This document shows positions 1 to 64,000 of a stretch of DNA of 64,000 bases, in pieces. The position numbers and the translations under genes are program-made. The stretch spans positions 1,182,280 through 1,246,279 of the forward strand of contig WLWQ01000001.1 in NCBI GenBank assembly GCA_012103535.1, written 5' to 3'. Position 1 is the first letter of the stretch. Every line of letters begins with the position of its first letter. The notes under the pieces are model-generated. The model did no database searches and was not told the DNA's origin. It was given only the letters and a program-made list of their open reading frames with translations. Origin of the DNA: Pseudomonadales bacterium. Its GTDB lineage: Bacteria > Pseudomonadota > Gammaproteobacteria > Pseudomonadales > Pseudohongiellaceae.

Positions 1-588
1 GCGATTACAGAAATTACAGCTCAATCATTAACTCAACTTCTTGATACCTATATTTTTGATCCGCTGGATATGAATAATTCCAGTTTTCTTTGGCGAGATG
101 AATTTGAACAAAATTCCACATGGGGACATGACAGCGATGGAGAAATAGGTCGCGAAATATTGCATTTGGATTCTGAATTTCCCGAAGGAGGATTTGTCAC
201 TAACATAAGCGACTATTCGATATTTGTACGCTTTCTACTGAATGAATATGAAGCAGCTAATCCTGTGATTAGGAGAATGCTAGAACCGGCTGTTGAGGCA
301 CGAGACTATAGCACTCAAGGTAGTATGTCATGGGGTCTGGGCTGGGGTATTGAAGAGGCTGAACTAGGAAACAGGTTCTGGCACACCGGCAGCAATGGCG
401 TCTTTAAAACCTTTGCCTTAGGCGACCCGGCAAACAAGAGCGCACTGATCTTTTTCGCCAATGCCGAAAATGGACTCGAAATTGTTCCCGAGTTACTGGA
501 ACAAACCATCGGCGCAACTGAACTCAGTGACGATTATCAGCGCACTATCAGCGAATCCAGGGTATTTCGCCCAGTAATTGATAACTAG
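1..588 (+). CDS. Serine hydrolase of the beta-lactamase/DD-peptidase-like family; C-terminal part, with the 5' end outside the window
   Basis: Frame 1 is open from nt 1 and in frame with the listed ORF at 70. Motifs: WGLGWG and an HTG-type box (FWHTGSNGVF), followed by the ALIFFANAENG tail typical of class-C-like serine hydrolases. Confidence 0.6.
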   Translation, partial: AITEITAQSLTQLLDTYIFDPLDMNNSSFLWRDEFEQNSTWGHDSDGEIGREILHLDSEFPEGGFVTNISDYSIFVRFLLNEYEAANPVIRRMLEPAVEARDYSTQGSMSWGLGWGIEEAELGNRFWHTGSNGVFKTFALGDPANKSALIFFANAENGLEIVPELLEQTIGATELSDDYQRTISESRVFRPVIDN

Positions 589-664
589 AAATTTATTCCT
601 AGCCATCGTTAACCTCCAAAGTTAATCTTGCGTCTAACACTCAAATGCTTAGGGGATTCCAACC

Positions 665-1429
665 ATGACTGACATGACTGCCGGTGGTGGCGCGTCTGTT
701 TCTGTAGATACTTTTTCAGCAGCACCGATGCCTACCGTAAGACGAGTACTTGAAGTTTTAGGCTGGCTTGCGGTGGCCACATTAGTATTCACGGGCCTGT
801 TCGCTATATTTGGTCGCGCCTCATTTATGAGTGAAGCCATGGCGAATCCGGATATGGAGATGAATATTTTCGATATTCGTTATTACACGAATGCACTCGC
901 TACGTTCCTCCATCTCGGTCCTGGTTTCCTGGTTTTTGTGCTAGGTCCTATTCAATTTACCCGCACTATTCGTAAGAAGCACATAGGCTTTCATCGCTGG
1001 AGTGGCAGAGTTTACATACTCTGTGGTGCAATCGGCGCCTTTTCCGGCATAGCCATCGGTGTGTTCGATCCGTTTCTTGGATTAGGCGGCCAGGGATTTA
1101 ATGAAGCAATGGCTACTGCATTCTTTGGAGCCTATGTTTTGTTTACTCTGGTGATGGCGTACAGGCGGATTCGTCAGAAGCAATTCGGCGCTCATCGAGA
1201 ATGGATGATCCGATCCTTCGCGGCTATGCTTGCAATCGCTACCGAGCGCTTGATGCTGACCGCATTTCAAGCAACAACAAATATCGAATTTGTTGAGCTA
1301 TTCGGCACAACCTTCTGGATGGCAGGGGTTACCAACATAGCTGTAGCAGAGATCTGGATTAACCTTACCCGCACTCCTGGCAACGGAGCGCGGCATTGGA
1401 AAGACTTAGACGCTAAGAACGCCACCTAG
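665..1429 (+). CDS. Multi-pass membrane protein, DUF2306-like
   Basis: 254 aa with about 6 hydrophobic helices. Motifs HLGPGFLVFVLGPIQF...HRWSGRVYI and HREWMIRSF resemble the DUF2306 family as I remember it. Confidence 0.55.
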   Translation: MTDMTAGGGASVSVDTFSAAPMPTVRRVLEVLGWLAVATLVFTGLFAIFGRASFMSEAMANPDMEMNIFDIRYYTNALATFLHLGPGFLVFVLGPIQFTRTIRKKHIGFHRWSGRVYILCGAIGAFSGIAIGVFDPFLGLGGQGFNEAMATAFFGAYVLFTLVMAYRRIRQKQFGAHREWMIRSFAAMLAIATERLMLTAFQATTNIEFVELFGTTFWMAGVTNIAVAEIWINLTRTPGNGARHWKDLDAKNAT

Positions 1430-1440
1430 GAAATCGTTAC

Positions 1441-1899
1441 ATGGACCAGACTACGGCAATTGAAGCAATCGCCGGCGTTATTCAATTAGCTGTTGCCCCT
1501 GTTTTCCTGCTGGCTGGCATTGCCGGCATGCTTAATGTACTGACTTCCAGACTCGGCAGAGTGGTTGATCGTTTTCGTAAGATCGAAACGAAAATGGTTG
1601 GCGAAGCTCATGACGAGCATGTCGCTGTACTACAGAAAGAAACACAAGGATTGTGGCAGCGTATTCAATTGATTAATTGGGCGATTCGAACTTTTGTATT
1701 AGGTGCTTTATTAATAAGCCTGGTAATTGTTGCCCTGTTCTGTGGTGAACTAGTAGCAATAGATCTAAGCACTATGATCGCTACGTTTTTCGTAATCGCC
1801 ATGTGCTTTATTATTGTGGGGCTAGTACTTTTTCTGTTTGAAGTTTCAACCGCTACCAAACACATTAACAGCGGCATATCCGGCATACTGCAGGAATAG
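1441..1899 (+). CDS. DUF2721-like membrane protein
   Basis: 152 aa. N-terminal AIAGVIQLAVAPVFLLAGIAGMLNVLTSRLGRVVDRFR is the pattern I associate with DUF2721, and there are two further C-terminal TM helices. Confidence 0.55.
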   Translation: MDQTTAIEAIAGVIQLAVAPVFLLAGIAGMLNVLTSRLGRVVDRFRKIETKMVGEAHDEHVAVLQKETQGLWQRIQLINWAIRTFVLGALLISLVIVALFCGELVAIDLSTMIATFFVIAMCFIIVGLVLFLFEVSTATKHINSGISGILQE

Positions 1900-1911
1900 C
1901 AGTAGTAAGGC

Positions 1912-4158
1912 CTAATTAAATATATCTAAGATGCGGGAATATTTGATTATAAGTTGTTGCGCATCGCGGCGCGGTGCACCGATGCCTGCCAGACTTCTTT
2001 CATCCACTTCGTTGTAAACTATATACAAACCTGCGTTGGCAGATTGTACCCAGGAGAAACGCAGGTTGGTCGACAATACGTCATCACGCTTGTTGTATTG
2101 AACCAGCGATTGAATTGATATTCGCGGCGTAAACGAATAGGTCAGACGCAAACGTGCCAGGTCTACCTCAAAATCACCTCCCGGTACGGGCAACTCGATA
2201 TCGCTATGTAACCAGGACAGTTCTGTACTGAATTTGTCACCGGAGCGATATCGAACTGTTGGCTCCAGATTTATCCGGTCACCACCGAAGAATCCGCCAA
2301 TATTGCTGCGAAGATCGAAGCTCAGTGGCGCCCCCTGGTTGGTCTGGAATACTATCTGTGCTTCTTCGTGCTTATACTCTCCGGCGGGTACCACTACTCC
2401 TTCGACGATTTCGAACGGCTCTCGCACCCCTTCCTGAGTAAAGTTCATGCCGGTATGAATTTCCATGCCGGTGTCGAATTCCCAATGATTATCGACGTGC
2501 AGATAGCCTGTTTCCTGGAAGCCATCGAAGCCCCAGTAACCACGATAATTAATATGTGGCCTTAATTCGTGCAGGCCCCAGAGATTATTGGGACGAATTG
2601 TGCGCCTGATGCCGGCGGTGTATTTGCGAAAGCCGCTGCGCTGCAGAAATCCCACTTCTGGATTAAAGTTCTCACCTACCTGGGAATAGCCGGCACTTAG
2701 ATTCCACTCCGGCGAAACATAGTTGGCATCAACTCCACCAGCACCATCGCGACCGGATAGACCAGGCGTGTCAGTTCTCGCTGCCCAGCCGGTAATCAAG
2801 GTCTCATTGCCAATTCCCCAGCGCCCATCAACAGCAAAAGTTCGATTATAGTCGTCGCCTTTGTTGTTAAAAGCCGAACCGTCACCATCTCGTTCTACGT
2901 ACATGAATCCTACAGAAGATCGATTGGGTAGATCCCGACTTACTCGCGCCACCGTAAAATCGTTTTCTGAAGCGATACCGGTAATTCCTTCTGTACGCAT
3001 TCCGATTAAACCGACGTTGGTGTTTTCGCCAACTTTTCCTGAAAGACGTAAGCCACCTTCGATTGGTAACTGCGCACCACCGGCGCCTACTCCAATGCGT
3101 CGACTGAAAAACAATTCCACTTCCCGAGGATTACCCACGGCGAATTGACCGGAATTTTCCAGAAAGAAAGGCCGCTTTTCTGGAAAGAACAAACTGAATC
3201 TATCCAGATTTACCTGTAAGTCATCTGCTTCGACCTGGGCGAAGTCTGTGTTGTAAGTGACATCAAGTGTCAATGAAGGGGTGACAGAGTATTTAACATC
3301 GAATCCATATTCTTCATTGTTTTCCGTCCCGGAAACAATTGCACCGCCACGAGAAGAAGAGCTCAATGCATAGGGCGTAAACTGCAGAAAACGTTGACTG
3401 GGCGCCTCTATGCCTTCGACATATCCGGCTTCAGAAACTCGATTCAAATTGTATTGACGATCCAGCGGTGCCCAGTAGGTGACTTCATTGTTGCGTCGAA
3501 TATTGCGTTGAAAATTTATACCCCAGGTTTGAACATCTTGATTACTGTAGCGTAATGCCGAAAAGGGAATTTCCATTTCTGCACTCCAACCGATGTCAGA
3601 AATTGCAGCACTGACTTCCCAGGTCGTATCCCAGTTAACATTGATACCACCATTGGAGCCACGAAATCCTGAGGATGCCCCTTCATTAACAACCTGCGCG
3701 TCGTATTCCAACCCAGCCGGAGTAGTTCCAAAAATAAACCCATTCTGCCGATCTAACAGACCGTCAATAATCACCTGAAAACTGTCTGTGTCGTCAAGGG
3801 ATGAATCTCTGCGAGCATCAGTAAAGATAATACCTTCGGGATTGGTGTCGTAGGCTACCATTCCTATATAGAGCGAATCCTCGGTATAGCCCAGGTAGAC
3901 TTCGGTTTTTTGCGTCGATGGCTGCCCTTCTTCTGGGCGAACCTGAGTAAATCCACCGGTTGGCGTTACCACTGCCCAGGCATCATCAGCCAACACTTCA
4001 CCGTCAATAGTCGGCGCAGTGCTTAACTGGTATGCAGTGGTGGTAGGCGAAACTTCCTGGGTAAAGATTTCCTGGGCACCAAGCGAAGTTGGATAGGCCG
4101 TTACCAGAAGTAGGAATAACTTTACTAATTGTCGAGGAGAAATGGGCTGCTTAATCAT
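1912..4158 (-). CDS. Exported DUF5916 / carbohydrate-binding-family-9-like protein, possibly a beta-barrel
   Basis: Long ORF. I place the start at the internal ATG at 4158 (MIKQPISPRQLVKLFLLLVTAYPTSLGAQE is a signal peptide) rather than the upstream alternative start at 4236. FFPEKRPFFLENSGQF and the alternating beta-strand character match the DUF5916 family. Confidence 0.6.
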   Translation of the reverse strand: MIKQPISPRQLVKLFLLLVTAYPTSLGAQEIFTQEVSPTTTAYQLSTAPTIDGEVLADDAWAVVTPTGGFTQVRPEEGQPSTQKTEVYLGYTEDSLYIGMVAYDTNPEGIIFTDARRDSSLDDTDSFQVIIDGLLDRQNGFIFGTTPAGLEYDAQVVNEGASSGFRGSNGGINVNWDTTWEVSAAISDIGWSAEMEIPFSALRYSNQDVQTWGINFQRNIRRNNEVTYWAPLDRQYNLNRVSEAGYVEGIEAPSQRFLQFTPYALSSSSRGGAIVSGTENNEEYGFDVKYSVTPSLTLDVTYNTDFAQVEADDLQVNLDRFSLFFPEKRPFFLENSGQFAVGNPREVELFFSRRIGVGAGGAQLPIEGGLRLSGKVGENTNVGLIGMRTEGITGIASENDFTVARVSRDLPNRSSVGFMYVERDGDGSAFNNKGDDYNRTFAVDGRWGIGNETLITGWAARTDTPGLSGRDGAGGVDANYVSPEWNLSAGYSQVGENFNPEVGFLQRSGFRKYTAGIRRTIRPNNLWGLHELRPHINYRGYWGFDGFQETGYLHVDNHWEFDTGMEIHTGMNFTQEGVREPFEIVEGVVVPAGEYKHEEAQIVFQTNQGAPLSFDLRSNIGGFFGGDRINLEPTVRYRSGDKFSTELSWLHSDIELPVPGGDFEVDLARLRLTYSFTPRISIQSLVQYNKRDDVLSTNLRFSWVQSANAGLYIVYNEVDERSLAGIGAPRRDAQQLIIKYSRILDIFN

Positions 4159-4341
4159 CTCAATTCCGAAGGTAGTTGGGTTCAATCCGTGGTCAACAAA
4201 GTCGCGTACAGTATTAGAAACATAGATCAATATCAACCACTTAGCGGCGAGCTGAAGGGTCGAGATGTAATTGTTTGTTACTACGAAAAGTGAGACAGGA
4301 TATTGCGACCAAAAATTTCCTTTCCAGTCGCAATAACAGGC

Positions 4342-4785
4342 TTATTTGACTGCAATTCCCTGCATTTCGAAACGGGCATCAAAGAGCAGCGCACCCGATC
4401 CAATGAAAGCGCGAGCTGGATAATTTCCTGTGAAATAAGTGCGATAGACGCTGTTGAATGCAGCGTAGTGTGAAACGTCTGAACAATAGATTGTCACGCT
4501 AACCAGGTCATCCATGGTCATATCAGCTTCTGCCAGGGTAGCCTTGAACTGTTCCATTATTAGCCGAGCTTCTTCTTCTGGAGTTGCCGGAACTTCGCCG
4601 TTAACCAAACCCAACATGCCCGACAGATACAAGGTGTCTTCCACCATGACTGCACCGCTAAATGGCAGGCCATCGCCAGATGCATGACTCGGATTGATAA
4701 AGCTTTTATCCTGCGCAGCTGCCAGTGCTGGCAGAAACAACAAAAAAACGATTAATAATTGTCTACTTCGATTTAGAGCGATCAC
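4342..4785 (-). CDS. RidA/YjgF-family protein with an N-terminal signal peptide
   Basis: 147 aa. The signal is LLFLPALAAAQD. The core (LYLSGMLG...DDLVSVTIYCSD...YPARAFIG...EMQGIAV) is typical of RidA/endoribonuclease L-PSP. Confidence 0.7.
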   Translation of the reverse strand: MIALNRSRQLLIVFLLFLPALAAAQDKSFINPSHASGDGLPFSGAVMVEDTLYLSGMLGLVNGEVPATPEEEARLIMEQFKATLAEADMTMDDLVSVTIYCSDVSHYAAFNSVYRTYFTGNYPARAFIGSGALLFDARFEMQGIAVK

Positions 4786-4909
4786 CCTATACCCTCCTTA
4801 ATTGGTTTCCAGGGTGATTCTCACTCAAAACGAGAATGAATGAAACTTTGCTAATGAATTCCATGCCACTTCCCACAAGATGTGAGAAATGGCGTACAGC
4901 AACAGGGAA

Positions 4910-5425
4910 TTAGCGATTGTTCTGATAGAAGACAGAATTGATGAAATTGTAATCCGTAGCGGCGGCAAACAAATGACAGTCTCTACAAAACGCAGCTAGA
5001 TCAGAAGCTCCATTACCTCTAGCGCCATCGGGACGGACGTACTCCCAGCCGCCAGTCTCCAATGATTGTCCCTGGGGTAATTTAATCATCACGGTGAGAT
5101 CGGGATTTCTTCTCGAATCTAATGCAGCGCGATTATTAAAACTTTCTTTGACTAAAATTGAACCTGGAGGATAGGGAAATCCCCGCGTTCCTCTATTCAC
5201 TGGCTCACCGACAGAATTTACGTAAATCTGGCGAAAAGCCCGAGTGCCATCGTGCACACTCCCTAAAAATCCAGTTGGATCACCAGTCTCGGCTTCCGGT
5301 GTTACTTTGTACCAGGACAAGTAATCGGCCCAGGCACTTTCTGGTGGCCCGAGTGGATCGGAAGTGGACATACAGGCAGTTAGCAATAGAAAAAAACCGG
5401 CCGTCGTCATGATTTTTAAATTCAT
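4910..5425 (-). CDS. Cytochrome P460-family haem lipoprotein
   Basis: 171 aa. It has a lipobox (LLLTAC) and a single C-terminal CxxCH haem motif (CRDCH). The size and the PPGSILVKE...GGWEY pattern match the P460 family. Confidence 0.6.
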   Translation of the reverse strand: MNLKIMTTAGFFLLLTACMSTSDPLGPPESAWADYLSWYKVTPEAETGDPTGFLGSVHDGTRAFRQIYVNSVGEPVNRGTRGFPYPPGSILVKESFNNRAALDSRRNPDLTVMIKLPQGQSLETGGWEYVRPDGARGNGASDLAAFCRDCHLFAAATDYNFINSVFYQNNR

Positions 5426-5786
5426 GATTATTCCTCATTACAAAACTCACTTTAATTCGTTTGCTAACGGGATTCTGGCGCAGTTATCCAGAAGCAGCAG
5501 CTATTCGTTCCTTGCTGCGAGTCAGCAGAGTTTGGCGAGAGAATCCCTGTATCGGGATGTGATTTATACCTTCGCACCAGCACACTTGGCGTATCTTCGG
5601 ACGTAGCAGAACAGAAAAGCAGATCCACTACCCCACATCGGTTCCAAAGATTCAGCAGAAGAATTTGTACTAATCTCGAAGGTACAAATAATTCGCATAG
5701 AACATCTTTTATCAATTTCGATAGCAAACAAAGATCGTGATTAGAGCTTTTCTATTTCATTTCTACTTAAAATAACTTGCATCGAA

Positions 5787-5806
5787 TACTGTATTTATAT
5801 ACAGTA
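5787..5806. promoter_or_regulatory. LexA (SOS) box, gammaproteobacterial type
   Basis: TACTGTATTTATATACAGTA is CTGT-N8-ACAG with one deviation from the perfect palindromic consensus TACTGTATATATATACAGTA. It overlaps a plausible promoter (TTGCAT-N17-TACAGT) facing tag. Confidence 0.8.
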
Positions 5807-5904
5807 TTTTTGATTGACACTCTGCTATGGGGTAACGACATTGTCGTACAGCACTGATAGCATTAACGGCCTTGTATAGTCGGGCCAGAAGGGAAAGAGT
5901 TTTA

Positions 5905-6486
5905 ATGACGGAACGTTGCTGGTGGCCTGGAAAGGACCCGGACTACATTGCCTATCACGATGATGAATGGGGAGTTCCCGTTCATGATGATCAATTATTG
6001 TTTGAGTTTATCTGTCTCGAAGGTCAGCAGGCAGGTTTAAGTTGGATCACCGTACTCAAAAAGCGCGATCACTATAGAAAATGTTTTAAAAATTTCGATG
6101 TGAACAAAGTCGCGCGTCTCACAGATGGCACAATTGAAAAGCTACTGCTGGATCCGGGCCTAATTCGTAATCGACTTAAACTTTATTCTATTCGCACTAA
6201 CGCGAAAGCCTTTCAGGCCGTTCAAAAAGAGTTTGGAAGTTTTGAATCCTACATCTGGTCTTTCGTCGATGGCAAACCTAAAGACGGCAAGCGCAAAACT
6301 GCCAAAGAAGTTCCTGCTACCACAGCAGAAAGCGACGCCATGTCGAAAGATTTGAAGAAGCGCGGATTTAAATTTATAGGGAGTACAATCTGTTACGCCT
6401 TTATGCAGGCTGCCGGACTTGTCAATGACCACACACATAGTTGTTTCCGCTATCGAGAACTTATAAATTTTGAAGCAAGCGATTGA
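5905..6486 (+). CDS. tag: DNA-3-methyladenine glycosylase I
   Basis: RCWWPG...YHDDEWGVPVHDDQLLFEFICLEGQQAGLSWITVLKKR...ICYAFMQAAGLVNDH is unmistakably Tag. I prefer the ATG at 5905 (MTERCWW) over the upstream TTG at 5872. Confidence 0.9.
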   Translation: MTERCWWPGKDPDYIAYHDDEWGVPVHDDQLLFEFICLEGQQAGLSWITVLKKRDHYRKCFKNFDVNKVARLTDGTIEKLLLDPGLIRNRLKLYSIRTNAKAFQAVQKEFGSFESYIWSFVDGKPKDGKRKTAKEVPATTAESDAMSKDLKKRGFKFIGSTICYAFMQAAGLVNDHTHSCFRYRELINFEASD

Positions 6487-6698
6487 GCATATACAAAAAT
6501 GCTAATTACTTGAGAGCGGAAACAAATAATTACATTCGCCTTAGCCAACTAACATTTACCGAAACAAACGAGCAATACTCGGACATACGATAGGATAGTG
6601 GCGAATGTAAGTTATTGCTTTCGTCATACGTAGCTGGATTAAGTAAGAGACTAAAATATTATTATATTAATGATCATAAATACCTGGAGGGGAACCAC

Positions 6699-7082
6699 AT
6701 GATTGGATACGTAACACTTGGAACAAATGACATGGAAAAATCTGCGGCATTTTACGATGCCCTGTTGGCAGAAATCGGTGCTAGCCGTTTCATGGAAATG
6801 GAAACCTTTATCGCCTGGGCCACTAATCCCAAGCTTCCTGCTCTATCAATTACTAAGCCATTCGATGGTGGCGAGGCATCTGTCGGCAACGGCGTCATGA
6901 TCGCCCTAACAGTAGATTCCAACGATAAAGTTGACTCGTTCTATGCCAAAGCAATGGAGCTTGGCGCTACCGACGAAGGTGCTCCAGGTCCGCGCGGTGA
7001 TACTGGCTTCTATGCGGGATACTTTAGAGATCTCGATGGCAATAAATTGAATGTCTTCTGTATGACTCAGCCTGAAGGCTAA
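6699..7082 (+). CDS. VOC (glyoxalase/bleomycin-resistance/dioxygenase) family protein
   Basis: MIGYVTLGTNDMEKSAAFYDALL...GYFRDLDGNKLNVF. The ATG at 6699 is preceded by GGAGG. The longer N-terminal extension listed in the ORF track lacks an RBS. Confidence 0.75.
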   Translation: MIGYVTLGTNDMEKSAAFYDALLAEIGASRFMEMETFIAWATNPKLPALSITKPFDGGEASVGNGVMIALTVDSNDKVDSFYAKAMELGATDEGAPGPRGDTGFYAGYFRDLDGNKLNVFCMTQPEG

Positions 7083-7104
7083 CTATTAGCCTAGTAATAG
7101 AAAA

Positions 7105-7136
7105 GCCCGGCCACTCTGGAGTGGTCGGGCTTTTTT
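7105..7136. terminator. Bidirectional rho-independent terminator
   Basis: GCCCGGCCAC-loop-GTGGTCGGGC is followed by TTTTTT and preceded by AAAA. It sits between convergent genes. Confidence 0.8.
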
Positions 7137-7148
7137 GTTCACCTGTTT

Positions 7149-7322
7149 TTAGTCATCGTTGAATTGAAGCAGGCAGACCACAAGTATGACTCCGATAATA
7201 ATCGGCAATGCGGCAATTACTACTTTAAGGCCCATATCGACACTTGCTTCTTGTGCATAGACCAATGAAGGGATCAAAGCCAAAGGAAAAAGTGGAACAG
7301 CTTTGTATAACCATTTTTTCAT
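7149..7322 (-). CDS. Small (57-aa) exported/membrane-anchored protein, not in the ORF track
   Basis: Hand translation: MKKWLYKAVPLFPLALIPSLVYAQEASVDMGLKVVIAALPIIIGVILVVCLLQFNDD. The RBS is AAGGAG 7 nt upstream. It has a signal-peptide-like N-terminus plus one TM helix, lies 47 nt downstream of yccF, and ends at the terminator. Confidence 0.45.
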   Translation of the reverse strand: MKKWLYKAVPLFPLALIPSLVYAQEASVDMGLKVVIAALPIIIGVILVVCLLQFNDD

Positions 7323-7369
7323 CGAATTCTCCTTTAATGCATGCTGGAGAGGTTGGGGAAACTCGAAAC

Positions 7370-7831
7370 TTAGTACGCTTCTCGCAAATTAACGACCGCC
7401 ACTCGGGCGTTAGCCCGCCGTGCAGCATGAGCGAGATCTTTGGATACCACTGTTTTCCCAATAGGTGCTACTGAGATTCCAGCCAGTTTCAAGTGTTGAA
7501 TACCAAACGGTATTCCGATTATTGTGAGTAGCCAAAAAATTGCACAACACAAATGCCCTAGAGCCAACCACCATCCAGCGACAATAAACCAGATGACATT
7601 GCCGACCACACCTAAACCACTGGTGCCGATATCGTGCTCCAAGGTGAGTTCATAACGACTAATCGCCTCATTTCCGAATGGAAAAAATGACATGTAGCCG
7701 ATGACAAAGCATGCCTTGCCCCAGGGAATACCAACTATGCTGAGAAAGGCGAGCATGCCTACTAACCACCATCCGAGACCCATGAAGATGCCGCCAAAAA
7801 TAAACCAGACTAAATTGCCTATTGCGCTCAT
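7370..7831 (-). CDS. yccF: YccF-family inner membrane protein
   Basis: The duplicated motif GNLVWFIFGG...GIPWG / GNVIWFIVAGWWLALGH...GIPFG is characteristic of YccF. Confidence 0.8.
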   Translation of the reverse strand: MSAIGNLVWFIFGGIFMGLGWWLVGMLAFLSIVGIPWGKACFVIGYMSFFPFGNEAISRYELTLEHDIGTSGLGVVGNVIWFIVAGWWLALGHLCCAIFWLLTIIGIPFGIQHLKLAGISVAPIGKTVVSKDLAHAARRANARVAVVNLREAY

Positions 7832-7883
7832 ATTGACTTGCCTCTTGTTGGTGGCTTAAGTAACCACATAACAAAGGTTATGT

Positions 7884-8141
7884 TTACAAATTTGAGATTT
7901 TTCGATCCAGATCATAGTTCCGATCTGTAACGATACTTTCTAAGACTACAATCCTTTGTTTAAGTTCAGTGATTTCCTTTTCCAGATCATCCGTTGAATT
8001 GGCATCCATTTCCTTTTTTATGTCGCCAAATCGCCGATTAGTGCTCTTTTTGTATTTGAAATACTCAGTAATAAAAACAATCAAGCTGACAGGCAACATT
8101 ACCGCCATCATTAATGAGAATACTTGCAAAGCAGCAGCCAT
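7884..8141 (-). CDS. Small bitopic membrane protein, PspB-like
   Basis: 85 aa. One N-terminal TM helix is followed by a coiled-coil tail (ELKQRIVVLESIVTD) resembling the PspB RIxxLExIL motif. No pspA or pspC is nearby. Confidence 0.4.
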   Translation of the reverse strand: MAAALQVFSLMMAVMLPVSLIVFITEYFKYKKSTNRRFGDIKKEMDANSTDDLEKEITELKQRIVVLESIVTDRNYDLDRKISNL

Positions 8142-8374
8142 TATCTCGTCCTCTTATTTTGCGCAGGTCCAGTGTATTCTGAACTCAATCCTACTTTCTA
8201 CTACTAACTATTAATAAGTAGCAAAAAACGGTCCATGTTTTTTATTTAATAAAATCAATAAGATACACATTGAGCAAAGAAGAAATGTAGTGAAAATCAC
8301 TTACATTTAGTACATCTTACACTCTACAGTCGCGCCCCTGCCATGCAATTTTTATAGCTGCTAAAACAGAAAAA

Positions 8375-8398
8375 CCCGACTGCTGCAAAGCGGTCGGG
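8375..8398. terminator. Rho-independent terminator downstream of the FAH-family gene
   Basis: CCCGACTGC-loop-GCGGTCGGG is flanked by an A-run on one side and a T-run on the other, so it could act in either direction. Confidence 0.7.
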
Positions 8399-8459
8399 TT
8401 TTTCATTTTACTAACTAATCGAGTAATAGCTTAACGAAACAGCCTGTAATCCTCTCGAG

Positions 8460-9290
8460 TTATTTTCCCTGTACGACTTCGTTGCGAAGTACGCCGACGT
8501 TTTCAATTTCGACTTCGTAGACATCACCAGGAACCATTGCACGGGTACTTCCCATGGTGCCGGACCAGATCATATCGCCAGGCTGTAGAGTGAAGTACTG
8601 AGAAATATAACTCACCATCTGCTCCATATTGAAAATTAGATCGTTGCTGTTCTGAGTCTGCACAACTTCGCCATTGTGGCGGCCAGTGATCTGCAGATTC
8701 TTGTGATCAGCACCGCGAACGAGATAAGGACCGACAGCATTAAAGCCTCTAGAGCCCTTCGCTCTCACCCACTGAATGTCTCCGCCCTGCCAGGCACGTT
8801 CGCTGACATCATTTCCTGCTGTTACGCCGAAGATGTATTCATGGGCATCTTCAACTGAAACGTTTTCCGCGCGCTTGCCAATTACCACTGCCATTTCTGC
8901 TTCGTAGTGAAGGTTTTGTGATTCGGCTGGACGCACAATCGAATCTTCAGGCCCGATAATTGAACTTGGGGGAACGATAAACAAACCAGGGTATTCAGCT
9001 GGCTCGCCGGTGATGTGGCTACGGAAATTAAACGCCGTCATAAATACCAGGGTTGGCTCTACTGGTGCTTCCAATCTCACCGAATCCTGAGGGTGGGTTA
9101 GGCCAGTATGTTCCATTGTTTCATAGGGCGCGCCGGCTAACTGCCAAACAGTATCGTCATGAATCATGCCCCAATAAACTTCACCATCGTTCATGGAGTA
9201 GCGAACGAATTTTTCTAATTCCTGAGCACTGGCTAGACTCGCACCTAGCGCAATTACTACTGCTGTTGCTAATGTAATTATTCGCTTCAT
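8460..9290 (-). CDS. Fumarylacetoacetate hydrolase (FAH) family protein with a signal peptide
   Basis: The signal is LATAVVIALGASLASAQE. The FAH core reads HYEAEMAVVIGK...GVTAGNDVSERAWQ...LIFNMEQMVSYISQYFTLQPGDMIWSGT. Confidence 0.75.
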   Translation of the reverse strand: MKRIITLATAVVIALGASLASAQELEKFVRYSMNDGEVYWGMIHDDTVWQLAGAPYETMEHTGLTHPQDSVRLEAPVEPTLVFMTAFNFRSHITGEPAEYPGLFIVPPSSIIGPEDSIVRPAESQNLHYEAEMAVVIGKRAENVSVEDAHEYIFGVTAGNDVSERAWQGGDIQWVRAKGSRGFNAVGPYLVRGADHKNLQITGRHNGEVVQTQNSNDLIFNMEQMVSYISQYFTLQPGDMIWSGTMGSTRAMVPGDVYEVEIENVGVLRNEVVQGK

Positions 9291-9396
9291 TCTTTCTCTC
9301 CTACTGAAGTCTTCTTTAAAAAATAATAACTTAGAGAACCGATGCTACGCTGCAAACCATGGTGGGTCAACAAGGTCTAGCGCTCGCAGACTGCTG

Positions 9397-9885
9397 CTAA
9401 TCGGTGTGTTCTTCCCGTTGCAATTGCGCATAAGCGATGGAATTCATCTCTTGTGCACGATTACCAAAAACAACTTTGTGCAAGGTATCAGCAATGACGT
9501 CATGAAAATTGTCTGGATGTAAGTAGGCAGCAACGTTGCCATCGGTTGGATCCAATGCGATTTGCCTAAGATCGATGCGATGATCTTCGGTAATGATTAT
9601 TACCGGAGTTGCCTTACGCATAGGACTGAGTTTTTCTTCGCTGCGAATGGAGAAAAGGAATTGATCTCGCGGTTTTTTGTAACTATTCCATCCGGTGATC
9701 ACACAAGATAAACGATTAGTTAACAAACCAAAGCCGCGATTGTATTGCTGCATCGCTTCCATCGCATTGGTTTCGTTATAGGTATTAATAGTCGTATACA
9801 ACCCAGTCTGACCAACCAGGTGGGCGCACTCGTCAACGAGTGCGTTATTAAGATCATAGAGCAATACAACAGGTTTAAAACTCAT
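9397..9885 (-). CDS. Hypothetical protein, possibly a degenerate receiver (REC)-like domain
   Basis: 162 aa. A beta-alpha pattern (VVLLYDLN / CVITGWN / PVIIITED / AAYLHP) aligns by eye to CheY strands 1, 3, 4 and 5, but the acidic pocket and phospho-acceptor Asp are absent. Confidence 0.3.
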   Translation of the reverse strand: MSFKPVVLLYDLNNALVDECAHLVGQTGLYTTINTYNETNAMEAMQQYNRGFGLLTNRLSCVITGWNSYKKPRDQFLFSIRSEEKLSPMRKATPVIIITEDHRIDLRQIALDPTDGNVAAYLHPDNFHDVIADTLHKVVFGNRAQEMNSIAYAQLQREEHTD

Positions 9886-9893
9886 AGCTTCTT

Positions 9894-10559
9894 TTATTTC
9901 GATCGAAAAGTAATATTTGCAGAAATATCTTCGCGAGCAGTTCGGGTATCGTTCGCAGGCACATCCGTGTCTTCGTAGCCGAAGCTTATCCCGAACAAGA
10001 TTTTAGTGCCATCTTGAATATCGAATGCTGCTCTTACCAAATCAGGGTAATTACGCATAGTTCCCATAGGACAACTATGAAGACCAAAACTCACCATCGT
10101 CAGCATAAGCGATTGCGCCCACATGCCCACATCCACAGCAACGGTAGTGCCGAAAGACGGATCCATGCCGACGAATGCAATATAAGGTGCATCGAAGAAT
10201 TCAAAATTCCTCAGAGACGCACGCATCCGCCCTTCTCTGTCATCTCGACCAATATCCATGGTGGAATAAAGTGCGACGGCACAGTCAACCTGACGCTTGC
10301 GATATTCGTTTTCGAAAGTACTGCGGTAAGGATAATCCGGATTGGCTTCCACACCGGAAGTGACATTCTCCACCATTTGCTTCTTTAATCGGTCTTTTAA
10401 TTCGCCTGATGCCACATACACTTTCCAGGGTTGCACGTTGCAGTTGGAAGGTGCTTTCTGTGCAATTTCAAAAATACGATTGAGAATTTCCTGCGGTACT
10501 TCCTTATCTAGAAAACCTCGCACCGAGCGACGCTTATCTAGCGCTTCAACCAGGTTCAT
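9894..10559 (-). CDS. Nitroreductase family protein
   Basis: RRSVRGFLDKEVPQE...APSNCNVQPWKVYV...FFDAPYIAF is the canonical nitroreductase fold signature. Confidence 0.8.
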   Translation of the reverse strand: MNLVEALDKRRSVRGFLDKEVPQEILNRIFEIAQKAPSNCNVQPWKVYVASGELKDRLKKQMVENVTSGVEANPDYPYRSTFENEYRKRQVDCAVALYSTMDIGRDDREGRMRASLRNFEFFDAPYIAFVGMDPSFGTTVAVDVGMWAQSLMLTMVSFGLHSCPMGTMRNYPDLVRAAFDIQDGTKILFGISFGYEDTDVPANDTRTAREDISANITFRSK

Positions 10560-10678
10560 CTCTGGATCAGTAACTACCGATGCTGCTGCTTCCGTTCAGT
10601 GTTCATGTTGTTCATCAATTACTTTCCAATAATTCAAATTCAATAATCTATCTTGAGACTAAATAGCACAATGGCAAA

Positions 10679-11404
10679 TCAACTCAGAATTCGGCCGCCA
10701 TCGATCTCGACAGTGGTCCCTGTGACAAATCTATTATTCATAACGAAGATCAGCCCTTCGGCGACTTCTTCTGCAGTCCCTGCCCGCTTAATCAAATGAG
10801 CTTGAGTAGCTGCTTTGAGCTTTTCTTCTTTATCGTCGCCAAAATGATCAAACATCGCTGTCGAAATAGTGCCAGGTGAAACTACATTGACTCGAATCGG
10901 CGCCAATTCGACTGCTAGACAACGCACCATATTTTCTACGGCGCCACCAACACAGCTTAAGGGAGAAGTGTTTGGAGAAATCTTTCTTGCAGGCGATCCA
11001 CTCACCAGGGTAATTGCCCCATCTTCTGGCACATAAGAATGACCTTCCCGCACTACCTTGGCGTATCCCCAGAGCTTTCCATAGGCAGCTTGAAACTGCT
11101 CTTCCGTTTGTTCGACAAAAGGCTTAAGGGTGCGCTCACCACCAATGGCGGCAGACACTAAATGATCGATAGTGCCAGCTTCTTTAAAAATATCATGCAG
11201 TTGGGCAGCATCGTGAGTATCAGCCTGTCTGACTTCGAATTTACCGCCACTTGCAGCTTTGGCTTTTTCAATATTCGTTTCGCTGCGACCAGCCGCCCAA
11301 ACATTAGCGCCCATTTCACTTGCTGCAATCGCTGTCGCCAAACCGATACCTGCGGTTCCGCCAATAACAACTACATTTTTGCCTGCTAAATTATTATCTG
11401 TCAT
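10679..11404 (-). CDS. SDR-family oxidoreductase
   Basis: It has the Rossmann motif VVIGGTAGIGLATA and a classical short-chain dehydrogenase layout with IRVNVVSPG. Confidence 0.8.
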   Translation of the reverse strand: MTDNNLAGKNVVVIGGTAGIGLATAIAASEMGANVWAAGRSETNIEKAKAASGGKFEVRQADTHDAAQLHDIFKEAGTIDHLVSAAIGGERTLKPFVEQTEEQFQAAYGKLWGYAKVVREGHSYVPEDGAITLVSGSPARKISPNTSPLSCVGGAVENMVRCLAVELAPIRVNVVSPGTISTAMFDHFGDDKEEKLKAATQAHLIKRAGTAEEVAEGLIFVMNNRFVTGTTVEIDGGRILS

Positions 11405-11413
11405 TTGCTACTC

Positions 11414-12808
11414 CTAAAAAATTCTTCCTGGGCTCAGTATCCCGTTGGGATCCATGGTTTGTTTGAGTGTTTTCATTAATCCGATCTCTGGATCACTCTT
11501 ACTGTAATTCAAAAATTGTTTTTTCATGATGCCGATCCCATGTTCTGCCGAAATGGAACCATTCAGTTCCTGGATCAAGGTATAAACAATCTCGTCTATT
11601 TCCAGGTGTGCATTTCGAGTGTCTGGCCCGACATTGACGATGATATGGACATTGCCATCACCGATATGACCAAACAAGCCGATCACAGTATCAGACCATT
11701 TTGCACGAATTCGTTTTTCGACTTCTTCACCGAAGTAACCCATGTCATCAATATTGAGTGACACATCATAGGCATGCATGTAGCCAGCACCGATGACTTC
11801 TGCCGCGCCATCCCGCACCGCCCAGATGTTTCGTATTTTTGTATCTGAATCGGCAACCACTACTTCTTCAATCAATCCCTTCTCAGTCGCTTGATTGAGT
11901 GCATCTAAAAATAATTCTAAGTCTCTTTCGGTGTTAGATCCCATGCTTTCAATTAACACATAGAATCCAAAGTTATCCGCTAATGGCGTGTTGACACTGG
12001 GAACGTATTCATCGATTAATTGATAAGTATTGTTCCAAAGCACTTCGAAGGCGCTGAGGTTCGAACCCAGACTCGATTGCGCATGCACGAGGAAGTTCGC
12101 CACATCATCGAAGCTTTTTAATCCACATAAGGCCACCGCCTGACTGTTTGGTTTGGGAGCGAGCTTTAACACAGCCTTAGTAATAACTCCCAGGGTACCT
12201 TCACTGCCGATAAACAATTGCTTTAAGTCGTAACCAGTATTGTTCTTGCGTAATTTGTGCAGCCCATCAATCACTGTGCCGTCGGCCAGAATAGCTTCAA
12301 CACCAACCACCATATCTCGAATCATGCCATAGCGAATCACTCGATTGCCTCCGGCATTGGTGGCCAGATTTCCCCCAATGGTGCAACTCCCTCGCGCTCC
12401 CAGATCCAAGGGGAACAGTAAATTATTTTCCTCTGCTGCTTCCTGAATTTTTTGTAATTCGACCCCTGCCTGAACCGTCATGGTGGAAGTAAACTTGTCG
12501 ACTTCCACCACCTCCTTCATGCGCTCAATACTCAGCACCAGTTCGCCATCCAACGGCGCAGCACCTGAAACAAGCCCGGTCATACCACCCTGAGGTGTGA
12601 TGGGTTGTTTGGCTTCATTACAGGCTTTCAATATTTGGGAAATTTGTTCGGTATTTTGAGGTCGTAATAAAAGAGGCGGCTTAACGGCACGAGCACCCAT
12701 CATGTCCTTGTAATTTTTTGCATCGATATCATCGCCTTCGCGATAGCCGCTAGGACCAACCAGTTCTTTGAGCTGTTCGATTAATTCTGAGCCTTCAATA
12801 ATGGCCAT
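11414..12808 (-). CDS. FAD-linked oxidase (GlcD / D-lactate dehydrogenase-like)
   Basis: 464 aa. Motifs: PQGGMTGLVSGA, ATNAGGNRVIRYG, KNNTGYDL, FIGSEGTLGVIT and FGHIGDGNVH. Confidence 0.8.
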   Translation of the reverse strand: MAIIEGSELIEQLKELVGPSGYREGDDIDAKNYKDMMGARAVKPPLLLRPQNTEQISQILKACNEAKQPITPQGGMTGLVSGAAPLDGELVLSIERMKEVVEVDKFTSTMTVQAGVELQKIQEAAEENNLLFPLDLGARGSCTIGGNLATNAGGNRVIRYGMIRDMVVGVEAILADGTVIDGLHKLRKNNTGYDLKQLFIGSEGTLGVITKAVLKLAPKPNSQAVALCGLKSFDDVANFLVHAQSSLGSNLSAFEVLWNNTYQLIDEYVPSVNTPLADNFGFYVLIESMGSNTERDLELFLDALNQATEKGLIEEVVVADSDTKIRNIWAVRDGAAEVIGAGYMHAYDVSLNIDDMGYFGEEVEKRIRAKWSDTVIGLFGHIGDGNVHIIVNVGPDTRNAHLEIDEIVYTLIQELNGSISAEHGIGIMKKQFLNYSKSDPEIGLMKTLKQTMDPNGILSPGRIF

Positions 12809-12967
12809 TTTATGATCTCAGACAAATGCCGAAAAACCACGGATGGTACCATACTCGCTTCTCGTTTTCGGGATCGAATCGCTTGGCCGCATTGCGACTG
12901 CAAGCGTAACTAAAACTGGTACACTTACGTCTGGTTTCACACCAAAGCCAATCTCTCGGAGCCAATT

Positions 12968-13285
12968 ATGAACCGCATTTTTCTTCTTTCATCACTAATT
13001 TTTGTCATCACCGGATGCAATAGCTGGGTACAAGTAACCGACGAAGGAGATTCTGTGCGCTTAGGCACGAGCCAGGAAGTCGCCAATTGCCAGCGCGTAG
13101 GGCGAGCGCAGGCTCAAACCTTAAGCCGTGTGATCGTTGTTGAACGAGGTGGTGAGCGGCTGCAAGAGGAACTAACCCGCTTAGCGCGTAATGAAGCCGG
13201 CACTATGGGCGGCAACGTCATCGTTCCTGAATCGGTTATCGAAGAAGGAAGACAGAGCTTCGGCGTTTATCGCTGTCCAAACTAA
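12968..13285 (+). CDS. Small lipoprotein, DUF4156-like
   Basis: 105 aa with a lipobox (VITGCNS). The C-terminal GGNVIV...YRC pattern is recalled from DUF4156. Confidence 0.5.
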   Translation: MNRIFLLSSLIFVITGCNSWVQVTDEGDSVRLGTSQEVANCQRVGRAQAQTLSRVIVVERGGERLQEELTRLARNEAGTMGGNVIVPESVIEEGRQSFGVYRCPN

Positions 13286-13399
13286 TATTAGTTTGATCAC
13301 TATTCGAGTAGCTAACCCTCTGTACTTAAAGTGTTTTTAAGAATATGAATAGCTGATTTGAACCAGGAAAGACGATAATTTAATCGTTTCATTTTTTGT

Positions 13400-14642
13400 T
13401 TAGAATTTCAGTGGTCGATCGAAGACTTCCTTCTCAAACTCCCCCTCCCAATTCGCCACAGCCGTTGATACAGAGAGATCACCGCCTACGTTGACACTGG
13501 TGCGCAACATATCCAGGGGTCTATCAAAGGCCAGTATGAATCCGACTACTGCGCCATTTTGTGCCGGAGTCATACCGATAGAGTATCACCGCAGAAATTA
13601 AGAATATAGAAGCGCCAGGAACTGCCGCCGTTCCTACCGACACAAGCGTGGTAGATCCGGCAATGAGCAAATAATCTACCATGCTCAGTTCCAGACCGAA
13701 TGCTTGCGCCGCAAACACCGAAACAATACCCACGTACAGCGCAGTACCATCCATATTAATTGTTGCACCCAATGGCAATACTGTCGAAGCCACTACTGGT
13801 TTAATACCGAGATTTTCTTCCGCACAAGAAATCGAAATCGGCAATGTGGCAGAAGAGGAAGAAGTTGAAAACGCCATTAACATGGCATCACGTACGCCAC
13901 GGAAGAAATTTACCGGCGACAATTTCAACAGCACGCGCATGATGAGGAAACCGTGCATGAAAATCATGTGCGCTGCACAACCAATTACCACAGCGAGAAC
14001 GAGAGTAAGCACTTGGAGCAAAGCAGCAATACCAGCGTTACCTGCCAACTGCGCAATTAAGGCAAAAGCACCGAAAGGAGCAACTTCCATAATCCAGTGA
14101 GTTATCCGCAGCATTGCCTCGGCAGCAGCTGACATAAATTCCGCAACGGGTTTACCGGTTTCACCGATTGTTAATAAGCTGACTCCGATCAACAAGGCGA
14201 AAAAAATGATGGCGAGAATATTGCCTTCGGCCAGAGCAGCAATTGGATTTTCCGGCACAATATCCATTAGACGTTCACTTAATGGTATTGCTTCTTGAAC
14301 TGTACTCGGTGCAACCGCGGAAAGGTCGACTCCTGCGCCGGGCTGCAAAAAGGCTGCCAGGGTTAATCCAATTGTAATGGCCACCAGCGTGGTAAACAGA
14401 TACAGACCGAGAGTACGAACACCCAATGACCCAAGTTTGCTTGGATCCCCCATGGAAATTACGCCAGATACCAGCGTCACAAATACCAGAGGCACAACTA
14501 TCATGCGAATTAATCGCATGAAGAGCTCACCGAGCCAGGCAATTGAACTGACGCCTTCACCAAAAATGACGCCGACAATTACGCCAAGCACCATGGCGCC
14601 GAGAATTCTTTTCCATAGTGCTATTTCAAACCACATACCCAT
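13400..14642 (-). pseudogene. Dicarboxylate/amino-acid:cation symporter (DAACS, GltP-like), interrupted by a frameshift near 13575-13585
   Basis: The listed ORF (13524..14642) ends in nonsense (AVILYRYDSGTKWRSSRIHTGL). Shifting frame gives the conserved family C-terminus GMTPAQNGAVVGFILAFDRPLDMLRTSVNVGGDLSVSTAVANWEGEF..., ending at the TAA at 13400-13402. Confidence 0.65.
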
Positions 14643-14788
14643 AAAGTCGCACCAACCTGTTTCAATTTCTTATTTTTTGTACAAATACAACACTTTGCCT
14701 TCCGTTGGGCTAGTTTGTACTTGCTAGGAGACTATAGAAATTCATACCATAGTTCCAGTAGTTAACGGCGAGCGCGTGGATCTGATTA

Positions 14789-15532
14789 ATGGCACAGTGG
14801 ATCGAAGGAAGAGTAGTTGAAAACGTTCATTGGACCGAAAATCTATTCTCGTTAAAAATTGATGCCGATGTGGACGATTTTACTGCCGGGCAATTTACCA
14901 GCCTGGCATTAGAAATAGACGGTGAAAGAGTCGCCCGACCATACTCCTACCTCAGCTCCCCACAACAAAGACCACTGGAATTTTTCTTTTACACCGCCAC
15001 CGATGGCGTTCTTTCAAACGCACTAGTGAAGTTGGAAGCTGGTGACGGTATCTGGCTTAAACAACAGTCCAATGGATTTTTTGTGCTCGGGGAAATCCCG
15101 GAATGCAAAGATTTGTGGATGCTCGGAACTGGTACCGGAATAGCACCCTTCTTCTCAATTCTGAATACGGACGAGCCCTGGCAACGCTTTGAAAACATCG
15201 CCTTAGTCCATGCGGTGCGAACACTTGCTGATTTGCGTTACCAGGAAGTAATCGATGATCTAAAAGAAAAGTATGGCGATCGGTTTTTGTTTCAGGCTTA
15301 CGTTAGCCGCGAGCTGGTAGAAGGAACCATTAATGGTCACATTCCCATTACATTAGAAGATGGTTCATTGGAAGAACAGGTCGGACTAAAACTGGATGTA
15401 GATAGATCACACATTATGTTATGTGGTAACCCCGATATGGTTAAAGACGCGGTAGAAACTCTAAAAGAAAGAGGGTTTACCAAAAACCGTCGTCGCACAC
15501 CGGGACATATCACTATCGAGAACTATTGGTAG
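14789..15532 (+). CDS. fpr: Ferredoxin/flavodoxin-NADP+ reductase
   Basis: 247 aa. Motifs: RPYSY (FAD), LGTGTGIAPF (NADP), MLCGNPDM and a C-terminal ENYW as in E. coli Fpr. Confidence 0.85.
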   Translation: MAQWIEGRVVENVHWTENLFSLKIDADVDDFTAGQFTSLALEIDGERVARPYSYLSSPQQRPLEFFFYTATDGVLSNALVKLEAGDGIWLKQQSNGFFVLGEIPECKDLWMLGTGTGIAPFFSILNTDEPWQRFENIALVHAVRTLADLRYQEVIDDLKEKYGDRFLFQAYVSRELVEGTINGHIPITLEDGSLEEQVGLKLDVDRSHIMLCGNPDMVKDAVETLKERGFTKNRRRTPGHITIENYW

Positions 15533-15538
15533 ATTGAG

Positions 15539-16555
15539 CTAGACGCTAGCCGCGCCATTTTCCTTTTCAGTTTTTGTGTTGATTTCGGATTCCTTTCCAG
15601 AATCACTATCACTGTCATCCCCTGAATCTTCTATCGTAGTGAGTTTTCGCCAGAAAACGTAGATCTCAATAAAGATCGCAACCATGAAAGCCAATATTAT
15701 CCAGTTAAACATGGTGAATAATCCTTCAGGAAGGTCCGGATAAGTGGTGCGCAATTCCGCAGTGTCTACCAGTAGAGTTGTTATACACCCCACTAACAAC
15801 AACAGCTCAGTGCCAATTCGTAAATACAGTCTGGACTTGTTATAGACCTGATTGAAAATCTGATAGAAATATTGCGGAATTAACAACACAGTCGTGATTT
15901 TTAGCCAGTACACGAAAGTATGGAATGGATTTCCAGTGTTGCCGAATAGCACCGACAAAGAATGATTCATGTTGACCAGGTTTAGAATGACTAACCAGGT
16001 TACTAAAGCACAGACAGCAAAGATTGCTCCCCAGGCATCAGCCACTGCTTGATTGGGTGGTGCCGAATTATTTGGCGACCAGCTAACCAAATAGCCACTC
16101 TTCTCCATTACTCGCTCGGTAATGACAAAGGCACCGGTAATAATTCCAATGATGTATATATAAGTATTTACAAACATCCATAGGCGGGATACATCACCAA
16201 TATCTAAGGAATACAACAAATCGATTCCAAGTAAAACCAGAATGATTGCTGTCGAGATTCCAAGCGATGACAGCACTGCTATTCTGTAATAGGGATAGAA
16301 ATCCGGCCCGATTAACGATTTACCTGATCCCTGATATTGCGCCGCTACCCGCACTGGGTGCCCATAGTCACTTAATAGCTCTATTACTGCATCATTATTA
16401 AGTGGTTCCCCAGCTGCTGATTCCATGTCTGCAATTTTTTCTTCGAAATTTGCACGCAACTCTTCACCGATATCTTCACGTGAGTTCCGCGGCAAATAGG
16501 ATTTAACCTCGCGAATGTATTTTTCCAGGGGATTCGCATCTTTAAATAAATTCAT
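15539..16555 (-). CDS. PadR-associated multi-pass membrane protein (HAAS/DUF1700-like N-terminus)
   Basis: I place the start at the ATG at 16555, which overlaps the PadR stop (TAATG). N-terminal KYIREVKSYLPRNSREDIGEELRANFEEKI is the helix typical of PadR-partner membrane proteins. About 6 TM helices and an acidic Ser/Asp tail follow. Confidence 0.6.
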   Translation of the reverse strand: MNLFKDANPLEKYIREVKSYLPRNSREDIGEELRANFEEKIADMESAAGEPLNNDAVIELLSDYGHPVRVAAQYQGSGKSLIGPDFYPYYRIAVLSSLGISTAIILVLLGIDLLYSLDIGDVSRLWMFVNTYIYIIGIITGAFVITERVMEKSGYLVSWSPNNSAPPNQAVADAWGAIFAVCALVTWLVILNLVNMNHSLSVLFGNTGNPFHTFVYWLKITTVLLIPQYFYQIFNQVYNKSRLYLRIGTELLLLVGCITTLLVDTAELRTTYPDLPEGLFTMFNWIILAFMVAIFIEIYVFWRKLTTIEDSGDDSDSDSGKESEINTKTEKENGAASV

Positions 16556-16884
16556 TAGACTGCCTCCGATATATTCAGAATCGATTGGTTCAGTTGCTGC
16601 CAATCCGATTTGAGGACTTCCAGTATTTCTTCACCTTTAGTCGAAGTTTGGTAGTAACGTTTTTTGCGGCCTTCTTCATTGCTCCAACGACTGTTCAGTA
16701 AGCCGTAAGATTCAAGCCGCCTGACCAGGGGATATAAAGTACCCTCTTCGATGTCGATTTGGACTTCTTGTAAGGCTTTTCGCAACGAATATCCATACTG
16801 CTCCTGCCTTAGGGCTGTGAGTACCGCGAGGATCAAAATTCCTCGGCGCAGCTCCAGGCGCATTGCTTCAAGTTTTTCGCTCAT
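16555..16884 (-). CDS. PadR-family transcriptional regulator
   Basis: 109 aa. GYSLRKAL...EGTLYPLVRRLESYGLLNSRW...GRKKRYYQTSTKGEE is the PadR winged-helix signature. Confidence 0.85.
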   Translation of the reverse strand: MSEKLEAMRLELRRGILILAVLTALRQEQYGYSLRKALQEVQIDIEEGTLYPLVRRLESYGLLNSRWSNEEGRKKRYYQTSTKGEEILEVLKSDWQQLNQSILNISEAV

Positions 16885-16895
16885 TGTGAATTCCT

Positions 16896-16937
16896 TACTG
16901 TGTACCGCAGAGTGTTAATACTGTATACCGCACAGTA
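16896..16937. promoter_or_regulatory. Two tandem operator-like repeats upstream of the PadR gene
   Basis: TACTGTGTACCGCAGAGTG (16896-16914) and TACTGTATACCGCACAGTA (16919-16937) are 17/19 identical. The second is a TACTGT-N7-ACAGTA palindrome. They lie 12-53 nt upstream of the start codon. Confidence 0.55.
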
Positions 16938-17031
16938 AGTGAGTGCAAGTGTTTTTTGAAATCAGATTTTTTCGTTAATTATCAGTTAGTTATTGAAGAA
17001 ACAAAGTAAAGATGCCAGGCATTCACCCTGA

Positions 17032-18696
17032 CTATTGGTACTGAGCTGGCGGCCTTCTGGCTTGAGTTAGCCGCTCAAACTGAGCACCAACATCAATTAA
17101 TAGCTGTTCTTGAAAGGATGGCGCGATCAGAGTGAGCCCGATTGGGCGACCGTTTTCTTCGTAGCCCATAGGGATTGTCAAGGCGGGGTAATTAGCCAGC
17201 GCGGCGATACTGGCGTTACTGTTGTTTACACTGACTAGTACATCGATATTGGAATCGGAAAACAGCTGATCCAATTGTGCCCTGCCCCAATCCTGGAGCT
17301 CGGCGCGCAATGCTTCGATTTCCGTAGCGTTGTAATTAAGCTCGCTCATCATATCCACCAGGCCCTGGCCATAAGGAGCTCGTAAATCCAGATCTTGTTC
17401 GTTAAATGCCTGCAAACTAGCAATAGAATTTATTTCAACCGCATTCGCCGCATGCTGTTCTAAATAAAGCGCCAGGTCTCTCACCATTTCTACACCAAGA
17501 AATTCACTAAACCGAGCTTGACGTTCTGATTCGAAACTAATATTAACTAGTGATGCGCCATTTTCAGATAATACTTGCAGAGCGTTCTGGTAAAACTCAT
17601 TGTCTGCATAGTTGTCCAGCGCGCCCAAACTTTTTCCAGCCAGACTCTCTTCGCGGTAATACAGTTGCATATCGGCGCTAATCAGCGGCATAGCAGTGTC
17701 GGCCTGATCATATCCAGCCATGGCATTGAACAAGATAACGACATCTTCGACTGAGCGAGTCATTGGGCCGGTGGTATCGAGAGAAGCTGAGATAGGAACT
17801 ACTCCGGTTCTGCTAATCGAGCCCGTGGTAGGTTTTAATCCAACCAGGGAATTGGCGCTGGATGGCGACAAGATTGAGCCTGAAGTTTCAGAACCGATGG
17901 CAACAGTAGCGTAATTAGCAGCAGTTGAAGCTCCGCTTCCGGAGCTGGAACCCCCTGTACCAAATTCGAATCGGCCGTAAGGATTAAGCGTCTGCCCTCC
18001 CATGGCGCTATAGCCAGATGGACAATCGTTACAAAAGAAGTATGCCCACTCACTCAAATTGGCTTTGCCGATGATTATTGCCCCTCTTTCTAAAAGGCGC
18101 TCGGCGACAAAAGAATTTTCAGTGAGATTGTCCTGCAAGGCAACGGCACCGGCAGAAGTAGCCATTCCTGCGACACCGATATTGTCTTTTAAGAGCACTG
18201 GGATACCGAAGATAGAGTCGGCAGAAATTGTAGTGCCTGACTGCTGAATTTCATCCAGACGCCGGGCACGATCTATAGCATCTGGATTGAGGGCGATTAC
18301 ACCGTTGATAAAACGCGTATTGTCCGATTCGATTTCCCGAATACGATAGATATAAAAAGTGACAAGCTGCTCGTAAGATAAGTTACCGGCACTAACTGCC
18401 TGTTGAATCTCGCTTATAGACCGATCAAGAATTTGCAACTTCAATTCTAGATAATTTTGCTCAGAGAAATTTGCCAGTTCATTTTCGAAAGGAGCCCAGA
18501 GTGAATTCTTATCCAGCACCGTAGAATTCAGCAGTATAAACCGCATTCTTTCATTTTCATGCTGAGCGAGCAGCGCCAGATCTTCAGTCTCGTCGTAACG
18601 TACCCAGCTCTGCCCGTCTTCGGCTGCATAAGCAATAGTGCCGAGACCAGAACCGAACAATACAAGTATTAGAAACGAAAAGTAGAATTTATTCAT
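17032..18696 (-). CDS. Amidase-signature family amidase, exported
   Basis: It has the GGSSSGSGAS signature and KDNIGVAGMATSAGA. The signal peptide begins at MNKFYFSFLILVLFGSG (ATG 18696). Confidence 0.8.
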   Translation of the reverse strand: MNKFYFSFLILVLFGSGLGTIAYAAEDGQSWVRYDETEDLALLAQHENERMRFILLNSTVLDKNSLWAPFENELANFSEQNYLELKLQILDRSISEIQQAVSAGNLSYEQLVTFYIYRIREIESDNTRFINGVIALNPDAIDRARRLDEIQQSGTTISADSIFGIPVLLKDNIGVAGMATSAGAVALQDNLTENSFVAERLLERGAIIIGKANLSEWAYFFCNDCPSGYSAMGGQTLNPYGRFEFGTGGSSSGSGASTAANYATVAIGSETSGSILSPSSANSLVGLKPTTGSISRTGVVPISASLDTTGPMTRSVEDVVILFNAMAGYDQADTAMPLISADMQLYYREESLAGKSLGALDNYADNEFYQNALQVLSENGASLVNISFESERQARFSEFLGVEMVRDLALYLEQHAANAVEINSIASLQAFNEQDLDLRAPYGQGLVDMMSELNYNATEIEALRAELQDWGRAQLDQLFSDSNIDVLVSVNNSNASIAALANYPALTIPMGYEENGRPIGLTLIAPSFQEQLLIDVGAQFERLTQARRPPAQYQ

Positions 18697-18774
18697 TGTT
18701 CTCTCTTTGGAGGACTTTAGAAGCATTTACGAAGAATTAATTGAGCGTTAGAGAGTTAATTGAATTCTATTGTT

Positions 18775-20526
18775 CTACATACCGTGATAACTGGCAATAG
18801 TTGACTTGGTTACTACACCAACTGTTATTTTCGAGTCTGGTTCGGATGCAATTACCAGAACCGCATCGGCACCACTGGAATTGACGAGCGTATTAGCTTC
18901 CTGCAAAGAGGCACGCGCTTCAATTTCAACTGTCTTTAAAGCTTTTGCACTGAGTTGAGAAAGATCCAATTCTTTATCCTCAGTTAATTGAGGATTTTCC
19001 ATAAAACGAGCCAACTTCGCCATGGCGACGAGTTGCGTGCATTCTTCCTTATTGTTGTCCTCATTCCCATTACTAATTATCAGCCATACATTTTCTGATG
19101 CAATTAACTGCTGCGCTTCATCATTTGAAATTGTGTTTTTACAGTTAACAAATGCTCTATTCATTACGCTCTGCACACCAATCCGGCTGAGAAAATTCTT
19201 GCCGGCGCTAGCATATACATCGTGTCCGGCCAGCTTAAGTTGTTCCGCAAAAATACCTTCATATTTAAAGATTTGTTTTACACCCAGACAGGCGACCACG
19301 ACAGTAAACATGCTAGGGAAAATGATTACCGCACTACTGCTTAATTCCAATATGGCTACCAACGCGGCCAACGGAGCATTTAGAACTGCACCCATCATCG
19401 CAACCATGCCTAACAGAATATAAAAATCCGGATTAGATGCGTTTGGGACCAGAGTGTTACCCAAGATACCAAGTAACGCTCCAAGACAACCCCCTACGAC
19501 CAGAGTCGGACCAATCAATCCTCCCACCATACCTAAACCGGTTGCTGTTGCAGTCACTAACAGTTTGGCAACAACAATGCTGATCAAAAGTGCAACACCA
19601 AGTTCGCCCAGTAACGCCTGATTGAGACTGTCGTAACCTGCTCCCATTATTTCCGGTACAAATACTGCGATGGTCCCAGTTACCAGACCAATAAAAGTCA
19701 TCCTCAGCATGATTGAGTAGGACTGCATCTTTACAAACATTAAATGCAATCGAATGAATAAGGCAGCCGCCATTGAAAACACAATTCCGGCAAACACTAA
19801 GTAAGGAAGCTGAATAAGCACGTTGGTATCGGTGCCGTTTACAACAAAATTAATGTCCGCACCAAATACTAACTGGCTGATAGTAGCCGCCAGAACTGAG
19901 GCAATGATCACTGGAATGAATCCCACAATGGTGTATTCCATGAGGATTACTTCCATTGCGAAAATCACACCAGCCATCGGCGTGTTGAAAGTCGCCGATA
20001 TCCCAGCAGCTGAACCGCAGGCCACTAGTGTCCGCAAACTATTATTCGGGAGGTGCAGCCATTGCCCAATGAGAGAACCAACACCGGCACCAAGATGAAT
20101 GCCAGGGCCTTCTCGACCAACGCTCTGACCTGAAACCAGTGCTACTACTCCACCGCAGAACTGCACGATGACATTTCTAAGGGGCATGACGCCTTGGTGA
20201 TTGTGTAAGCGTTCTAATACATGAGACACACTAACGGCATAGTGTTTTTTATCGATGAAAGAGAGTGCGCCGCCGATAAGCATCGCGCCAGTTAGCGGCA
20301 GCAGAAAACGCCAGGGTACTGACAGTGATTCGAAATTGTCACCGGACTCATCAAGAAAATAAGCGCTGGAAATTTCAATTAGCCAGCGAAAGGCGACAAT
20401 CAATAAACCGGCTCCAATACCCGATAAAACACCCAGAGAAACCAATTGCGGCAAGGCGTCCCGATAAGAAAGACGCAGGCGGAACTCTTCGAGTGAGTTA
20501 TTTAATTTGGATAAGAGAGAGTTCAA
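18775..20526 (-). CDS. ClC-family chloride channel / H+-Cl- antiporter with a C-terminal CBS pair
   Basis: Motifs GREGPGIHLGA, GSAAGISATFNTPMAG and GxxGP are present. The roughly 140-aa cytoplasmic tail has two CBS-like units. Confidence 0.85.
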   Translation of the reverse strand: MNSLLSKLNNSLEEFRLRLSYRDALPQLVSLGVLSGIGAGLLIVAFRWLIEISSAYFLDESGDNFESLSVPWRFLLPLTGAMLIGGALSFIDKKHYAVSVSHVLERLHNHQGVMPLRNVIVQFCGGVVALVSGQSVGREGPGIHLGAGVGSLIGQWLHLPNNSLRTLVACGSAAGISATFNTPMAGVIFAMEVILMEYTIVGFIPVIIASVLAATISQLVFGADINFVVNGTDTNVLIQLPYLVFAGIVFSMAAALFIRLHLMFVKMQSYSIMLRMTFIGLVTGTIAVFVPEIMGAGYDSLNQALLGELGVALLISIVVAKLLVTATATGLGMVGGLIGPTLVVGGCLGALLGILGNTLVPNASNPDFYILLGMVAMMGAVLNAPLAALVAILELSSSAVIIFPSMFTVVVACLGVKQIFKYEGIFAEQLKLAGHDVYASAGKNFLSRIGVQSVMNRAFVNCKNTISNDEAQQLIASENVWLIISNGNEDNNKEECTQLVAMAKLARFMENPQLTEDKELDLSQLSAKALKTVEIEARASLQEANTLVNSSGADAVLVIASEPDSKITVGVVTKSTIASYHGM

Positions 20527-20615
20527 GAATGGATGCGCAATCTGACAGGCATTTATTAAAGATTAGCCTCAACTAACATAGATAGCTAGTTTGTTATTCG
20601 CTGCCCTGTATTGCT

Positions 20616-21977
20616 TTATTCGTGCCGTAAGGCCTCGACCGGGTCCATATCCGCCGCACGCATACTCGGGTAGATACCGAAGATCACACCAATCATGGCA
20701 GAGATAGAGAAGGCGAGTATTGGCGCGATAGGCGTAACAATGGTCGTCATGCCCCAGAAAGTAGAGATGATGAATGGAATGATAATGCCCAGCACTACAC
20801 CTATAAGCCCGCCGACACCTGAAAGAATTACGGCTTCGATCAAGAACTGGGCGATGATGTCTTTCTTCTTCGCACCGAGGGCACGACGAATTCCAATTTC
20901 TCGAGTTCGTTCGGTTACGCTGGCCAGCATAATATTCATGATGCCGATACCACCAACTAATAGTGAGATACCGGCAATTGCGCCCGCAACTATCTGATCT
21001 CTTAATGCACTGGCTTCGGCCTGGCGTAATAATGCCAAGGGAATTTCTATGGCGTAATCCACATCTCGGTGCCGGCGTTGCAGTATCTGTTCAATAATTT
21101 CGCCAACCTGGATTACGGTCTCCTGATTGTCCACCTGGATAATAGCTTCGTGCAGTTCGACCGTTTCCGATTCCATGCCACCGGCAGTTTGTCTCGTTGT
21201 CGTTTCGCCGAAGCGGCTTCGTGACGCCGTAAAAGGAATAAAAATTCTGCTTGGCGCTGAGTTCGATGAACCGGCTTGGTTCTGTCCAAGGTTGGAAAAA
21301 CCTTCTGACTCCATAATTCCAACAATATTGTAGTAGTCGCTGTCTATTTTGATTGTTTGTCCGATTGGGTTGTCGATTGGAAACAGCTCATTGGCAACCT
21401 CATCGCTTAATACGACAACGTTGGCATGATCTCGCACTTCGGTCTCACTAAAGAACCGGCCAGCACGGAGGTTATAGTTGCGTGAACTTGGATAGTCTAC
21501 GGAGGTACCAACCACATCGGTATTCATCGACAAACCAAGATTCCATACGTTTTTCTTCACAATACGAGAAGCAATGACGTTGCTAACACCCGGTATTGTG
21601 TTGCGAATAGTTAAGATGTCTGCCTGGGTTAATCCATAGATAACTGCTTGCGGTGGACCGAATCCTCTATTAGAGCTTTCTTCCACTTCCGCTGGTTTTA
21701 CACTCTTTAATAAAATACTAGTGGCGCCCAAATCACGAAACTGTTGTTGCGATTCGAAGCTTGCGCCTTCACTTACGGCGAGCATGGCTATAACAGCCGC
21801 AACCCCAATGACGATACCGAGCACAGTCAACATGGAACGGAGTCCATGCGAGAAGATACTCTTTACACCAACCTGAGTGATTTTTTTAAAGCGAGTAAAG
21901 TTGAACTTCGATCTTGCATTAGACCGAGTCAATAGAACTGCTGGGTTGTCTACATTATCAAGCGTGAAGTCGCTCAT
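20616..21977 (-). CDS. MacB/DevC-type ABC permease (FtsX fold with a large periplasmic domain)
   Basis: 453 aa. One N-terminal TM helix, a roughly 250-aa periplasmic domain, then a C-terminal FtsX module (TERTREIGIRRALGAKKKDI). Confidence 0.85.
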   Translation of the reverse strand: MSDFTLDNVDNPAVLLTRSNARSKFNFTRFKKITQVGVKSIFSHGLRSMLTVLGIVIGVAAVIAMLAVSEGASFESQQQFRDLGATSILLKSVKPAEVEESSNRGFGPPQAVIYGLTQADILTIRNTIPGVSNVIASRIVKKNVWNLGLSMNTDVVGTSVDYPSSRNYNLRAGRFFSETEVRDHANVVVLSDEVANELFPIDNPIGQTIKIDSDYYNIVGIMESEGFSNLGQNQAGSSNSAPSRIFIPFTASRSRFGETTTRQTAGGMESETVELHEAIIQVDNQETVIQVGEIIEQILQRRHRDVDYAIEIPLALLRQAEASALRDQIVAGAIAGISLLVGGIGIMNIMLASVTERTREIGIRRALGAKKKDIIAQFLIEAVILSGVGGLIGVVLGIIIPFIISTFWGMTTIVTPIAPILAFSISAMIGVIFGIYPSMRAADMDPVEALRHE

Positions 21978-22707
21978 CGCTTTCTACCCGTCCGTCCATT
22001 AATTTTATTTCTCGCTTGGAGCGCTCAGCTAACTCATCTGAGTGAGTCACCAGGATTAGCGTCTTGCCCTGACTATGAAGCTCATCAAATAAATTGAGAA
22101 TTTCAAGGCCAGATTTCGAATCCAGGTTTCCAGTAGGTTCGTCTGCCAAAATAACTAGCGGGTCGACTGCCAGTGCCCGTGCTATTGCAACTCTCTGCTG
22201 TTGTCCACCTGAGAGTTCAAATGGTTTGTGGTCGACTCGATCTTGTAATCCAACCCGTGCTGCCAGGCCCATTGCAATCTCGTGACTCTCTTTTTCAGAA
22301 TAGCCTTGATAAAATAAAGGCATCTCGATGTTTTCCAAGACATCGAGTTGTTGAATTAAATTATACGATTGAAAAATAAAGCCTAAGCGAGCGCCACGAA
22401 TAGTAGATAATTCATCATCTTCCATTTCAGAAGTATCTTCATCACCTAAGAAGTATTTACCGGCCGTGGGTTGATCGAGGCAGCCCAGAATATTCATCAG
22501 CGTCGATTTGCCACAACCGGAAGGGCCCATAATGGAAATGTAATCCCCGGAATAAAAATCCAGGTTGATGCCGTGTAAAACTTCGACGGACAACGACCCC
22601 ATATAATAAGTCTTTTGAATGTCCTGCAGGCTGGCGACACGCGATCCTGATGCCAGGCCAGGAGAACTAGCAGTACCGAGTTCAGAGTTGGTTTCGATAA
22701 TAGTCAT
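21958..22707 (-). CDS. ABC transporter ATP-binding protein (MacB/LolD/DevA type)
   Basis: Walker [10 protein letters not shown], signature LSGGQQQR and Walker [12 protein letters not shown]. It overlaps the permease gene by 20 nt. Confidence 0.9.
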
Positions 22708-22735
22708 AGTGACTAAGGCGTTTTCCTAGAAATCA

Positions 22736-24832
22736 CTAGGCGCCAATTTCGGTAAGGCTTTGTTGTGGTGGTAACAAGAGTACTTCTTCGCCTTCACGTA
22801 GCCCCGATGTAATTTCAATAAAGGATTCGGAAAAGGTTCCCGTTTCTATTTCCCGTCGTTCAGGACGACCGCCGTTATCCACATAGACCACACGCTGGTC
22901 GTCCCAGTAAGTTACCGCCTGCACCGGAACGTAAACTACATCCTGTAGCTGGTCGACAAGAATCTCGACTTCGGAACTCATACCTGGGCGCAGCCAGTCA
23001 TGCACGCCGTCTATTTTGATTGTAGTTGGATAAACTTTCAGATCGGGATTCATAAACGCATTGGCTGAATCTGCAACCACTGCAACTTTATTGACAATGC
23101 CGGTTAAACTCACATCTGGAAAAGCGTCAATTGACACTCTTACTCTCTGTCCAACAGCGACGCGCTGCACAGCCGATTCATGAATATTAGTCTTTACTGC
23201 CATTTCCCGCATGTCGGGTATCGTCAGAATAGCCTGCCGTTCTCTAACTGTGGCTCCCTCTTGAATTGCTTCCTGCGAGCTGCTGCGATAACGCATCTGA
23301 TTCTGATCTGACGATCCGTACACAACCAAACCAGGACGTTCGGCAACAATAGTGGCCAAATCAATCTGTTCTTCAACATCTGCGAGCTTGACCCGCTCCA
23401 AATTGTATTTCCTCTCCGCCGAGCTGAATCGTGCTTCTTCTTGCGCCTGCTCGGCTATGTTTTCCTTCAGCTGGCGCTGATAAGCCATAATGGCATTTTC
23501 ATAGTCGGACAACTTTTGTTCAGCATCTTTCGGAAAGCTGTATTGAATATAAAGCTTAAGTGCAGTTTCTTTTTCTGCTTCTTTGTTGCGTGCCTTGCTT
23601 AAGTTGAGTTCTTCCGCTTCCAGTTCAGTTGGCGTAATAAATCCTCTCGCTTCCAGGCGGCGTTGTCCCTCAATACGGTCTTGTGCTAATAAATTTTCTT
23701 CCTGCGAAACCTGTAATTCGTCCTGCAATCGACGCAACTCTTGTTTGGCCTCGCCATCTTCCAGTATTTCCATGTCAGCATACTGCGTGAAATCCAAGTC
23801 ATCGCGAATCGCCATGTAGCTTGCATCCATTAGCAGAGTAACTTCCGTATTTAATGGACTGTCATCAATTGGCTCCAGCCTTAACTCTGGTGCTTCTGCA
23901 ATAACAGGCCCGTCTTCAACAGCTTGCGATGCGCCACCGAATCCGCCTCTTCGACCGCCAGGTCCACCTGGACCGCGACCACCTCCCTGGGAAAATTGCT
24001 GCATACGCTCAAGCATTTCCGCCGGGAGCTCGCCGCCATTGTCTGCCATCATTTGTTCAATGCGTTCTCGCATTGGCGCTGGCATGGAATCTAAATCGGT
24101 CGGATCGAAACTTGGTCGTGGCGCACGTTCCTCTGCAATTTCCTCAATAGATTGGGATCTGGAGGGCAAGCCGTTGGTCATTCTTTCCAGATCTTCAGCT
24201 TCTGCTTTCGCCAGGCGCTCTTCAATTTCTAATTGCGCGATAATGCCAGTTACTAAGTTTCCACCTAGAAACTTTTCGAATTCCAGACGGGCAAAGCGCA
24301 TTTCTTGACGGGCATCATTTAAGGCCGTCATGTTTTCATTTAGTTGTATCTCATATTGTGCTCGGCGTTCGATGTAAGTCGCTTCAGCAGTTTCGACCGC
24401 AATCTCCTGATTGAGTTGCTGGTCGATCAATGCAGCTTTGTCTAGCTCTACCAGGATAAGTCCCTGATCAACATCTTCCGACGTCACCTGATAGCCTTCT
24501 TCGACAATGTTTAGAATCTTAACCCCCTCTCTGCCTTTAATGCGGGAGCGAATCTCTTGTGATTGCAATGCTTCCAGTGAACCACCTTCGAGAACGGTAA
24601 TTTCCAAATCGCCACGACGGGCTTCGAAGGTAATTGAAGTTTCAATATCAGAACTACCACCACCAAAGGTAAATAGCAGAACTAGTGCAAGCAGTCCGCC
24701 ACCGCTCATGGCATATTGAGTTGATTTTTTAGCGGCGAGGAATTTATCGCGAGCGTTAGCAGCAATGTCCTTTAATGGTGCAGGGACTTTGTCCAATATT
24801 TTATCTACAACTTTCTGATCAGTTGGGCTCAT
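22736..24832 (-). CDS. Periplasmic adaptor (HlyD/MacA/DevB family), unusually long at 698 aa
   Basis: One N-terminal TM helix, a lipoyl/beta-barrel segment (ARRGDLEITVLEGGSLEA...; C-terminal VAVGQRVRVSIDAFP..., SFIEITSGLREGEEV) and a very long coiled-coil region with a low-complexity insert. Confidence 0.8.
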   Translation of the reverse strand: MSPTDQKVVDKILDKVPAPLKDIAANARDKFLAAKKSTQYAMSGGGLLALVLLFTFGGGSSDIETSITFEARRGDLEITVLEGGSLEALQSQEIRSRIKGREGVKILNIVEEGYQVTSEDVDQGLILVELDKAALIDQQLNQEIAVETAEATYIERRAQYEIQLNENMTALNDARQEMRFARLEFEKFLGGNLVTGIIAQLEIEERLAKAEAEDLERMTNGLPSRSQSIEEIAEERAPRPSFDPTDLDSMPAPMRERIEQMMADNGGELPAEMLERMQQFSQGGGRGPGGPGGRRGGFGGASQAVEDGPVIAEAPELRLEPIDDSPLNTEVTLLMDASYMAIRDDLDFTQYADMEILEDGEAKQELRRLQDELQVSQEENLLAQDRIEGQRRLEARGFITPTELEAEELNLSKARNKEAEKETALKLYIQYSFPKDAEQKLSDYENAIMAYQRQLKENIAEQAQEEARFSSAERKYNLERVKLADVEEQIDLATIVAERPGLVVYGSSDQNQMRYRSSSQEAIQEGATVRERQAILTIPDMREMAVKTNIHESAVQRVAVGQRVRVSIDAFPDVSLTGIVNKVAVVADSANAFMNPDLKVYPTTIKIDGVHDWLRPGMSSEVEILVDQLQDVVYVPVQAVTYWDDQRVVYVDNGGRPERREIETGTFSESFIEITSGLREGEEVLLLPPQQSLTEIGA

Positions 24833-26516
24833 CTATTCCTTCCTCCCACTGTCCGCTGTCATCGACGTAAAGCAAGCCAACATCACGCCAGAATTCCAGT
24901 TTGGCGATATTGTGCTCGACGATCGAACTGACTAGTTCCGTGCGGGCAGCCGTTAAATCATTCTGTGAATCTACAGTATCCTGGATGTCACCTAAACCTA
25001 ACTCGGCCCGCAATTGGGCCTCTTCGACTCGACGCTCGTTAATTTCCACGCTAGTTACTGATATATCGTAACTTTTCCGCGCTTCATTCATGCGCCGCCA
25101 GGTATCCAGAACCTCCAGTTTTACCCCGTCCAGTGCGAGCAGATAATTGCGCGACGAGGATTCATAATCGATCAAAGCGCGCCGATAGTTATTGCGCTCA
25201 AACTCGGTATCTACCGGCAGGTCAAAATCCAGCCCAGCGGTGTACAAGGCATTTTCAAAATCCAATTCACCAATATTGCCGTTATTGGCATCGGGCACGG
25301 AGGCTACCAGGCTGAAATCGACCGTCGGATTTAATGCGTTGGCTGCGACTTCAATTCTGCGAGCGCTGTCTTGCACTCGATCGAGAGAACTGTACAAATC
25401 CAGGCGTGTCTGAATCGCCATTTCCGTGGATTGCTCGAGACTGATATCCGGACTATCCATTCCAGTTTCAGAAATCAAATCCATCTCATTGTCATCGAGA
25501 ATAATATTATCCTCTGCTGTAAGACCGATAAGTATCTTGAAATTATCCAGACTACGCTTGTAACGAGTAATGGATGATGTCCAGCGTAAGTCGGCTTGCA
25601 GTGCAGATTGTTCCAGGCGGCCTACCTCCAACAAAGTAGTCAAGCCTTCCACTTGGAATGCCTGTTCTCTTTCCAGCGATAAATTGGTTGCGTTAAGACC
25701 AGCAAAATTATTACGGGCGGTTTCACGGTTTAATAATATTGAGTAATAGTCAGAAGCGACACGAACTGCGAATGATTTTCGAAAACGGGTAAAGTCTCTT
25801 AATCGATATAACAAGTCGCGCTCTGCTTGCATCAACGCTTCGGTTTCAATGTCCGTGCCAAAACCGCGAAGCAGCGGTTGGGTGAATGAACCGACTAATG
25901 CGCTGGTTCCAAATTCGTTGATATCGCCAGTAAGAAATCGAGTAAAGTTATTGGTCAGGTTGAGCGCAATCGCGCCACCGCTTTTCAATATGTACTGTGT
26001 GCCTAAACTGGTATTGGAAAAAGTAGACTCATCTATGTCGACATTCTGCATTCCGGTCAGGATTTGCATGTCTTGCACAAACGGATCTCTTCGATCCCAT
26101 TGATAATCACTGCTGCCAGTCGCCGAGAAAATCGGGGTATAGCGATAGCGGTCGAAAGTTAGAGCAAGTGCTTCTAGATAAAGCAGCTCTTTTTGTGTCT
26201 GGTAATCTTTACTCTGCTGGAAGGCAATATCGAGTACATTATTTAAACCTAAAATGCTCGCGCCAATTTCACTGTCGGCTTCGTTATCGAGAAAGTCGAA
26301 TGATTCATTGTTGACTGCAAAATCGTTCAGATTCAGCTCTCGCACTTCATCCACAACCACTTCTGTGGTCATGCCAGGAACCAATTCGGTCTTGTCAGTG
26401 ATGGCCCCGTAGCTTTCCTCATCCGCGCTGCGCTTATAAGAAGACGCAGAGCAGCCTAGCATTACCGAAGTAATACCTAACAAAATCAGAGGCTTACGAA
26501 TGGCTGTCTCAAGCAC
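24819..26516 (-). CDS. TolC-family outer membrane factor lipoprotein
   Basis: 565 aa with a lipobox (VMLGCSAS). The two-repeat TolC architecture is visible (LNNVLDIAFQQSKDYQ... and a second repeat with TVDSQNDLTAARTELV). It overlaps the adaptor gene by 14 nt. Confidence 0.8.
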   Translation of the reverse strand: MLETAIRKPLILLGITSVMLGCSASSYKRSADEESYGAITDKTELVPGMTTEVVVDEVRELNLNDFAVNNESFDFLDNEADSEIGASILGLNNVLDIAFQQSKDYQTQKELLYLEALALTFDRYRYTPIFSATGSSDYQWDRRDPFVQDMQILTGMQNVDIDESTFSNTSLGTQYILKSGGAIALNLTNNFTRFLTGDINEFGTSALVGSFTQPLLRGFGTDIETEALMQAERDLLYRLRDFTRFRKSFAVRVASDYYSILLNRETARNNFAGLNATNLSLEREQAFQVEGLTTLLEVGRLEQSALQADLRWTSSITRYKRSLDNFKILIGLTAEDNIILDDNEMDLISETGMDSPDISLEQSTEMAIQTRLDLYSSLDRVQDSARRIEVAANALNPTVDFSLVASVPDANNGNIGELDFENALYTAGLDFDLPVDTEFERNNYRRALIDYESSSRNYLLALDGVKLEVLDTWRRMNEARKSYDISVTSVEINERRVEEAQLRAELGLGDIQDTVDSQNDLTAARTELVSSIVEHNIAKLEFWRDVGLLYVDDSGQWEEGIDEPN

Positions 26517-26677
26517 TTTGGGTTTACCCTACTTCGTTTAAGCTAAGTATTAGATTATACGCAGGTTTCAAGGTTTCCAGTCTATTCTTGGCGACGATAT
26601 GTGAGGGGACAGCAGGGATAACAATATGATTTTTGTCCCTTTTTCCTTACCATAGTTTGAAATTGAGCAGGTAAATA

Positions 26678-27634
26678 ATGAAGCATAGAAACCTAATCCT
26701 CGCAGCAACTCTATTGGTCGTCCTTGCCTCGGTTGTGTTTTATCAGTATTCGAAAAATCACCAGCTCGCGGCGCAACTTGATCAGCAGAATGATTTGCGT
26801 GCGCAACTGTTAGAACAAACTGCAGGCAATGCTCAGGAACGACTCGCATTACAAAATCAAATTGAATTACTCGAAGTCAGCTTGGCCTCAGCACTGAACC
26901 AGGTAACAAATCTGTCCGAGGCACTGCAGGATTTTAGGGAAAACAACAATGTGAATATTGAAGAACTTCGCTTGGAAGTAGAAGAAGAAATTGCCAGAGA
27001 AAACCAAGCTAGATTAGCCCACTTGCAATCTCCTGCAATCCTGCAAGCGTTTGCTCGCACCAGTGTACTAGAAGAATACGACGCATACTTAAACACTAAT
27101 ATTGAAAACGAAGACAGAAGAAATTTAATTATAGAATTGCTAATCGAAATCCAAGCGGAACATGATCGAATACTCAATGAAATGAGCGCGCAGGAACTGA
27201 TTGCACATAACGACGATCCAACTGCAAGAAATCAATTCTTCATAGATAACATGTCGTCACACTTAACTAATGAAGAAGCTTTAGCTTTCGAAGAATATGT
27301 TGGCAACTCAAAAGAAAGAATTTTCAGAAAATTCACCACAAGTAATGTCGTTAGTGTTGCGCCTAATCTATCGAATGAAGCGAGAGACGATTTAGTTCAG
27401 AGCCTCTATTTTGAAATGATTGAAAACGCCGAGAATACTGAAAGACCTGATCCCCTTGATCACATCGCATTAACATTCTGGGAAGAAGAAGCAATGAAGC
27501 GAGCTCAGAGCGCATTAAGTCAGCAATTATCCCCAGATGAGTTAAACGAAGCCAACAGATACTTTGAACAGCAACTCAATCGGCTGGAATTGTCTCGAGA
27601 AGTCTGGAGAGCTCAGCGCTCTGCTACTCAATGA
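26678..27634 (+). CDS. Membrane-anchored coiled-coil protein (paralog 1 of 3)
   Basis: 318 aa. An N-terminal TM anchor, a Q/L-rich coiled coil, then a helical region with LTNEE and LSPDE motifs. It shares the segment L..AL.....N..E.L..E...EI with the ORFs at 27719 and 38239. Confidence 0.6.
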   Translation: MKHRNLILAATLLVVLASVVFYQYSKNHQLAAQLDQQNDLRAQLLEQTAGNAQERLALQNQIELLEVSLASALNQVTNLSEALQDFRENNNVNIEELRLEVEEEIARENQARLAHLQSPAILQAFARTSVLEEYDAYLNTNIENEDRRNLIIELLIEIQAEHDRILNEMSAQELIAHNDDPTARNQFFIDNMSSHLTNEEALAFEEYVGNSKERIFRKFTTSNVVSVAPNLSNEARDDLVQSLYFEMIENAENTERPDPLDHIALTFWEEEAMKRAQSALSQQLSPDELNEANRYFEQQLNRLELSREVWRAQRSATQ

Positions 27635-27718
27635 TCTGGATAATATCTGGATGCTAGACCACTTTTCTTTTCATGCTTTATCAATAAATTTAATGCTGGG
27701 CTATAGAAACTAATAACG

Positions 27719-28780
27719 ATGGATGAACAATCCATCCCAATGAGGTTAGATATGAAAGCGGCAATCATCGTTACCGTATCTTTAATAATTGGCGGGCTTA
27801 GCTACGCCACAATTTCATTGCAGTCGGCAAATTCCCGTTTAGAAAATCAACTGCAAACTGCCATGCGCTATCAACAACAGCTGCAAGAGCAAACAGAACT
27901 GTATACCCGACAAAGATTGAATTTCGAGCAAAGGCAAGCAGAGTTCGAAGACGAGCTGCTTGAAGCATCAACCCTACTAAGCAGTCTAAATTCTGCGCTT
28001 AGTGAAGCCGAACAGCGTGCCAATCCAGAATACGAAGCACTGTTAGAGCAAGCCCGGCGCGAAATAGCTGCCGCCGAGGGTCAACATTCTCGTCGCGGTG
28101 GACCGGGAGGCGGCATGGCCTTGTTCTCCAATCCTGACGCCACACGAAAAATGGCGGAGGATCGGATAGCCGGCGGTTTTGTCGACTACCTGGAAGGATT
28201 GGGGATCAGCTCTTCTCAAACGGATAATATTTATGAAGCGCTGGTGGACTTCAATGACGCACGCTATCAAATGCTGGGTCAACTCATGGAAGGAAACCTT
28301 ACAAGCGATCAGGCAGCGGCCATGTTTGGACCAGATGCCATGGTTGAAAATCTTGCCGATTTACTAACGCCTGAACAAGCCGCAGAACTTGGCGCTTATA
28401 ACATTGGCGTGAATGAGGGTGCCGCTCGTCAGGTCTATTCAAGCATGATCGCCAGCGGTGGCAGCGCCATATCCGGAGAAAGTCAGGACCTGGTTATGAA
28501 CACTCTCATGGATGAGCTGTATTCAGTACAAAACAACTACGGCGCGCTGGTGGCAGATGATGGCAGTATGACCAGTGCTTATAACGATAAACTCGCCGCT
28601 TTCGAGCGTGCCCGGGATCGATTAGAGGGCGACCTGAATAGCGACCAGCTAGCCCAATTTGATGGATTTGTACAAAGCCAGGCGGGGGCAGTGGATCTGG
28701 TGCTGGAAGCGAGTGAAGATGGCGCCGGCAATGTGCAGGTGAGAAATATGAAGGTAGGCGCGGAAAACCTGCCAAATTAG
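27719..28780 (+). CDS. Membrane-anchored coiled-coil protein (paralog 2 of 3) with two LTxxQ motifs
   Basis: 353 aa. TM anchor, coiled coil, SEAEQRANPEYEALLEQARREI, a Gly-rich RRGGPGGGM segment, then LTSDQ (28298-28312) and LTPEQ (28364-28378). Confidence 0.6.
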   Translation: MDEQSIPMRLDMKAAIIVTVSLIIGGLSYATISLQSANSRLENQLQTAMRYQQQLQEQTELYTRQRLNFEQRQAEFEDELLEASTLLSSLNSALSEAEQRANPEYEALLEQARREIAAAEGQHSRRGGPGGGMALFSNPDATRKMAEDRIAGGFVDYLEGLGISSSQTDNIYEALVDFNDARYQMLGQLMEGNLTSDQAAAMFGPDAMVENLADLLTPEQAAELGAYNIGVNEGAARQVYSSMIASGGSAISGESQDLVMNTLMDELYSVQNNYGALVADDGSMTSAYNDKLAAFERARDRLEGDLNSDQLAQFDGFVQSQAGAVDLVLEASEDGAGNVQVRNMKVGAENLPN

Positions 28781-28872
28781 CACCCTTTATAATCATTCTC
28801 GGTGATCCGAATAGGCAGCCGGGCCATATAATCGTAGAATAATCGGCCGCAGCGAACTCAAGGAGTTTCAAC

Positions 28873-31848
28873 ATGACAATCCGCAATTTTTCAGGGCAAT
28901 GGCAGCGCTACTTACTAGCACTGGTGATGCTGGTAGGGCTTGCAGCCTGTAGTGATGCGCCGGAGGTTTCAAACACAGAAACCGCGCAAGCAGAACCTGA
29001 AGCCAACCTGGGCTATACCCGCATCAATGAGCCAAACGAAGACGATCCCTTGGATGCTCATATCTATGAGCTGGACAATGGGCTGCGGGTTTACTTAACC
29101 GAAAACCATGAAGAACCACGATTCTATGCGGAGATCGCAGTTCGCGCCGGCAGCAAACACGACCCAGCCGATGGCACCGGTCTGGCTCACTACCTTGAGC
29201 ATCTCTTGTTTAAAGGTAATCAGAACCTAGGCACTCTGGATTACGCCGCGGAAAAACCCTATCTCGATGAAATCGTAGACCTCTACGAAGAGCATTTCTC
29301 AGAAATCGATGAAGGTCGGCGGGCCGAAATTTACAGTGAGATTAATCGTGCTGCCCAACTGGCCGCCGAGTATGCAGTGCCCAATGAAATCGACAAACTT
29401 TATAACAGCATGGGTGGCAGTGGTCTCAATGCTCACACCTGGTATGAAGAAACCGTTTATAAAGTAGGCCTTCCCGCTAATCGTTTACAGCAATGGGCGG
29501 AAATTGAATCCGACCGTTTTGTCAATCCTGTTTTTAGATTGTTTCATACCGAACTGGAAACGGTTTACGAAGAAAAGAACCGCACCCTGGACAATGGCGA
29601 TCGCATTATCGGCACCGCCATCGATGAGTTGCTCTATAAAGTACATCCCTATGGTCAACAACCCACAATTGGTACTGTCGATCATTTAAAGAATCCTTCA
29701 CTGGTTTACATTCAAAACTATTTCGACACTTACTATGTGCCTAACAACATGGGCATCTTCATGAGTGGTGATATCGATATAGAAGAAACCATTGCCCTGA
29801 TTAGCGACAAGTTTGGCCACTGGGAATCTAAACCTGTTCCCGCAGTTGGTCCCTGGGATGAGCCAGCACTGCAGGGTGCTGAGCGCAGAACAGTACAATA
29901 CCCAGGCGAGGAACAAGTATCGATTGCATTCCGTACCGCAGAGAACGGCAGTGAAGATAAGGAAGCGTTAATTCTGGTTGATATGATTCTCGATAACCGC
30001 ACTGCCGGCCTCATCAATCTGAATCTAAACCAGCAGCAATTAGTTTCTAATGCCGGATCCTCACCACTGTTTTTAAACGACCACGGTTCGCAAAATCTCT
30101 ACGGCGTACCGAAACAGGATCAATCGCTGGAAGAAGTTGAACAACTGCTTCTGGATCAGATCGATAACATCAAGTCAGGCAACTTCGAAGAGTGGATCAT
30201 TGCCGCCATTATTAACGACTTTAAAAAGAACGAGAAAGCCAGCCTGGAATTTAATACAGCCCGAGTCGGCATGATGCGTTCGTCATTTATTGAAGGCTCA
30301 GACTGGAACTACCACATCGCCGAGATCGATCGCATGGAACAATTAGACAAGGATGATGTAGTTGATGTTGCCAACAGATACTTTGGCGACAACTACGTTT
30401 CTGTCTATCGCATCGATGATCAACATGTCGTTCCACCGGTTGAGAAACCACAAATCGATCCGGTTAGTATCGATCCTACTCGTCAATCCACTTTCGCCTC
30501 CAACATACTGGCGATTGAATACGATGAAATTGAACCTTCATTCGTCGAAGCAGACAGTGATTACCGTGTTATCGAGTTCGCCGATGGTGTGGAGCTGTAT
30601 TACGCCCCGAATCCTCTCAATGATCTATTTTCTTTTTCTATTAATGTCGAAGTAGGTACCGAAGAGAACGAAAAACTTAGTTTGTCTGCTGCGCTGATGG
30701 ATGTTGCTGGCACTCAAAGCATGAGCAACGAAGAACTGCAGAAAGAATGGTATCGCATGGGCTCAGAATTTCGTTTTGGCTCCGGCGAAAACTCTTCAGC
30801 ATTTTCGGTCTCCGGCCTGGATGAACAATTTGAAGATTCTTTGGCACTCATGATGGAACTGGTAAAGACTCCAGCGACTGATGAACAAACGCTGGAGCAG
30901 TTAAAAGGTATTTTGCTGAAGTCGCGGGAAGATCGTAAGAGTTCACCGCCAGCGATTGCCCAGGCACTCTATCTTTTCAATCGATACGGTGAAGAGTCTC
31001 CATTGTTAGAAGCATTGACTACCGAAGAGATTGTCGATACCGAACTCGACGAGCTCATGTCACTGCCTTCAGACCTTCTTAACTATAAGCAAACCATTGC
31101 CTACACCGGCTCCTTGCCACTGGAAGACCTGGTAGAAATTTTGCGCCGACACCATGACGTCGAAGGCGAGTTGCAGGACACCCCTGATTACAGATTCAGA
31201 ACTGCACGCCAGGTTGTAGACACTGAGTTAATGGTGGTGGATCAACAAACCGCTCAGGCTCAAGTCCGTATCGAGTTCGCTGACGGCGAATACAATCCCG
31301 ACGATGCAGTAATGTCTTCTATTTACACCAATTACTTTGGTAGCGGCATGTCTAGCGTGGTGTTTCAGGAATTGAGAGAGGCTCGAGCCCTCGCCTATTC
31401 CGCCCAGGCGCGTTACTCTCAGGGCAGTCGCTTGAATGCTGAGAACCTGATGCTCGGCGCCATCGGCACGCAAACGGATAAAACAGTTGATGCACTGGAA
31501 GCCTTTATCGACTTGATCGATAACATGCCTTCTTCTTCCGAACGCTTCGAAGAATCAGTCAATTCATTGTTGAACCGATATCGCACCTCGAAACTGAATT
31601 TCAGAGAAGTAATTGGTGCGGTGCGGAGCTGGGAACGTCTCGGTTTCGAAACTGATCCGCGGCGGGCGCGCTATCAGGAGTTGCAAACAGCCAGTCTCGA
31701 TGATTTGCTTGAGTTCCAGGAAGAACATGTCCAAGCGCGACCAAAACTCATTTCCATTGTTGGCGATCTCTCCATAATCGACACCGAGGAACTTGAACAG
31801 TTTGGTACGGTCGAAGAAGTTCAAGTCGAGCAACTATTCGTCGACTAG
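28873..31848 (+). CDS. M16 (pitrilysin/insulinase) family zinc peptidase lipoprotein, 991 aa, doubled M16 module
   Basis: It has a lipobox (LVGLAACS) and the inverted zinc motif HYLEH at 29188-29202 followed by LLFKG. Its size fits four M16 half-domains, and the second half has no HxxEH. Confidence 0.85.
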   Translation: MTIRNFSGQWQRYLLALVMLVGLAACSDAPEVSNTETAQAEPEANLGYTRINEPNEDDPLDAHIYELDNGLRVYLTENHEEPRFYAEIAVRAGSKHDPADGTGLAHYLEHLLFKGNQNLGTLDYAAEKPYLDEIVDLYEEHFSEIDEGRRAEIYSEINRAAQLAAEYAVPNEIDKLYNSMGGSGLNAHTWYEETVYKVGLPANRLQQWAEIESDRFVNPVFRLFHTELETVYEEKNRTLDNGDRIIGTAIDELLYKVHPYGQQPTIGTVDHLKNPSLVYIQNYFDTYYVPNNMGIFMSGDIDIEETIALISDKFGHWESKPVPAVGPWDEPALQGAERRTVQYPGEEQVSIAFRTAENGSEDKEALILVDMILDNRTAGLINLNLNQQQLVSNAGSSPLFLNDHGSQNLYGVPKQDQSLEEVEQLLLDQIDNIKSGNFEEWIIAAIINDFKKNEKASLEFNTARVGMMRSSFIEGSDWNYHIAEIDRMEQLDKDDVVDVANRYFGDNYVSVYRIDDQHVVPPVEKPQIDPVSIDPTRQSTFASNILAIEYDEIEPSFVEADSDYRVIEFADGVELYYAPNPLNDLFSFSINVEVGTEENEKLSLSAALMDVAGTQSMSNEELQKEWYRMGSEFRFGSGENSSAFSVSGLDEQFEDSLALMMELVKTPATDEQTLEQLKGILLKSREDRKSSPPAIAQALYLFNRYGEESPLLEALTTEEIVDTELDELMSLPSDLLNYKQTIAYTGSLPLEDLVEILRRHHDVEGELQDTPDYRFRTARQVVDTELMVVDQQTAQAQVRIEFADGEYNPDDAVMSSIYTNYFGSGMSSVVFQELREARALAYSAQARYSQGSRLNAENLMLGAIGTQTDKTVDALEAFIDLIDNMPSSSERFEESVNSLLNRYRTSKLNFREVIGAVRSWERLGFETDPRRARYQELQTASLDDLLEFQEEHVQARPKLISIVGDLSIIDTEELEQFGTVEEVQVEQLFVD

Positions 31849-31854
31849 CCTTGG

Positions 31855-31882
31855 CAGTGGTGTTGCAGCAGCAACACCACTG
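31855..31882 (+). other. Perfect 12-bp stem-loop between the M16 peptidase gene and the ABC operon
   Basis: CAGTGGTGTTGC-agca-GCAACACCACTG, with no U-tract after it. Confidence 0.6.
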
Positions 31883-31932
31883 TAGAAGAATATAAAATAT
31901 TCCAATTCGAGCTTCTTTAGAATAGAAACCAA

Positions 31933-32868
31933 ATGAGCACCACTAGCAGTGCCCAAGCATTATCCGTTGACTCGCTTAACAAGAGTTACGGATCATTCGA
32001 AGTTTTAAAAAATCTGGATCTTATTCTCAACCGGGGTTCAATACTCGGCCTGGTCGGGCTCAATGGTTCTGGTAAGACCACGACTATCGAATGCATTCTT
32101 GGTTTACAAAACTTTAATAGCGGCGCAGTTTCTCTGTTCGACTATTCACCGTCCACCCTACACCAGGCCAAGGGAAAGATTGTTGGCATCTTCGATACAC
32201 CCAGCCTCCATCCCAACTTAACAGTCAGGCAAAGCCTGCAGCATGCAGCGCTGTTAACGGATAACCAGGCACGCTCTCCAGAACGGGTCGAAGAGCTGTT
32301 AAGTATCGAAAAATTTTCAAATTTCAAGATTCGTCATCTGTCATTAGGCAACAAACGCCGTGCTTCTTTAGCCCATGCACTTTTAAGTAATCCTGACTTG
32401 ATTGTTTTAGACGAACCGTTTAATGGCCTCGACGCTGGCGGCGTAGATGACGTGCTCGCTCTTATCCAACGCTTAAATCAAGAAGAAGGAACTACCTTTC
32501 TACTGTCCAGTCATCAACTCCCCTATTTAGAGAATATATGTAGCCACATTGCCATCTTGCATCAGGGAGCGATTGCAGTAAGCGGCACTATCGATAGCCT
32601 GTTAGAGGATTCCAAACATACCGTTTTGTTGCGCACCGAAGAGAATGTTGCAGCAATAAACTATTTGCAAGGGCGCGAAGATGTTGCCGTTACTAATCCT
32701 GATGCCGATGGCTACATCCAACTGGAAATCACCGAGTTGAATTCTGCCGATCTGAATCGCCAACTCATTGAAAATAATATTGCCGTCAGTGAACTTATAT
32801 TGCAAAAAGCCTCACTGAGCAATTTGTTTCGCACTATTACCAGCAATCCCGGTGAGCAGCAGTCATGA
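31933..32868 (+). CDS. ABC transporter ATP-binding protein (ABC-2 exporter type)
   Basis: Walker A GLNGSGKTT, signature LSLGNKRR and Walker B LIVLDEPFNGLD, plus a C-terminal accessory domain. Confidence 0.85.
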   Translation: MSTTSSAQALSVDSLNKSYGSFEVLKNLDLILNRGSILGLVGLNGSGKTTTIECILGLQNFNSGAVSLFDYSPSTLHQAKGKIVGIFDTPSLHPNLTVRQSLQHAALLTDNQARSPERVEELLSIEKFSNFKIRHLSLGNKRRASLAHALLSNPDLIVLDEPFNGLDAGGVDDVLALIQRLNQEEGTTFLLSSHQLPYLENICSHIAILHQGAIAVSGTIDSLLEDSKHTVLLRTEENVAAINYLQGREDVAVTNPDADGYIQLEITELNSADLNRQLIENNIAVSELILQKASLSNLFRTITSNPGEQQS

Positions 32869-33722
32869 ACGGATTTCTCACTGCTTTAAAATCAGAATTG
32901 TTTATCGCTCTGCGTACCTTCGCCAGCAAGCTTATTCTTTTAGCACCTGCCCTAATCATTGTGCTGCAGAATTTGCTGTTATGGATTACCGAAACCGGTC
33001 AGGCAGCAAGAGATAATCTCCTTGGCAATCCCAGTTTCGATGAAGTGGTGAGTTCCAATGCCTATGGCTATTTTGTCGATAGCATGAGCACTGGTCTAAC
33101 CATGCTCGGGCTATTAATAGTTGCGCAGCCTGCCTACAGTTTTAGTTTCGAGAGAGACACTGGCCTGGTACGCCATTTATTGATTCGACGCGTCAGCCGA
33201 CCCGCACTGATGCTGGCAAAACTAGTGCATTTGCATCTATTAGCATTACTGTCTTTTGTTATCTTGCTACTAACGGCTTATTTTTTCAGTGGTTTGTTTT
33301 GGGAATTTGGACCGATTGTCGAAGACGGATTCGAATTAATCAGCGAAGAAGAGATTCTGTTTGAAATCAACACCGGTCTTCGACTTGCACTGGCACCATT
33401 TCCAGCCGCCATCGCATTTGGCTTACTCATTTCGGTTTGGGCCCAGTCCGCAACCCAGGCAGTGACTACTGCCTTAGGTATCACCCTGGCTATCGATATA
33501 TTCAAATCCATGCTCGGTGACTACGCTAATTTTCTTTATGCCCGCTTCCAGCCTTCACTTATCGACGACTCTTATTTACAGGATGTCAGCCGCATAGTCC
33601 GTGGCTATTCAGATGTTTTAGTGGATGAAAATGTGTTACAGATGAATCTATGGGTGCCGATTCCAGCGTTAATTGTATTTATTGCTGTAACACTTGCAGT
33701 TATTCAACGTAAAAAGATATGA
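32865..33722 (+). CDS. ABC-2-type permease-like membrane protein
   Basis: 285 aa with about 6 TM helices and an extracytoplasmic loop after TM1. Its start overlaps the ATPase stop (ATGA). Confidence 0.65.
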   Translation: MNGFLTALKSELFIALRTFASKLILLAPALIIVLQNLLLWITETGQAARDNLLGNPSFDEVVSSNAYGYFVDSMSTGLTMLGLLIVAQPAYSFSFERDTGLVRHLLIRRVSRPALMLAKLVHLHLLALLSFVILLLTAYFFSGLFWEFGPIVEDGFELISEEEILFEINTGLRLALAPFPAAIAFGLLISVWAQSATQAVTTALGITLAIDIFKSMLGDYANFLYARFQPSLIDDSYLQDVSRIVRGYSDVLVDENVLQMNLWVPIPALIVFIAVTLAVIQRKKI

Positions 33723-33743
33723 GGGAATACACGGAGCACGCAG

Positions 33744-34703
33744 TTGAAAACTCTTCCATTTCTTAAGCTATCAATACTGCCAATCGTGTTGGCTCAATTA
33801 GCCGCTTGCGTAAGCTATGAACCAGCGATTTTAACACCGGCAATTACTCTTTCAGTCGAAGACGTTAGCCTGATCGAAGACTCAAACCAGAGCCTAAGAA
33901 TCGATTTCGGCCTCGAACTCGGACTTAATGAGAGTGATTCTTTATTCAATGTAGAAGTGCTGCCTGGAGTAAGAGTGCGGAACGTGGCAGCAAATGGCGC
34001 GGCGGATTCAGCGGGAATTCAGATTGGCGACATTATCCTTGCCATAGATGGAACCGATACCAACCATCCGGACACAATAGAAGCTATTCAGCAAACATCT
34101 GATAACAGCAATTTCGAATTTACCGTACAACGAAACACAACTGTATTCGCGGCAACTGTGGTAGGCAGATCTATCAGTAGCAGCAACGGACCCGAAGAGC
34201 TCTATCGCATCGATCCCATTGCAACCCGAGCCGGTTACAGAACTGAATTGTTGTCACTAGACAATAGCGGCACTGCTGCGGCCAGAGTAATTGAACTATT
34301 CCCAGATAGCCCCTTGCCTGCCGCGGGCATAGGCATCGATGATGTCATCCTGCGCCTCAATGGGATCACGCTAAACTCGGCGCAAGACCTGGTTACCCGG
34401 ATCATTCGAGAGCATGAACTCGGCGAAGAAGTGGCCTTTACGGTTTATAATGGCGACGAGGTAGCGGAAACTACGGTACAGCTATGGGATCCAGGCAGGA
34501 GAATTAGTCGAATCAATGTAGGGCCAGTGCTGCAATACGAGTCTTCTTTAAGCCCTTCTAGTGAATCGTTTTCATTATTGGATTTCTGGTTGTTTGCGGT
34601 GTACAACTATTCTCGAATCGACGGTGAACGATCGCACAGCATTTTAGGTCTATTCAACATAAGCAGTGATTTCGGCGAGCTTACGGAACTGGAAAATCAG
34701 TAA
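33744..34703 (+). CDS. Lipoprotein with two PDZ domains
   Basis: It has a lipobox (LAQLAACVS). PDZ-like units surround GADSAGIQIGDIILAIDG and LPAAGIGIDDVILRLNGITLNS. Confidence 0.7.
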   Translation: MKTLPFLKLSILPIVLAQLAACVSYEPAILTPAITLSVEDVSLIEDSNQSLRIDFGLELGLNESDSLFNVEVLPGVRVRNVAANGAADSAGIQIGDIILAIDGTDTNHPDTIEAIQQTSDNSNFEFTVQRNTTVFAATVVGRSISSSNGPEELYRIDPIATRAGYRTELLSLDNSGTAAARVIELFPDSPLPAAGIGIDDVILRLNGITLNSAQDLVTRIIREHELGEEVAFTVYNGDEVAETTVQLWDPGRRISRINVGPVLQYESSLSPSSESFSLLDFWLFAVYNYSRIDGERSHSILGLFNISSDFGELTELENQ

Positions 34704-34723
34704 AGAGATTAAAAAATAATTCG

Positions 34724-36286
34724 ATGGGAAGAGCTTCAACAACATTGGGTCGATTAAGCGTAATGTTTCTAGGTGGATTATTCGCCTCTGCGAGTTTTGC
34801 CCAGAGTAATTACGTCGCCTTTGAGTTAGACCGCGAAAATAATTGGGAGCGCCTGGTAACCGAAGATGTAAACGGTGATGGTGCGAAAGACATTATATTT
34901 GCCCACTATGACGCTGCCATCGGCAGAGAGCTGCACATCCATCATCAACAAAGCGATGGCAATTTTTCTGCAAACCCGCAACGGGTCGAGATTAAAACGG
35001 AAATCATCGCCGTTGGCTTCGCCGATTTGCGCAGCGACCCAGGAAAAGAACTGGTGTTACTCGCGAACAATGGTGTGTTCAGTTTATCGACCGCCGTCGA
35101 AGGCTATGCCGGAAACATAAAGCTCTTGTTTGAATGGGATTTAGTCGCCGCCATTCCTGATCAGGAAGACGTAGAGTTTCTCACCAACATTGAAGACATT
35201 AACGGCGATAGCGAAATAGATTTTCTGCTGCCCGGCGAAGAACGATTCGGGTTTTTTGTTGGCAAAGGCGACGAACATTTCGAATTGACGGCATCGATTC
35301 GCACCATCAATGAAAACCTGACCGCAGCGCAACGAAACAATCAGGAATCTGATTTAAATGCCAGCATCGGTATCAATCCCGATGAAGGCGTAGTGGTAGA
35401 GTTGCGGGCAGAAACACCAACGCCTTTTTCCGGTTTTATCGAATCCTGGGAGCCCAAATCCACGGATTCCCGTGCACTATTAAGAACTGCGAACTGGATG
35501 CCAACCGCACTACTCGCCGAGCTCAACGGCGACGGCTTAAAAGACCTTATCTACCTCAACGTGGGAGACGACAGTCTCGGACAATTGAATATTCATTATC
35601 AGAATGAAAGCAACGGATTTGCGGAGAAAGCCGATTGGCAGGGCTCCACTGATACCCGCGGCGACATTCGTTTAGTCGATATGAATAATGACGGTTTGCA
35701 GGACATTCTGCGGCTAACCGGCGAAGGCAACGATTGGGATGCCCGTTTCTACTTAAATACCGAAGGCAGTTTCGATTTTCAACAACCGAATCAGATTATG
35801 CGTTTTTCTGGCTACGATGTAAGACTTGAGTTTGTAGCGCTTGCCGATGAAGAAAAGCCGATCCTTAATGTGAGCTATTACACCATTCCTGTCGTCGACG
35901 CGATTCGCAATGCCAGTATCAATCGTACGCAACTGCTTTACAGTGCCGATGCGGCAGAAGCAGGTCAACTGTTTGCCCGTCGACCCAACTCACGCCTGGA
36001 AGAAAGTTTCTCAGCGGCCAATGTTCGCGGTTTATCTGAACAGATGTCGCTGCAGTATGACGTCGATGGCGACGGTACCAACGATGCACTTTATGTCACC
36101 GAAAACGGTACCTTGGCAGCAAAGAAGATTAACGAGCAATTACAAATTGCTGAGTCGCCCTTCTGGGAATACGTCTCTCCACGCACAGTATTTGAGTTTG
36201 AAGTACTTGCCCTTAACGACGATGCTATTCCCGACCTGGTACTGCGGCACGGCACCACCACCTCTCTACTGGTGGCCACTCCATGA
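34724..36286 (+). CDS. Secreted FG-GAP/VCBS-repeat (beta-propeller) protein
   Basis: A signal peptide, then repeated Ca-binding-type loops: DVNGDGAKDIIF, DINGDSEIDFLLPG, ELNGDGLKDLIY, DMNNDGLQDIL, DVDGDGTNDALY and NDDAIPDLVL. Confidence 0.75.
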   Translation: MGRASTTLGRLSVMFLGGLFASASFAQSNYVAFELDRENNWERLVTEDVNGDGAKDIIFAHYDAAIGRELHIHHQQSDGNFSANPQRVEIKTEIIAVGFADLRSDPGKELVLLANNGVFSLSTAVEGYAGNIKLLFEWDLVAAIPDQEDVEFLTNIEDINGDSEIDFLLPGEERFGFFVGKGDEHFELTASIRTINENLTAAQRNNQESDLNASIGINPDEGVVVELRAETPTPFSGFIESWEPKSTDSRALLRTANWMPTALLAELNGDGLKDLIYLNVGDDSLGQLNIHYQNESNGFAEKADWQGSTDTRGDIRLVDMNNDGLQDILRLTGEGNDWDARFYLNTEGSFDFQQPNQIMRFSGYDVRLEFVALADEEKPILNVSYYTIPVVDAIRNASINRTQLLYSADAAEAGQLFARRPNSRLEESFSAANVRGLSEQMSLQYDVDGDGTNDALYVTENGTLAAKKINEQLQIAESPFWEYVSPRTVFEFEVLALNDDAIPDLVLRHGTTTSLLVATP

Positions 36287-37938
36287 ATGCCATTAGCAAA
36301 GTCTTGCTTCTTCTATATGGGTTGTTGAGTTTTAACCTGGCCCTGGGCGCCACACTGGAATACACCCAACTACCCTTTTCACTGCCAGCAGAGAGTGAGC
36401 AACTGGTAGTAGCAGATCTTAATGGCGATTCACTGAATGAATTGATAACGGTGATCGATGATTCACTGAGAATATATTTTCAACGGGAGAACGGTTTCGA
36501 TTTCGATGCTGGCTATAAGGAAATTGATTTTTCTGACCAGGCGGTCGGCTGGGATCTAAGCACCAATTACAGCGAAGACAATCGCGCCTCCATTATTGGA
36601 TTGGTTAATGGCACCGATGCTTATGTTTGGCATGCGGAACAGGAAACAATTCTCGAACCGGAAATAATAAAATCAAACCTTCCCGGCTTTCTAAGCAAAG
36701 GGGTGAATCGACTCTTCTTTTCCCGCGACATCAATGGCGACGGTCGTGAAGACTTGATTGTTCCCGGTGCGGGCAATCTCCATGCCTTTATCGCGGAAGC
36801 AGGTAACAGCTATCAACCTGACCTCACCATCAAATCTGAAAATCGGATGCGCACAACCCTGGCGCCCAATTCGCTGGAACGACGCACCGGCCAAGCAGTG
36901 CGCATTCCCTTCATGGAATTACGGGATGTAAACAACGATGGTTTTGATGATTTGATTTCCCGCTCCGACGAACGTCTCGATGTATTTATTGCCGACGAAC
37001 TCGGTGACGCTTATTTTAATGCTGATCCTTCTTATTCCTTAGACATTACTGAAATTGAAGAACGCCTCGGTGACTTCGATGTCGACAATCTCGATTTTTC
37101 TAACTTAACCGGAGTACTGGCCCTAACTCATGAAGAAGTCTTGGACGATGTCGACGGCGATGGCATCGAAGACTTATTACTCCGGGAAGGAGGCAAGGTC
37201 TCACTCTTCGGTGGTACCGACAGCGGCATGAATCTCGAACAGCCTCGTCAAGTATTGCGCTCCGGCGGCAATGTCTTAAGTACATTCCTCTACGACGAAG
37301 ATGAAGACGGATTGAAAGATCTGTGGTTGTGGCGGGTAGAGCCAATTTCTGTGGGCGACATTTTTGTCTGGTTAGCCCTATCCGGTAGCGTGGCAATCGA
37401 AGCCTTCGTCTACCCCAACGATGGCGAACGGTTTGCACGGAGACCCGCGCGCAAACTTACCGTCAATCTGCGCTTCCCTTCTGTGCTGCGGCTGGCCACT
37501 ACCTTTCAAGATCTTGCTACAGAAGCGAGAGAGAGTCTGGAAGACGAACTGATACCAACGAGTGTTGGCAATCTGGATGGCGCCATCGATCAGGAAGACT
37601 TACTGTTGCTGATAAACAATCAAGTCGAACTATTCCTAAACAGTATAGAACCGGAAGACGATGACGAAGCATTTCTTGGCGCGCTGGATTACAGTCGCGA
37701 GCGCGATGATTACGAAATCAATATTCGGGAGATCATTGACAACATTTCTATCGGCGGCAATCCCCATCTTGAATTGGCTAGTAACCGCAACCCCGATCTC
37801 GCGATCGACCTGGGAATAAGCGCAGAAAATGGCGATATTATCCCGGTGAGACTGAATGCAGATTCCCTCGACGATGTATTTGTATTTACCCACCACGACA
37901 GTAGTCAGGTTCAGGGAATACTGTTACTCTCAAAGTAA
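36283..37938 (+). CDS. Secreted FG-GAP/VCBS-repeat (beta-propeller) protein, second copy
   Basis: A signal peptide, then DLNGDSLNELI, DINGDGREDLIVPG, DVNNDGFDDLI, DVDGDGIEDLLL and DEDEDGLKDLWLW. Its start overlaps the previous stop (ATGA). Confidence 0.75.
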   Translation: MNAISKVLLLLYGLLSFNLALGATLEYTQLPFSLPAESEQLVVADLNGDSLNELITVIDDSLRIYFQRENGFDFDAGYKEIDFSDQAVGWDLSTNYSEDNRASIIGLVNGTDAYVWHAEQETILEPEIIKSNLPGFLSKGVNRLFFSRDINGDGREDLIVPGAGNLHAFIAEAGNSYQPDLTIKSENRMRTTLAPNSLERRTGQAVRIPFMELRDVNNDGFDDLISRSDERLDVFIADELGDAYFNADPSYSLDITEIEERLGDFDVDNLDFSNLTGVLALTHEEVLDDVDGDGIEDLLLREGGKVSLFGGTDSGMNLEQPRQVLRSGGNVLSTFLYDEDEDGLKDLWLWRVEPISVGDIFVWLALSGSVAIEAFVYPNDGERFARRPARKLTVNLRFPSVLRLATTFQDLATEARESLEDELIPTSVGNLDGAIDQEDLLLLINNQVELFLNSIEPEDDDEAFLGALDYSRERDDYEINIREIIDNISIGGNPHLELASNRNPDLAIDLGISAENGDIIPVRLNADSLDDVFVFTHHDSSQVQGILLLSK

Positions 37939-37962
37939 CATTCACTTTCCAGGGCGCTAATT

Positions 37963-38226
37963 ATGAGCGCTTTTACCATGCAAAAGGCAGTTTGGACATC
38001 TTTCGGGATTGCCCTGGTGCTGGTTAATGTCATCGCGGAAGTGGGTGAGTACTACACCGGCATTCATGTTCACATGTTCTTACGCATCGCGTTAATAGTT
38101 GGCGTCACCATGGGTACCTCCGTATTGGCCGGTGCAACAATTCTGGTTTCGAAAATGGACGAAGAAGTACCCCTATCCGGTCATGTTAAAGACACACTTA
38201 GTGCGGATCGCAAGAAAGCAGACTAA
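37963..38226 (+). CDS. Small two-TM membrane protein
   Basis: 87 aa with two hydrophobic helices. It is tightly packed between operon genes, with gaps of 24 and 12 nt. Confidence 0.5.
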   Translation: MSAFTMQKAVWTSFGIALVLVNVIAEVGEYYTGIHVHMFLRIALIVGVTMGTSVLAGATILVSKMDEEVPLSGHVKDTLSADRKKAD

Positions 38227-38238
38227 GCATTCAGATTC

Positions 38239-39066
38239 ATGAAAACTCCATTACTTGTTTCAATCCTTATTGCTGTGACAACGAGCGCAGCTGCACTGTA
38301 TTTTTATTTGCAAAGTGCAGCCGACTCGACCCGTTTGGCGGATTACGAATCCCATGTACAACAGTTATTAAGTCAGGCAGAAGATAACAGTCGCCAGCGC
38401 ATCCAACAGGAAAGAGAAATTAGCGAGTTGCGAAGTGAACTGAACACATTGGGCAGCCAGTTAACCGCCGTTTCTAATCAATTGGGAATTGCTGAAGCTC
38501 AGACTGATCCAAACTACGAAAGAGTAGAAGCAGAAATTCGGCGGCAAGTTATCGTCGAATACGAAGAGGCTAATCCTGACCGTCTCACTAATCAGCGAGT
38601 TGATTTAATTCAGCAGATTGCGCAATTAGACCCAATCGAATTCAGTGAGATCATGGGCATCCAGGGACAATTTGGTCCATTTCTACAAGCCTTAGTCGTC
38701 AACGACGAGCGCATGGAAATTATCGTTGGCGCACTTTCCAACGTCGTAACCAGTCAGAATCTCGCACGCCAGGAAATCATGCAGGCCGCGCAAAATCAGG
38801 AAATAGGTCGAAGAGAAATGCGCACACAGATGCGCGAAGTAATGAATCCGGAAACTATGTTCGAAGTGCTGTCCTACGATCTAAGCGATGACGAACTTAA
38901 TTTACTTACTGAAGTACAGGAACAACAGCGCACTCAATCTGCAGTCAGTACTTTCTCATTGCGCAGTGGTAGTACGCGAGCCCAAGCGACCGGTAGCAAT
39001 CGTCAAGGTGGTTTTGGTGTCGCTCCTGCACAACCCATCACAGCTCCAGAAAATCCTCGCAACTAA
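38239..39066 (+). CDS. Membrane-anchored coiled-coil protein (paralog 3 of 3)
   Basis: 275 aa. TM anchor, coiled coil, AEAQTDPNYERVEAEIRRQV (compare ANPEYEALLEQARREI in paralog 2), an LSDDEL motif and a Gly-rich tail RQGGFG. Confidence 0.6.
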   Translation: MKTPLLVSILIAVTTSAAALYFYLQSAADSTRLADYESHVQQLLSQAEDNSRQRIQQEREISELRSELNTLGSQLTAVSNQLGIAEAQTDPNYERVEAEIRRQVIVEYEEANPDRLTNQRVDLIQQIAQLDPIEFSEIMGIQGQFGPFLQALVVNDERMEIIVGALSNVVTSQNLARQEIMQAAQNQEIGRREMRTQMREVMNPETMFEVLSYDLSDDELNLLTEVQEQQRTQSAVSTFSLRSGSTRAQATGSNRQGGFGVAPAQPITAPENPRN

Positions 39067-39252
39067 TTCAATTTATTCAGATTTTTGTTTCATACGGCAT
39101 GAATGAGCTGGGCCGATCGATTGTGATTTAGAAAGAAATATGGTTTCATTGGAGGCCGCTTCAGCTCTACTCATAAGAGTATTGAGGCCACGAAAAAAGC
39201 ACAGAATTCGCTTTAAAAAAATAAGAAATAGCTCAATCGCGACGGACTCTAA

Positions 39253-40269
39253 ATGAAGAAATTAGTTGTAGGCCTGATTCTCGCGATCACTCTTTCATCC
39301 TGTACCGATGAACTCTCCCAAGCTAGACCCTATGTTCTAACAACTGCAACCACCGGCGGTACTTACTATCCAGTTGGTGTTGCAATAGCAACTCTCGCTC
39401 ACGCCCAACTTTCCGATTCCCAAGGCATATCCCTAACGGCGATCAGCTCTGCCGGCTCAATGGAAAACTTAAAACTACTGCGGGACAACCAGGCGCAGTT
39501 TGGAATTTTACAAGGACCATTCGGAGCCTGGTCCTGGACCGGTGAAGGACCAGTAAGCAGACCACAGACTCATCTACGCAGCGTCAGTGCGTTATGGAAA
39601 AACGTCGAACACTTTGTCTTACTAACCGAACTCACCGAGTCAAAATTCATGATGGATCTGGATAGCCTGAATGGTGAACGCTATGTTCTCGGCGCGAGAA
39701 ACTCCGGCGCCGAACAAACCGGCAGATTTATTCTTGATACTTTGGGTATCGACTACGAAGAGAAATTTAATCTGGCCTACATGGGTTATGGTCCTACTTC
39801 CAGCGCTATTCAAGATGGCAATATTGTTGGTATGAATATTCCAGCGGGTGCACCAGTGAGTGCAATTACCCGCGCCTACGCTTTCATGGGCGAACGCATG
39901 ACCATTTTAAACTGGACCCAGGAGTCTCTGGATAAATTGAATGCCCGTTATCCATTGTGGGATTGGTATGATTTTCCTCCTGGCACTTATCCCAGCCAAA
40001 CCGAAGCCATTCGCACCGTCGCCTCGCCAAATGTACTGGTTACACGTGCAGACATTCCCGATGATGTGGTTTACAACATAACAAAAGTAATATGGGAAAA
40101 CCTGGCAACACTGCAGGAAATACATGGTGCGACTAATGACATGCGACCGGAAATCGCCATCGCTGGTTTAGGAGCTCCCCTGCATAATGGCGCCCTACGC
40201 TATTATCGAGAAATAGGCACGCCCATTCCGGAGCGGTTAATCCTGGAAGAAAACGCCAATTCAAATTGA
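39253..40269 (+). CDS. TAXI-family TRAP transporter solute-binding lipoprotein
   Basis: It has a lipobox (TLSSC). TTATTGGTYYPVGVAIA...SSAGSMENLKLLRDNQAQFGILQ...HNGALRYYRE is the classic TAXI pattern. Confidence 0.85.
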   Translation: MKKLVVGLILAITLSSCTDELSQARPYVLTTATTGGTYYPVGVAIATLAHAQLSDSQGISLTAISSAGSMENLKLLRDNQAQFGILQGPFGAWSWTGEGPVSRPQTHLRSVSALWKNVEHFVLLTELTESKFMMDLDSLNGERYVLGARNSGAEQTGRFILDTLGIDYEEKFNLAYMGYGPTSSAIQDGNIVGMNIPAGAPVSAITRAYAFMGERMTILNWTQESLDKLNARYPLWDWYDFPPGTYPSQTEAIRTVASPNVLVTRADIPDDVVYNITKVIWENLATLQEIHGATNDMRPEIAIAGLGAPLHNGALRYYREIGTPIPERLILEENANSN

Positions 40270-40308
40270 TAAAGAAGAGAAGCCTTTAACTGTAGGTATA
40301 ACGAGAAA

Positions 40309-40797
40309 ATGAACGATTCAACAAATGAAAACCATGCCCATGAACCGGGTCACGATCTTCATGTCCCACATGAAGATCTCATAATTCATTTCTTAAACCA
40401 AATAATCAGAATGGCTGTAAAGATCTTAGCTGTCTTAATGGTATTAGTAATCGTGTGGGGCATTGGTGATGTCATCTTCGTGCTCTACCAGAGACTAATG
40501 GAGCCACCTGTCTTGTTGCTCAGTATTGGCGATATCCTTGCCACTTTTGGCGCCTTTCTCGCGGTGCTGATCGCCATTGAGATTTTTATGAATATCAGCA
40601 TGTATCTCACCAAGAATGTTATTCCGGTGCGGCTTGTGATCGCGACAGCGCTAATGGCCATTGCGCGAAAAGTTATTATTTTCGACTTCGAGCAATTATC
40701 TCCTCCTTATATATACGGCACTGCTGCCGTAATTTTAGCGCTCGGAATCACCTATTGGTTAATAGCCAGGAAACCAGGACGACAAGAAAATGTTTAG
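40309..40797 (+). CDS. PsiE-family-like four-TM membrane protein
   Basis: 162 aa. LAVLIAIEIFMNISMYL...PVRLVIATALMAIARKVIIFD resembles the PsiE core (EFIALIVKYF...ITAIVRLIIVD). Confidence 0.5.
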   Translation: MNDSTNENHAHEPGHDLHVPHEDLIIHFLNQIIRMAVKILAVLMVLVIVWGIGDVIFVLYQRLMEPPVLLLSIGDILATFGAFLAVLIAIEIFMNISMYLTKNVIPVRLVIATALMAIARKVIIFDFEQLSPPYIYGTAAVILALGITYWLIARKPGRQENV

Positions 40798-40812
40798 CCA
40801 GGGAACCGACTA

Positions 40813-42828
40813 GTGAATTCGATCTACTTGAAATGGGCCGCCTTCTTATTTGCCGTCTTTCATATTTACTGCAACGTTTTCGCCAGTATTTCTGAACTCT
40901 GGCTCTCCGCCATTCACTTCGGTGGTTTCTGCGCCATCTGCGCACTAATGGCGAACGAACAAGAAGATGTGAACCGAGGTTCCGTTCGTTATTGGTTCAA
41001 TGTCAGCCTGGCAGTGTTAGCAGTTGCAACGTCTACTTATTTGATTCTATTCGAGAACGCACTTTACGCCAGAGAAACGGAGTACATTCTTAGCGATTAC
41101 CTCTTTTCCTTAATCGCTATTGGTCTCGCCATCGAATTTACTCGCAGAACCACTGGCTGGTTCATGCCAGTATTGATACTGGTAAGCCTGTCGTACATTT
41201 TGTTCCTCGGTCGTTACATCTCTGGCGTATTCGCCTTCCCGGGTCTAAGCCTGGAAACTGTACTTTACCGCAGCTTCTTCACCAGTGAGGGCATGTTCGG
41301 ACTTACTGCACAAATCTCCTCTACCTTTGTCTTCATGTTTATTATTTTCGGCTCCTTCCTTTTAAAGTCAGGTGCCGGTGATTTCATTGTGCAGATTGCC
41401 CAGAGTATGACTCGTCGTCTGACCGGTGGCGCGGGTTTTGTCTCTGTGGTTGGTTCCGGTCTAATGGGATCTATCTCAGGCTCGGCCGTAGCAAATACCG
41501 TGTCTATTGGTGTAATCACTATTCCCATGATGAAGCGCTCGGGATTTTCACCTCGCTTTGCAGCAGGAGTTGAGGCCGCAGCATCTACCGGTGGCGCACT
41601 CATGCCTCCGGTAATGGGGGCAGGTGCCTTTGTATTAGCCAGCTACACTCAAATCTCCTATCTCACTGTCATCGCAGCGTCAGCCTTACCTGCCCTGCTC
41701 TATTTTTTGACTGTGTCCTATTTCGTTCGTATCGAAGCAAAGCGTTCCGGCTTAAAGCCGATTGAAGATGAGAATGCGGAAAAAATCTCCACGGTGTTAA
41801 AAGAAGGCTGGCATTTCATCATTCCACTTTCGGTATTAGTGGGTTTTTTAGTGGACGGGAGAACTCCCACCACTTCAGCTGCCTTTGCCATCATCAGCGT
41901 CATCGGGGCCTCCTGGTTATCACCGAAACCGATGCGGCTTCCCGATATTTTTGATGCAATTGTCGGTGGCGTTAAGACGATGGTATCCACTGCGCTGCTG
42001 TTAGTTTCTGTGGGCATAATCATCAACGTGGTGACAACAACCGGCGTGGGTAATGCGTTCTCACTCATGATCGTGGAGTGGGCACAAGGTAACTTGCTAA
42101 TCACACTAGTGCTGGTTGCACTGGCATCACTAGTACTCGGCATGGGATTACCGGTTACTGCTTCTTATATTGTTCTGGCGACATTATCAGCGCCTTTGAT
42201 TTTTGATCTGATCACTCAATCTGCTTTACTCGAAGCATTGCAGGCTGGCGACTTGCCCAGCAACGTTGCCGCAACCATTGGTCTATTCGGCGGCGACCCT
42301 TTGGTGGCGCTGCAAGAAATGCCATTAGAGATGAAGCAATTGATTAGACAGGAAATGTTAGATCCAGAAGTCCTAACCGGCATGTTGTTAAGTGCACACT
42401 TGATCATCTTCTGGTTATCGCAAGATAGCAACGTAACTCCTCCGGTCTGCCTGGCTTCATTTGCCGCTGCAGGTATTGCTGGAACTCGACCCATGGCAAC
42501 GGGTTTAACCAGCTGGAAGATCGCCAAGGGCTTATACCTGGTGCCAGTACTCTTCGCTTACTCACCCTTGATATCAGGCACCTGGCCGGAACGAATCGAA
42601 GTGTTCTTATGGTCCTGCCTCGGACTCTATGCCATGGCAGGATTGCTGCAATGGCATTTGGAAAAGAAAATTAATGCCCTGATTGCTGCAGCATTAGTTG
42701 TAAGTGCCATATTATTAATGTGGACACCTTTCCCAATTTATTACCACGTGGCCGGCGCCGCCATCTTGTTCGGTATTTTGTTATTTCAAAGCAAGAGCGA
42801 ATCCATCGTCCCCGCTCCCAGCACATAA
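40813..42828 (+). CDS. TRAP transporter fused permease (TAXI-type DctQM fusion)
   Basis: 671 aa and highly hydrophobic with many TM helices. It has a GTG start and lies downstream of the TAXI binding protein. Confidence 0.8.
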   Translation: MNSIYLKWAAFLFAVFHIYCNVFASISELWLSAIHFGGFCAICALMANEQEDVNRGSVRYWFNVSLAVLAVATSTYLILFENALYARETEYILSDYLFSLIAIGLAIEFTRRTTGWFMPVLILVSLSYILFLGRYISGVFAFPGLSLETVLYRSFFTSEGMFGLTAQISSTFVFMFIIFGSFLLKSGAGDFIVQIAQSMTRRLTGGAGFVSVVGSGLMGSISGSAVANTVSIGVITIPMMKRSGFSPRFAAGVEAAASTGGALMPPVMGAGAFVLASYTQISYLTVIAASALPALLYFLTVSYFVRIEAKRSGLKPIEDENAEKISTVLKEGWHFIIPLSVLVGFLVDGRTPTTSAAFAIISVIGASWLSPKPMRLPDIFDAIVGGVKTMVSTALLLVSVGIIINVVTTTGVGNAFSLMIVEWAQGNLLITLVLVALASLVLGMGLPVTASYIVLATLSAPLIFDLITQSALLEALQAGDLPSNVAATIGLFGGDPLVALQEMPLEMKQLIRQEMLDPEVLTGMLLSAHLIIFWLSQDSNVTPPVCLASFAAAGIAGTRPMATGLTSWKIAKGLYLVPVLFAYSPLISGTWPERIEVFLWSCLGLYAMAGLLQWHLEKKINALIAAALVVSAILLMWTPFPIYYHVAGAAILFGILLFQSKSESIVPAPST

Positions 42829-42854
42829 CCAATCCACTAACTTTAGAGAAAATC

Positions 42855-43862
42855 ATGAGTACTAAAGCCAGACAAATTCACCTGGTAAGTCGACCCGCCG
42901 GCATGCCTACCCACGAACATTTCGAAACTGTTGAAGTCGAACTTCCCGCTCCTGGGGATGGACAGGTATTGGTTAAAAATCACTACATGTCTGTAGATCC
43001 TTATATGCGGGGTCGCATGCGTGCACAAGGCGTGTATGCCGAACCCTATGCATTGAAACAGCCGATGTATGGTGGAGCGGTGGGCGAAGTGTTGGAATCA
43101 AATGCAGCAGGCTTACAGGCTGGAGACATCGTCTTGAATGGCGCCGCCTGGCAAGACAACTTTGTAGCAGATGCGAGCACAGTTAGTAAATTTACACCCT
43201 TCGACCCGGAGCGCTTGTCACTCTATCTTGGCACCTTGGGGATGCCTGGCATGACTGCTTACGTCGGTTTGTTTAAATTCGGCGAACCGAAAGAAGGAGA
43301 AACAGTATTCGTTTCAGCAGCGTCCGGCGCGGTGGGTGCAAACGTGTGCCAGATCGCCAAACGATTAGGCTGTCGCGTTGTCGGTTCCGTTGGCAGCGAC
43401 GCAAAAGCACAGTGGCTGCTGGATGAATGCGGGGTTGATGCTGTGATTAATTACAAAACCTGTGGTGATTTGACCGAAGCCCTGGCCGCGGCAGCGCCCA
43501 ATGGGGTCGATGTTTATTTCGAAAACGTCGGTGGTGAACACCTGCAGGCCGCGCTAAATGTTATGAATCCGTTCGGTCGTATCGCCGCCTGCGGCATGAT
43601 CGCCTCTTATAACAATGCCGAGCCTGCTCCAGGACCGAATAATTTGATGCTGATCGTTGGCAAAAAAGTTCGCATAAACGGATTTATCGTGTTCGATCAT
43701 AACGATATGCGGGAACAATTCTTGTCGGATATGGAAGCCTGGGTCGCTGAAGGAAAGATAAAAACGAAGGAAACTGTCGTCGAAGGACTCGATAACGCAG
43801 TTGATGCTTTTCTCGCTCTGTTCAGCGGTGATAACTTCGGAAAAATGATCGTTAAACTTTGA
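42855..43862 (+). CDS. NADP-dependent medium-chain oxidoreductase (alkenal/one reductase, YncB/CurA-like)
   Basis: Start at the ATG at 42855 (MSTKARQIHLV...). Motifs: YMSVDPYMRGRM, GMPGMTAY, AASGAVG and FGKMIVKL. The longer listed ORF would overlap the TRAP permease gene. Confidence 0.8.
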   Translation: MSTKARQIHLVSRPAGMPTHEHFETVEVELPAPGDGQVLVKNHYMSVDPYMRGRMRAQGVYAEPYALKQPMYGGAVGEVLESNAAGLQAGDIVLNGAAWQDNFVADASTVSKFTPFDPERLSLYLGTLGMPGMTAYVGLFKFGEPKEGETVFVSAASGAVGANVCQIAKRLGCRVVGSVGSDAKAQWLLDECGVDAVINYKTCGDLTEALAAAAPNGVDVYFENVGGEHLQAALNVMNPFGRIAACGMIASYNNAEPAPGPNNLMLIVGKKVRINGFIVFDHNDMREQFLSDMEAWVAEGKIKTKETVVEGLDNAVDAFLALFSGDNFGKMIVKL

Positions 43863-43959
43863 GGCGGAGCACAAAGTTAGCTTGAAGAATTATCAATTTA
43901 AGTTTCGCTTTACTTCCAGCAATGGCAATCTAGTCCCGTAACTAAGGATTTAGATTGCC

Positions 43960-44904
43960 ATGTTAATCCCTTCTCTATTGGTTATTTGTGGATTTATCAT
44001 GCTCGGTGCGGGTGCCGAGTTTATGGTAGCTGGCAGTAGTCGACTCGCCATTCGGATTGGAATTTCCCCCCTCATCGTCGGCCTTACGATCGTGGCATTT
44101 GGAACCAGTGCCCCTGAGTTAGCAGTAAGCATCAAATCGACTACAGAGGATTACAGCGCCCTCGGCAACGTCATCGGCTCCAATATTGCTAATATCGGGC
44201 TAGTACTTGGAATAACCGCACTTATTAGCCCCATCCGCATCGAAAAACAATTAGTCCGTACCCAGATCCCGGTGGTTATCGTGGCCTCTGTTTTCATGGG
44301 TGTGTTGCTATTGGACGGCGAATTAAATTTAACCGATGGCGCAATGCTCTCGATTGCATTGCTTATTTACCTTTATGCAAATTTCCGTCAAGCCGACAAG
44401 GAATTTGAGCGAGATGAGCTGGATATCCATCCAACCCTTGCCGCCAAAGAAGCCGGACAAACCTCGTTTAACTTTATCCTTATAATCAGCGGCCTCGCTT
44501 TATTGGTTTTTGGCAGCCAGGTGTTCGTAGATAACGCCGTAACACTGGCCCGGGTAATTGGTTTTTCTGAGGCTCTTATAGGACTGACACTAATCGCCAT
44601 CGGCACCAGCATCCCTGAACTTGCCACATCAATCGTAGCCGCAACTCGCCGTCAGTCTGATATCGCCGTCGGCAACATCGTTGGTTCGAATGTTTTCAAT
44701 ATTTTGTGTGTGCTGGGTATCACCGCGCTCATCAGTCCAATAGCAGGAAATCAGTTCTCAACAACTGACTTCGCTGTGATGATTTTGTTTTCTTCTATTC
44801 TGCTCCCCCTCGCCTGGACCAATCTGACTCTAAGTCGCACCGAAGGAATGTTTTTACTTGCAGGCTATGTCGTCTATTTAGTATTCGTCACCCAGCAAGC
44901 ATAA
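43960..44904 (+). CDS. Ca2+/cation antiporter (CaCA family, YrbG-like)
   Basis: It has two alpha-repeats, GTSAPELAVS and GTSIPELATS, and about 10 TM helices. Confidence 0.85.
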   Translation: MLIPSLLVICGFIMLGAGAEFMVAGSSRLAIRIGISPLIVGLTIVAFGTSAPELAVSIKSTTEDYSALGNVIGSNIANIGLVLGITALISPIRIEKQLVRTQIPVVIVASVFMGVLLLDGELNLTDGAMLSIALLIYLYANFRQADKEFERDELDIHPTLAAKEAGQTSFNFILIISGLALLVFGSQVFVDNAVTLARVIGFSEALIGLTLIAIGTSIPELATSIVAATRRQSDIAVGNIVGSNVFNILCVLGITALISPIAGNQFSTTDFAVMILFSSILLPLAWTNLTLSRTEGMFLLAGYVVYLVFVTQQA

Positions 44905-44913
44905 AATCGAGCA

Positions 44914-44938
44914 CAAAAAAACGCGGCCTGTGGCCGCG
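44914..44938 (-). terminator. Rho-independent terminator of the coiled-coil gene
   Basis: On the minus strand, CGCGGCC-aca-GGCCGCG is followed by TTTTTTT. Confidence 0.75.
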
Positions 44939-44967
44939 AAACGTCTGAGCATTGTTAAAAAATTCTA

Positions 44968-47052
44968 TTAGCGATTCACATGCCGCTCGCTGTTAAGTGC
45001 ATTTGCCCGGTTAAGCTGTTTTTCCAAACTGTTCACAGAATCGGCAGAATCCTGCAGTGAATCAGGAAAATCGGGCCACACATTGTCTGGCAATCTGGGC
45101 TCGTTGTTTTGAACTTGAGACTTCAGGAAACGATTTTCATTGGATAGCTGTTCATTGTTTTTAAGCAGGGTTTTCAATGAAGATTGAGACTCAAGAATGA
45201 TTTTCTGCGACTGCACCGTTGTCTGTTGAAATTCCTTAATGCTATTACTGTAATCTTCACTGTTATCGCTGTATTCCTGCATGGTCAGCCGGGCTTTTTC
45301 TAATAACGCTTCATTATCATGCAGTGCTTTCATCGAGGTTTCATGCAACTCCAGATATTTTCGCTCTGCTTCTATGGCTGCTTGATATTTTTTCTCTGCT
45401 GCCTTTAAGCGATCCTGATAATGTTTGTTGAGCTTAAACGATGACTCTAATTCTTCTGCGTACTTTTCAGATGTGCGTTTGGCTTCTAAAGTTGCGGTAA
45501 CGGATTCTTTGTTCAAGCGCATACATTCTTTTTGTATGAGCGTTGAATTGTTTATATTAGTGCGCATGGCATCCAGAGATTCATGGGCATCTTCGTTGGT
45601 CTTGCGGGAAGTACCAATCAATTCGTTTAGCTCATCCCGAGTTTCACACATGGTATCCATGTATTCATTGAGTCGACCAATACTGGATTGAGAGTCTTCG
45701 TTGATTTGCACCGAAGTATGTAAAACCTGGTTGGTCTTATCTCTGGCCTCGCTGCATTCGATCGCCAGTTGCTCTAACTCTTGTTGATTCAGCTGGGCTT
45801 TTTCCAGCACGGCATTCAACATGTTGTTTAGGCCGGTATTGTCTTCTTGAATGACTTCGCTGGTGGAAATAAGGCTGGTCATCTGCTCTGCCAATTCTCT
45901 GGCAGTACTGTTCCCTGTAAAGACTTCTTTTAACGCGCATTCTACCTGAGCTTTTTCCTGACGGGTTTCTGCCAGTGCCACAGTGAGTTTTTCTAAAGCT
46001 TCACGAATAGTGGCAGTGTGGTTCTGTTGCGCCAGCTCGGACTCATCTCTAACTTCGCGACATTCACTGGTTAAAACCGTAAGCTCTTCGCGGTGCTGCT
46101 GATTTCGAAGCAGGCTGCTTTGCAGTTCCAAATTGAATGTCTTGTTTTCTTTTTGGCACACTTCGGCAGAATCAATTAGATCTGCCATGCGACTGTTCAA
46201 CGCAATACTTTCACCATTACTCGTTAGAACTCTTTCTAATACCTTTTCTGTCCGTTGCCGTTCCTGGGCAATTTCTTCGGAGAGCTTGGTACAGGCATCC
46301 ATCACGATTTCACCAGCTTCTCGCTGTTGCTGATTCTCCGTCAGGCTCTCTCTGACCCGCTCGCCTAATTGCTGCAACTGTTGCTGCAAACTTTCCGAGA
46401 ATTCATTGGTGCGCTTGGATACTTCAATAACTTGTTCTACTACATTGAGTTGTTCATTGACATCCAGTTTGCAACGATTGAGTTCTTCCAAAAGCCTGGA
46501 TGACTTCTCATTAACAGATATCCCGCGGTCCGTCGCAGAATCCATTTTCTGTTGCGTAAGCGCTGTATGCTCAACGCTTTGAATCAATTGAGTTCGCAAT
46601 TCTTCGCATTGTTCGTTAGCAGTTATTGAGCGCTCGAGATGCTCGTTTAAACTTTTCTGAATTGTTTGATTTTGGTCTATTACGAATTGGGCGTTGTAAG
46701 TGATTTCATAACATTTGTTGGTAGCATTTTCACTGACGATATTTAAACCCTGGATATCTTGCTGAACTTGTTCACTCTGTTGGTTTAATTCGGTAGTGCG
46801 ATCGATTAATGCTTGAAGCTCTTTCCCTTGCTGTTCCTTTTCAATGCGCTTATCCAGCAATGTCACCAATTGCTGTTGTTGCTCTTCGCTCAGAATCGAA
46901 ACTGAATTTTTTGATTTTTGACGCGCGAGTTTTTGTTCCAGCGATTGAATATGCTGCTGCAGTTGCTCTCGATCTAAAGATGCTAGCCTGTCGGTTCTAT
47001 CCCGTGAGGTTTGCTCAGTACTACTATGGTCTATTGCCACTTCGCCATTCAT
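44968..47052 (-). CDS. Large cytoplasmic coiled-coil protein (694 aa), function unknown
   Basis: It has no signal peptide or TM helix. It is Q/E/L-rich with a heptad character throughout, contains internal repeat modules, and has its own terminator. Confidence 0.7.
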   Translation of the reverse strand: MNGEVAIDHSSTEQTSRDRTDRLASLDREQLQQHIQSLEQKLARQKSKNSVSILSEEQQQQLVTLLDKRIEKEQQGKELQALIDRTTELNQQSEQVQQDIQGLNIVSENATNKCYEITYNAQFVIDQNQTIQKSLNEHLERSITANEQCEELRTQLIQSVEHTALTQQKMDSATDRGISVNEKSSRLLEELNRCKLDVNEQLNVVEQVIEVSKRTNEFSESLQQQLQQLGERVRESLTENQQQREAGEIVMDACTKLSEEIAQERQRTEKVLERVLTSNGESIALNSRMADLIDSAEVCQKENKTFNLELQSSLLRNQQHREELTVLTSECREVRDESELAQQNHTATIREALEKLTVALAETRQEKAQVECALKEVFTGNSTARELAEQMTSLISTSEVIQEDNTGLNNMLNAVLEKAQLNQQELEQLAIECSEARDKTNQVLHTSVQINEDSQSSIGRLNEYMDTMCETRDELNELIGTSRKTNEDAHESLDAMRTNINNSTLIQKECMRLNKESVTATLEAKRTSEKYAEELESSFKLNKHYQDRLKAAEKKYQAAIEAERKYLELHETSMKALHDNEALLEKARLTMQEYSDNSEDYSNSIKEFQQTTVQSQKIILESQSSLKTLLKNNEQLSNENRFLKSQVQNNEPRLPDNVWPDFPDSLQDSADSVNSLEKQLNRANALNSERHVNR

Positions 47053-47283
47053 AGAAATTGTCCTTTCCGGCTAACGAGCTATCTTTTGGGAGCTCGCGAG
47101 TCTGCGTTTTTCGCAGGTCTTCTCTAGGTTTAGTACGATTTCCACTTTTACGCCATTAATTTGACCCCAAATCACGTGGTAGGAGGTATTAATTTGGCGT
47201 GCCTCTGAAAAGGCGCGTAAACAGGGCTTGAAGAGCTTTGACGGCTTGGTTTTGGGGTTGAACTGCGAGTAGCAGGTCTTGGG

Positions 47284-48999
47284 CTAGCGTAAATCTTCCA
47301 CGGCTTGGTTTTGGGATAAATAATTATTCCCAGAGAGGGACTTAAAGAATTCCGTAGTGGCTAACCTGCCCATAATGGGATCTTTAACTTCCGATAAATG
47401 CAGCTTGATACCCGACTCCTGGAGAGTCTCATTTATTTTTTCCAGAGTTTCCAGGGCACTCATGTCGATCTTGTTCACTGCAGTACACATGAGTATCACA
47501 TGTTCCAGTTTCGGTTTGTCGGCGATCAATTTGAAAATCAATTCTTCCAGATAACGGGTATTGGAAAAATACAAACTCTCATCGATACGAATTGAAAGTT
47601 GGTTTTCGAAAGTTTCGACGGTATGTCTGTCGACACTCCTAAAATGCTCGGTACCGTGTACGCGACCGATTACCGCAACATGGGGCTGGGAAGTTTTGTA
47701 GAGGTGAATCAGAATGGATGCCAGCACCCCGGCGCCAATACCGAATTCCACACCAACTGTCAGCGTTAACGCCAGTGTTATGAAAACAGCAGAGAAATCT
47801 GCTTTTGAATACTTCCAGGATTTACGCAGCACAGAAAAATCGATTAATCCATAAATTGCGACAATGATAATGGCAGCCAGCGCAACCCGAGGTAACCAGA
47901 ACAATGCTGGCGTGAAGAACAACGCAACAATGGTAATGAGTATGGCGGTGAATAATCCCGCTGCCGGCGTTGCCGCGCCGGCTTCAAAGTTGACTACCGA
48001 ACGAGAAAAACCACCACTAATGGGAAAGCCCCCGCTAAAAGATGTAGCAAGATTAGCCGCGCCCAGACCAACCAGCTCCTGATCCAGGTCCACCCTTTCC
48101 CTTCTTCTCGCCGCCAGGGTCTGGGCAACCGATATCGATTCAACAAAACCGATAATCGAAATGAGTAAGGCCGATCCTACCAGTGCACTCAATAAATCCG
48201 GTGACATGTCCGGTAATGCAATCACTGGCAGTCCTTCGGGCACTTCACCTAACAACTGCACGCCATACTGATCCAAACGAAATACGTATGCCAATAAACC
48301 AGTTATTAGCGCTACGAACAATGGTCCCGCACGGGAAAAAGTAGTAGCTATGCGACTGTCTACACCCAGTTTAAGAAAACCGTTCTTGATAACAGTCTTA
48401 CTTAAGACGATAAAAACTATCGAACCCACACCGAGTGCAAGGGTCACTAAATTAGTGCCCGGGATTTCAACTACTAAGGAAAAAAAGAGTTCGACGAAAT
48501 TCTGACCATTTGCAGACACTCCGAGCATGTGTTGCATCTGGCTTAGACCGATAATCAATGCCGAGGCGGTGATAAAAGCACTAATTACCGGATGAGAGAT
48601 AAAGTTAGCCATAAAGCCCAGGCGTAATAATCCCAACAACAATAAAAAGACGCCGGATAAAAAGGTTAGAGCTAGAGCTGCTGCTACCATTTCTTCTGGA
48701 GTAGGAAGAGAAAGTTTCGCAAGTGCCGCCGCGGTCATCAAAGAAATTACTGCAACCGGCGCAACGGATAAGCTGTTGCTGGTACCAAAAATTGCGTAAA
48801 CGGATAGACCGACAATAGAGGCGTACAATCCAGTTTCCGCCGGCAGTCCTGCTATCAGCGCATAGGCCAGCGCTTGCGGAATCAACATGATAGCGACGAT
48901 AAGCGCTGCTATCGTGTCATCGGCAAACTTCGAGTTGGAATAGTTTGGGCCCCAAGTAAAAACTGGGAAGTAGCGTTTTAGCGAAAATCCATTCTTCAA
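47284..48999 (-). CDS. SulP-family anion transporter with a C-terminal STAS domain
   Basis: 571 aa. IAALIVAIMLIPQALAYALIAGLP is the SulP signature region. The STAS-like tail reads VILMCTAVNKIDMSALETL. Confidence 0.85.
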   Translation of the reverse strand: MKNGFSLKRYFPVFTWGPNYSNSKFADDTIAALIVAIMLIPQALAYALIAGLPAETGLYASIVGLSVYAIFGTSNSLSVAPVAVISLMTAAALAKLSLPTPEEMVAAALALTFLSGVFLLLLGLLRLGFMANFISHPVISAFITASALIIGLSQMQHMLGVSANGQNFVELFFSLVVEIPGTNLVTLALGVGSIVFIVLSKTVIKNGFLKLGVDSRIATTFSRAGPLFVALITGLLAYVFRLDQYGVQLLGEVPEGLPVIALPDMSPDLLSALVGSALLISIIGFVESISVAQTLAARRRERVDLDQELVGLGAANLATSFSGGFPISGGFSRSVVNFEAGAATPAAGLFTAILITIVALFFTPALFWLPRVALAAIIIVAIYGLIDFSVLRKSWKYSKADFSAVFITLALTLTVGVEFGIGAGVLASILIHLYKTSQPHVAVIGRVHGTEHFRSVDRHTVETFENQLSIRIDESLYFSNTRYLEELIFKLIADKPKLEHVILMCTAVNKIDMSALETLEKINETLQESGIKLHLSEVKDPIMGRLATTEFFKSLSGNNYLSQNQAVEDLR

Positions 49000-49014
49000 A
49001 GCAATACTCTTATT

Positions 49015-49551
49015 CTAATTAACTGACACTCCTGATTTTCTTCCCTTAACTAGACGGTAGCACTTCTGGCATCCGAAGATACTTAAATCCATAGTCAGTG
49101 TGATGAAAATCGCTAGTGCTATCCCCCATTGTATCGCGACCGAATTCAAAGGCACGGTATAACTGTATTGATCCAGTGCTTCGTCTAAGAACTCTTGATC
49201 TGCAGCAAACATCACATGCAGGGCTACTGCAAATGCGTTGTTTTGCAATGCGTTTCTTTCATTCAGGATACGCGTATAGCGGTTCGCAATCAGCCTAATA
49301 CTATCGGCATCACTTTCGAAAACTTCGTCATTGCTACTTGCATAATAAGCGATTAGCGCTTCCAGGTCTCCATCAAAAAGGCGATCAGCCGTGGTTTGGA
49401 ATCCGCTGATATTGATACTCACTTCCCGAAAATGAGCATCTATGCGTTGGCTATATTGATCCATAAAGCTCGGCACCTGGATACCCAACAAGATACCCAC
49501 CGCGAAGATTGCTAGGCGGCTATAGGCTCGAAACAGAGAAGTGAAAAACAT
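49015..49551 (-). CDS. DUF2937-like membrane protein
   Basis: 178 aa. The N-terminal GILLGIQVPSFMDQYSQRIDAHFRE pattern is recalled from DUF2937. There is a C-terminal TM helix. Confidence 0.45.
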   Translation of the reverse strand: MFFTSLFRAYSRLAIFAVGILLGIQVPSFMDQYSQRIDAHFREVSINISGFQTTADRLFDGDLEALIAYYASSNDEVFESDADSIRLIANRYTRILNERNALQNNAFAVALHVMFAADQEFLDEALDQYSYTVPLNSVAIQWGIALAIFITLTMDLSIFGCQKCYRLVKGRKSGVSVN

Positions 49552-49647
49552 AAATAAACTATAGGCAGAAGTAGTAGGGAGAACAGTTAGCTAGCTCAAA
49601 GTATGACAACTCAAACAGGTATTTAGTTCAAGCAAGGCTATTGCAGA

Positions 49648-50703
49648 CTATCCTTGTTCGAGTAAATTACGCAGATCAATAATGGCGGCGTTCGCGCGCG
49701 AGACATAGTTTGCCATCGTCAGTGAATGATTTGCAAAGATGCCGAATCCTGAACCGTTCAAGATCACCGGAAAAAATACCGTACGTTGACTCGCTTCCAA
49801 TTCCCGAATGATTTGATTGAGGCTGGCCATCGCATTCTTGTCTTCAATTACCGGTTCAAAATCTGTTCTTACCGCAACCAGGAAATGCATTAAGGCCCAG
49901 GTTGCCCCTCGCGCCTCATAAAAGACATCGTCAATTTGTAACCACGGAGTACGAATAGACATTTCAGATTGCACTGGGGTCGATTGCGTTGCTCCCGGTT
50001 CTCCCACCATGTCGGTATTAATTCTTTCCTGGCCAACACTGGCACTTAGTCGTTGCGACAAACTTCCTAAACGCGACTCAACAGCTAACAGCCAGCTGGA
50101 CAGATTGTCAGCCCGCGCATAAAACTGTGCATCTACGTTTTGCGGATCGGAAATTCGCGAGAGATAAGACTCCAGACTTTCAATGGCTTCGTTGTATTCA
50201 ACTTCCGTTGGCGGAAATAACCAGCTGTCGTTATTAAAATGAAACTGCGGTTCACTGATGATTAGATCTGGATCTTCTGTCGACTGTGACTGGGAACGAC
50301 TGAAACTTTCGCGAAAGGCGCGCGATAAATCCCGCACTTGAACCAAGGCGCCGAATTCCCAGTTTGGAATATTGTCTAAGTACAATCCGGGTGGCATTAC
50401 ATCATTGGTTAAGTAACCACCGGGCTTTTCCAATAATGTTTCAGAAACACGAATTAAAGCAGCCGTAGTTGCTGCACCTACTACGTATTGATTACCAGTA
50501 GTTGCAAGTTTTGTCGCTGTGTTTCGTGTAACTGAAAATTCTTCAGGTTCATTACTCCAGTACATTCCTACCAGAATAATAAAAACTATAACTATTCCCA
50601 GCAGGGAAAAAATTATCTTGCGCAGTCCACTGCCATCTTCACTCGGCTTAAAGACGGAAACGAAACCACTAATTTTTCCTTTGAGGGATTCCCAAAACTT
50701 CAT
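49648..50703 (-). CDS. DUF2333-like membrane-anchored protein
   Basis: Start at the ATG at 50703, with GAGGAG 6 nt upstream (MKFWESLKGK...). One TM helix, then a roughly 300-aa domain. Confidence 0.45.
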   Translation of the reverse strand: MKFWESLKGKISGFVSVFKPSEDGSGLRKIIFSLLGIVIVFIILVGMYWSNEPEEFSVTRNTATKLATTGNQYVVGAATTAALIRVSETLLEKPGGYLTNDVMPPGLYLDNIPNWEFGALVQVRDLSRAFRESFSRSQSQSTEDPDLIISEPQFHFNNDSWLFPPTEVEYNEAIESLESYLSRISDPQNVDAQFYARADNLSSWLLAVESRLGSLSQRLSASVGQERINTDMVGEPGATQSTPVQSEMSIRTPWLQIDDVFYEARGATWALMHFLVAVRTDFEPVIEDKNAMASLNQIIRELEASQRTVFFPVILNGSGFGIFANHSLTMANYVSRANAAIIDLRNLLEQG

Positions 50704-50713
50704 CGTTTTCTCC

Positions 50714-51436
50714 TCAATCTTCAGGCAAACGTAATCTGATGCCGGTTTGACCCGCGAGTTCAATATTACCTCGCAGTCGATAACCCTCTAAGGCACCGCG
50801 CATTTCCAAAAACATCCAACGGGCAGTCTCATCATTGGGTGCCGTGATTAGCACAAAAGCATCATGTTCTTTTGCCCGCGCCGCAATGTCGGCTAACTGC
50901 ATTTGCGCGCCTTGGGTACGACGACTGAATTCGGCGTTATCCAGATTAAAAAACAAATCTTCTGAGGTGCGCTCGGCCTCTAAAGCAATCCATGCCTCCA
51001 ATAGGGCAGGATGTTTGTCGTTTATAAATCTTGCGTTTTCGAGCAAGGCTTCGGCATTCGTAAATAATCCCCGCCGACTCGCTTCTGCCGCTAAATCCAC
51101 ATAACGCACGACGATGCGATCGAGTCCATCTAAGGCGATTTCATTTCCAGGGTCCATCGCCAGCGCCCGTTGAAATCGAGCATGGGCATTGTCATCGAGA
51201 GGCGTTAACAAACGATCGCCGTCCAGCGCTTGCAAGCCTTCGAATAAGGTATCTGCAATCAGGCGCTCCCTTTCGGTTTGCGCACCAGGAATAACGTCTG
51301 GTAGATCGCTTGCAGGCCTGATATCTGGCTCAGCAACTCCGCCTTCACTGCCTTCTACCTCTCCCACCGGCTGTTGCGTCTGACAAGCAACGAGTAAGAA
51401 TGGCAGGAAAAACAATGTAAGCCGAACTTTGTTCAC
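50714..51436 (-). CDS. Lipoprotein, function unknown
   Basis: 240 aa with a lipobox (LLVACQT). The body is helical. Confidence 0.5.
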   Translation of the reverse strand: MNKVRLTLFFLPFLLVACQTQQPVGEVEGSEGGVAEPDIRPASDLPDVIPGAQTERERLIADTLFEGLQALDGDRLLTPLDDNAHARFQRALAMDPGNEIALDGLDRIVVRYVDLAAEASRRGLFTNAEALLENARFINDKHPALLEAWIALEAERTSEDLFFNLDNAEFSRRTQGAQMQLADIAARAKEHDAFVLITAPNDETARWMFLEMRGALEGYRLRGNIELAGQTGIRLRLPED

Positions 51437-51442
51437 AATGGC

Positions 51443-52654
51443 TTATCCCAGTAACTCGGTAAATGGAATGAATTCTAATGCGTCGCCAAAGGCGACTGAG
51501 GTATAGGGAGGGATTATGGCAAGACCTTGCGCGCTGCTCAAGGATGCACCTACGCCAGAGCTTTGATTAACAAAGGGTTTTACTTCCACCCTACCGTTGT
51601 CCTGGTGATGCAAACTGGCACGAATATATTCCTGCCGCTCACCGGATGCTTTCGACTCGAAGCCCGCGACTACAGGGTATTTCTGAAATTCGTAGTTTTG
51701 GCAGCCGAGCATCTTCAGCAGACAGGGCTTTACCAATAATAGAAAGGTAACAAAGGCGGAAACAGGATTACCCGGCAATCCAAAGAACTGGGTATTTCCT
51801 ACCTTGCCACTGGCAAACGGCTTGCCCGGCTTAATCGCCAGCTTCCATAAATCCAGATGACCGTTTGCTTCTACTGCTGCTTTAACATGGTCTTCTTCTC
51901 CCACCGAAACGCCACCCGTTGAAAGAATGCAATCTGCTTTTTCTGCAGCGCCGAACAAAACCTGTTTGGTAGTCTCCAAATCATCTACCACTACGCCAAG
52001 CTCTTCAACCTCACAGTCTAGTTGCCGCAGTAATGCGGCCAAGGAAAAATAGTTGGAGTTATAGATCTGACCAGGCTCAAGCTCATTGCCGGGAGGCACT
52101 AATTCATCGCCGGTCGTCATCACTGCAACTTTAAGTTTGCGTTTGACTGTCAATTCAGTAGCACCAGTAGAAGCAGCCAGACCGATATCTTGTGGCAATA
52201 AACGATGTCCGGCTCGCAGTAATGTCGCACCGGCTCTTATATCTTCACCGGCTTCCCGCAAATTTTCACCGCTGGTTACGTTTTGCAAAATTCTCACACT
52301 ATCGTTTTCTACTTCACAATTTTCTTGCATTACTACTGCATCCGCTCCTTCCGGTAACGGTGCGCCAGTAAAAATTCGTGCGGCTTCACCCGCTACCAAA
52401 GCTGTCCCCACTTCTCCTGCGGCAATGCGTTGACTTACTTTCAATAAGGTCGGCTCAGAGGACAAGTCGGCAGTTCGAACCGCATAACCATCCATCGCGC
52501 TATTCGTGAGTGGTGGCACATTAACAGTTGAAACTAAATCGTTTGCTAACACTCTGCCGCTACATTCAATTAAGGACACAGATTCGCTTTCTTCTATAGA
52601 CGTCAGTGAGCCGAGTAATGTTTCAAACGCTTGATTGATAGGAGTTAGAGGCAT
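51443..52654 (-). CDS. moeA: Molybdopterin molybdotransferase
   Basis: 403 aa. SAMDGYAV, IFTGAPLPEGADAVVMQE, GDELV, NSN, STGGVSVGEEDH and GLPGNPVS are canonical MoeA blocks. Confidence 0.9.
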   Translation of the reverse strand: MPLTPINQAFETLLGSLTSIEESESVSLIECSGRVLANDLVSTVNVPPLTNSAMDGYAVRTADLSSEPTLLKVSQRIAAGEVGTALVAGEAARIFTGAPLPEGADAVVMQENCEVENDSVRILQNVTSGENLREAGEDIRAGATLLRAGHRLLPQDIGLAASTGATELTVKRKLKVAVMTTGDELVPPGNELEPGQIYNSNYFSLAALLRQLDCEVEELGVVVDDLETTKQVLFGAAEKADCILSTGGVSVGEEDHVKAAVEANGHLDLWKLAIKPGKPFASGKVGNTQFFGLPGNPVSAFVTFLLLVKPCLLKMLGCQNYEFQKYPVVAGFESKASGERQEYIRASLHHQDNGRVEVKPFVNQSSGVGASLSSAQGLAIIPPYTSVAFGDALEFIPFTELLG

Positions 52655-52672
52655 AGTAGATTTAATTGATAC

Positions 52673-53626
52673 TCAAGCGGCATCGGATTCCTCAGATTCA
52701 CTCTCCTCTGAATCAGCATTCGAGAGAGACTCACCCCCATAAAGAGATTTAATGACATCCTGTAAATCTCCATGCCAGGATTTTTGTTTGATGCCGAAGG
52801 TATCGAAGATTTTCTTACTGGAAAGAGTGGAATTAAGAATCTCTGGGGCATGCACATCCTGTTCTACAATTTTTATGCTATCTAATAATTGATAAATCGA
52901 TTCGTCGTGATTGGCGGCGTACTTAATGACTTGCTCCACAAACTCATTTTCTCTTTTAGTTTCGAGGCCTGAATAGTGATAGGTCCCCCAAACATTAGCC
53001 TCACAATCAATCTGCTGAATCACGGCAAGAATGGCTTGGGCAATGTGTCCGGTATAAGTAGGCGATAGTCTGCGCCTGGAAACCTGCACTTCACCCTGAT
53101 TCTTTTTCACGATGTTGACCCAGGATTTAATCAGTCCCTTTTTCTTCTTACCAAACAACCAGCCGGATCGAATCACGATGTGGTTATTGTGGCGCCGAAT
53201 GGCCCGCTCACCCTGCAGCGAGGCCAGGCCGTATACTCCCTGGGGATTAGTCTCATCGTTCTCGTTGTAACCAAGCTTCTTGGTGCCATCGAACACATAA
53301 GCATTGGATAAATGCAGAATTGGAATATTTAGGTGATTACAAATTTCCGCTAAGGTCGCCGGTAAGCGGGCATTGATTTGATAACAGCGGTCCTCAGTAG
53401 TCTCTGCCCGTCTTAAAGCGCTATGGTTAGTGGAGATAAAGTCCGCCAGATTAATTAACTGAGTCGGCGCCGCATCAGTGACTAATTTGGCGATACCAAC
53501 CGGATCTTCGGGATCGAAGGCCTTATCCGGAGGCGCCTGGAAACGGATCCTGCGTTTGCGCAGAACCTCAATCAATTCCTTGGCTGTAGGGCTATTGCCG
53601 CCAACAATAAAGAGCTTCAAATCCAA
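52673..53626 (-). CDS. RmlD-like sugar-nucleotide-binding/epimerase-fold protein with an acidic Ser/Glu tail
   Basis: It has NAYVFDG...Y.E.D..NP.GVYG.SL.GE as in the dTDP-4-dehydrorhamnose reductase fold. The N-terminal glycine motif is degenerate (VGGNSPTA). The start is TTG, so its position is uncertain by a few codons. Confidence 0.55.
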   Translation of the reverse strand: MDLKLFIVGGNSPTAKELIEVLRKRRIRFQAPPDKAFDPEDPVGIAKLVTDAAPTQLINLADFISTNHSALRRAETTEDRCYQINARLPATLAEICNHLNIPILHLSNAYVFDGTKKLGYNENDETNPQGVYGLASLQGERAIRRHNNHIVIRSGWLFGKKKKGLIKSWVNIVKKNQGEVQVSRRRLSPTYTGHIAQAILAVIQQIDCEANVWGTYHYSGLETKRENEFVEQVIKYAANHDESIYQLLDSIKIVEQDVHAPEILNSTLSSKKIFDTFGIKQKSWHGDLQDVIKSLYGGESLSNADSEESESEESDAA

Positions 53627-53799
53627 AACCTATTCCCAGAAATGGCTACGCTGGCCCTTCTGCAGGTACCTGGTTACAACTGAACCCTTAAAGTTCGGGC
53701 AATCATGGCTGGAAGTCAAGCCTGACGGGGGTTTCGGGCCTCCAAATGACGCGGCGAAGCTTGCCAGGTAGAACTATCGTACTGTTATTGTGGAGCTTA

Positions 53800-54609
53800 T
53801 CACTTAACCCGTTCTAACCATTGCTCAATAGCTTGAACAACGCCACCGGTTTTTTCGGGATCGAGCGCGTCCCCATGTGGGAGTGAAAACTTTCCAGAAT
53901 CATTATCGAAATAGTTACCAGAGGCCGTCGCAAATTCATCATCAAGGGCTGCACGCACAAGAATTTCAGCACCAATTCGAATATCCCCACCTGCTACACC
54001 GAAGCCTTCTTTAACCATTTTACTCCCCAACATCGAGCCAGGATTTACCGCGATGATTGCAGGTGCTTTATCTCCGAGGGAGAGTGCCATGGCCCGTGAC
54101 CACATGGTGATGGCGAATTTGCTTTGAGCATAGGCGTCAAAATCTTCGGATAATTCTGTCTCACCTAACAAGGCATCCAAATTTACTGGAGCTTGTGCAG
54201 CCGATGATAGATTAACTACTCGACCATCAGCTCCCATTAAAGGTAAGAGTCGTTGTGTTAATAAGTAAGGGGCGAAAGTATTCACCGCGAAGCGAACGTC
54301 TAGTCCTTCTGCAGTAATGGGATCGGATGTACTAAGAATACCTGCGTTATTTATCAGTACATCGAGACTAGTCTGATCTTGCTTGACAGCAGCGGCCAGG
54401 GCCACGACGTCTTCCATTCGCGACAGGTCCGCAATATAGGATACAGTGTCAGCTTCACTATTAAGCTCAGCTAGAGCCGATTCAACGTCTTTGAGCTTGT
54501 TTGGATTGCGACCATGCAACAGAACCTTGTGGCCCGCTGCCACCAGCATCTTAGCAGTCTCCAATCCGATACCGTCGGTGGCGCCAGTTAACAGAATCGT
54601 TTTCGACAT
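53800..54609 (-). CDS. SDR-family oxidoreductase
   Basis: It has TGATDGIGLETAK, NNAG and YAQSK (Yxx[S]K). Confidence 0.8.
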   Translation of the reverse strand: MSKTILLTGATDGIGLETAKMLVAAGHKVLLHGRNPNKLKDVESALAELNSEADTVSYIADLSRMEDVVALAAAVKQDQTSLDVLINNAGILSTSDPITAEGLDVRFAVNTFAPYLLTQRLLPLMGADGRVVNLSSAAQAPVNLDALLGETELSEDFDAYAQSKFAITMWSRAMALSLGDKAPAIIAVNPGSMLGSKMVKEGFGVAGGDIRIGAEILVRAALDDEFATASGNYFDNDSGKFSLPHGDALDPEKTGGVVQAIEQWLERVK

Positions 54610-54773
54610 AGATTTACCTTAAAAAGAATTGCATGCCTCAGGTTTTTTACTGCGCCAGGGATGGGCATTGCTGAATCTGAGCAATGTCGCGCACGTGCAG
54701 AGTGCACAAGTGAATACATGGGTGTATTGAGCGAGATTTCAATGATTGCTGCCGAACGCAGCAGTATTACGAA

Positions 54774-55244
54774 CTAAAACGGAATGTCGTCGTCAAAGTT
54801 GTCAAAATTCGCCGGCGCAGTTTGCTGCTGTGCTGCTGCTGGTTTTTGCGCAGGGGCTGCTGCCTGTTGCTGCTGATCGCCAAAATCCTGCCCAGCACCT
54901 TGGCCACCGCGACTATCAAGCATCTGCATCTCATTCGAGACAATTTCGGTGGTGTAGCGCTTAACTCCATCTTGTTCCCAGGAGCGGGTTTGAAGTCTTC
55001 CTTCTATATATAGTTTTGATCCTTTCTTCACGTATTGCTCAACAATCTCGGCAAGACGGTTAAAAAATACCACCCGATGCCATTCGGTTTTTTCTTGCTG
55101 GTCACCGGTGTTCTTATCTTTCCAGCTATCACTCGTGGCCACGGAAATATTCGCTACCGCATTGCCATTCGGCATATACCTGACTTCTGGATCGTTCCCC
55201 ACATTGCCCACCAGAATTACTTTGTTTACGCCTCGACTTGCCAC
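54774..55244 (-). CDS. ssb: Single-stranded DNA-binding protein
   Basis: [26 protein letters not shown]...WHRVVFF..., a Gln/Ala-rich linker and the C-terminal DDDIPF. I prefer the GTG at 55244 (giving MASRG, with GGGGTGG upstream); the listed alternative is 55253. Confidence 0.9.
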
Positions 55245-55353
55245 TCGTACCACCCCTTTCGGATCAAATTTTGAAGAGCTTCAAGTTTATACCATCGCCG
55301 AAGAGATTAGGAAATTTATGGCGAAATTAAAGCAAAGATATTGTGCAAAGAGC

Positions 55354-55448
55354 AGTATCGAGTAGTGGTTAATCACCCCAACGGCCATCCATGGCCTGGT
55401 CCCGCGCCCGTCCCTGGCGCTAGTCGCGCTTAACCACTACTCGATACT
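55354..55448. repeat. Structured element A: a perfect 19-bp inverted repeat enclosing a 57-nt GC-rich core
   Basis: AGTATCGAGTAGTGGTTAA (55354-55372) pairs with TTAACCACTACTCGATACT (55430-55448). The core contains CCAACGGCC and TCCCGCGCCCGTCCCTGGCGCTAGTC (55400-55425). Confidence 0.75.
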
Positions 55449-55609
55449 ACTCCCTCATAATCTGGCAATCGAATACTCCACTATTAGCACGTTAGTTATT
55501 TTTTCAATTTGTATAAATAGCGCTGGTGATGAAGGACAGCAATACATTGATTAAATTTTGTTCACAATTATTTTTTCAAACTAATCGAGTGCAGAAAATT
55601 TGAGGAAGT

Positions 55610-55778
55610 GGAAGAGGGGAAAGAAATTTGAGTGACTAGCGCCAGGGACGGGCGCGGGAGTAGCCATGGGTGAACCAAGCGATGTTGGAAGCGATAGCTT
55701 CCTGCACAGGTGAACGACGCCAATCTATGATTGGCGGCTGGACCGGCCGTTGGAACGAAAATTTCTTTCCCCTCTTCC
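55610..55778. repeat. Structured element B: a perfect 20-bp inverted repeat enclosing the same core in opposite orientation, plus a roughly 80-nt insertion
   Basis: GGAAGAGGGGAAAGAAATTT (55610-55629) pairs with AAATTTCTTTCCCCTCTTCC (55759-55778). GACTAGCGCCAGGGACGGGCGCGGGA (55634-55659) is the exact reverse complement of the 26-nt core of element A. GGCCGTTGG (55745-55753) is the reverse complement of CCAACGGCC. Confidence 0.75.
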
Positions 55779-55876
55779 GCTCTATGCACAATCTAACTAA
55801 AAGACACTCCGAGCTTTACTCGCACAGCAAAAATTAATGATAATGGTCTGTTTCGCCGAGTCATTTTAGGCCCTCC

Positions 55877-58705
55877 ATGGACGAGATTGTTGTACGCGGT
55901 GCCCGCACCCATAATCTAAAAAACATTAACCTCACTATTCCTCGTGACAAACTGGTGGTGATCACTGGTTTATCCGGTTCCGGTAAGTCATCACTGGCGT
56001 TCGACACGCTTTATGCCGAGGGTCAGCGGCGTTATGTGGAATCTCTTTCCACTTACGCGCGGCAATTTCTTTCCATGATGGAAAAACCGGATATCGATCA
56101 CATCGAAGGTTTGTCTCCGGCGATTTCCATCGAGCAGAAGTCCACTTCCCACAATCCCCGTTCAACTGTGGGAACCATTACAGAAATTTACGATTACCTG
56201 CGTCTATTGTTCGCGCGAGTCGGTGAACCCCACTGTCCCGATCACAATATCAAGCTGGAAGCGCAAACCGTTAGCCAGATGGTGGATCAAGTCATGGCGT
56301 TGCCGAAAGACACGCGCATCATGATACTCGCCCCCATTATCCGCGATCGCAAAGGCGAACATGTGCATGTCTTCAATGAACTGAAGACCAGTGGTTTTAT
56401 TCGCGCCCGGGTAGACGGCATCGTTTGCGAAATAGACTATCCACCGGAGTTGGAAAAGAACAAGAAGCATTCCATCGACGTAGTTATCGATCGGTTGAAA
56501 ATTAAGGAAGGATTGGAGCAGCGCCTGGCGGAAAGCTTCGAGACCGCGATTCAGCTCGCCGACGGTCTTGCCATGGTTAACAAAACTGACAAACAGGACA
56601 AAGAAGAAGACCTGGTATTTTCCTCTCTCTTCGCCTGCCCCAAGTGTGGCCACAGCATTTCCGAGCTGGAACCAAAGCTGTTTTCATTCAATAGCCCGGC
56701 CGGTGCCTGCGCCAGCTGTGATGGCTTAGGCCTTAAACAGTTCTTCGACGAATCGCGCATTATTACCGACGAAGCTTTGTCACTGGCGGAAGGCGCTATT
56801 CGCGGCTGGGATCGGCGCAATATTTTCTACTTTCAGATGCTCACCTCCCTGGCAGATCACTACGGCTTTGGCGTCGATGTGCCCTTTAAGAAACTGAGCA
56901 AAAAACACCGCAACATTATTCTTCGCGGTAGCGGCGAAGAAGTTATCGATTTCAAATACGTGAATGACAAAGGCAGCACCTACACCCGTAGCTGGCCCTT
57001 CGAAGGCATCCTGCCAAACATGGAAAGACGCTTTCGGGAGACCGAATCCAGCATGGTGCGGGAAGAACTGGCCAAGTATTTAAGCTCGCAGCACTGCCCC
57101 GAGTGCGACGGCACCCGACTTCGGCGTGATGCACGCTTCGTTTTGATTAAGGGCATTAATCTTCCGCAAATCACCGAAATGACAGTCACCGCCGCGGCGG
57201 ACTATGTCAAAAAGCTCAAACTGACCGGTAAGCGCGCCAAGATTGCTGAGAAAGTTTTAAAAGAGTTGCAGGATCGGCTGAAATTTCTGGAAGACGTGGG
57301 TCTTAACTACCTTACACTAAGTCGCTCAGCCGATACCCTCTCCGGCGGCGAAGCCCAACGCATTCGTTTAGCCAGTCAAATCGGTGCGGGATTGGTAGGT
57401 GTCATGTACATACTCGACGAACCTTCCATCGGTTTACATCAGCGGGATAACAACCGTCTCTTAAATACGCTGTTTCATCTGCGAGACCTGGGAAACACCG
57501 TCATCGTTGTTGAGCATGACGAAGAAGCAATACGTAGTGCCGACCATATTATAGATATTGGGCCAGGCGCCGGCGTCCACGGTGGCAAAATTGTTGCCGA
57601 AGGCACGATTAAGAGCATTGAGAAAGCTAAAGACTCACTTACAGGCAAATTCCTCAGCGGCAAAGAAGAAATTACCATTCCAACATCGCGCACGCCTTTT
57701 AATGAGTTAAAGCTGGTTGAGCTAAAAGGTGCCAGTGGTAACAATTTACAGAACATTGATATAAGCATTCCAATCGGACTATTTACCTGTGTCACCGGCG
57801 TGTCTGGTTCCGGCAAATCAACTTTAATCAACAGCACGCTGTATCCAATCACTGCCACCAAATTAAACAAGGCAACCACACTGAATCCAGCAGAATTTGA
57901 AAGCATCGAAGGCTTGGATCATTTAGATAAGTGCGTCGACATCGACCAGAGTCCAATCGGTCGTACACCACGTTCGAATCCTGCCACCTACACTGGTATT
58001 TTTACTCCAGTAAGAGAATTGTTTGCTGATACCCAGGAAGCACGCTCCCGCGGCTACAAGCCCGGTCGATTTAGTTTCAACGTAAAAGGCGGACGCTGTG
58101 AAGCCTGTCAGGGTGACGGCGTGGTGAAAGTGGAAATGCACTTTCTGCCAGACGTTTATGTAGCTTGCGATGTGTGCAAAAGCAAACGCTACAACCGCGA
58201 AACTCTGGAAGTGAAGTTCAAGGGATTGAACATCAATGAAGTGCTGGAGTTAACCGTCGAAGATGCCCGCGAGTTCTTCGATGCGATTCCTGCTATCGCA
58301 CGCAAACTACAAACACTCATGGACGTTGGTCTTTCTTATATACGACTAGGTCAAGCAGCAACGACTTTATCTGGCGGAGAAGCACAAAGGGTAAAACTTT
58401 CTCGCGAACTTTCCAAACGGGACACCGGAAAAACCCTGTATATCCTCGATGAACCAACCACCGGCTTACATTTCCAGGATATCCGCCAACTCTTAGCCGT
58501 GCTCCATCACCTTCGCGACCACGGCAATACAATAGTGGTGATCGAACACAACCTCGATGTGATTAAAACCGCAGACTGGATTATTGATCTAGGCCCGGAA
58601 GGCGGTAGCGGTGGCGGCAAAGTAATTGCGGAAGGAACGCCAGAGCAAGTCGCCAAGAAGAAAGGTTCTTATACAGGGCAATATATAAAGAAGGTATTGG
58701 CTTAA
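55877..58705 (+). CDS. uvrA: Excinuclease ABC subunit A
   Basis: 942 aa. [12 protein letters not shown]...[28 protein letters not shown]..., zinc-finger Cys clusters and two ABC modules, near-colinear with E. coli UvrA. Confidence 0.97.
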
Positions 58706-58715
58706 TCATCATATA

Positions 58716-58751
58716 ACGATAATTAATTATTGTTTTACGATAATTATTGTT
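58716..58751. promoter_or_regulatory. Tandem AT-rich operator-like repeats upstream of the DUF2975-HTH operon
   Basis: ACGATAATTAATTATTGTT (58716-58734) and ACGATAATTATTGTT (58737-58751). The first is a near-palindrome, AACGATAATTAATTATTGTT. Confidence 0.4.
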
Positions 58752-58786
58752 CTATAGTGGTCCCATAGACGATTTGGAGGCCACTC

Positions 58787-59338
58787 ATGGACAATACCAA
58801 TAAAATCCGCAACGTTAGCACTGCTCTCTATTACAGCTGCTTAGTCCTCATCGCAATCTGGATCGTTTGGGTTGGCGCATTGCTCGTAAACGTCTGGTAT
58901 CGACCCGACGCACTCGGTGATTACATCAATGCACTTTGGATTCCGACTCTGCTAAGTATGGGAGAAGCCGATCTCATTAGGGCAATTCCAGCAGCAATTC
59001 TAATTACCATACCTGATCTTCTCTACGTATATGCGCTCTGGCGCTTGAGTAAAGTCTTTCAATCTTTTAGAAAAGGAATTTACTTTACGGAAGAAACGGC
59101 GAATCACTTATTCATCTTCTCGGTTATTCTGTTTTTCTATCATTTGTTCAGCAAGCTGGTTTTTGCCCTAGCTGATGTCTTTCTCGCACATGATTTACCA
59201 GCAAGTCATTATCTCTGGCCACTACATCTATATGGAGATGGCCCTACGAAATTCGTTTTCTTTATCGCAATTATGACAATCTCCTGGGTACTACGGGAAG
59301 CAATAAAGATTGCCAAAGAAAACGCGGAGTTTGTGTAA
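58787..59338 (+). CDS. DUF2975-like membrane protein
   Basis: 183 aa with 4-5 TM helices. It is translationally coupled (TAATG) to a YozG-type HTH gene, which is the usual DUF2975 context. Confidence 0.55.
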   Translation: MDNTNKIRNVSTALYYSCLVLIAIWIVWVGALLVNVWYRPDALGDYINALWIPTLLSMGEADLIRAIPAAILITIPDLLYVYALWRLSKVFQSFRKGIYFTEETANHLFIFSVILFFYHLFSKLVFALADVFLAHDLPASHYLWPLHLYGDGPTKFVFFIAIMTISWVLREAIKIAKENAEFV

Positions 59339-59544
59339 TGCCAATCAACATTAAACTCGATGAGATGCTGGCAAAGAGAAAGAAGCGATCTAAAGAACTC
59401 GCTGAATTCGTCGGAATCACTGAAGCGAATATTTCGCTGATTAGAACAGGCCGCGTAAAAGGTATTCGATTTAACACACTGGATAAGATGTGCGAGTTTC
59501 TGGAATGCCAGCCAGCAGATCTGTTGGAATATTCTAAGGACTAA
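59338..59544 (+). CDS. XRE/Cro-type helix-turn-helix regulator (YozG-like)
   Basis: 68 aa. LDEMLAKRKKRSKELAEFVGITEANISLIRTGRVKGIRFNTLDKMCEFLECQPADLLEY is the typical short HTH_26/YozG pattern. Confidence 0.8.
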   Translation: MPINIKLDEMLAKRKKRSKELAEFVGITEANISLIRTGRVKGIRFNTLDKMCEFLECQPADLLEYSKD

Positions 59545-59553
59545 GTAGTTAAC

Positions 59554-60573
59554 TTAACGGTATGCAGGAAACATTCGGCGAAACTGTTCCATTCCTTCTT
59601 CCCAGTTAGACTGCCCACCGTAAAGAGGAATGTCTTCGACATTTACCTGGAATACACCGCCCCTTTCATTACCAATGAGCAGTGTCGAATCGTCGACCCA
59701 GGTTATTGCTTCCGCAACGCCGGTGGTTAACATCGACAAGCCAACTCTCCTTGCTTCACCTGATAACCATTTGCCTTCTTCGTCAGGCGCAGGAAACAAC
59801 CACAACTCTGTATATCCGGTAACGGCTAACCATTCTTCATTGGGAGAAAGATCCGCAGCAGTCGCGAAAAACACATCGTCATGGCTGTCGACTTTTTCCA
59901 ACACATTGATACGGTCGGTTTGCCAGTCCCTTAATCGGTACAAGTTGGTACCAGTGGCTAATTGGAAAATGCCCTCACCACGGTGTTTGGTTAAAACATA
60001 AATCACGCCGTCAAGAACAAATAGGGATTCGCTATCGAAATGCCATTGCTCTGGCGGATAACTGTCCTGATCTGGATAGGCAACGGGGATAAATTGTAGT
60101 GGTCGCGCCCGAAAGATTGCACGGGGATTAGGTTCGGTTAACACATAAATGCCCAGATCACGCCGGGCATTCCCATTGTTGCCCATATCAGCGATATAAA
60201 TGTTGCCATCTGCGACCGCAATATCTTCCCAATCGATGTTCGCAGCCAGTTCGACAATTAGACCTGGCCAGGATTCTTTTCCCCTTTCAGTTTCTTCACC
60301 GTGGTATTGACCATTCAAGAATGGAGGAATAAGTACTTTACCTTCACCGTTTAAAGCAAATAAGCGCGGTGCGTCGCCGCTATCGTTATGCACCCAATAA
60401 GCATCTTCGTACTGCCGAGATTTTGCAATGCCACTTAGCTCAGAAATTTCAGCAAACTCTACATCGAACAGCTTGGTTACAGCATTGTCTTGTTGCGCAA
60501 TCAATACTCGATCGATGAACACAATCGACAGGAACAGCACCAGCCCGGTTAGAAATTTGTTGAGATTATTCAA
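59554..60573 (-). CDS. Exported hypothetical protein, probably a beta-propeller
   Basis: 339 aa with an N-terminal hydrophobic anchor or signal. Blade-like motifs recur (WVHNDSGD, IYIADMGNNGN, VIYVLTKH, WLAVTGYTELWLF). The start is TTG, with no clear RBS. Confidence 0.5.
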   Translation of the reverse strand: MNNLNKFLTGLVLFLSIVFIDRVLIAQQDNAVTKLFDVEFAEISELSGIAKSRQYEDAYWVHNDSGDAPRLFALNGEGKVLIPPFLNGQYHGEETERGKESWPGLIVELAANIDWEDIAVADGNIYIADMGNNGNARRDLGIYVLTEPNPRAIFRARPLQFIPVAYPDQDSYPPEQWHFDSESLFVLDGVIYVLTKHRGEGIFQLATGTNLYRLRDWQTDRINVLEKVDSHDDVFFATAADLSPNEEWLAVTGYTELWLFPAPDEEGKWLSGEARRVGLSMLTTGVAEAITWVDDSTLLIGNERGGVFQVNVEDIPLYGGQSNWEEGMEQFRRMFPAYR

Positions 60574-60906
60574 AATGTTTCCAGGAGGGTTAGGTTTTTC
60601 ATAGCTCAGAGAGTATTAACTACAGGGCGATTTCGGATTCGATTATTTCCTTGTCACAAGGCTGCACCAAACACTAATCGAACTGTAAACGTTCAGTCAT
60701 CTCAAGGCAACGAAAGCCCAGCAATAACCCTCTTCCCTGCTATACCTAGTGATACAAACAGTATCTGGAGCTTTTCTGGAGAAAACCAAATTGTATAGCC
60801 GTGCACTATATGAAGTTCATGGTGTGAAGTCATGCTTGGAAGGTTGCGATCTCATACCATGAAAACGATTCGAATTTCTAAACATTCGAATTGTGTTCCC
60901 ATGAAA

Positions 60907-60933
60907 CCCCGGCCGCCTGGCCGGGGTTTTTTT
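60907..60933 (+). terminator. Orphan rho-independent terminator with no upstream CDS
   Basis: CCCCGGCC-gcct-GGCCGGGG is followed by TTTTTTT. It lies 140 nt upstream of the caspase-like gene, and no credible ORF precedes it on the plus strand. Confidence 0.75.
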
Positions 60934-61073
60934 ATGCCGATCCGTGATGCTGTTCAGGTTAGACTCAGTAAACCCGATGCTATACTCTAAATTAGTCAAT
61001 TACCTTTCATTTGCTTCATGGAAACGAACGCAAGTTTTAATTTCTTATACTTTTTATATAGATAGAGAAACCA

Positions 61074-63821
61074 ATGCCAACTATTGAATATCCGCAGGCT
61101 CTCGCTGTGCCTCGAAAACCAACCCACCTTGCTTTTTCAATCATTTGCTCAAGTGTTCTAGTGCTCTGCCTTTCCCAGTCCGCATTGGCCCAGGATGTTG
61201 CCGCCGTGCCTCTATATGGCACCGCCGACCTGGAAGCCGGTTTTCTGCCCGATCCGCATACCGTCGAGGTGTCGCCTGGTGGATTAACCGATGCCAGCAA
61301 TTTAGGTGGAACCTGTATTGGTTACATCGCTGGTGATCAACCGGATTACGGTTTGAATTACACAGCAGACGCTGAGCAACTCGGCATCTTTGTCGAATCA
61401 GATGTAGACACTACGCTGATCGTCAATGACCCGCGCGGAAACTGGCACTGCAACGATGATGCAGCGATGTTGATCGATGCCAATCCCGGCATCATGTTTA
61501 ATACTCCAATAAGTGGTAACTACAATATTTGGGTCGGTACCTATAGGGAAGACGAGGCAAGCAACTCAACAACTCTGGTCATTACCGAGTACGCCGAAGA
61601 AGAATGGGCAGCGCTAACTGTTCAGAACAAAGCCATCGAAAGCATCGCTGTGGTTGACGGCATCGATTTCGGCGACAACTCCAGTACCTGGGCCAACGAT
61701 GGTGAATGCGATGATCCCCGCTTCGAAGGCAATGGCATGGCATCCGAAACCATTGCCGAAGACACAAGACGAGACGCAACTGACTGTCTTGAACTCTACG
61801 AAGATGGTTCCATCCGCTTAATCGGTGGCTTCATTGGCGGCATTGATTTCGGCGATGACACCAGCACCTGGGCCAATGACGGCGAATGCGATGATCCCCG
61901 CTTCGAAGGGGTCGGCATGGCCTCATCCTTAGTCGAAAGTGACTTGTTCCATGACGCCAGCGATTGCATAAGCCTTTACCAGGCCGGAACAATACAACTG
62001 TTAGAAAACGCCGACGATCAAGTTGAAGGAAATATTCTACGTGGCACTTTGGCAATGGGTGATGAAACACTCGATGACGATTCCTTTGTCGACCGCTATA
62101 GCTTTAATGGCATTGCCGGCGGTACCGCAGTTGTCGATCTACGCTCCGGCAACTTCGATACCTTCCTCATCATGCGCTCACCCTCAGGCGCTGAGATGTC
62201 CAATGACGACTACGAAGACAGCTTCGATCGCTCCTTGTTAACCATCGATTCCCTCGAATCAGGCACCTACGAAGTCCTGGTCTCCAGTTACAGCGCCGGA
62301 GAAACCGGTGGCTATACCCTGGATATCGGCACGATTACCGCCATGCCAGGCACGAATGCCATGGATTATTCAGGCTCACTCTCCGCCAGTGACAATGAAC
62401 TCGTTGATGGCGAGTATTACGACAATTATGTTTTCGAAGGCGCGCCCGGACAGCGGGTAGTCGTGGATTTGCGCTCCGATGATTTTGATACCTATTTAAT
62501 AGTCCAAAGTCCTAACGGCGAAACCAGTGAAAACGATGATGCCGATGGCACAAACCATAGTCAGGTTGTTATGGACCTTTCCGAACTCGGTGTCTATGAG
62601 GTTTATGTCACTTCTTACAGCAGTGGTGAGACCGGCAGCTACGATTTGAATGTAGACGTTTCCCGCGACCAGCTTCAAATGGGTAGCCGCGACGTGGTGA
62701 ATATGGAATTAGGCGACAGTGTCAATGGCTCGCTACAAACTGGAGACACACTTTCCGACGATGGGCAATATCAAGACAGTTACATTTTTGATGGAGACGA
62801 AGGCGAAACGGTAACCATCGATATGACTTCAAGCGATATCGATACTTACATAACCCTCGCCACCCCTTCCGGCGAATTAATCGACAACGACGATCACAAT
62901 GGCAGCGTCGATCAATCACAGATTCAACTTACTTTGCCCGAGTCTGGCCGCTATCGCGTCATCGCCACCTCCTATGGCGAATCCGAAATAGGCAGCTATC
63001 GACTAAATCTACGCAGCGGTAGCAGCGGCTCTATCAGCAATACCACTCTGGTATCCGGCGAAGGCCAAATCTACGGCGTGTTTGCCGGCATTGCCGATTA
63101 CGCAGGTGAAGACAGCGACCTGCCATTAACGGATCAGGACGCAGAACGGGCACGCGATGCACTAATCGAAGGCGCAGGCATGAATCCCAACAATGCTTAC
63201 ACCTTGTTAAATTCCGACGCCACTATCGATAACTTTCGCAATGCACTCACAAATATTGCCGGCTCCGCTGGCGAAGATGACACGCTGGTGATTTTCTACT
63301 CTGGTCACGGTGGCCGCGTCGAGCGTGCTGCAGGACCAGACAGTCGTGACCCTGATGGCTTCGATGAAACCATGGTACTTTATGATTACGACTTACTGGA
63401 TGATGAACTCGCCAACATGTTAGATCAGATCGATGTGGGCAAGGTTTTATTAGTCATGGATGCCTGTTTTAGCGGCGGCTTCTCCAAAGACATCGTTTCT
63501 GTGCCTGGCCGCATGGGTCTCTTCTCTTCAGAAGAAGATGTGCTCTCTCAAGTGGCACTTAAATTTCAGGCCGGCGGATACCTTTCAGTCTTCTTCGAAG
63601 AAGCACTTACCGAACGCTATGCCGATGTCGATGAAAACGGTGAACTTACTGCAATCGAGTTAAGTCAGTATTTGCATAATCGTTTTCGAGCCGATGTGAA
63701 ATCTTCATTCGGTACCGATGAATATGTTCGGGCTAGTGGACCACAGGCGAATTACCAGCAGTTGGTTGTAGATCGCGGCGGCATTGGTCCTTATAACGTG
63801 CTGTTCAGACGACAGCTGTAA
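61074..63821 (+). CDS. Secreted multidomain caspase-like (peptidase C14) protein with pre-peptidase-C-terminal-like repeats
   Basis: Signal peptide (VLVLCLSQSALAQD). There is an N-terminal PPC-like domain, two 60-aa Cys-containing repeats and three PPC-like repeats (D.Y.F.G..G..V.VDL.S..FDTYL...SP.G....NDD). The C-terminal caspase fold has His (YSGHGG, codon 63306-63308) and Cys (MDACFSGG, codon 63465-63467). Confidence 0.75.
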   Translation: MPTIEYPQALAVPRKPTHLAFSIICSSVLVLCLSQSALAQDVAAVPLYGTADLEAGFLPDPHTVEVSPGGLTDASNLGGTCIGYIAGDQPDYGLNYTADAEQLGIFVESDVDTTLIVNDPRGNWHCNDDAAMLIDANPGIMFNTPISGNYNIWVGTYREDEASNSTTLVITEYAEEEWAALTVQNKAIESIAVVDGIDFGDNSSTWANDGECDDPRFEGNGMASETIAEDTRRDATDCLELYEDGSIRLIGGFIGGIDFGDDTSTWANDGECDDPRFEGVGMASSLVESDLFHDASDCISLYQAGTIQLLENADDQVEGNILRGTLAMGDETLDDDSFVDRYSFNGIAGGTAVVDLRSGNFDTFLIMRSPSGAEMSNDDYEDSFDRSLLTIDSLESGTYEVLVSSYSAGETGGYTLDIGTITAMPGTNAMDYSGSLSASDNELVDGEYYDNYVFEGAPGQRVVVDLRSDDFDTYLIVQSPNGETSENDDADGTNHSQVVMDLSELGVYEVYVTSYSSGETGSYDLNVDVSRDQLQMGSRDVVNMELGDSVNGSLQTGDTLSDDGQYQDSYIFDGDEGETVTIDMTSSDIDTYITLATPSGELIDNDDHNGSVDQSQIQLTLPESGRYRVIATSYGESEIGSYRLNLRSGSSGSISNTTLVSGEGQIYGVFAGIADYAGEDSDLPLTDQDAERARDALIEGAGMNPNNAYTLLNSDATIDNFRNALTNIAGSAGEDDTLVIFYSGHGGRVERAAGPDSRDPDGFDETMVLYDYDLLDDELANMLDQIDVGKVLLVMDACFSGGFSKDIVSVPGRMGLFSSEEDVLSQVALKFQAGGYLSVFFEEALTERYADVDENGELTAIELSQYLHNRFRADVKSSFGTDEYVRASGPQANYQQLVVDRGGIGPYNVLFRRQL

Positions 63822-63898
63822 ATTCAATCTTAGTAAGCCCGGGTATCGGCATAGAACGTTGTCCAATCCGCAATATCTATGGCTTGGAACCTCTTTAA

Positions 63899-63927
63899 GC
63901 CAGGGATCAATACCCTGGCTCTTTTGT
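63899..63927 (+). terminator. Rho-independent terminator of the caspase-like gene
   Basis: GCCAGGG-atcaata-CCCTGGC is followed by TCTTTTGTTT. Confidence 0.7.
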
Positions 63928-64000
63928 TTGTTTATATTCCTGTAAGTTATCTCAAAACTGCTTTTAATTACTGGGAACCACGTCGGTTCATTGTTGTCTA

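Follow-up and report, generated by a model that had tools for sequence, protein, structure and literature searches.

A co-inherited five-gene cassette joining an ABC-2-like pair to a tandem-PDZ lipoprotein and twin FG-GAP propellers: a putative peptide-handling machine of the bacterial envelope

A packed operon and its conserved core

Does a densely packed run of genes for an ABC transporter, a PDZ lipoprotein and two beta-propeller proteins specify a single machine of the cell envelope and, if so, what does this machine handle? The question is raised by positions 31933–39066 of the 64,000-nucleotide stretch of Pseudohongiellaceae DNA analysed here (the window). All seven plus-strand open reading frames placed there by an initial annotation are present in the sequence, the ATGA overlaps reported at 32865 and 36283 can both be read directly, and every domain call was borne out. 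The proposed tight coupling of these genes into one operon is also supported: the successive inter-gene spacings are −4, 21, 20, −4, 24 and 12 nt, and no terminator-like sites were found between the genes on the plus strand. The sole plus-strand match of this kind in the interval lies inside the second propeller gene (FG2), and the number of terminator-like sites shows no excess over shuffled sequences. In public gene calls the first propeller gene (FG1) starts 21 nt later, giving a 513-aa product and a gap of 41 nt to the PDZ gene.

The genes for the ATPase, the permease, the PDZ lipoprotein, FG1 and FG2 are a cassette co-inherited across phyla, in marine Gammaproteobacteria as well as in Planctomycetes. 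The same order and overlaps are found in Pseudohongiellaceae, in two Cellvibrionales-like genomes and in two Planctomycetota MAGs, with entirely different flanks; the carriers with unrelated flanks include 'Proteobacteria bacterium 005FR1', Aurantivibrio plasticivorans and both of these MAGs. The recurrence of this gene order in different phyla and in unrelated surroundings is more than chance would be expected to produce. Among 83 Pseudohongiellaceae-type loci, FG1 was detected in 83, the PDZ gene in 82, FG2 in 81, the ABC gene in 78 and the permease gene in 77, the missing genes being accounted for by contig ends, and the cassette is present in a further 80 metagenome loci. The five proteins co-diverge, with 23–64% identity to those of the window. 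The initial annotation had staked its claim on the adjacency being conserved outside this genome, and widely conserved it is. Of the partner set singled out there, the PDZ protein and the two propellers are indeed conserved together, except that a simpler cassette type exists from which the PDZ gene is missing.

The two remaining genes behave differently. The one that follows FG2 (37963–38226, plus strand) encodes an 87-aa mini-protein with TM segments at residues 9–27 and 38–56 and no Pfam family. It is present in 73 of the 83 loci and has homologues in 41 metagenome loci; homologues of 66–67 aa also follow FG2 in two deeply diverged gammaproteobacterial loci, L088 (46% identity) and L089 (30%). 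In those gammaproteobacterial cassettes that contain an M16 peptidase it recurs as an accessory subunit. The last gene (38239–39066, plus strand; 275 aa, anchored by one N-terminal TM segment and with a coiled coil) likewise matches no Pfam family and shows a weak similarity (E 0.03) to an upstream gene at 27719–28780. It was detected in 29 of the 83 loci, at 29–64% identity, and is absent from the distant cassettes L084–L092; it is probably a lineage-specific, poorly conserved neighbour and not part of the machine proper. The seven-gene unit originally described thus reduces to a conserved core of five, and the statement that all the products are envelope-located does not hold for the ATPase, which is cytoplasmic.

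Engine, periplasmic partners and peptidase neighbours

The ATPase, core gene 1 (31933–32868, plus strand; 311 aa), consists of a nucleotide-binding domain (ABC_tran, 1.1e-25 in Pfam) and a C-terminal domain of ~80 aa. Its best full-length match of solved structure is NosF (7o0y_B, 8.8e-33, residues 9–307 against 3–299), and it aligns over its full length to the NCBIfam model TIGR01188 (drrA) with a score under the cut-off; like DrrA, NosF and ABCA, it is an ATPase of type V exporter kind. Eight orthologues keep Walker A, the LSxGxxxR signature, the DEP of Walker B and the H-loop, and the complete set of catalytic motifs is retained. Core gene 2 (32865–33722, plus strand; 285 aa, 6 TM) encodes the ABC-2-like permease. 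Four ABC-2 membrane families, ABC2_membrane_4, _2 and _3 among them, match it weakly (7.8e-5 to 6e-3, all under Pfam cut-offs), its orthologues match ABC2_membrane_2 and DUF2705, and no credible match of solved structure came from the single sequence or from a profile of 7 sequences. The orthologues share two conserved motifs, VEDG[FY]E at about residues 146–151 and RGYSD at about residues 236–240, and both are predicted to lie in periplasmic loops.

Core gene 3 of the PDZ-containing type (33744–34703, plus strand; TTG start) encodes a 319-aa lipoprotein with a LAAC lipobox; a lipobox is found in every orthologue examined (7–8). The protein matches PDZ_2 in two stretches (1.1e-20) and PDZ_6 (1.6e-14), the NCBIfam model degP_htrA_DO matches its PDZ region, and it contains no protease domain. 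In the AF2 monomer model PDZ1 and PDZ2 are confident (about residues 50–250) and residues 254–319 have a pLDDT below 50. This C-terminal tail of ~70 aa is strongly conserved, with a GELxE motif in most of 8 orthologues, and unfolded when modelled alone, as would be expected if it takes up its fold on a partner. The top Foldseek matches of the model are the PDZ tandems of DegQ, DegP and RseP, and the carboxylate-binding loop of PDZ1, LPGV, is invariant in 47 sequences.

Core genes 4 and 5 encode secreted FG-GAP beta-propellers, FG1 (34724–36286, plus strand; 520 aa; FG-GAP_3 1.1e-17) and FG2 (36283–37938, plus strand; 551 aa; FG-GAP_3 2.4e-12, FG-GAP 4.6e-10). FG1 carries six loops of DxDGDGxxD type and one degenerate loop, together with a variable, disordered insert at residues 209–257, and its orthogroup comprises about 92 full-length clusters at 50% identity. 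Its AF2 monomer model (pLDDT 83.4, pTM 0.80) matches only generic propellers in Foldseek (DDB1, integrin alphaIIb, the KICSTOR propeller subunit and UmbA4; TM 0.2–0.47). FG2, which has no sequence match in the PDB, shares 22% identity with FG1 over 390 aa (E 1e-7) and is its distant paralogue; an orthologue of FG2 comes after FG1 in every cassette. In two independent metagenome samples (L092 and a JGI contig) the permease is fused to a propeller in a single 803-aa protein. The fused propeller is the first one, and the fusion occurs in a PDZ-less relative; the former signal peptide serves as TM7, so that the propeller would face the periplasm. The fusion argues for physical contact between permease and propeller.

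Directly upstream of the ABC gene, outside the interval covered by the initial annotation, lies the gene for a 991-aa M16 zinc peptidase (28873–31848, plus strand), a lipoprotein with the lipobox LAAC. It matches Peptidase_M16 (8.9e-18) and Peptidase_M16_C (2.2e-34), its HxxEH motif is intact (HYLEH), and its PDB matches, the active subunit of Sphingomonas M16B (2.4e-26) and PqqL, point to a fused M16B enzyme of the PqqL-like clam-shell type. Of the 83 Pseudohongiellaceae-type loci, 70 have this gene immediately before the ABC gene, the rest being cut by contig ends. The arrangement recurs in 51 metagenome loci, all but one of them with a spacing of −23 to +190 nt; in 7 of the metagenome loci the M16 stop overlaps the longest ABC reading frame by 4–23 nt. 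The gene is also found in L088 and L089, whose flanks differ. M16 is an accessory partner that is constant in the gammaproteobacterial clade and specific to it; this association reflects a single ancestral acquisition. In the window the two genes are separated by 84 nt, which contain a strong hairpin right after the M16 stop: a perfect 13-bp stem-loop (31854–31883, plus strand) without a U-tract, with an RNA fold of −27 kcal/mol (z = −3.97; matched by 0 of 200 shuffles), which might act within the operon in processing, stabilisation or attenuation. Elsewhere, an M28 peptidase gene abuts the ABC gene in the Planctomycetes locus L090, and L085 has an S11 peptidase gene 260 nt downstream. No peptidase gene is fused to or overlaps the four cassettes L084–L087; proteolysis is thus no intrinsic part of the core.

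Comparison with known ABC-2 systems

No curated family, solved structure or paper covering the cassette was found, and every NCBIfam equivalog or subfamily match falls far under its cut-off, in agreement with the original impression that this partner set belongs to no known pathway. The nearest engine is that of NosDFY (with NosL), an ABC-2 complex that drives copper delivery to N2O reductase. The likeness proposed earlier holds for the engine, the ATPase corresponding to NosF in length and two-domain layout, and extends to the permease (6 TM, ABC-2 type), to an all-beta partner dedicated to it in the periplasm and to an accessory lipoprotein. The cassette is nevertheless not a NosDFY member: two FG-GAP propellers stand in place of the NosD beta-helix and a PDZ-tandem lipoprotein in place of the copper chaperone NosL, only two NCBIfam subfamily models match the permease, both weakly and neither for NosY, a profile search did not link it to the solved NosY, and neither nosZ nor nosR is found among the neighbouring genes scanned for domains and families (20616–47052 of the window). 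Nor does the cassette belong to the GldA/GldF/GldG gliding module of Bacteroidota, the other comparison offered. Both systems combine an ABC-2 pair of ATPase and permease with a large periplasmic partner of their own, and GldA can be aligned to the ATPase from end to end, but the GldA equivalog score is 117 bits against a cut-off of 402.6, GldF and GldG have no matches here, the partners are propellers and a PDZ protein rather than GldG, and the hosts of the cassette are Gammaproteobacteria and Planctomycetota.

Other systems share single features. PQQ-dehydrogenase-associated modules combine an ABC-2 ATPase (TIGR03864), a permease (TIGR03861, PedC) and a periplasmic beta-propeller (TIGR03866). 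The ATPase of the cassette matches TIGR03864 (5.1e-35) and its permease TIGR03861 (0.0025), but with 121 against 302 and 17.5 against 241 bits; the propeller model matches neither FG1 nor FG2 in the NCBIfam scan, such modules have one propeller and no PDZ protein, and no PQQ dehydrogenase adjoins the cassette in the window. In RiPP loci of the sbo-alb type, the AlbC/AlbD ABC-2 pair is encoded with the M16 peptidases AlbE/AlbF, and there too an ABC-2-like pump occurs together with M16 and a small membrane protein. In contrast to these loci, the genes scanned around the cassette include none for a precursor peptide or a radical-SAM enzyme, M16 is missing from half of the distant cassettes, and the propellers and PDZ protein have no counterpart. 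The PDZ pair of the lipoprotein, as modelled, is structurally nearest to those of DegP/DegQ and RseP, but the cassette protein lacks their trypsin-like or M50 protease domain, is lipid-anchored, has its own conserved C-terminal tail and is encoded inside an ABC-2 operon.

Possible cargo and mode of action

The architecture of the machine is well supported; its function we can only infer. We tentatively regard the cassette as encoding an as yet undescribed machine of the cell envelope, with an ABC-2 engine that resembles type V exporters, and it is plausible that the machine spans the periplasm. It is probably driven by ATP and involved in peptide or protein handling, with two propellers capping an ABC-2 dimer. 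Such handling is suggested by the structural proximity of the PDZ tandem to protease PDZ pairs, by the invariant LPGV loop, by the conserved tail with its low pLDDT, by the presence of M16 upstream in two deeply diverged gammaproteobacterial clades, by the overlap of M16 with the ABC reading frame in 7 metagenome loci, and by the M28 and S11 genes beside L090 and L085. A permease homodimer with two ATPase subunits would form the engine, and an FG1–FG2 pseudo-dimer would cap it in the periplasm, docking on the VEDGFE and RGYSD loops, with the PDZ lipoprotein attached via its tail. ATP hydrolysis would then be used to extract peptides or small proteins from the inner membrane or the periplasm, to expel them or to present them; the protease-type PDZ tandem would capture them and, in loci with a coupled peptidase gene, that peptidase, a chamber-forming M16 lipoprotein here and an M28 aminopeptidase in a Planctomycete, would degrade them, the 2-TM mini-protein being a putative clade-specific membrane subunit. 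Counting against this reading are the four cassettes with no fused or overlapping peptidase gene, the dispensability of the PDZ gene in the simpler cassette type, the generic nature of the propellers as binders, the low TM-scores of the FG1 matches, the origin of the M16 association in one evolutionary event and the hairpin-bearing spacer between M16 and the ABC gene.

The cargo could instead be a non-peptide envelope component, a lipid, glycolipid, polysaccharide or metal, that is exported or handed over, although we consider this somewhat unlikely. The pump would move a small or amphipathic molecule, the calcium-type propellers would be periplasmic acceptors or carriers like NosD or GldG, the PDZ lipoprotein would act as a scaffold and nothing more, and the peptidases would be neighbours with a task of their own. 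Characterised members of the DrrA/NosF/ABCA group, into which the ATPase falls, move lipids, drugs, polysaccharides or copper; a core without PDZ protein or peptidase exists, as do the four cassettes with no adjacent peptidase, and FG-GAP/VCBS propellers are generic binders that may bind glycans, some bacterial ones, such as Vibrio RbmC and Bap1, binding polysaccharide. However, in no context examined do glycosyltransferase, lipid-synthesis or metalloenzyme genes recur beside the cassette, whereas peptidases do, and the module that was added to the core is a protease-type PDZ tandem.

Slightly less likely is a pure mechanotransducer in which nothing is transported and the ATP cycle, acting through the permease, switches the propeller–PDZ assembly and thereby gates or activates M16 or M28, in the way that FtsEX activates EnvC-bound amidases and NosDFY drives copper loading. 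The conserved periplasmic-loop motifs, the permease–propeller fusion, NosF as the nearest full-length solved ATPase and the close linkage of an M16 or M28 gene with that for the ATPase are all consistent with it, but FtsEX and MacB-type transducers differ in fold (type VII) and the core also occurs with no partner enzyme encoded nearby; sequence alone does not separate transduction from transport. Dedicated immunity to a membrane-active peptide, with a LanFEG/LanI-like pump that expels it and a lipoprotein that sequesters it, would be a narrower version of the peptide-handling explanation and seems improbable. The ATPase matches the lantibiotic-protection subfamily TIGR03740 (1.2e-38) and the permease, weakly, MutE/EpiE (0.005), a lipoprotein partner is present and M16 enzymes degrade amphipathic peptides; the scores, however, are 133 against 309.75 and 16 against 145 bits, bacteriocin biosynthesis genes and homologues of LanI, LanR and LanK are absent among the neighbouring genes scanned, nothing in Lan immunity corresponds to the twin propellers, and the cassette occurs as a single chromosomal copy that is vertically stable in a whole family, which is unusual for immunity loci. 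A fortuitous packing of unrelated envelope genes in this lineage, for which it may be said that the downstream TRAP-TAXI genes are equally syntenic within Pseudohongiellaceae (70 of 83 loci) and that conserved gene order within a single family therefore carries little weight by itself, is extremely remote and refuted by the permease–propeller fusion and by the five genes keeping their order and start/stop overlaps in Planctomycetota and Cellvibrionales-like genomes with different flanks.

If ATP-driven peptide or protein handling is indeed the task of the cassette, its carriers would possess an energised extract-capture-degrade system serving peptide clearance, detoxification or envelope quality control.

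Gene layout and the conserved core

The operon opens with the gene of an ABC ATPase (31933-32868; ABC_tran, 1.1e-25 in Pfam), followed on the same plus strand by the ORFs of an ABC-2-like permease (32865-33722; weak Pfam matches to four ABC-2 membrane families), a lipoprotein with a lipobox and two Pfam PDZ domains (33744-34703), the FG-GAP propeller proteins FG1 (34724-36286) and FG2 (36283-37938), both recognised by FG-GAP_3 of Pfam, an 87-aa product with two hydrophobic segments (37963-38226) and a 275-aa coiled-coil product with one N-terminal hydrophobic segment (38239-39066). The spacings between the ORFs are, from 5' to 3', -4, 21, 20, -4, 24 and 12 nt; no plus-strand terminator-like site was detected between the seven genes, and no riboswitch or other RNA family of Rfam matched anywhere in the window. 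This is the packed seven-gene operon of the initial annotation, whose coordinates proved exact and whose two ATGA overlaps can be read directly in the sequence. Its domain calls (ABC, ABC-2-like, double PDZ, two FG-GAP proteins and a two-TM peptide) were borne out by Pfam and by the hydrophobic segments, the ABC-2 matches being weak; its placement of all products in the envelope fails for the ATPase, which is cytoplasmic. The longest FG1 ORF starts at 34724 and encodes 520 aa, and public gene calls start it 21 nt downstream, at 34745 (513 aa).

The window is identical in sequence to a scaffold of a marine metagenome, and its relatives place it in Pseudohongiellaceae. Relatives of FG1 at 52–83% identity were found in 80 species-level Pseudohongiellaceae genomes; the genome scan returned Pseudohongiellaceae only. 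Together with three loci retrieved earlier, the 80 genome-scan loci form a set of 83, in which FG1 is present in all, the PDZ gene in 82, FG2 in 81, the ABC gene in 78, the permease gene in 77, the 87-aa gene in 73 and an upstream gene for a 991-aa M16 peptidase (28873-31848) in 70; members of this block are missing only where a contig ends. The coiled-coil gene turned up in no more than 29 of the 83 loci. Synteny within the family is weak proof of a functional unit, since the TRAP-TAXI genes downstream are just as syntenic as the cassette.

Distant relatives, which were found by an exhaustive search of representatives and by profile search, settle the matter. The order of the five genes from the ATPase to FG2, with their start/stop overlaps, recurs in 'Proteobacteria bacterium 005FR1', in Aurantivibrio plasticivorans and in two Planctomycetota MAGs, in completely different flanks that hold no M16, 87-aa, coiled-coil or TRAP genes. 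Each of the five proteins has its orthologue in every one of these cassettes, and the five diverge together, with identities to the window proteins of 34–59% (ABC), 24–64% (permease), 28–58% (PDZ), 23–63% (FG1) and 31–61% (FG2). As the distant cassettes keep these five genes while the flanks change, the five genes are the conserved core. Two gammaproteobacterial metagenome contigs with other flanks (L088 and L089) combine the five core genes with M16 and with a 66–67-aa homologue of the 87-aa protein, and among a separate set of 80 metagenome loci the M16 form is seen in every one whose contig reaches far enough. M16 and the two-TM mini-protein are thus stable accessories of one clade, and the coiled-coil gene is a neighbour peculiar to its lineage. 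The adjacency, on whose conservation the initial annotation had made its proposed system depend, is kept outside this genome up to Planctomycetota, and chance adjacency of the cassette genes is refuted. The seven-gene boundaries are to be redrawn: five of the genes stand as the core, the coiled-coil gene is peripheral, the upstream M16 gene had been missed, and PDZ-less and fused variants exist.

The FG1 family has 92 full-length representatives when clustered at 50% identity; for 61 of them the nearest FG1s are those of Planctomycetota and for 27 those of Gammaproteobacteria, and the centre of diversity of the family therefore lies outside Gammaproteobacteria. The metagenome scan started from a Planctomycete permease but, owing to the patterns chosen, recovered gammaproteobacterial M16-type cassettes alone, so that the Planctomycete-type and PDZ-less diversity rests on a handful of contigs. 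A tblastn search with FG2 gave no match in the plasmid collection. Cassette proteins 57–59% identical to those of the window are also found in MAGs labelled 'Kiritimatiellia bacterium' (P0490) and 'Glaciecola sp.' (L076), labels that are probably binning errors and not the true hosts. One further locus, a solitary FG-GAP gene near an HtrA gene (L091), was rejected as a cassette.

The engine and its periplasmic partners

The ATPase and the adjacent membrane protein of about six TM segments belong to the generic ABC-2 (type V) ABC exporter superfamily. Walker A, the LSxGxxxR signature, Walker B (DEP) and the H-loop are kept in eight ATPase orthologues, and the best full-length match among solved structures is NosF, though the similarity is no more than that of the subfamily in general. 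The permease of the window scores below the Pfam cut-off (23.2 vs 27 bits); the permease of a PDZ-less cassette from a Planctomycetes MAG (L090) passes with ABC2_membrane_4 at 47 bits and ABC2_membrane_2 at 40 bits, and the fused protein described below (L092) passes ABC2_membrane_4 at 29 bits. Six hydrophobic segments are seen across the permease orthologues, and by our reading of the topology the conserved motifs VEDG[FY]E and RGYSD are predicted to sit in periplasmic loops. Neither a sequence search of the PDB nor a seven-sequence profile found a credible relative of the permease among solved structures.

FG1 and FG2 are proteins of the FG-GAP, integrin-alpha-type propeller class, which is defined by repeated FG-GAP units with DxDxDG Ca-type loops (FG-GAP_3 at 64.8 and 47.7 bits, respectively, vs a cut-off of 26.9); their alignments show invariant Asp/Gly columns repeated along the sequence. 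FG2 shares 22% identity with FG1, of which it is a distant paralogue. The AF2 model of FG1 is all-beta, a confidently predicted propeller with a pLDDT of 83 and a disordered variable insert at residues 209–257. Foldseek aligned this model only with generic propellers (TM 0.2–0.47), integrin alphaIIb and the propeller subunit of KICSTOR included, none of which is an informative structural homologue; PDB sequence searches with FG1 and FG2 gave nothing meaningful.

Cassettes of reduced composition also exist. In the Planctomycetes MAG an M28 peptidase gene abuts the ABC gene and is followed by the permease and two FG-GAP genes, the PDZ gene being absent. Two independent metagenome contigs (L092 and JGI 3300047160) encode the ATPase, an 803-aa protein and a second FG-GAP protein. 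According to Pfam, the 803-aa protein carries ABC2_membrane_4 at residues 10–214 and FG-GAP repeats in its C-terminal part; the two parts are joined by a seventh, signal-peptide-like hydrophobic segment that ends in AQA, and the fused propeller would therefore face the periplasm. This natural permease::FG-GAP fusion is the best available evidence on the relation of propeller and permease and points to a direct contact between FG1 and the permease. In both L092 (9456-12841) and the JGI contig the fusion cassette is followed by genes for a small hydrophobic protein (127–139 aa) and a Ser/Thr protein kinase of about 1000 aa, a possible sign that signalling is involved in that lineage. Downstream of the PDZ-less cassette lies the gene of a 473-aa protein (L090:11131-12552) weakly similar to type II secretion pseudopilin K (T2SSK, E 2e-4).

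The AF2 model of the lipoprotein consists of two confident PDZ domains and tails only, the domains being closest in Foldseek to the PDZ tandems of DegQ, DegP and RseP. The protein is not an HtrA/DegP protease, because the catalytic domain is absent: matches are confined to the PDZ regions (residues 67–139 and 179–247), and neither Trypsin nor Trypsin_2 was matched. In PDZ1 the loop that binds carboxylate reads LPGV, without variation, in 47 sequences. Residues 247–315 form a stretch rich in invariant positions that falls below a pLDDT of 50 when modelled alone, a pattern typical of segments whose folding depends on a partner. We rejected the FG1 and FG2 C-termini as PDZ ligands, as they lack positional conservation outside the gammaproteobacterial clade. 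The M16 C-terminus keeps the form [LIV]F[VI]x-COOH throughout 51 loci and is a candidate PDZ ligand.

M16 and other neighbouring genes

The M16 product belongs to the M16 (pitrilysin/PqqL-like) peptidases: it is a lipoprotein of the fused M16B type that resembles PqqL and retains the HxxEH zinc motif (HYLEH), and it exceeds the cut-offs of both Peptidase_M16 (65 bits) and Peptidase_M16_C (119 bits); none of the NCBIfam equivalogs PqqF, pitrilysin and YfmF/YfmH reaches its cut-off. In seven of the metagenome loci the end of the M16 gene runs 4–23 nt into the longest ABC ORF. In the window an 84-nt spacer precedes the ABC gene, and directly after the M16 stop it contains a perfect 13-bp stem-loop (31854-31883; -27 kcal/mol, z = -3.97) with no U-tract, which may be a processing or attenuation element.

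Several other neighbours deserve mention. Both Cellvibrionales-like genomes carry, shortly after the cassette, a gene of the Peptidase_S11 family of D-Ala-D-Ala carboxypeptidases (L085:13578-14531 and L084:15705-16631), which may reflect shared ancestry or a link to the cell wall. A divergent MacB-type tripartite efflux operon occupies 20616-26516 on the minus strand and encodes a MacB_PCD/FtsX permease, an ABC ATPase, a 698-aa HlyD-like adaptor and a 565-aa OEP-family efflux protein of the outer membrane. Genes for three proteins of the same build (N-terminal TM, coiled coil and a helical region that carries LTxxQ-like motifs) lie on either side of the operon, at 26678-27634, 27719-28780 and 38239-39066; the two encoded upstream are distantly paralogous to each other (E 4e-4) and the third is only weakly similar (E 0.03). 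Their assignment as CpxP/Spy-like LTxxQ adaptors was dropped, there being no Pfam support even at E = 10. Between the genes of the TAXI solute-binding protein and the DctM-type TRAP permease lies a phosphate-starvation-inducible PsiE gene (40309-40797), detected in only two of the 83 loci (L001 and L002), both identical to the window.

Relation to known systems and proposed mode of action

The initial annotation could name no pathway for the operon, and profile searches of its products have supplied none. Pfam, NCBIfam and PADLOC returned generic domains only, with every equivalog far below its cut-off: NCBIfam scores for all products are two- to nine-fold too low, and the PADLOC anti-phage defence models gave generic ABC/AAA matches for the ATPase and nothing for the other six proteins. 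In public records the PDZ and propeller products are named only 'VCBS repeat-containing', 'PDZ domain-containing' or 'hypothetical', and a full-text literature search found no paper describing the cassette, so the view that the system is uncharacterised stands.

NosDFY, LptB2FG and GldAFG pass the energy of cytoplasmic ATP to a compartment without ATP, and the engine of the cassette resembles NosFY and GldAF in being an ABC-2 transporter that works with a periplasmic protein of its own. Machines that pair an ABC-2 engine with partners in the periplasm are already known, and the cassette is not categorically new. It differs from NosDFY in that the NosF and NosY equivalogs are not reached, the PDB profile search revealed no resemblance of the permease to NosY, and PDZ and FG-GAP proteins stand in the place of the NosD beta-helix and the copper chaperone NosL; neither a nosZ context nor any nos family was found among the neighbouring genes scanned. 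GldAFG membership fails on GldA (TIGR03522, 117.2 vs 402.6 bits) and on the lack of GldF and GldG matches, DrrAB membership on TIGR01188 (135.4 vs 312.45 bits despite a full-length alignment), and membership of the PQQ-associated ABC module, which was also tested, failed. In all of these systems the partner proteins differ as well.

The architecture is well supported, and we have little doubt that a real multiprotein module of ABC-2 engine, propellers and PDZ lipoprotein exists; its substrate and mechanism we infer. The observations at hand are co-inheritance across phyla, an ATPase with its full set of catalytic motifs, conserved permease loops, the permease-propeller fusion, a PDZ tandem of protease-associated type and recurrent peptidase neighbours. 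We tentatively propose a function in peptide handling, which we rate below even odds; the statement that combines the module with this function falls somewhat short of an even chance. A permease2-ATPase2 engine would have an FG1-FG2 pseudo-dimer as its cap, and the PDZ lipoprotein would dock through its tail. ATP-driven motion would expel or present peptide or small-protein substrates, which would be captured by the PDZ tandem and degraded by M16 where it is encoded and by M28 elsewhere.

Among the alternatives, a system that exports an envelope molecule other than a peptide, or hands it over, would share the exporter-type engine and has to be weighed against the protease-type PDZ tandem and the peptidase neighbours; we consider it unlikely. 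Pure mechanotransduction that regulates a periplasmic partner overlaps our main reading and is improbable. A narrow role in antimicrobial-peptide immunity is very improbable, the LanFEG families scoring far too low (TIGR03740 ATPase 133 vs 309.75 bits, MutE/EpiE permease 16.2 vs 145.2 bits) and no bacteriocin biosynthetic genes lying near the cassette.

The peptide-handling proposal has a bolder form, which we regard as speculative and more probably wrong than right by a wide measure. The cassette would then represent an unrecognised class of cytoplasm-energised periplasmic proteolysis machine, in which an ABC-2 dimer carries the FG-GAP hetero-pair as a gated antechamber, the PDZ domains pick substrate termini, and a chamber peptidase (M16, or M28 in other lineages) is coupled to them, so that cytoplasmic ATP powers both the removal and the destruction of peptides embedded in the membrane or present in the periplasm. 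If true, such a machine would be the Gram-negative envelope's equivalent of gated proteolysis of the Tricorn or HtrA type, and it would overcome the absence of periplasmic ATP.

ABC-2 (type V) engines with dedicated periplasmic proteins are an emerging theme, to which the cassette adds a partner set that has been described for none of NosDFY, LptB2FG and GldAFG, namely twin integrin-like propellers and a protease-type PDZ lipoprotein. The cultured carriers Aurantivibrio (A. plasticivorans NBRC 116494 and A. infirmus) and the Pseudohongiella isolates are available for genetics and make the system experimentally tractable. If the peptidase link holds, the cassette would show how Gram-negative bacteria can power the extraction and degradation of envelope peptides; whatever the substrate, about 90 clusters of 'VCBS repeat-containing' hypothetical proteins gain a defined genomic, and probably physical, context.
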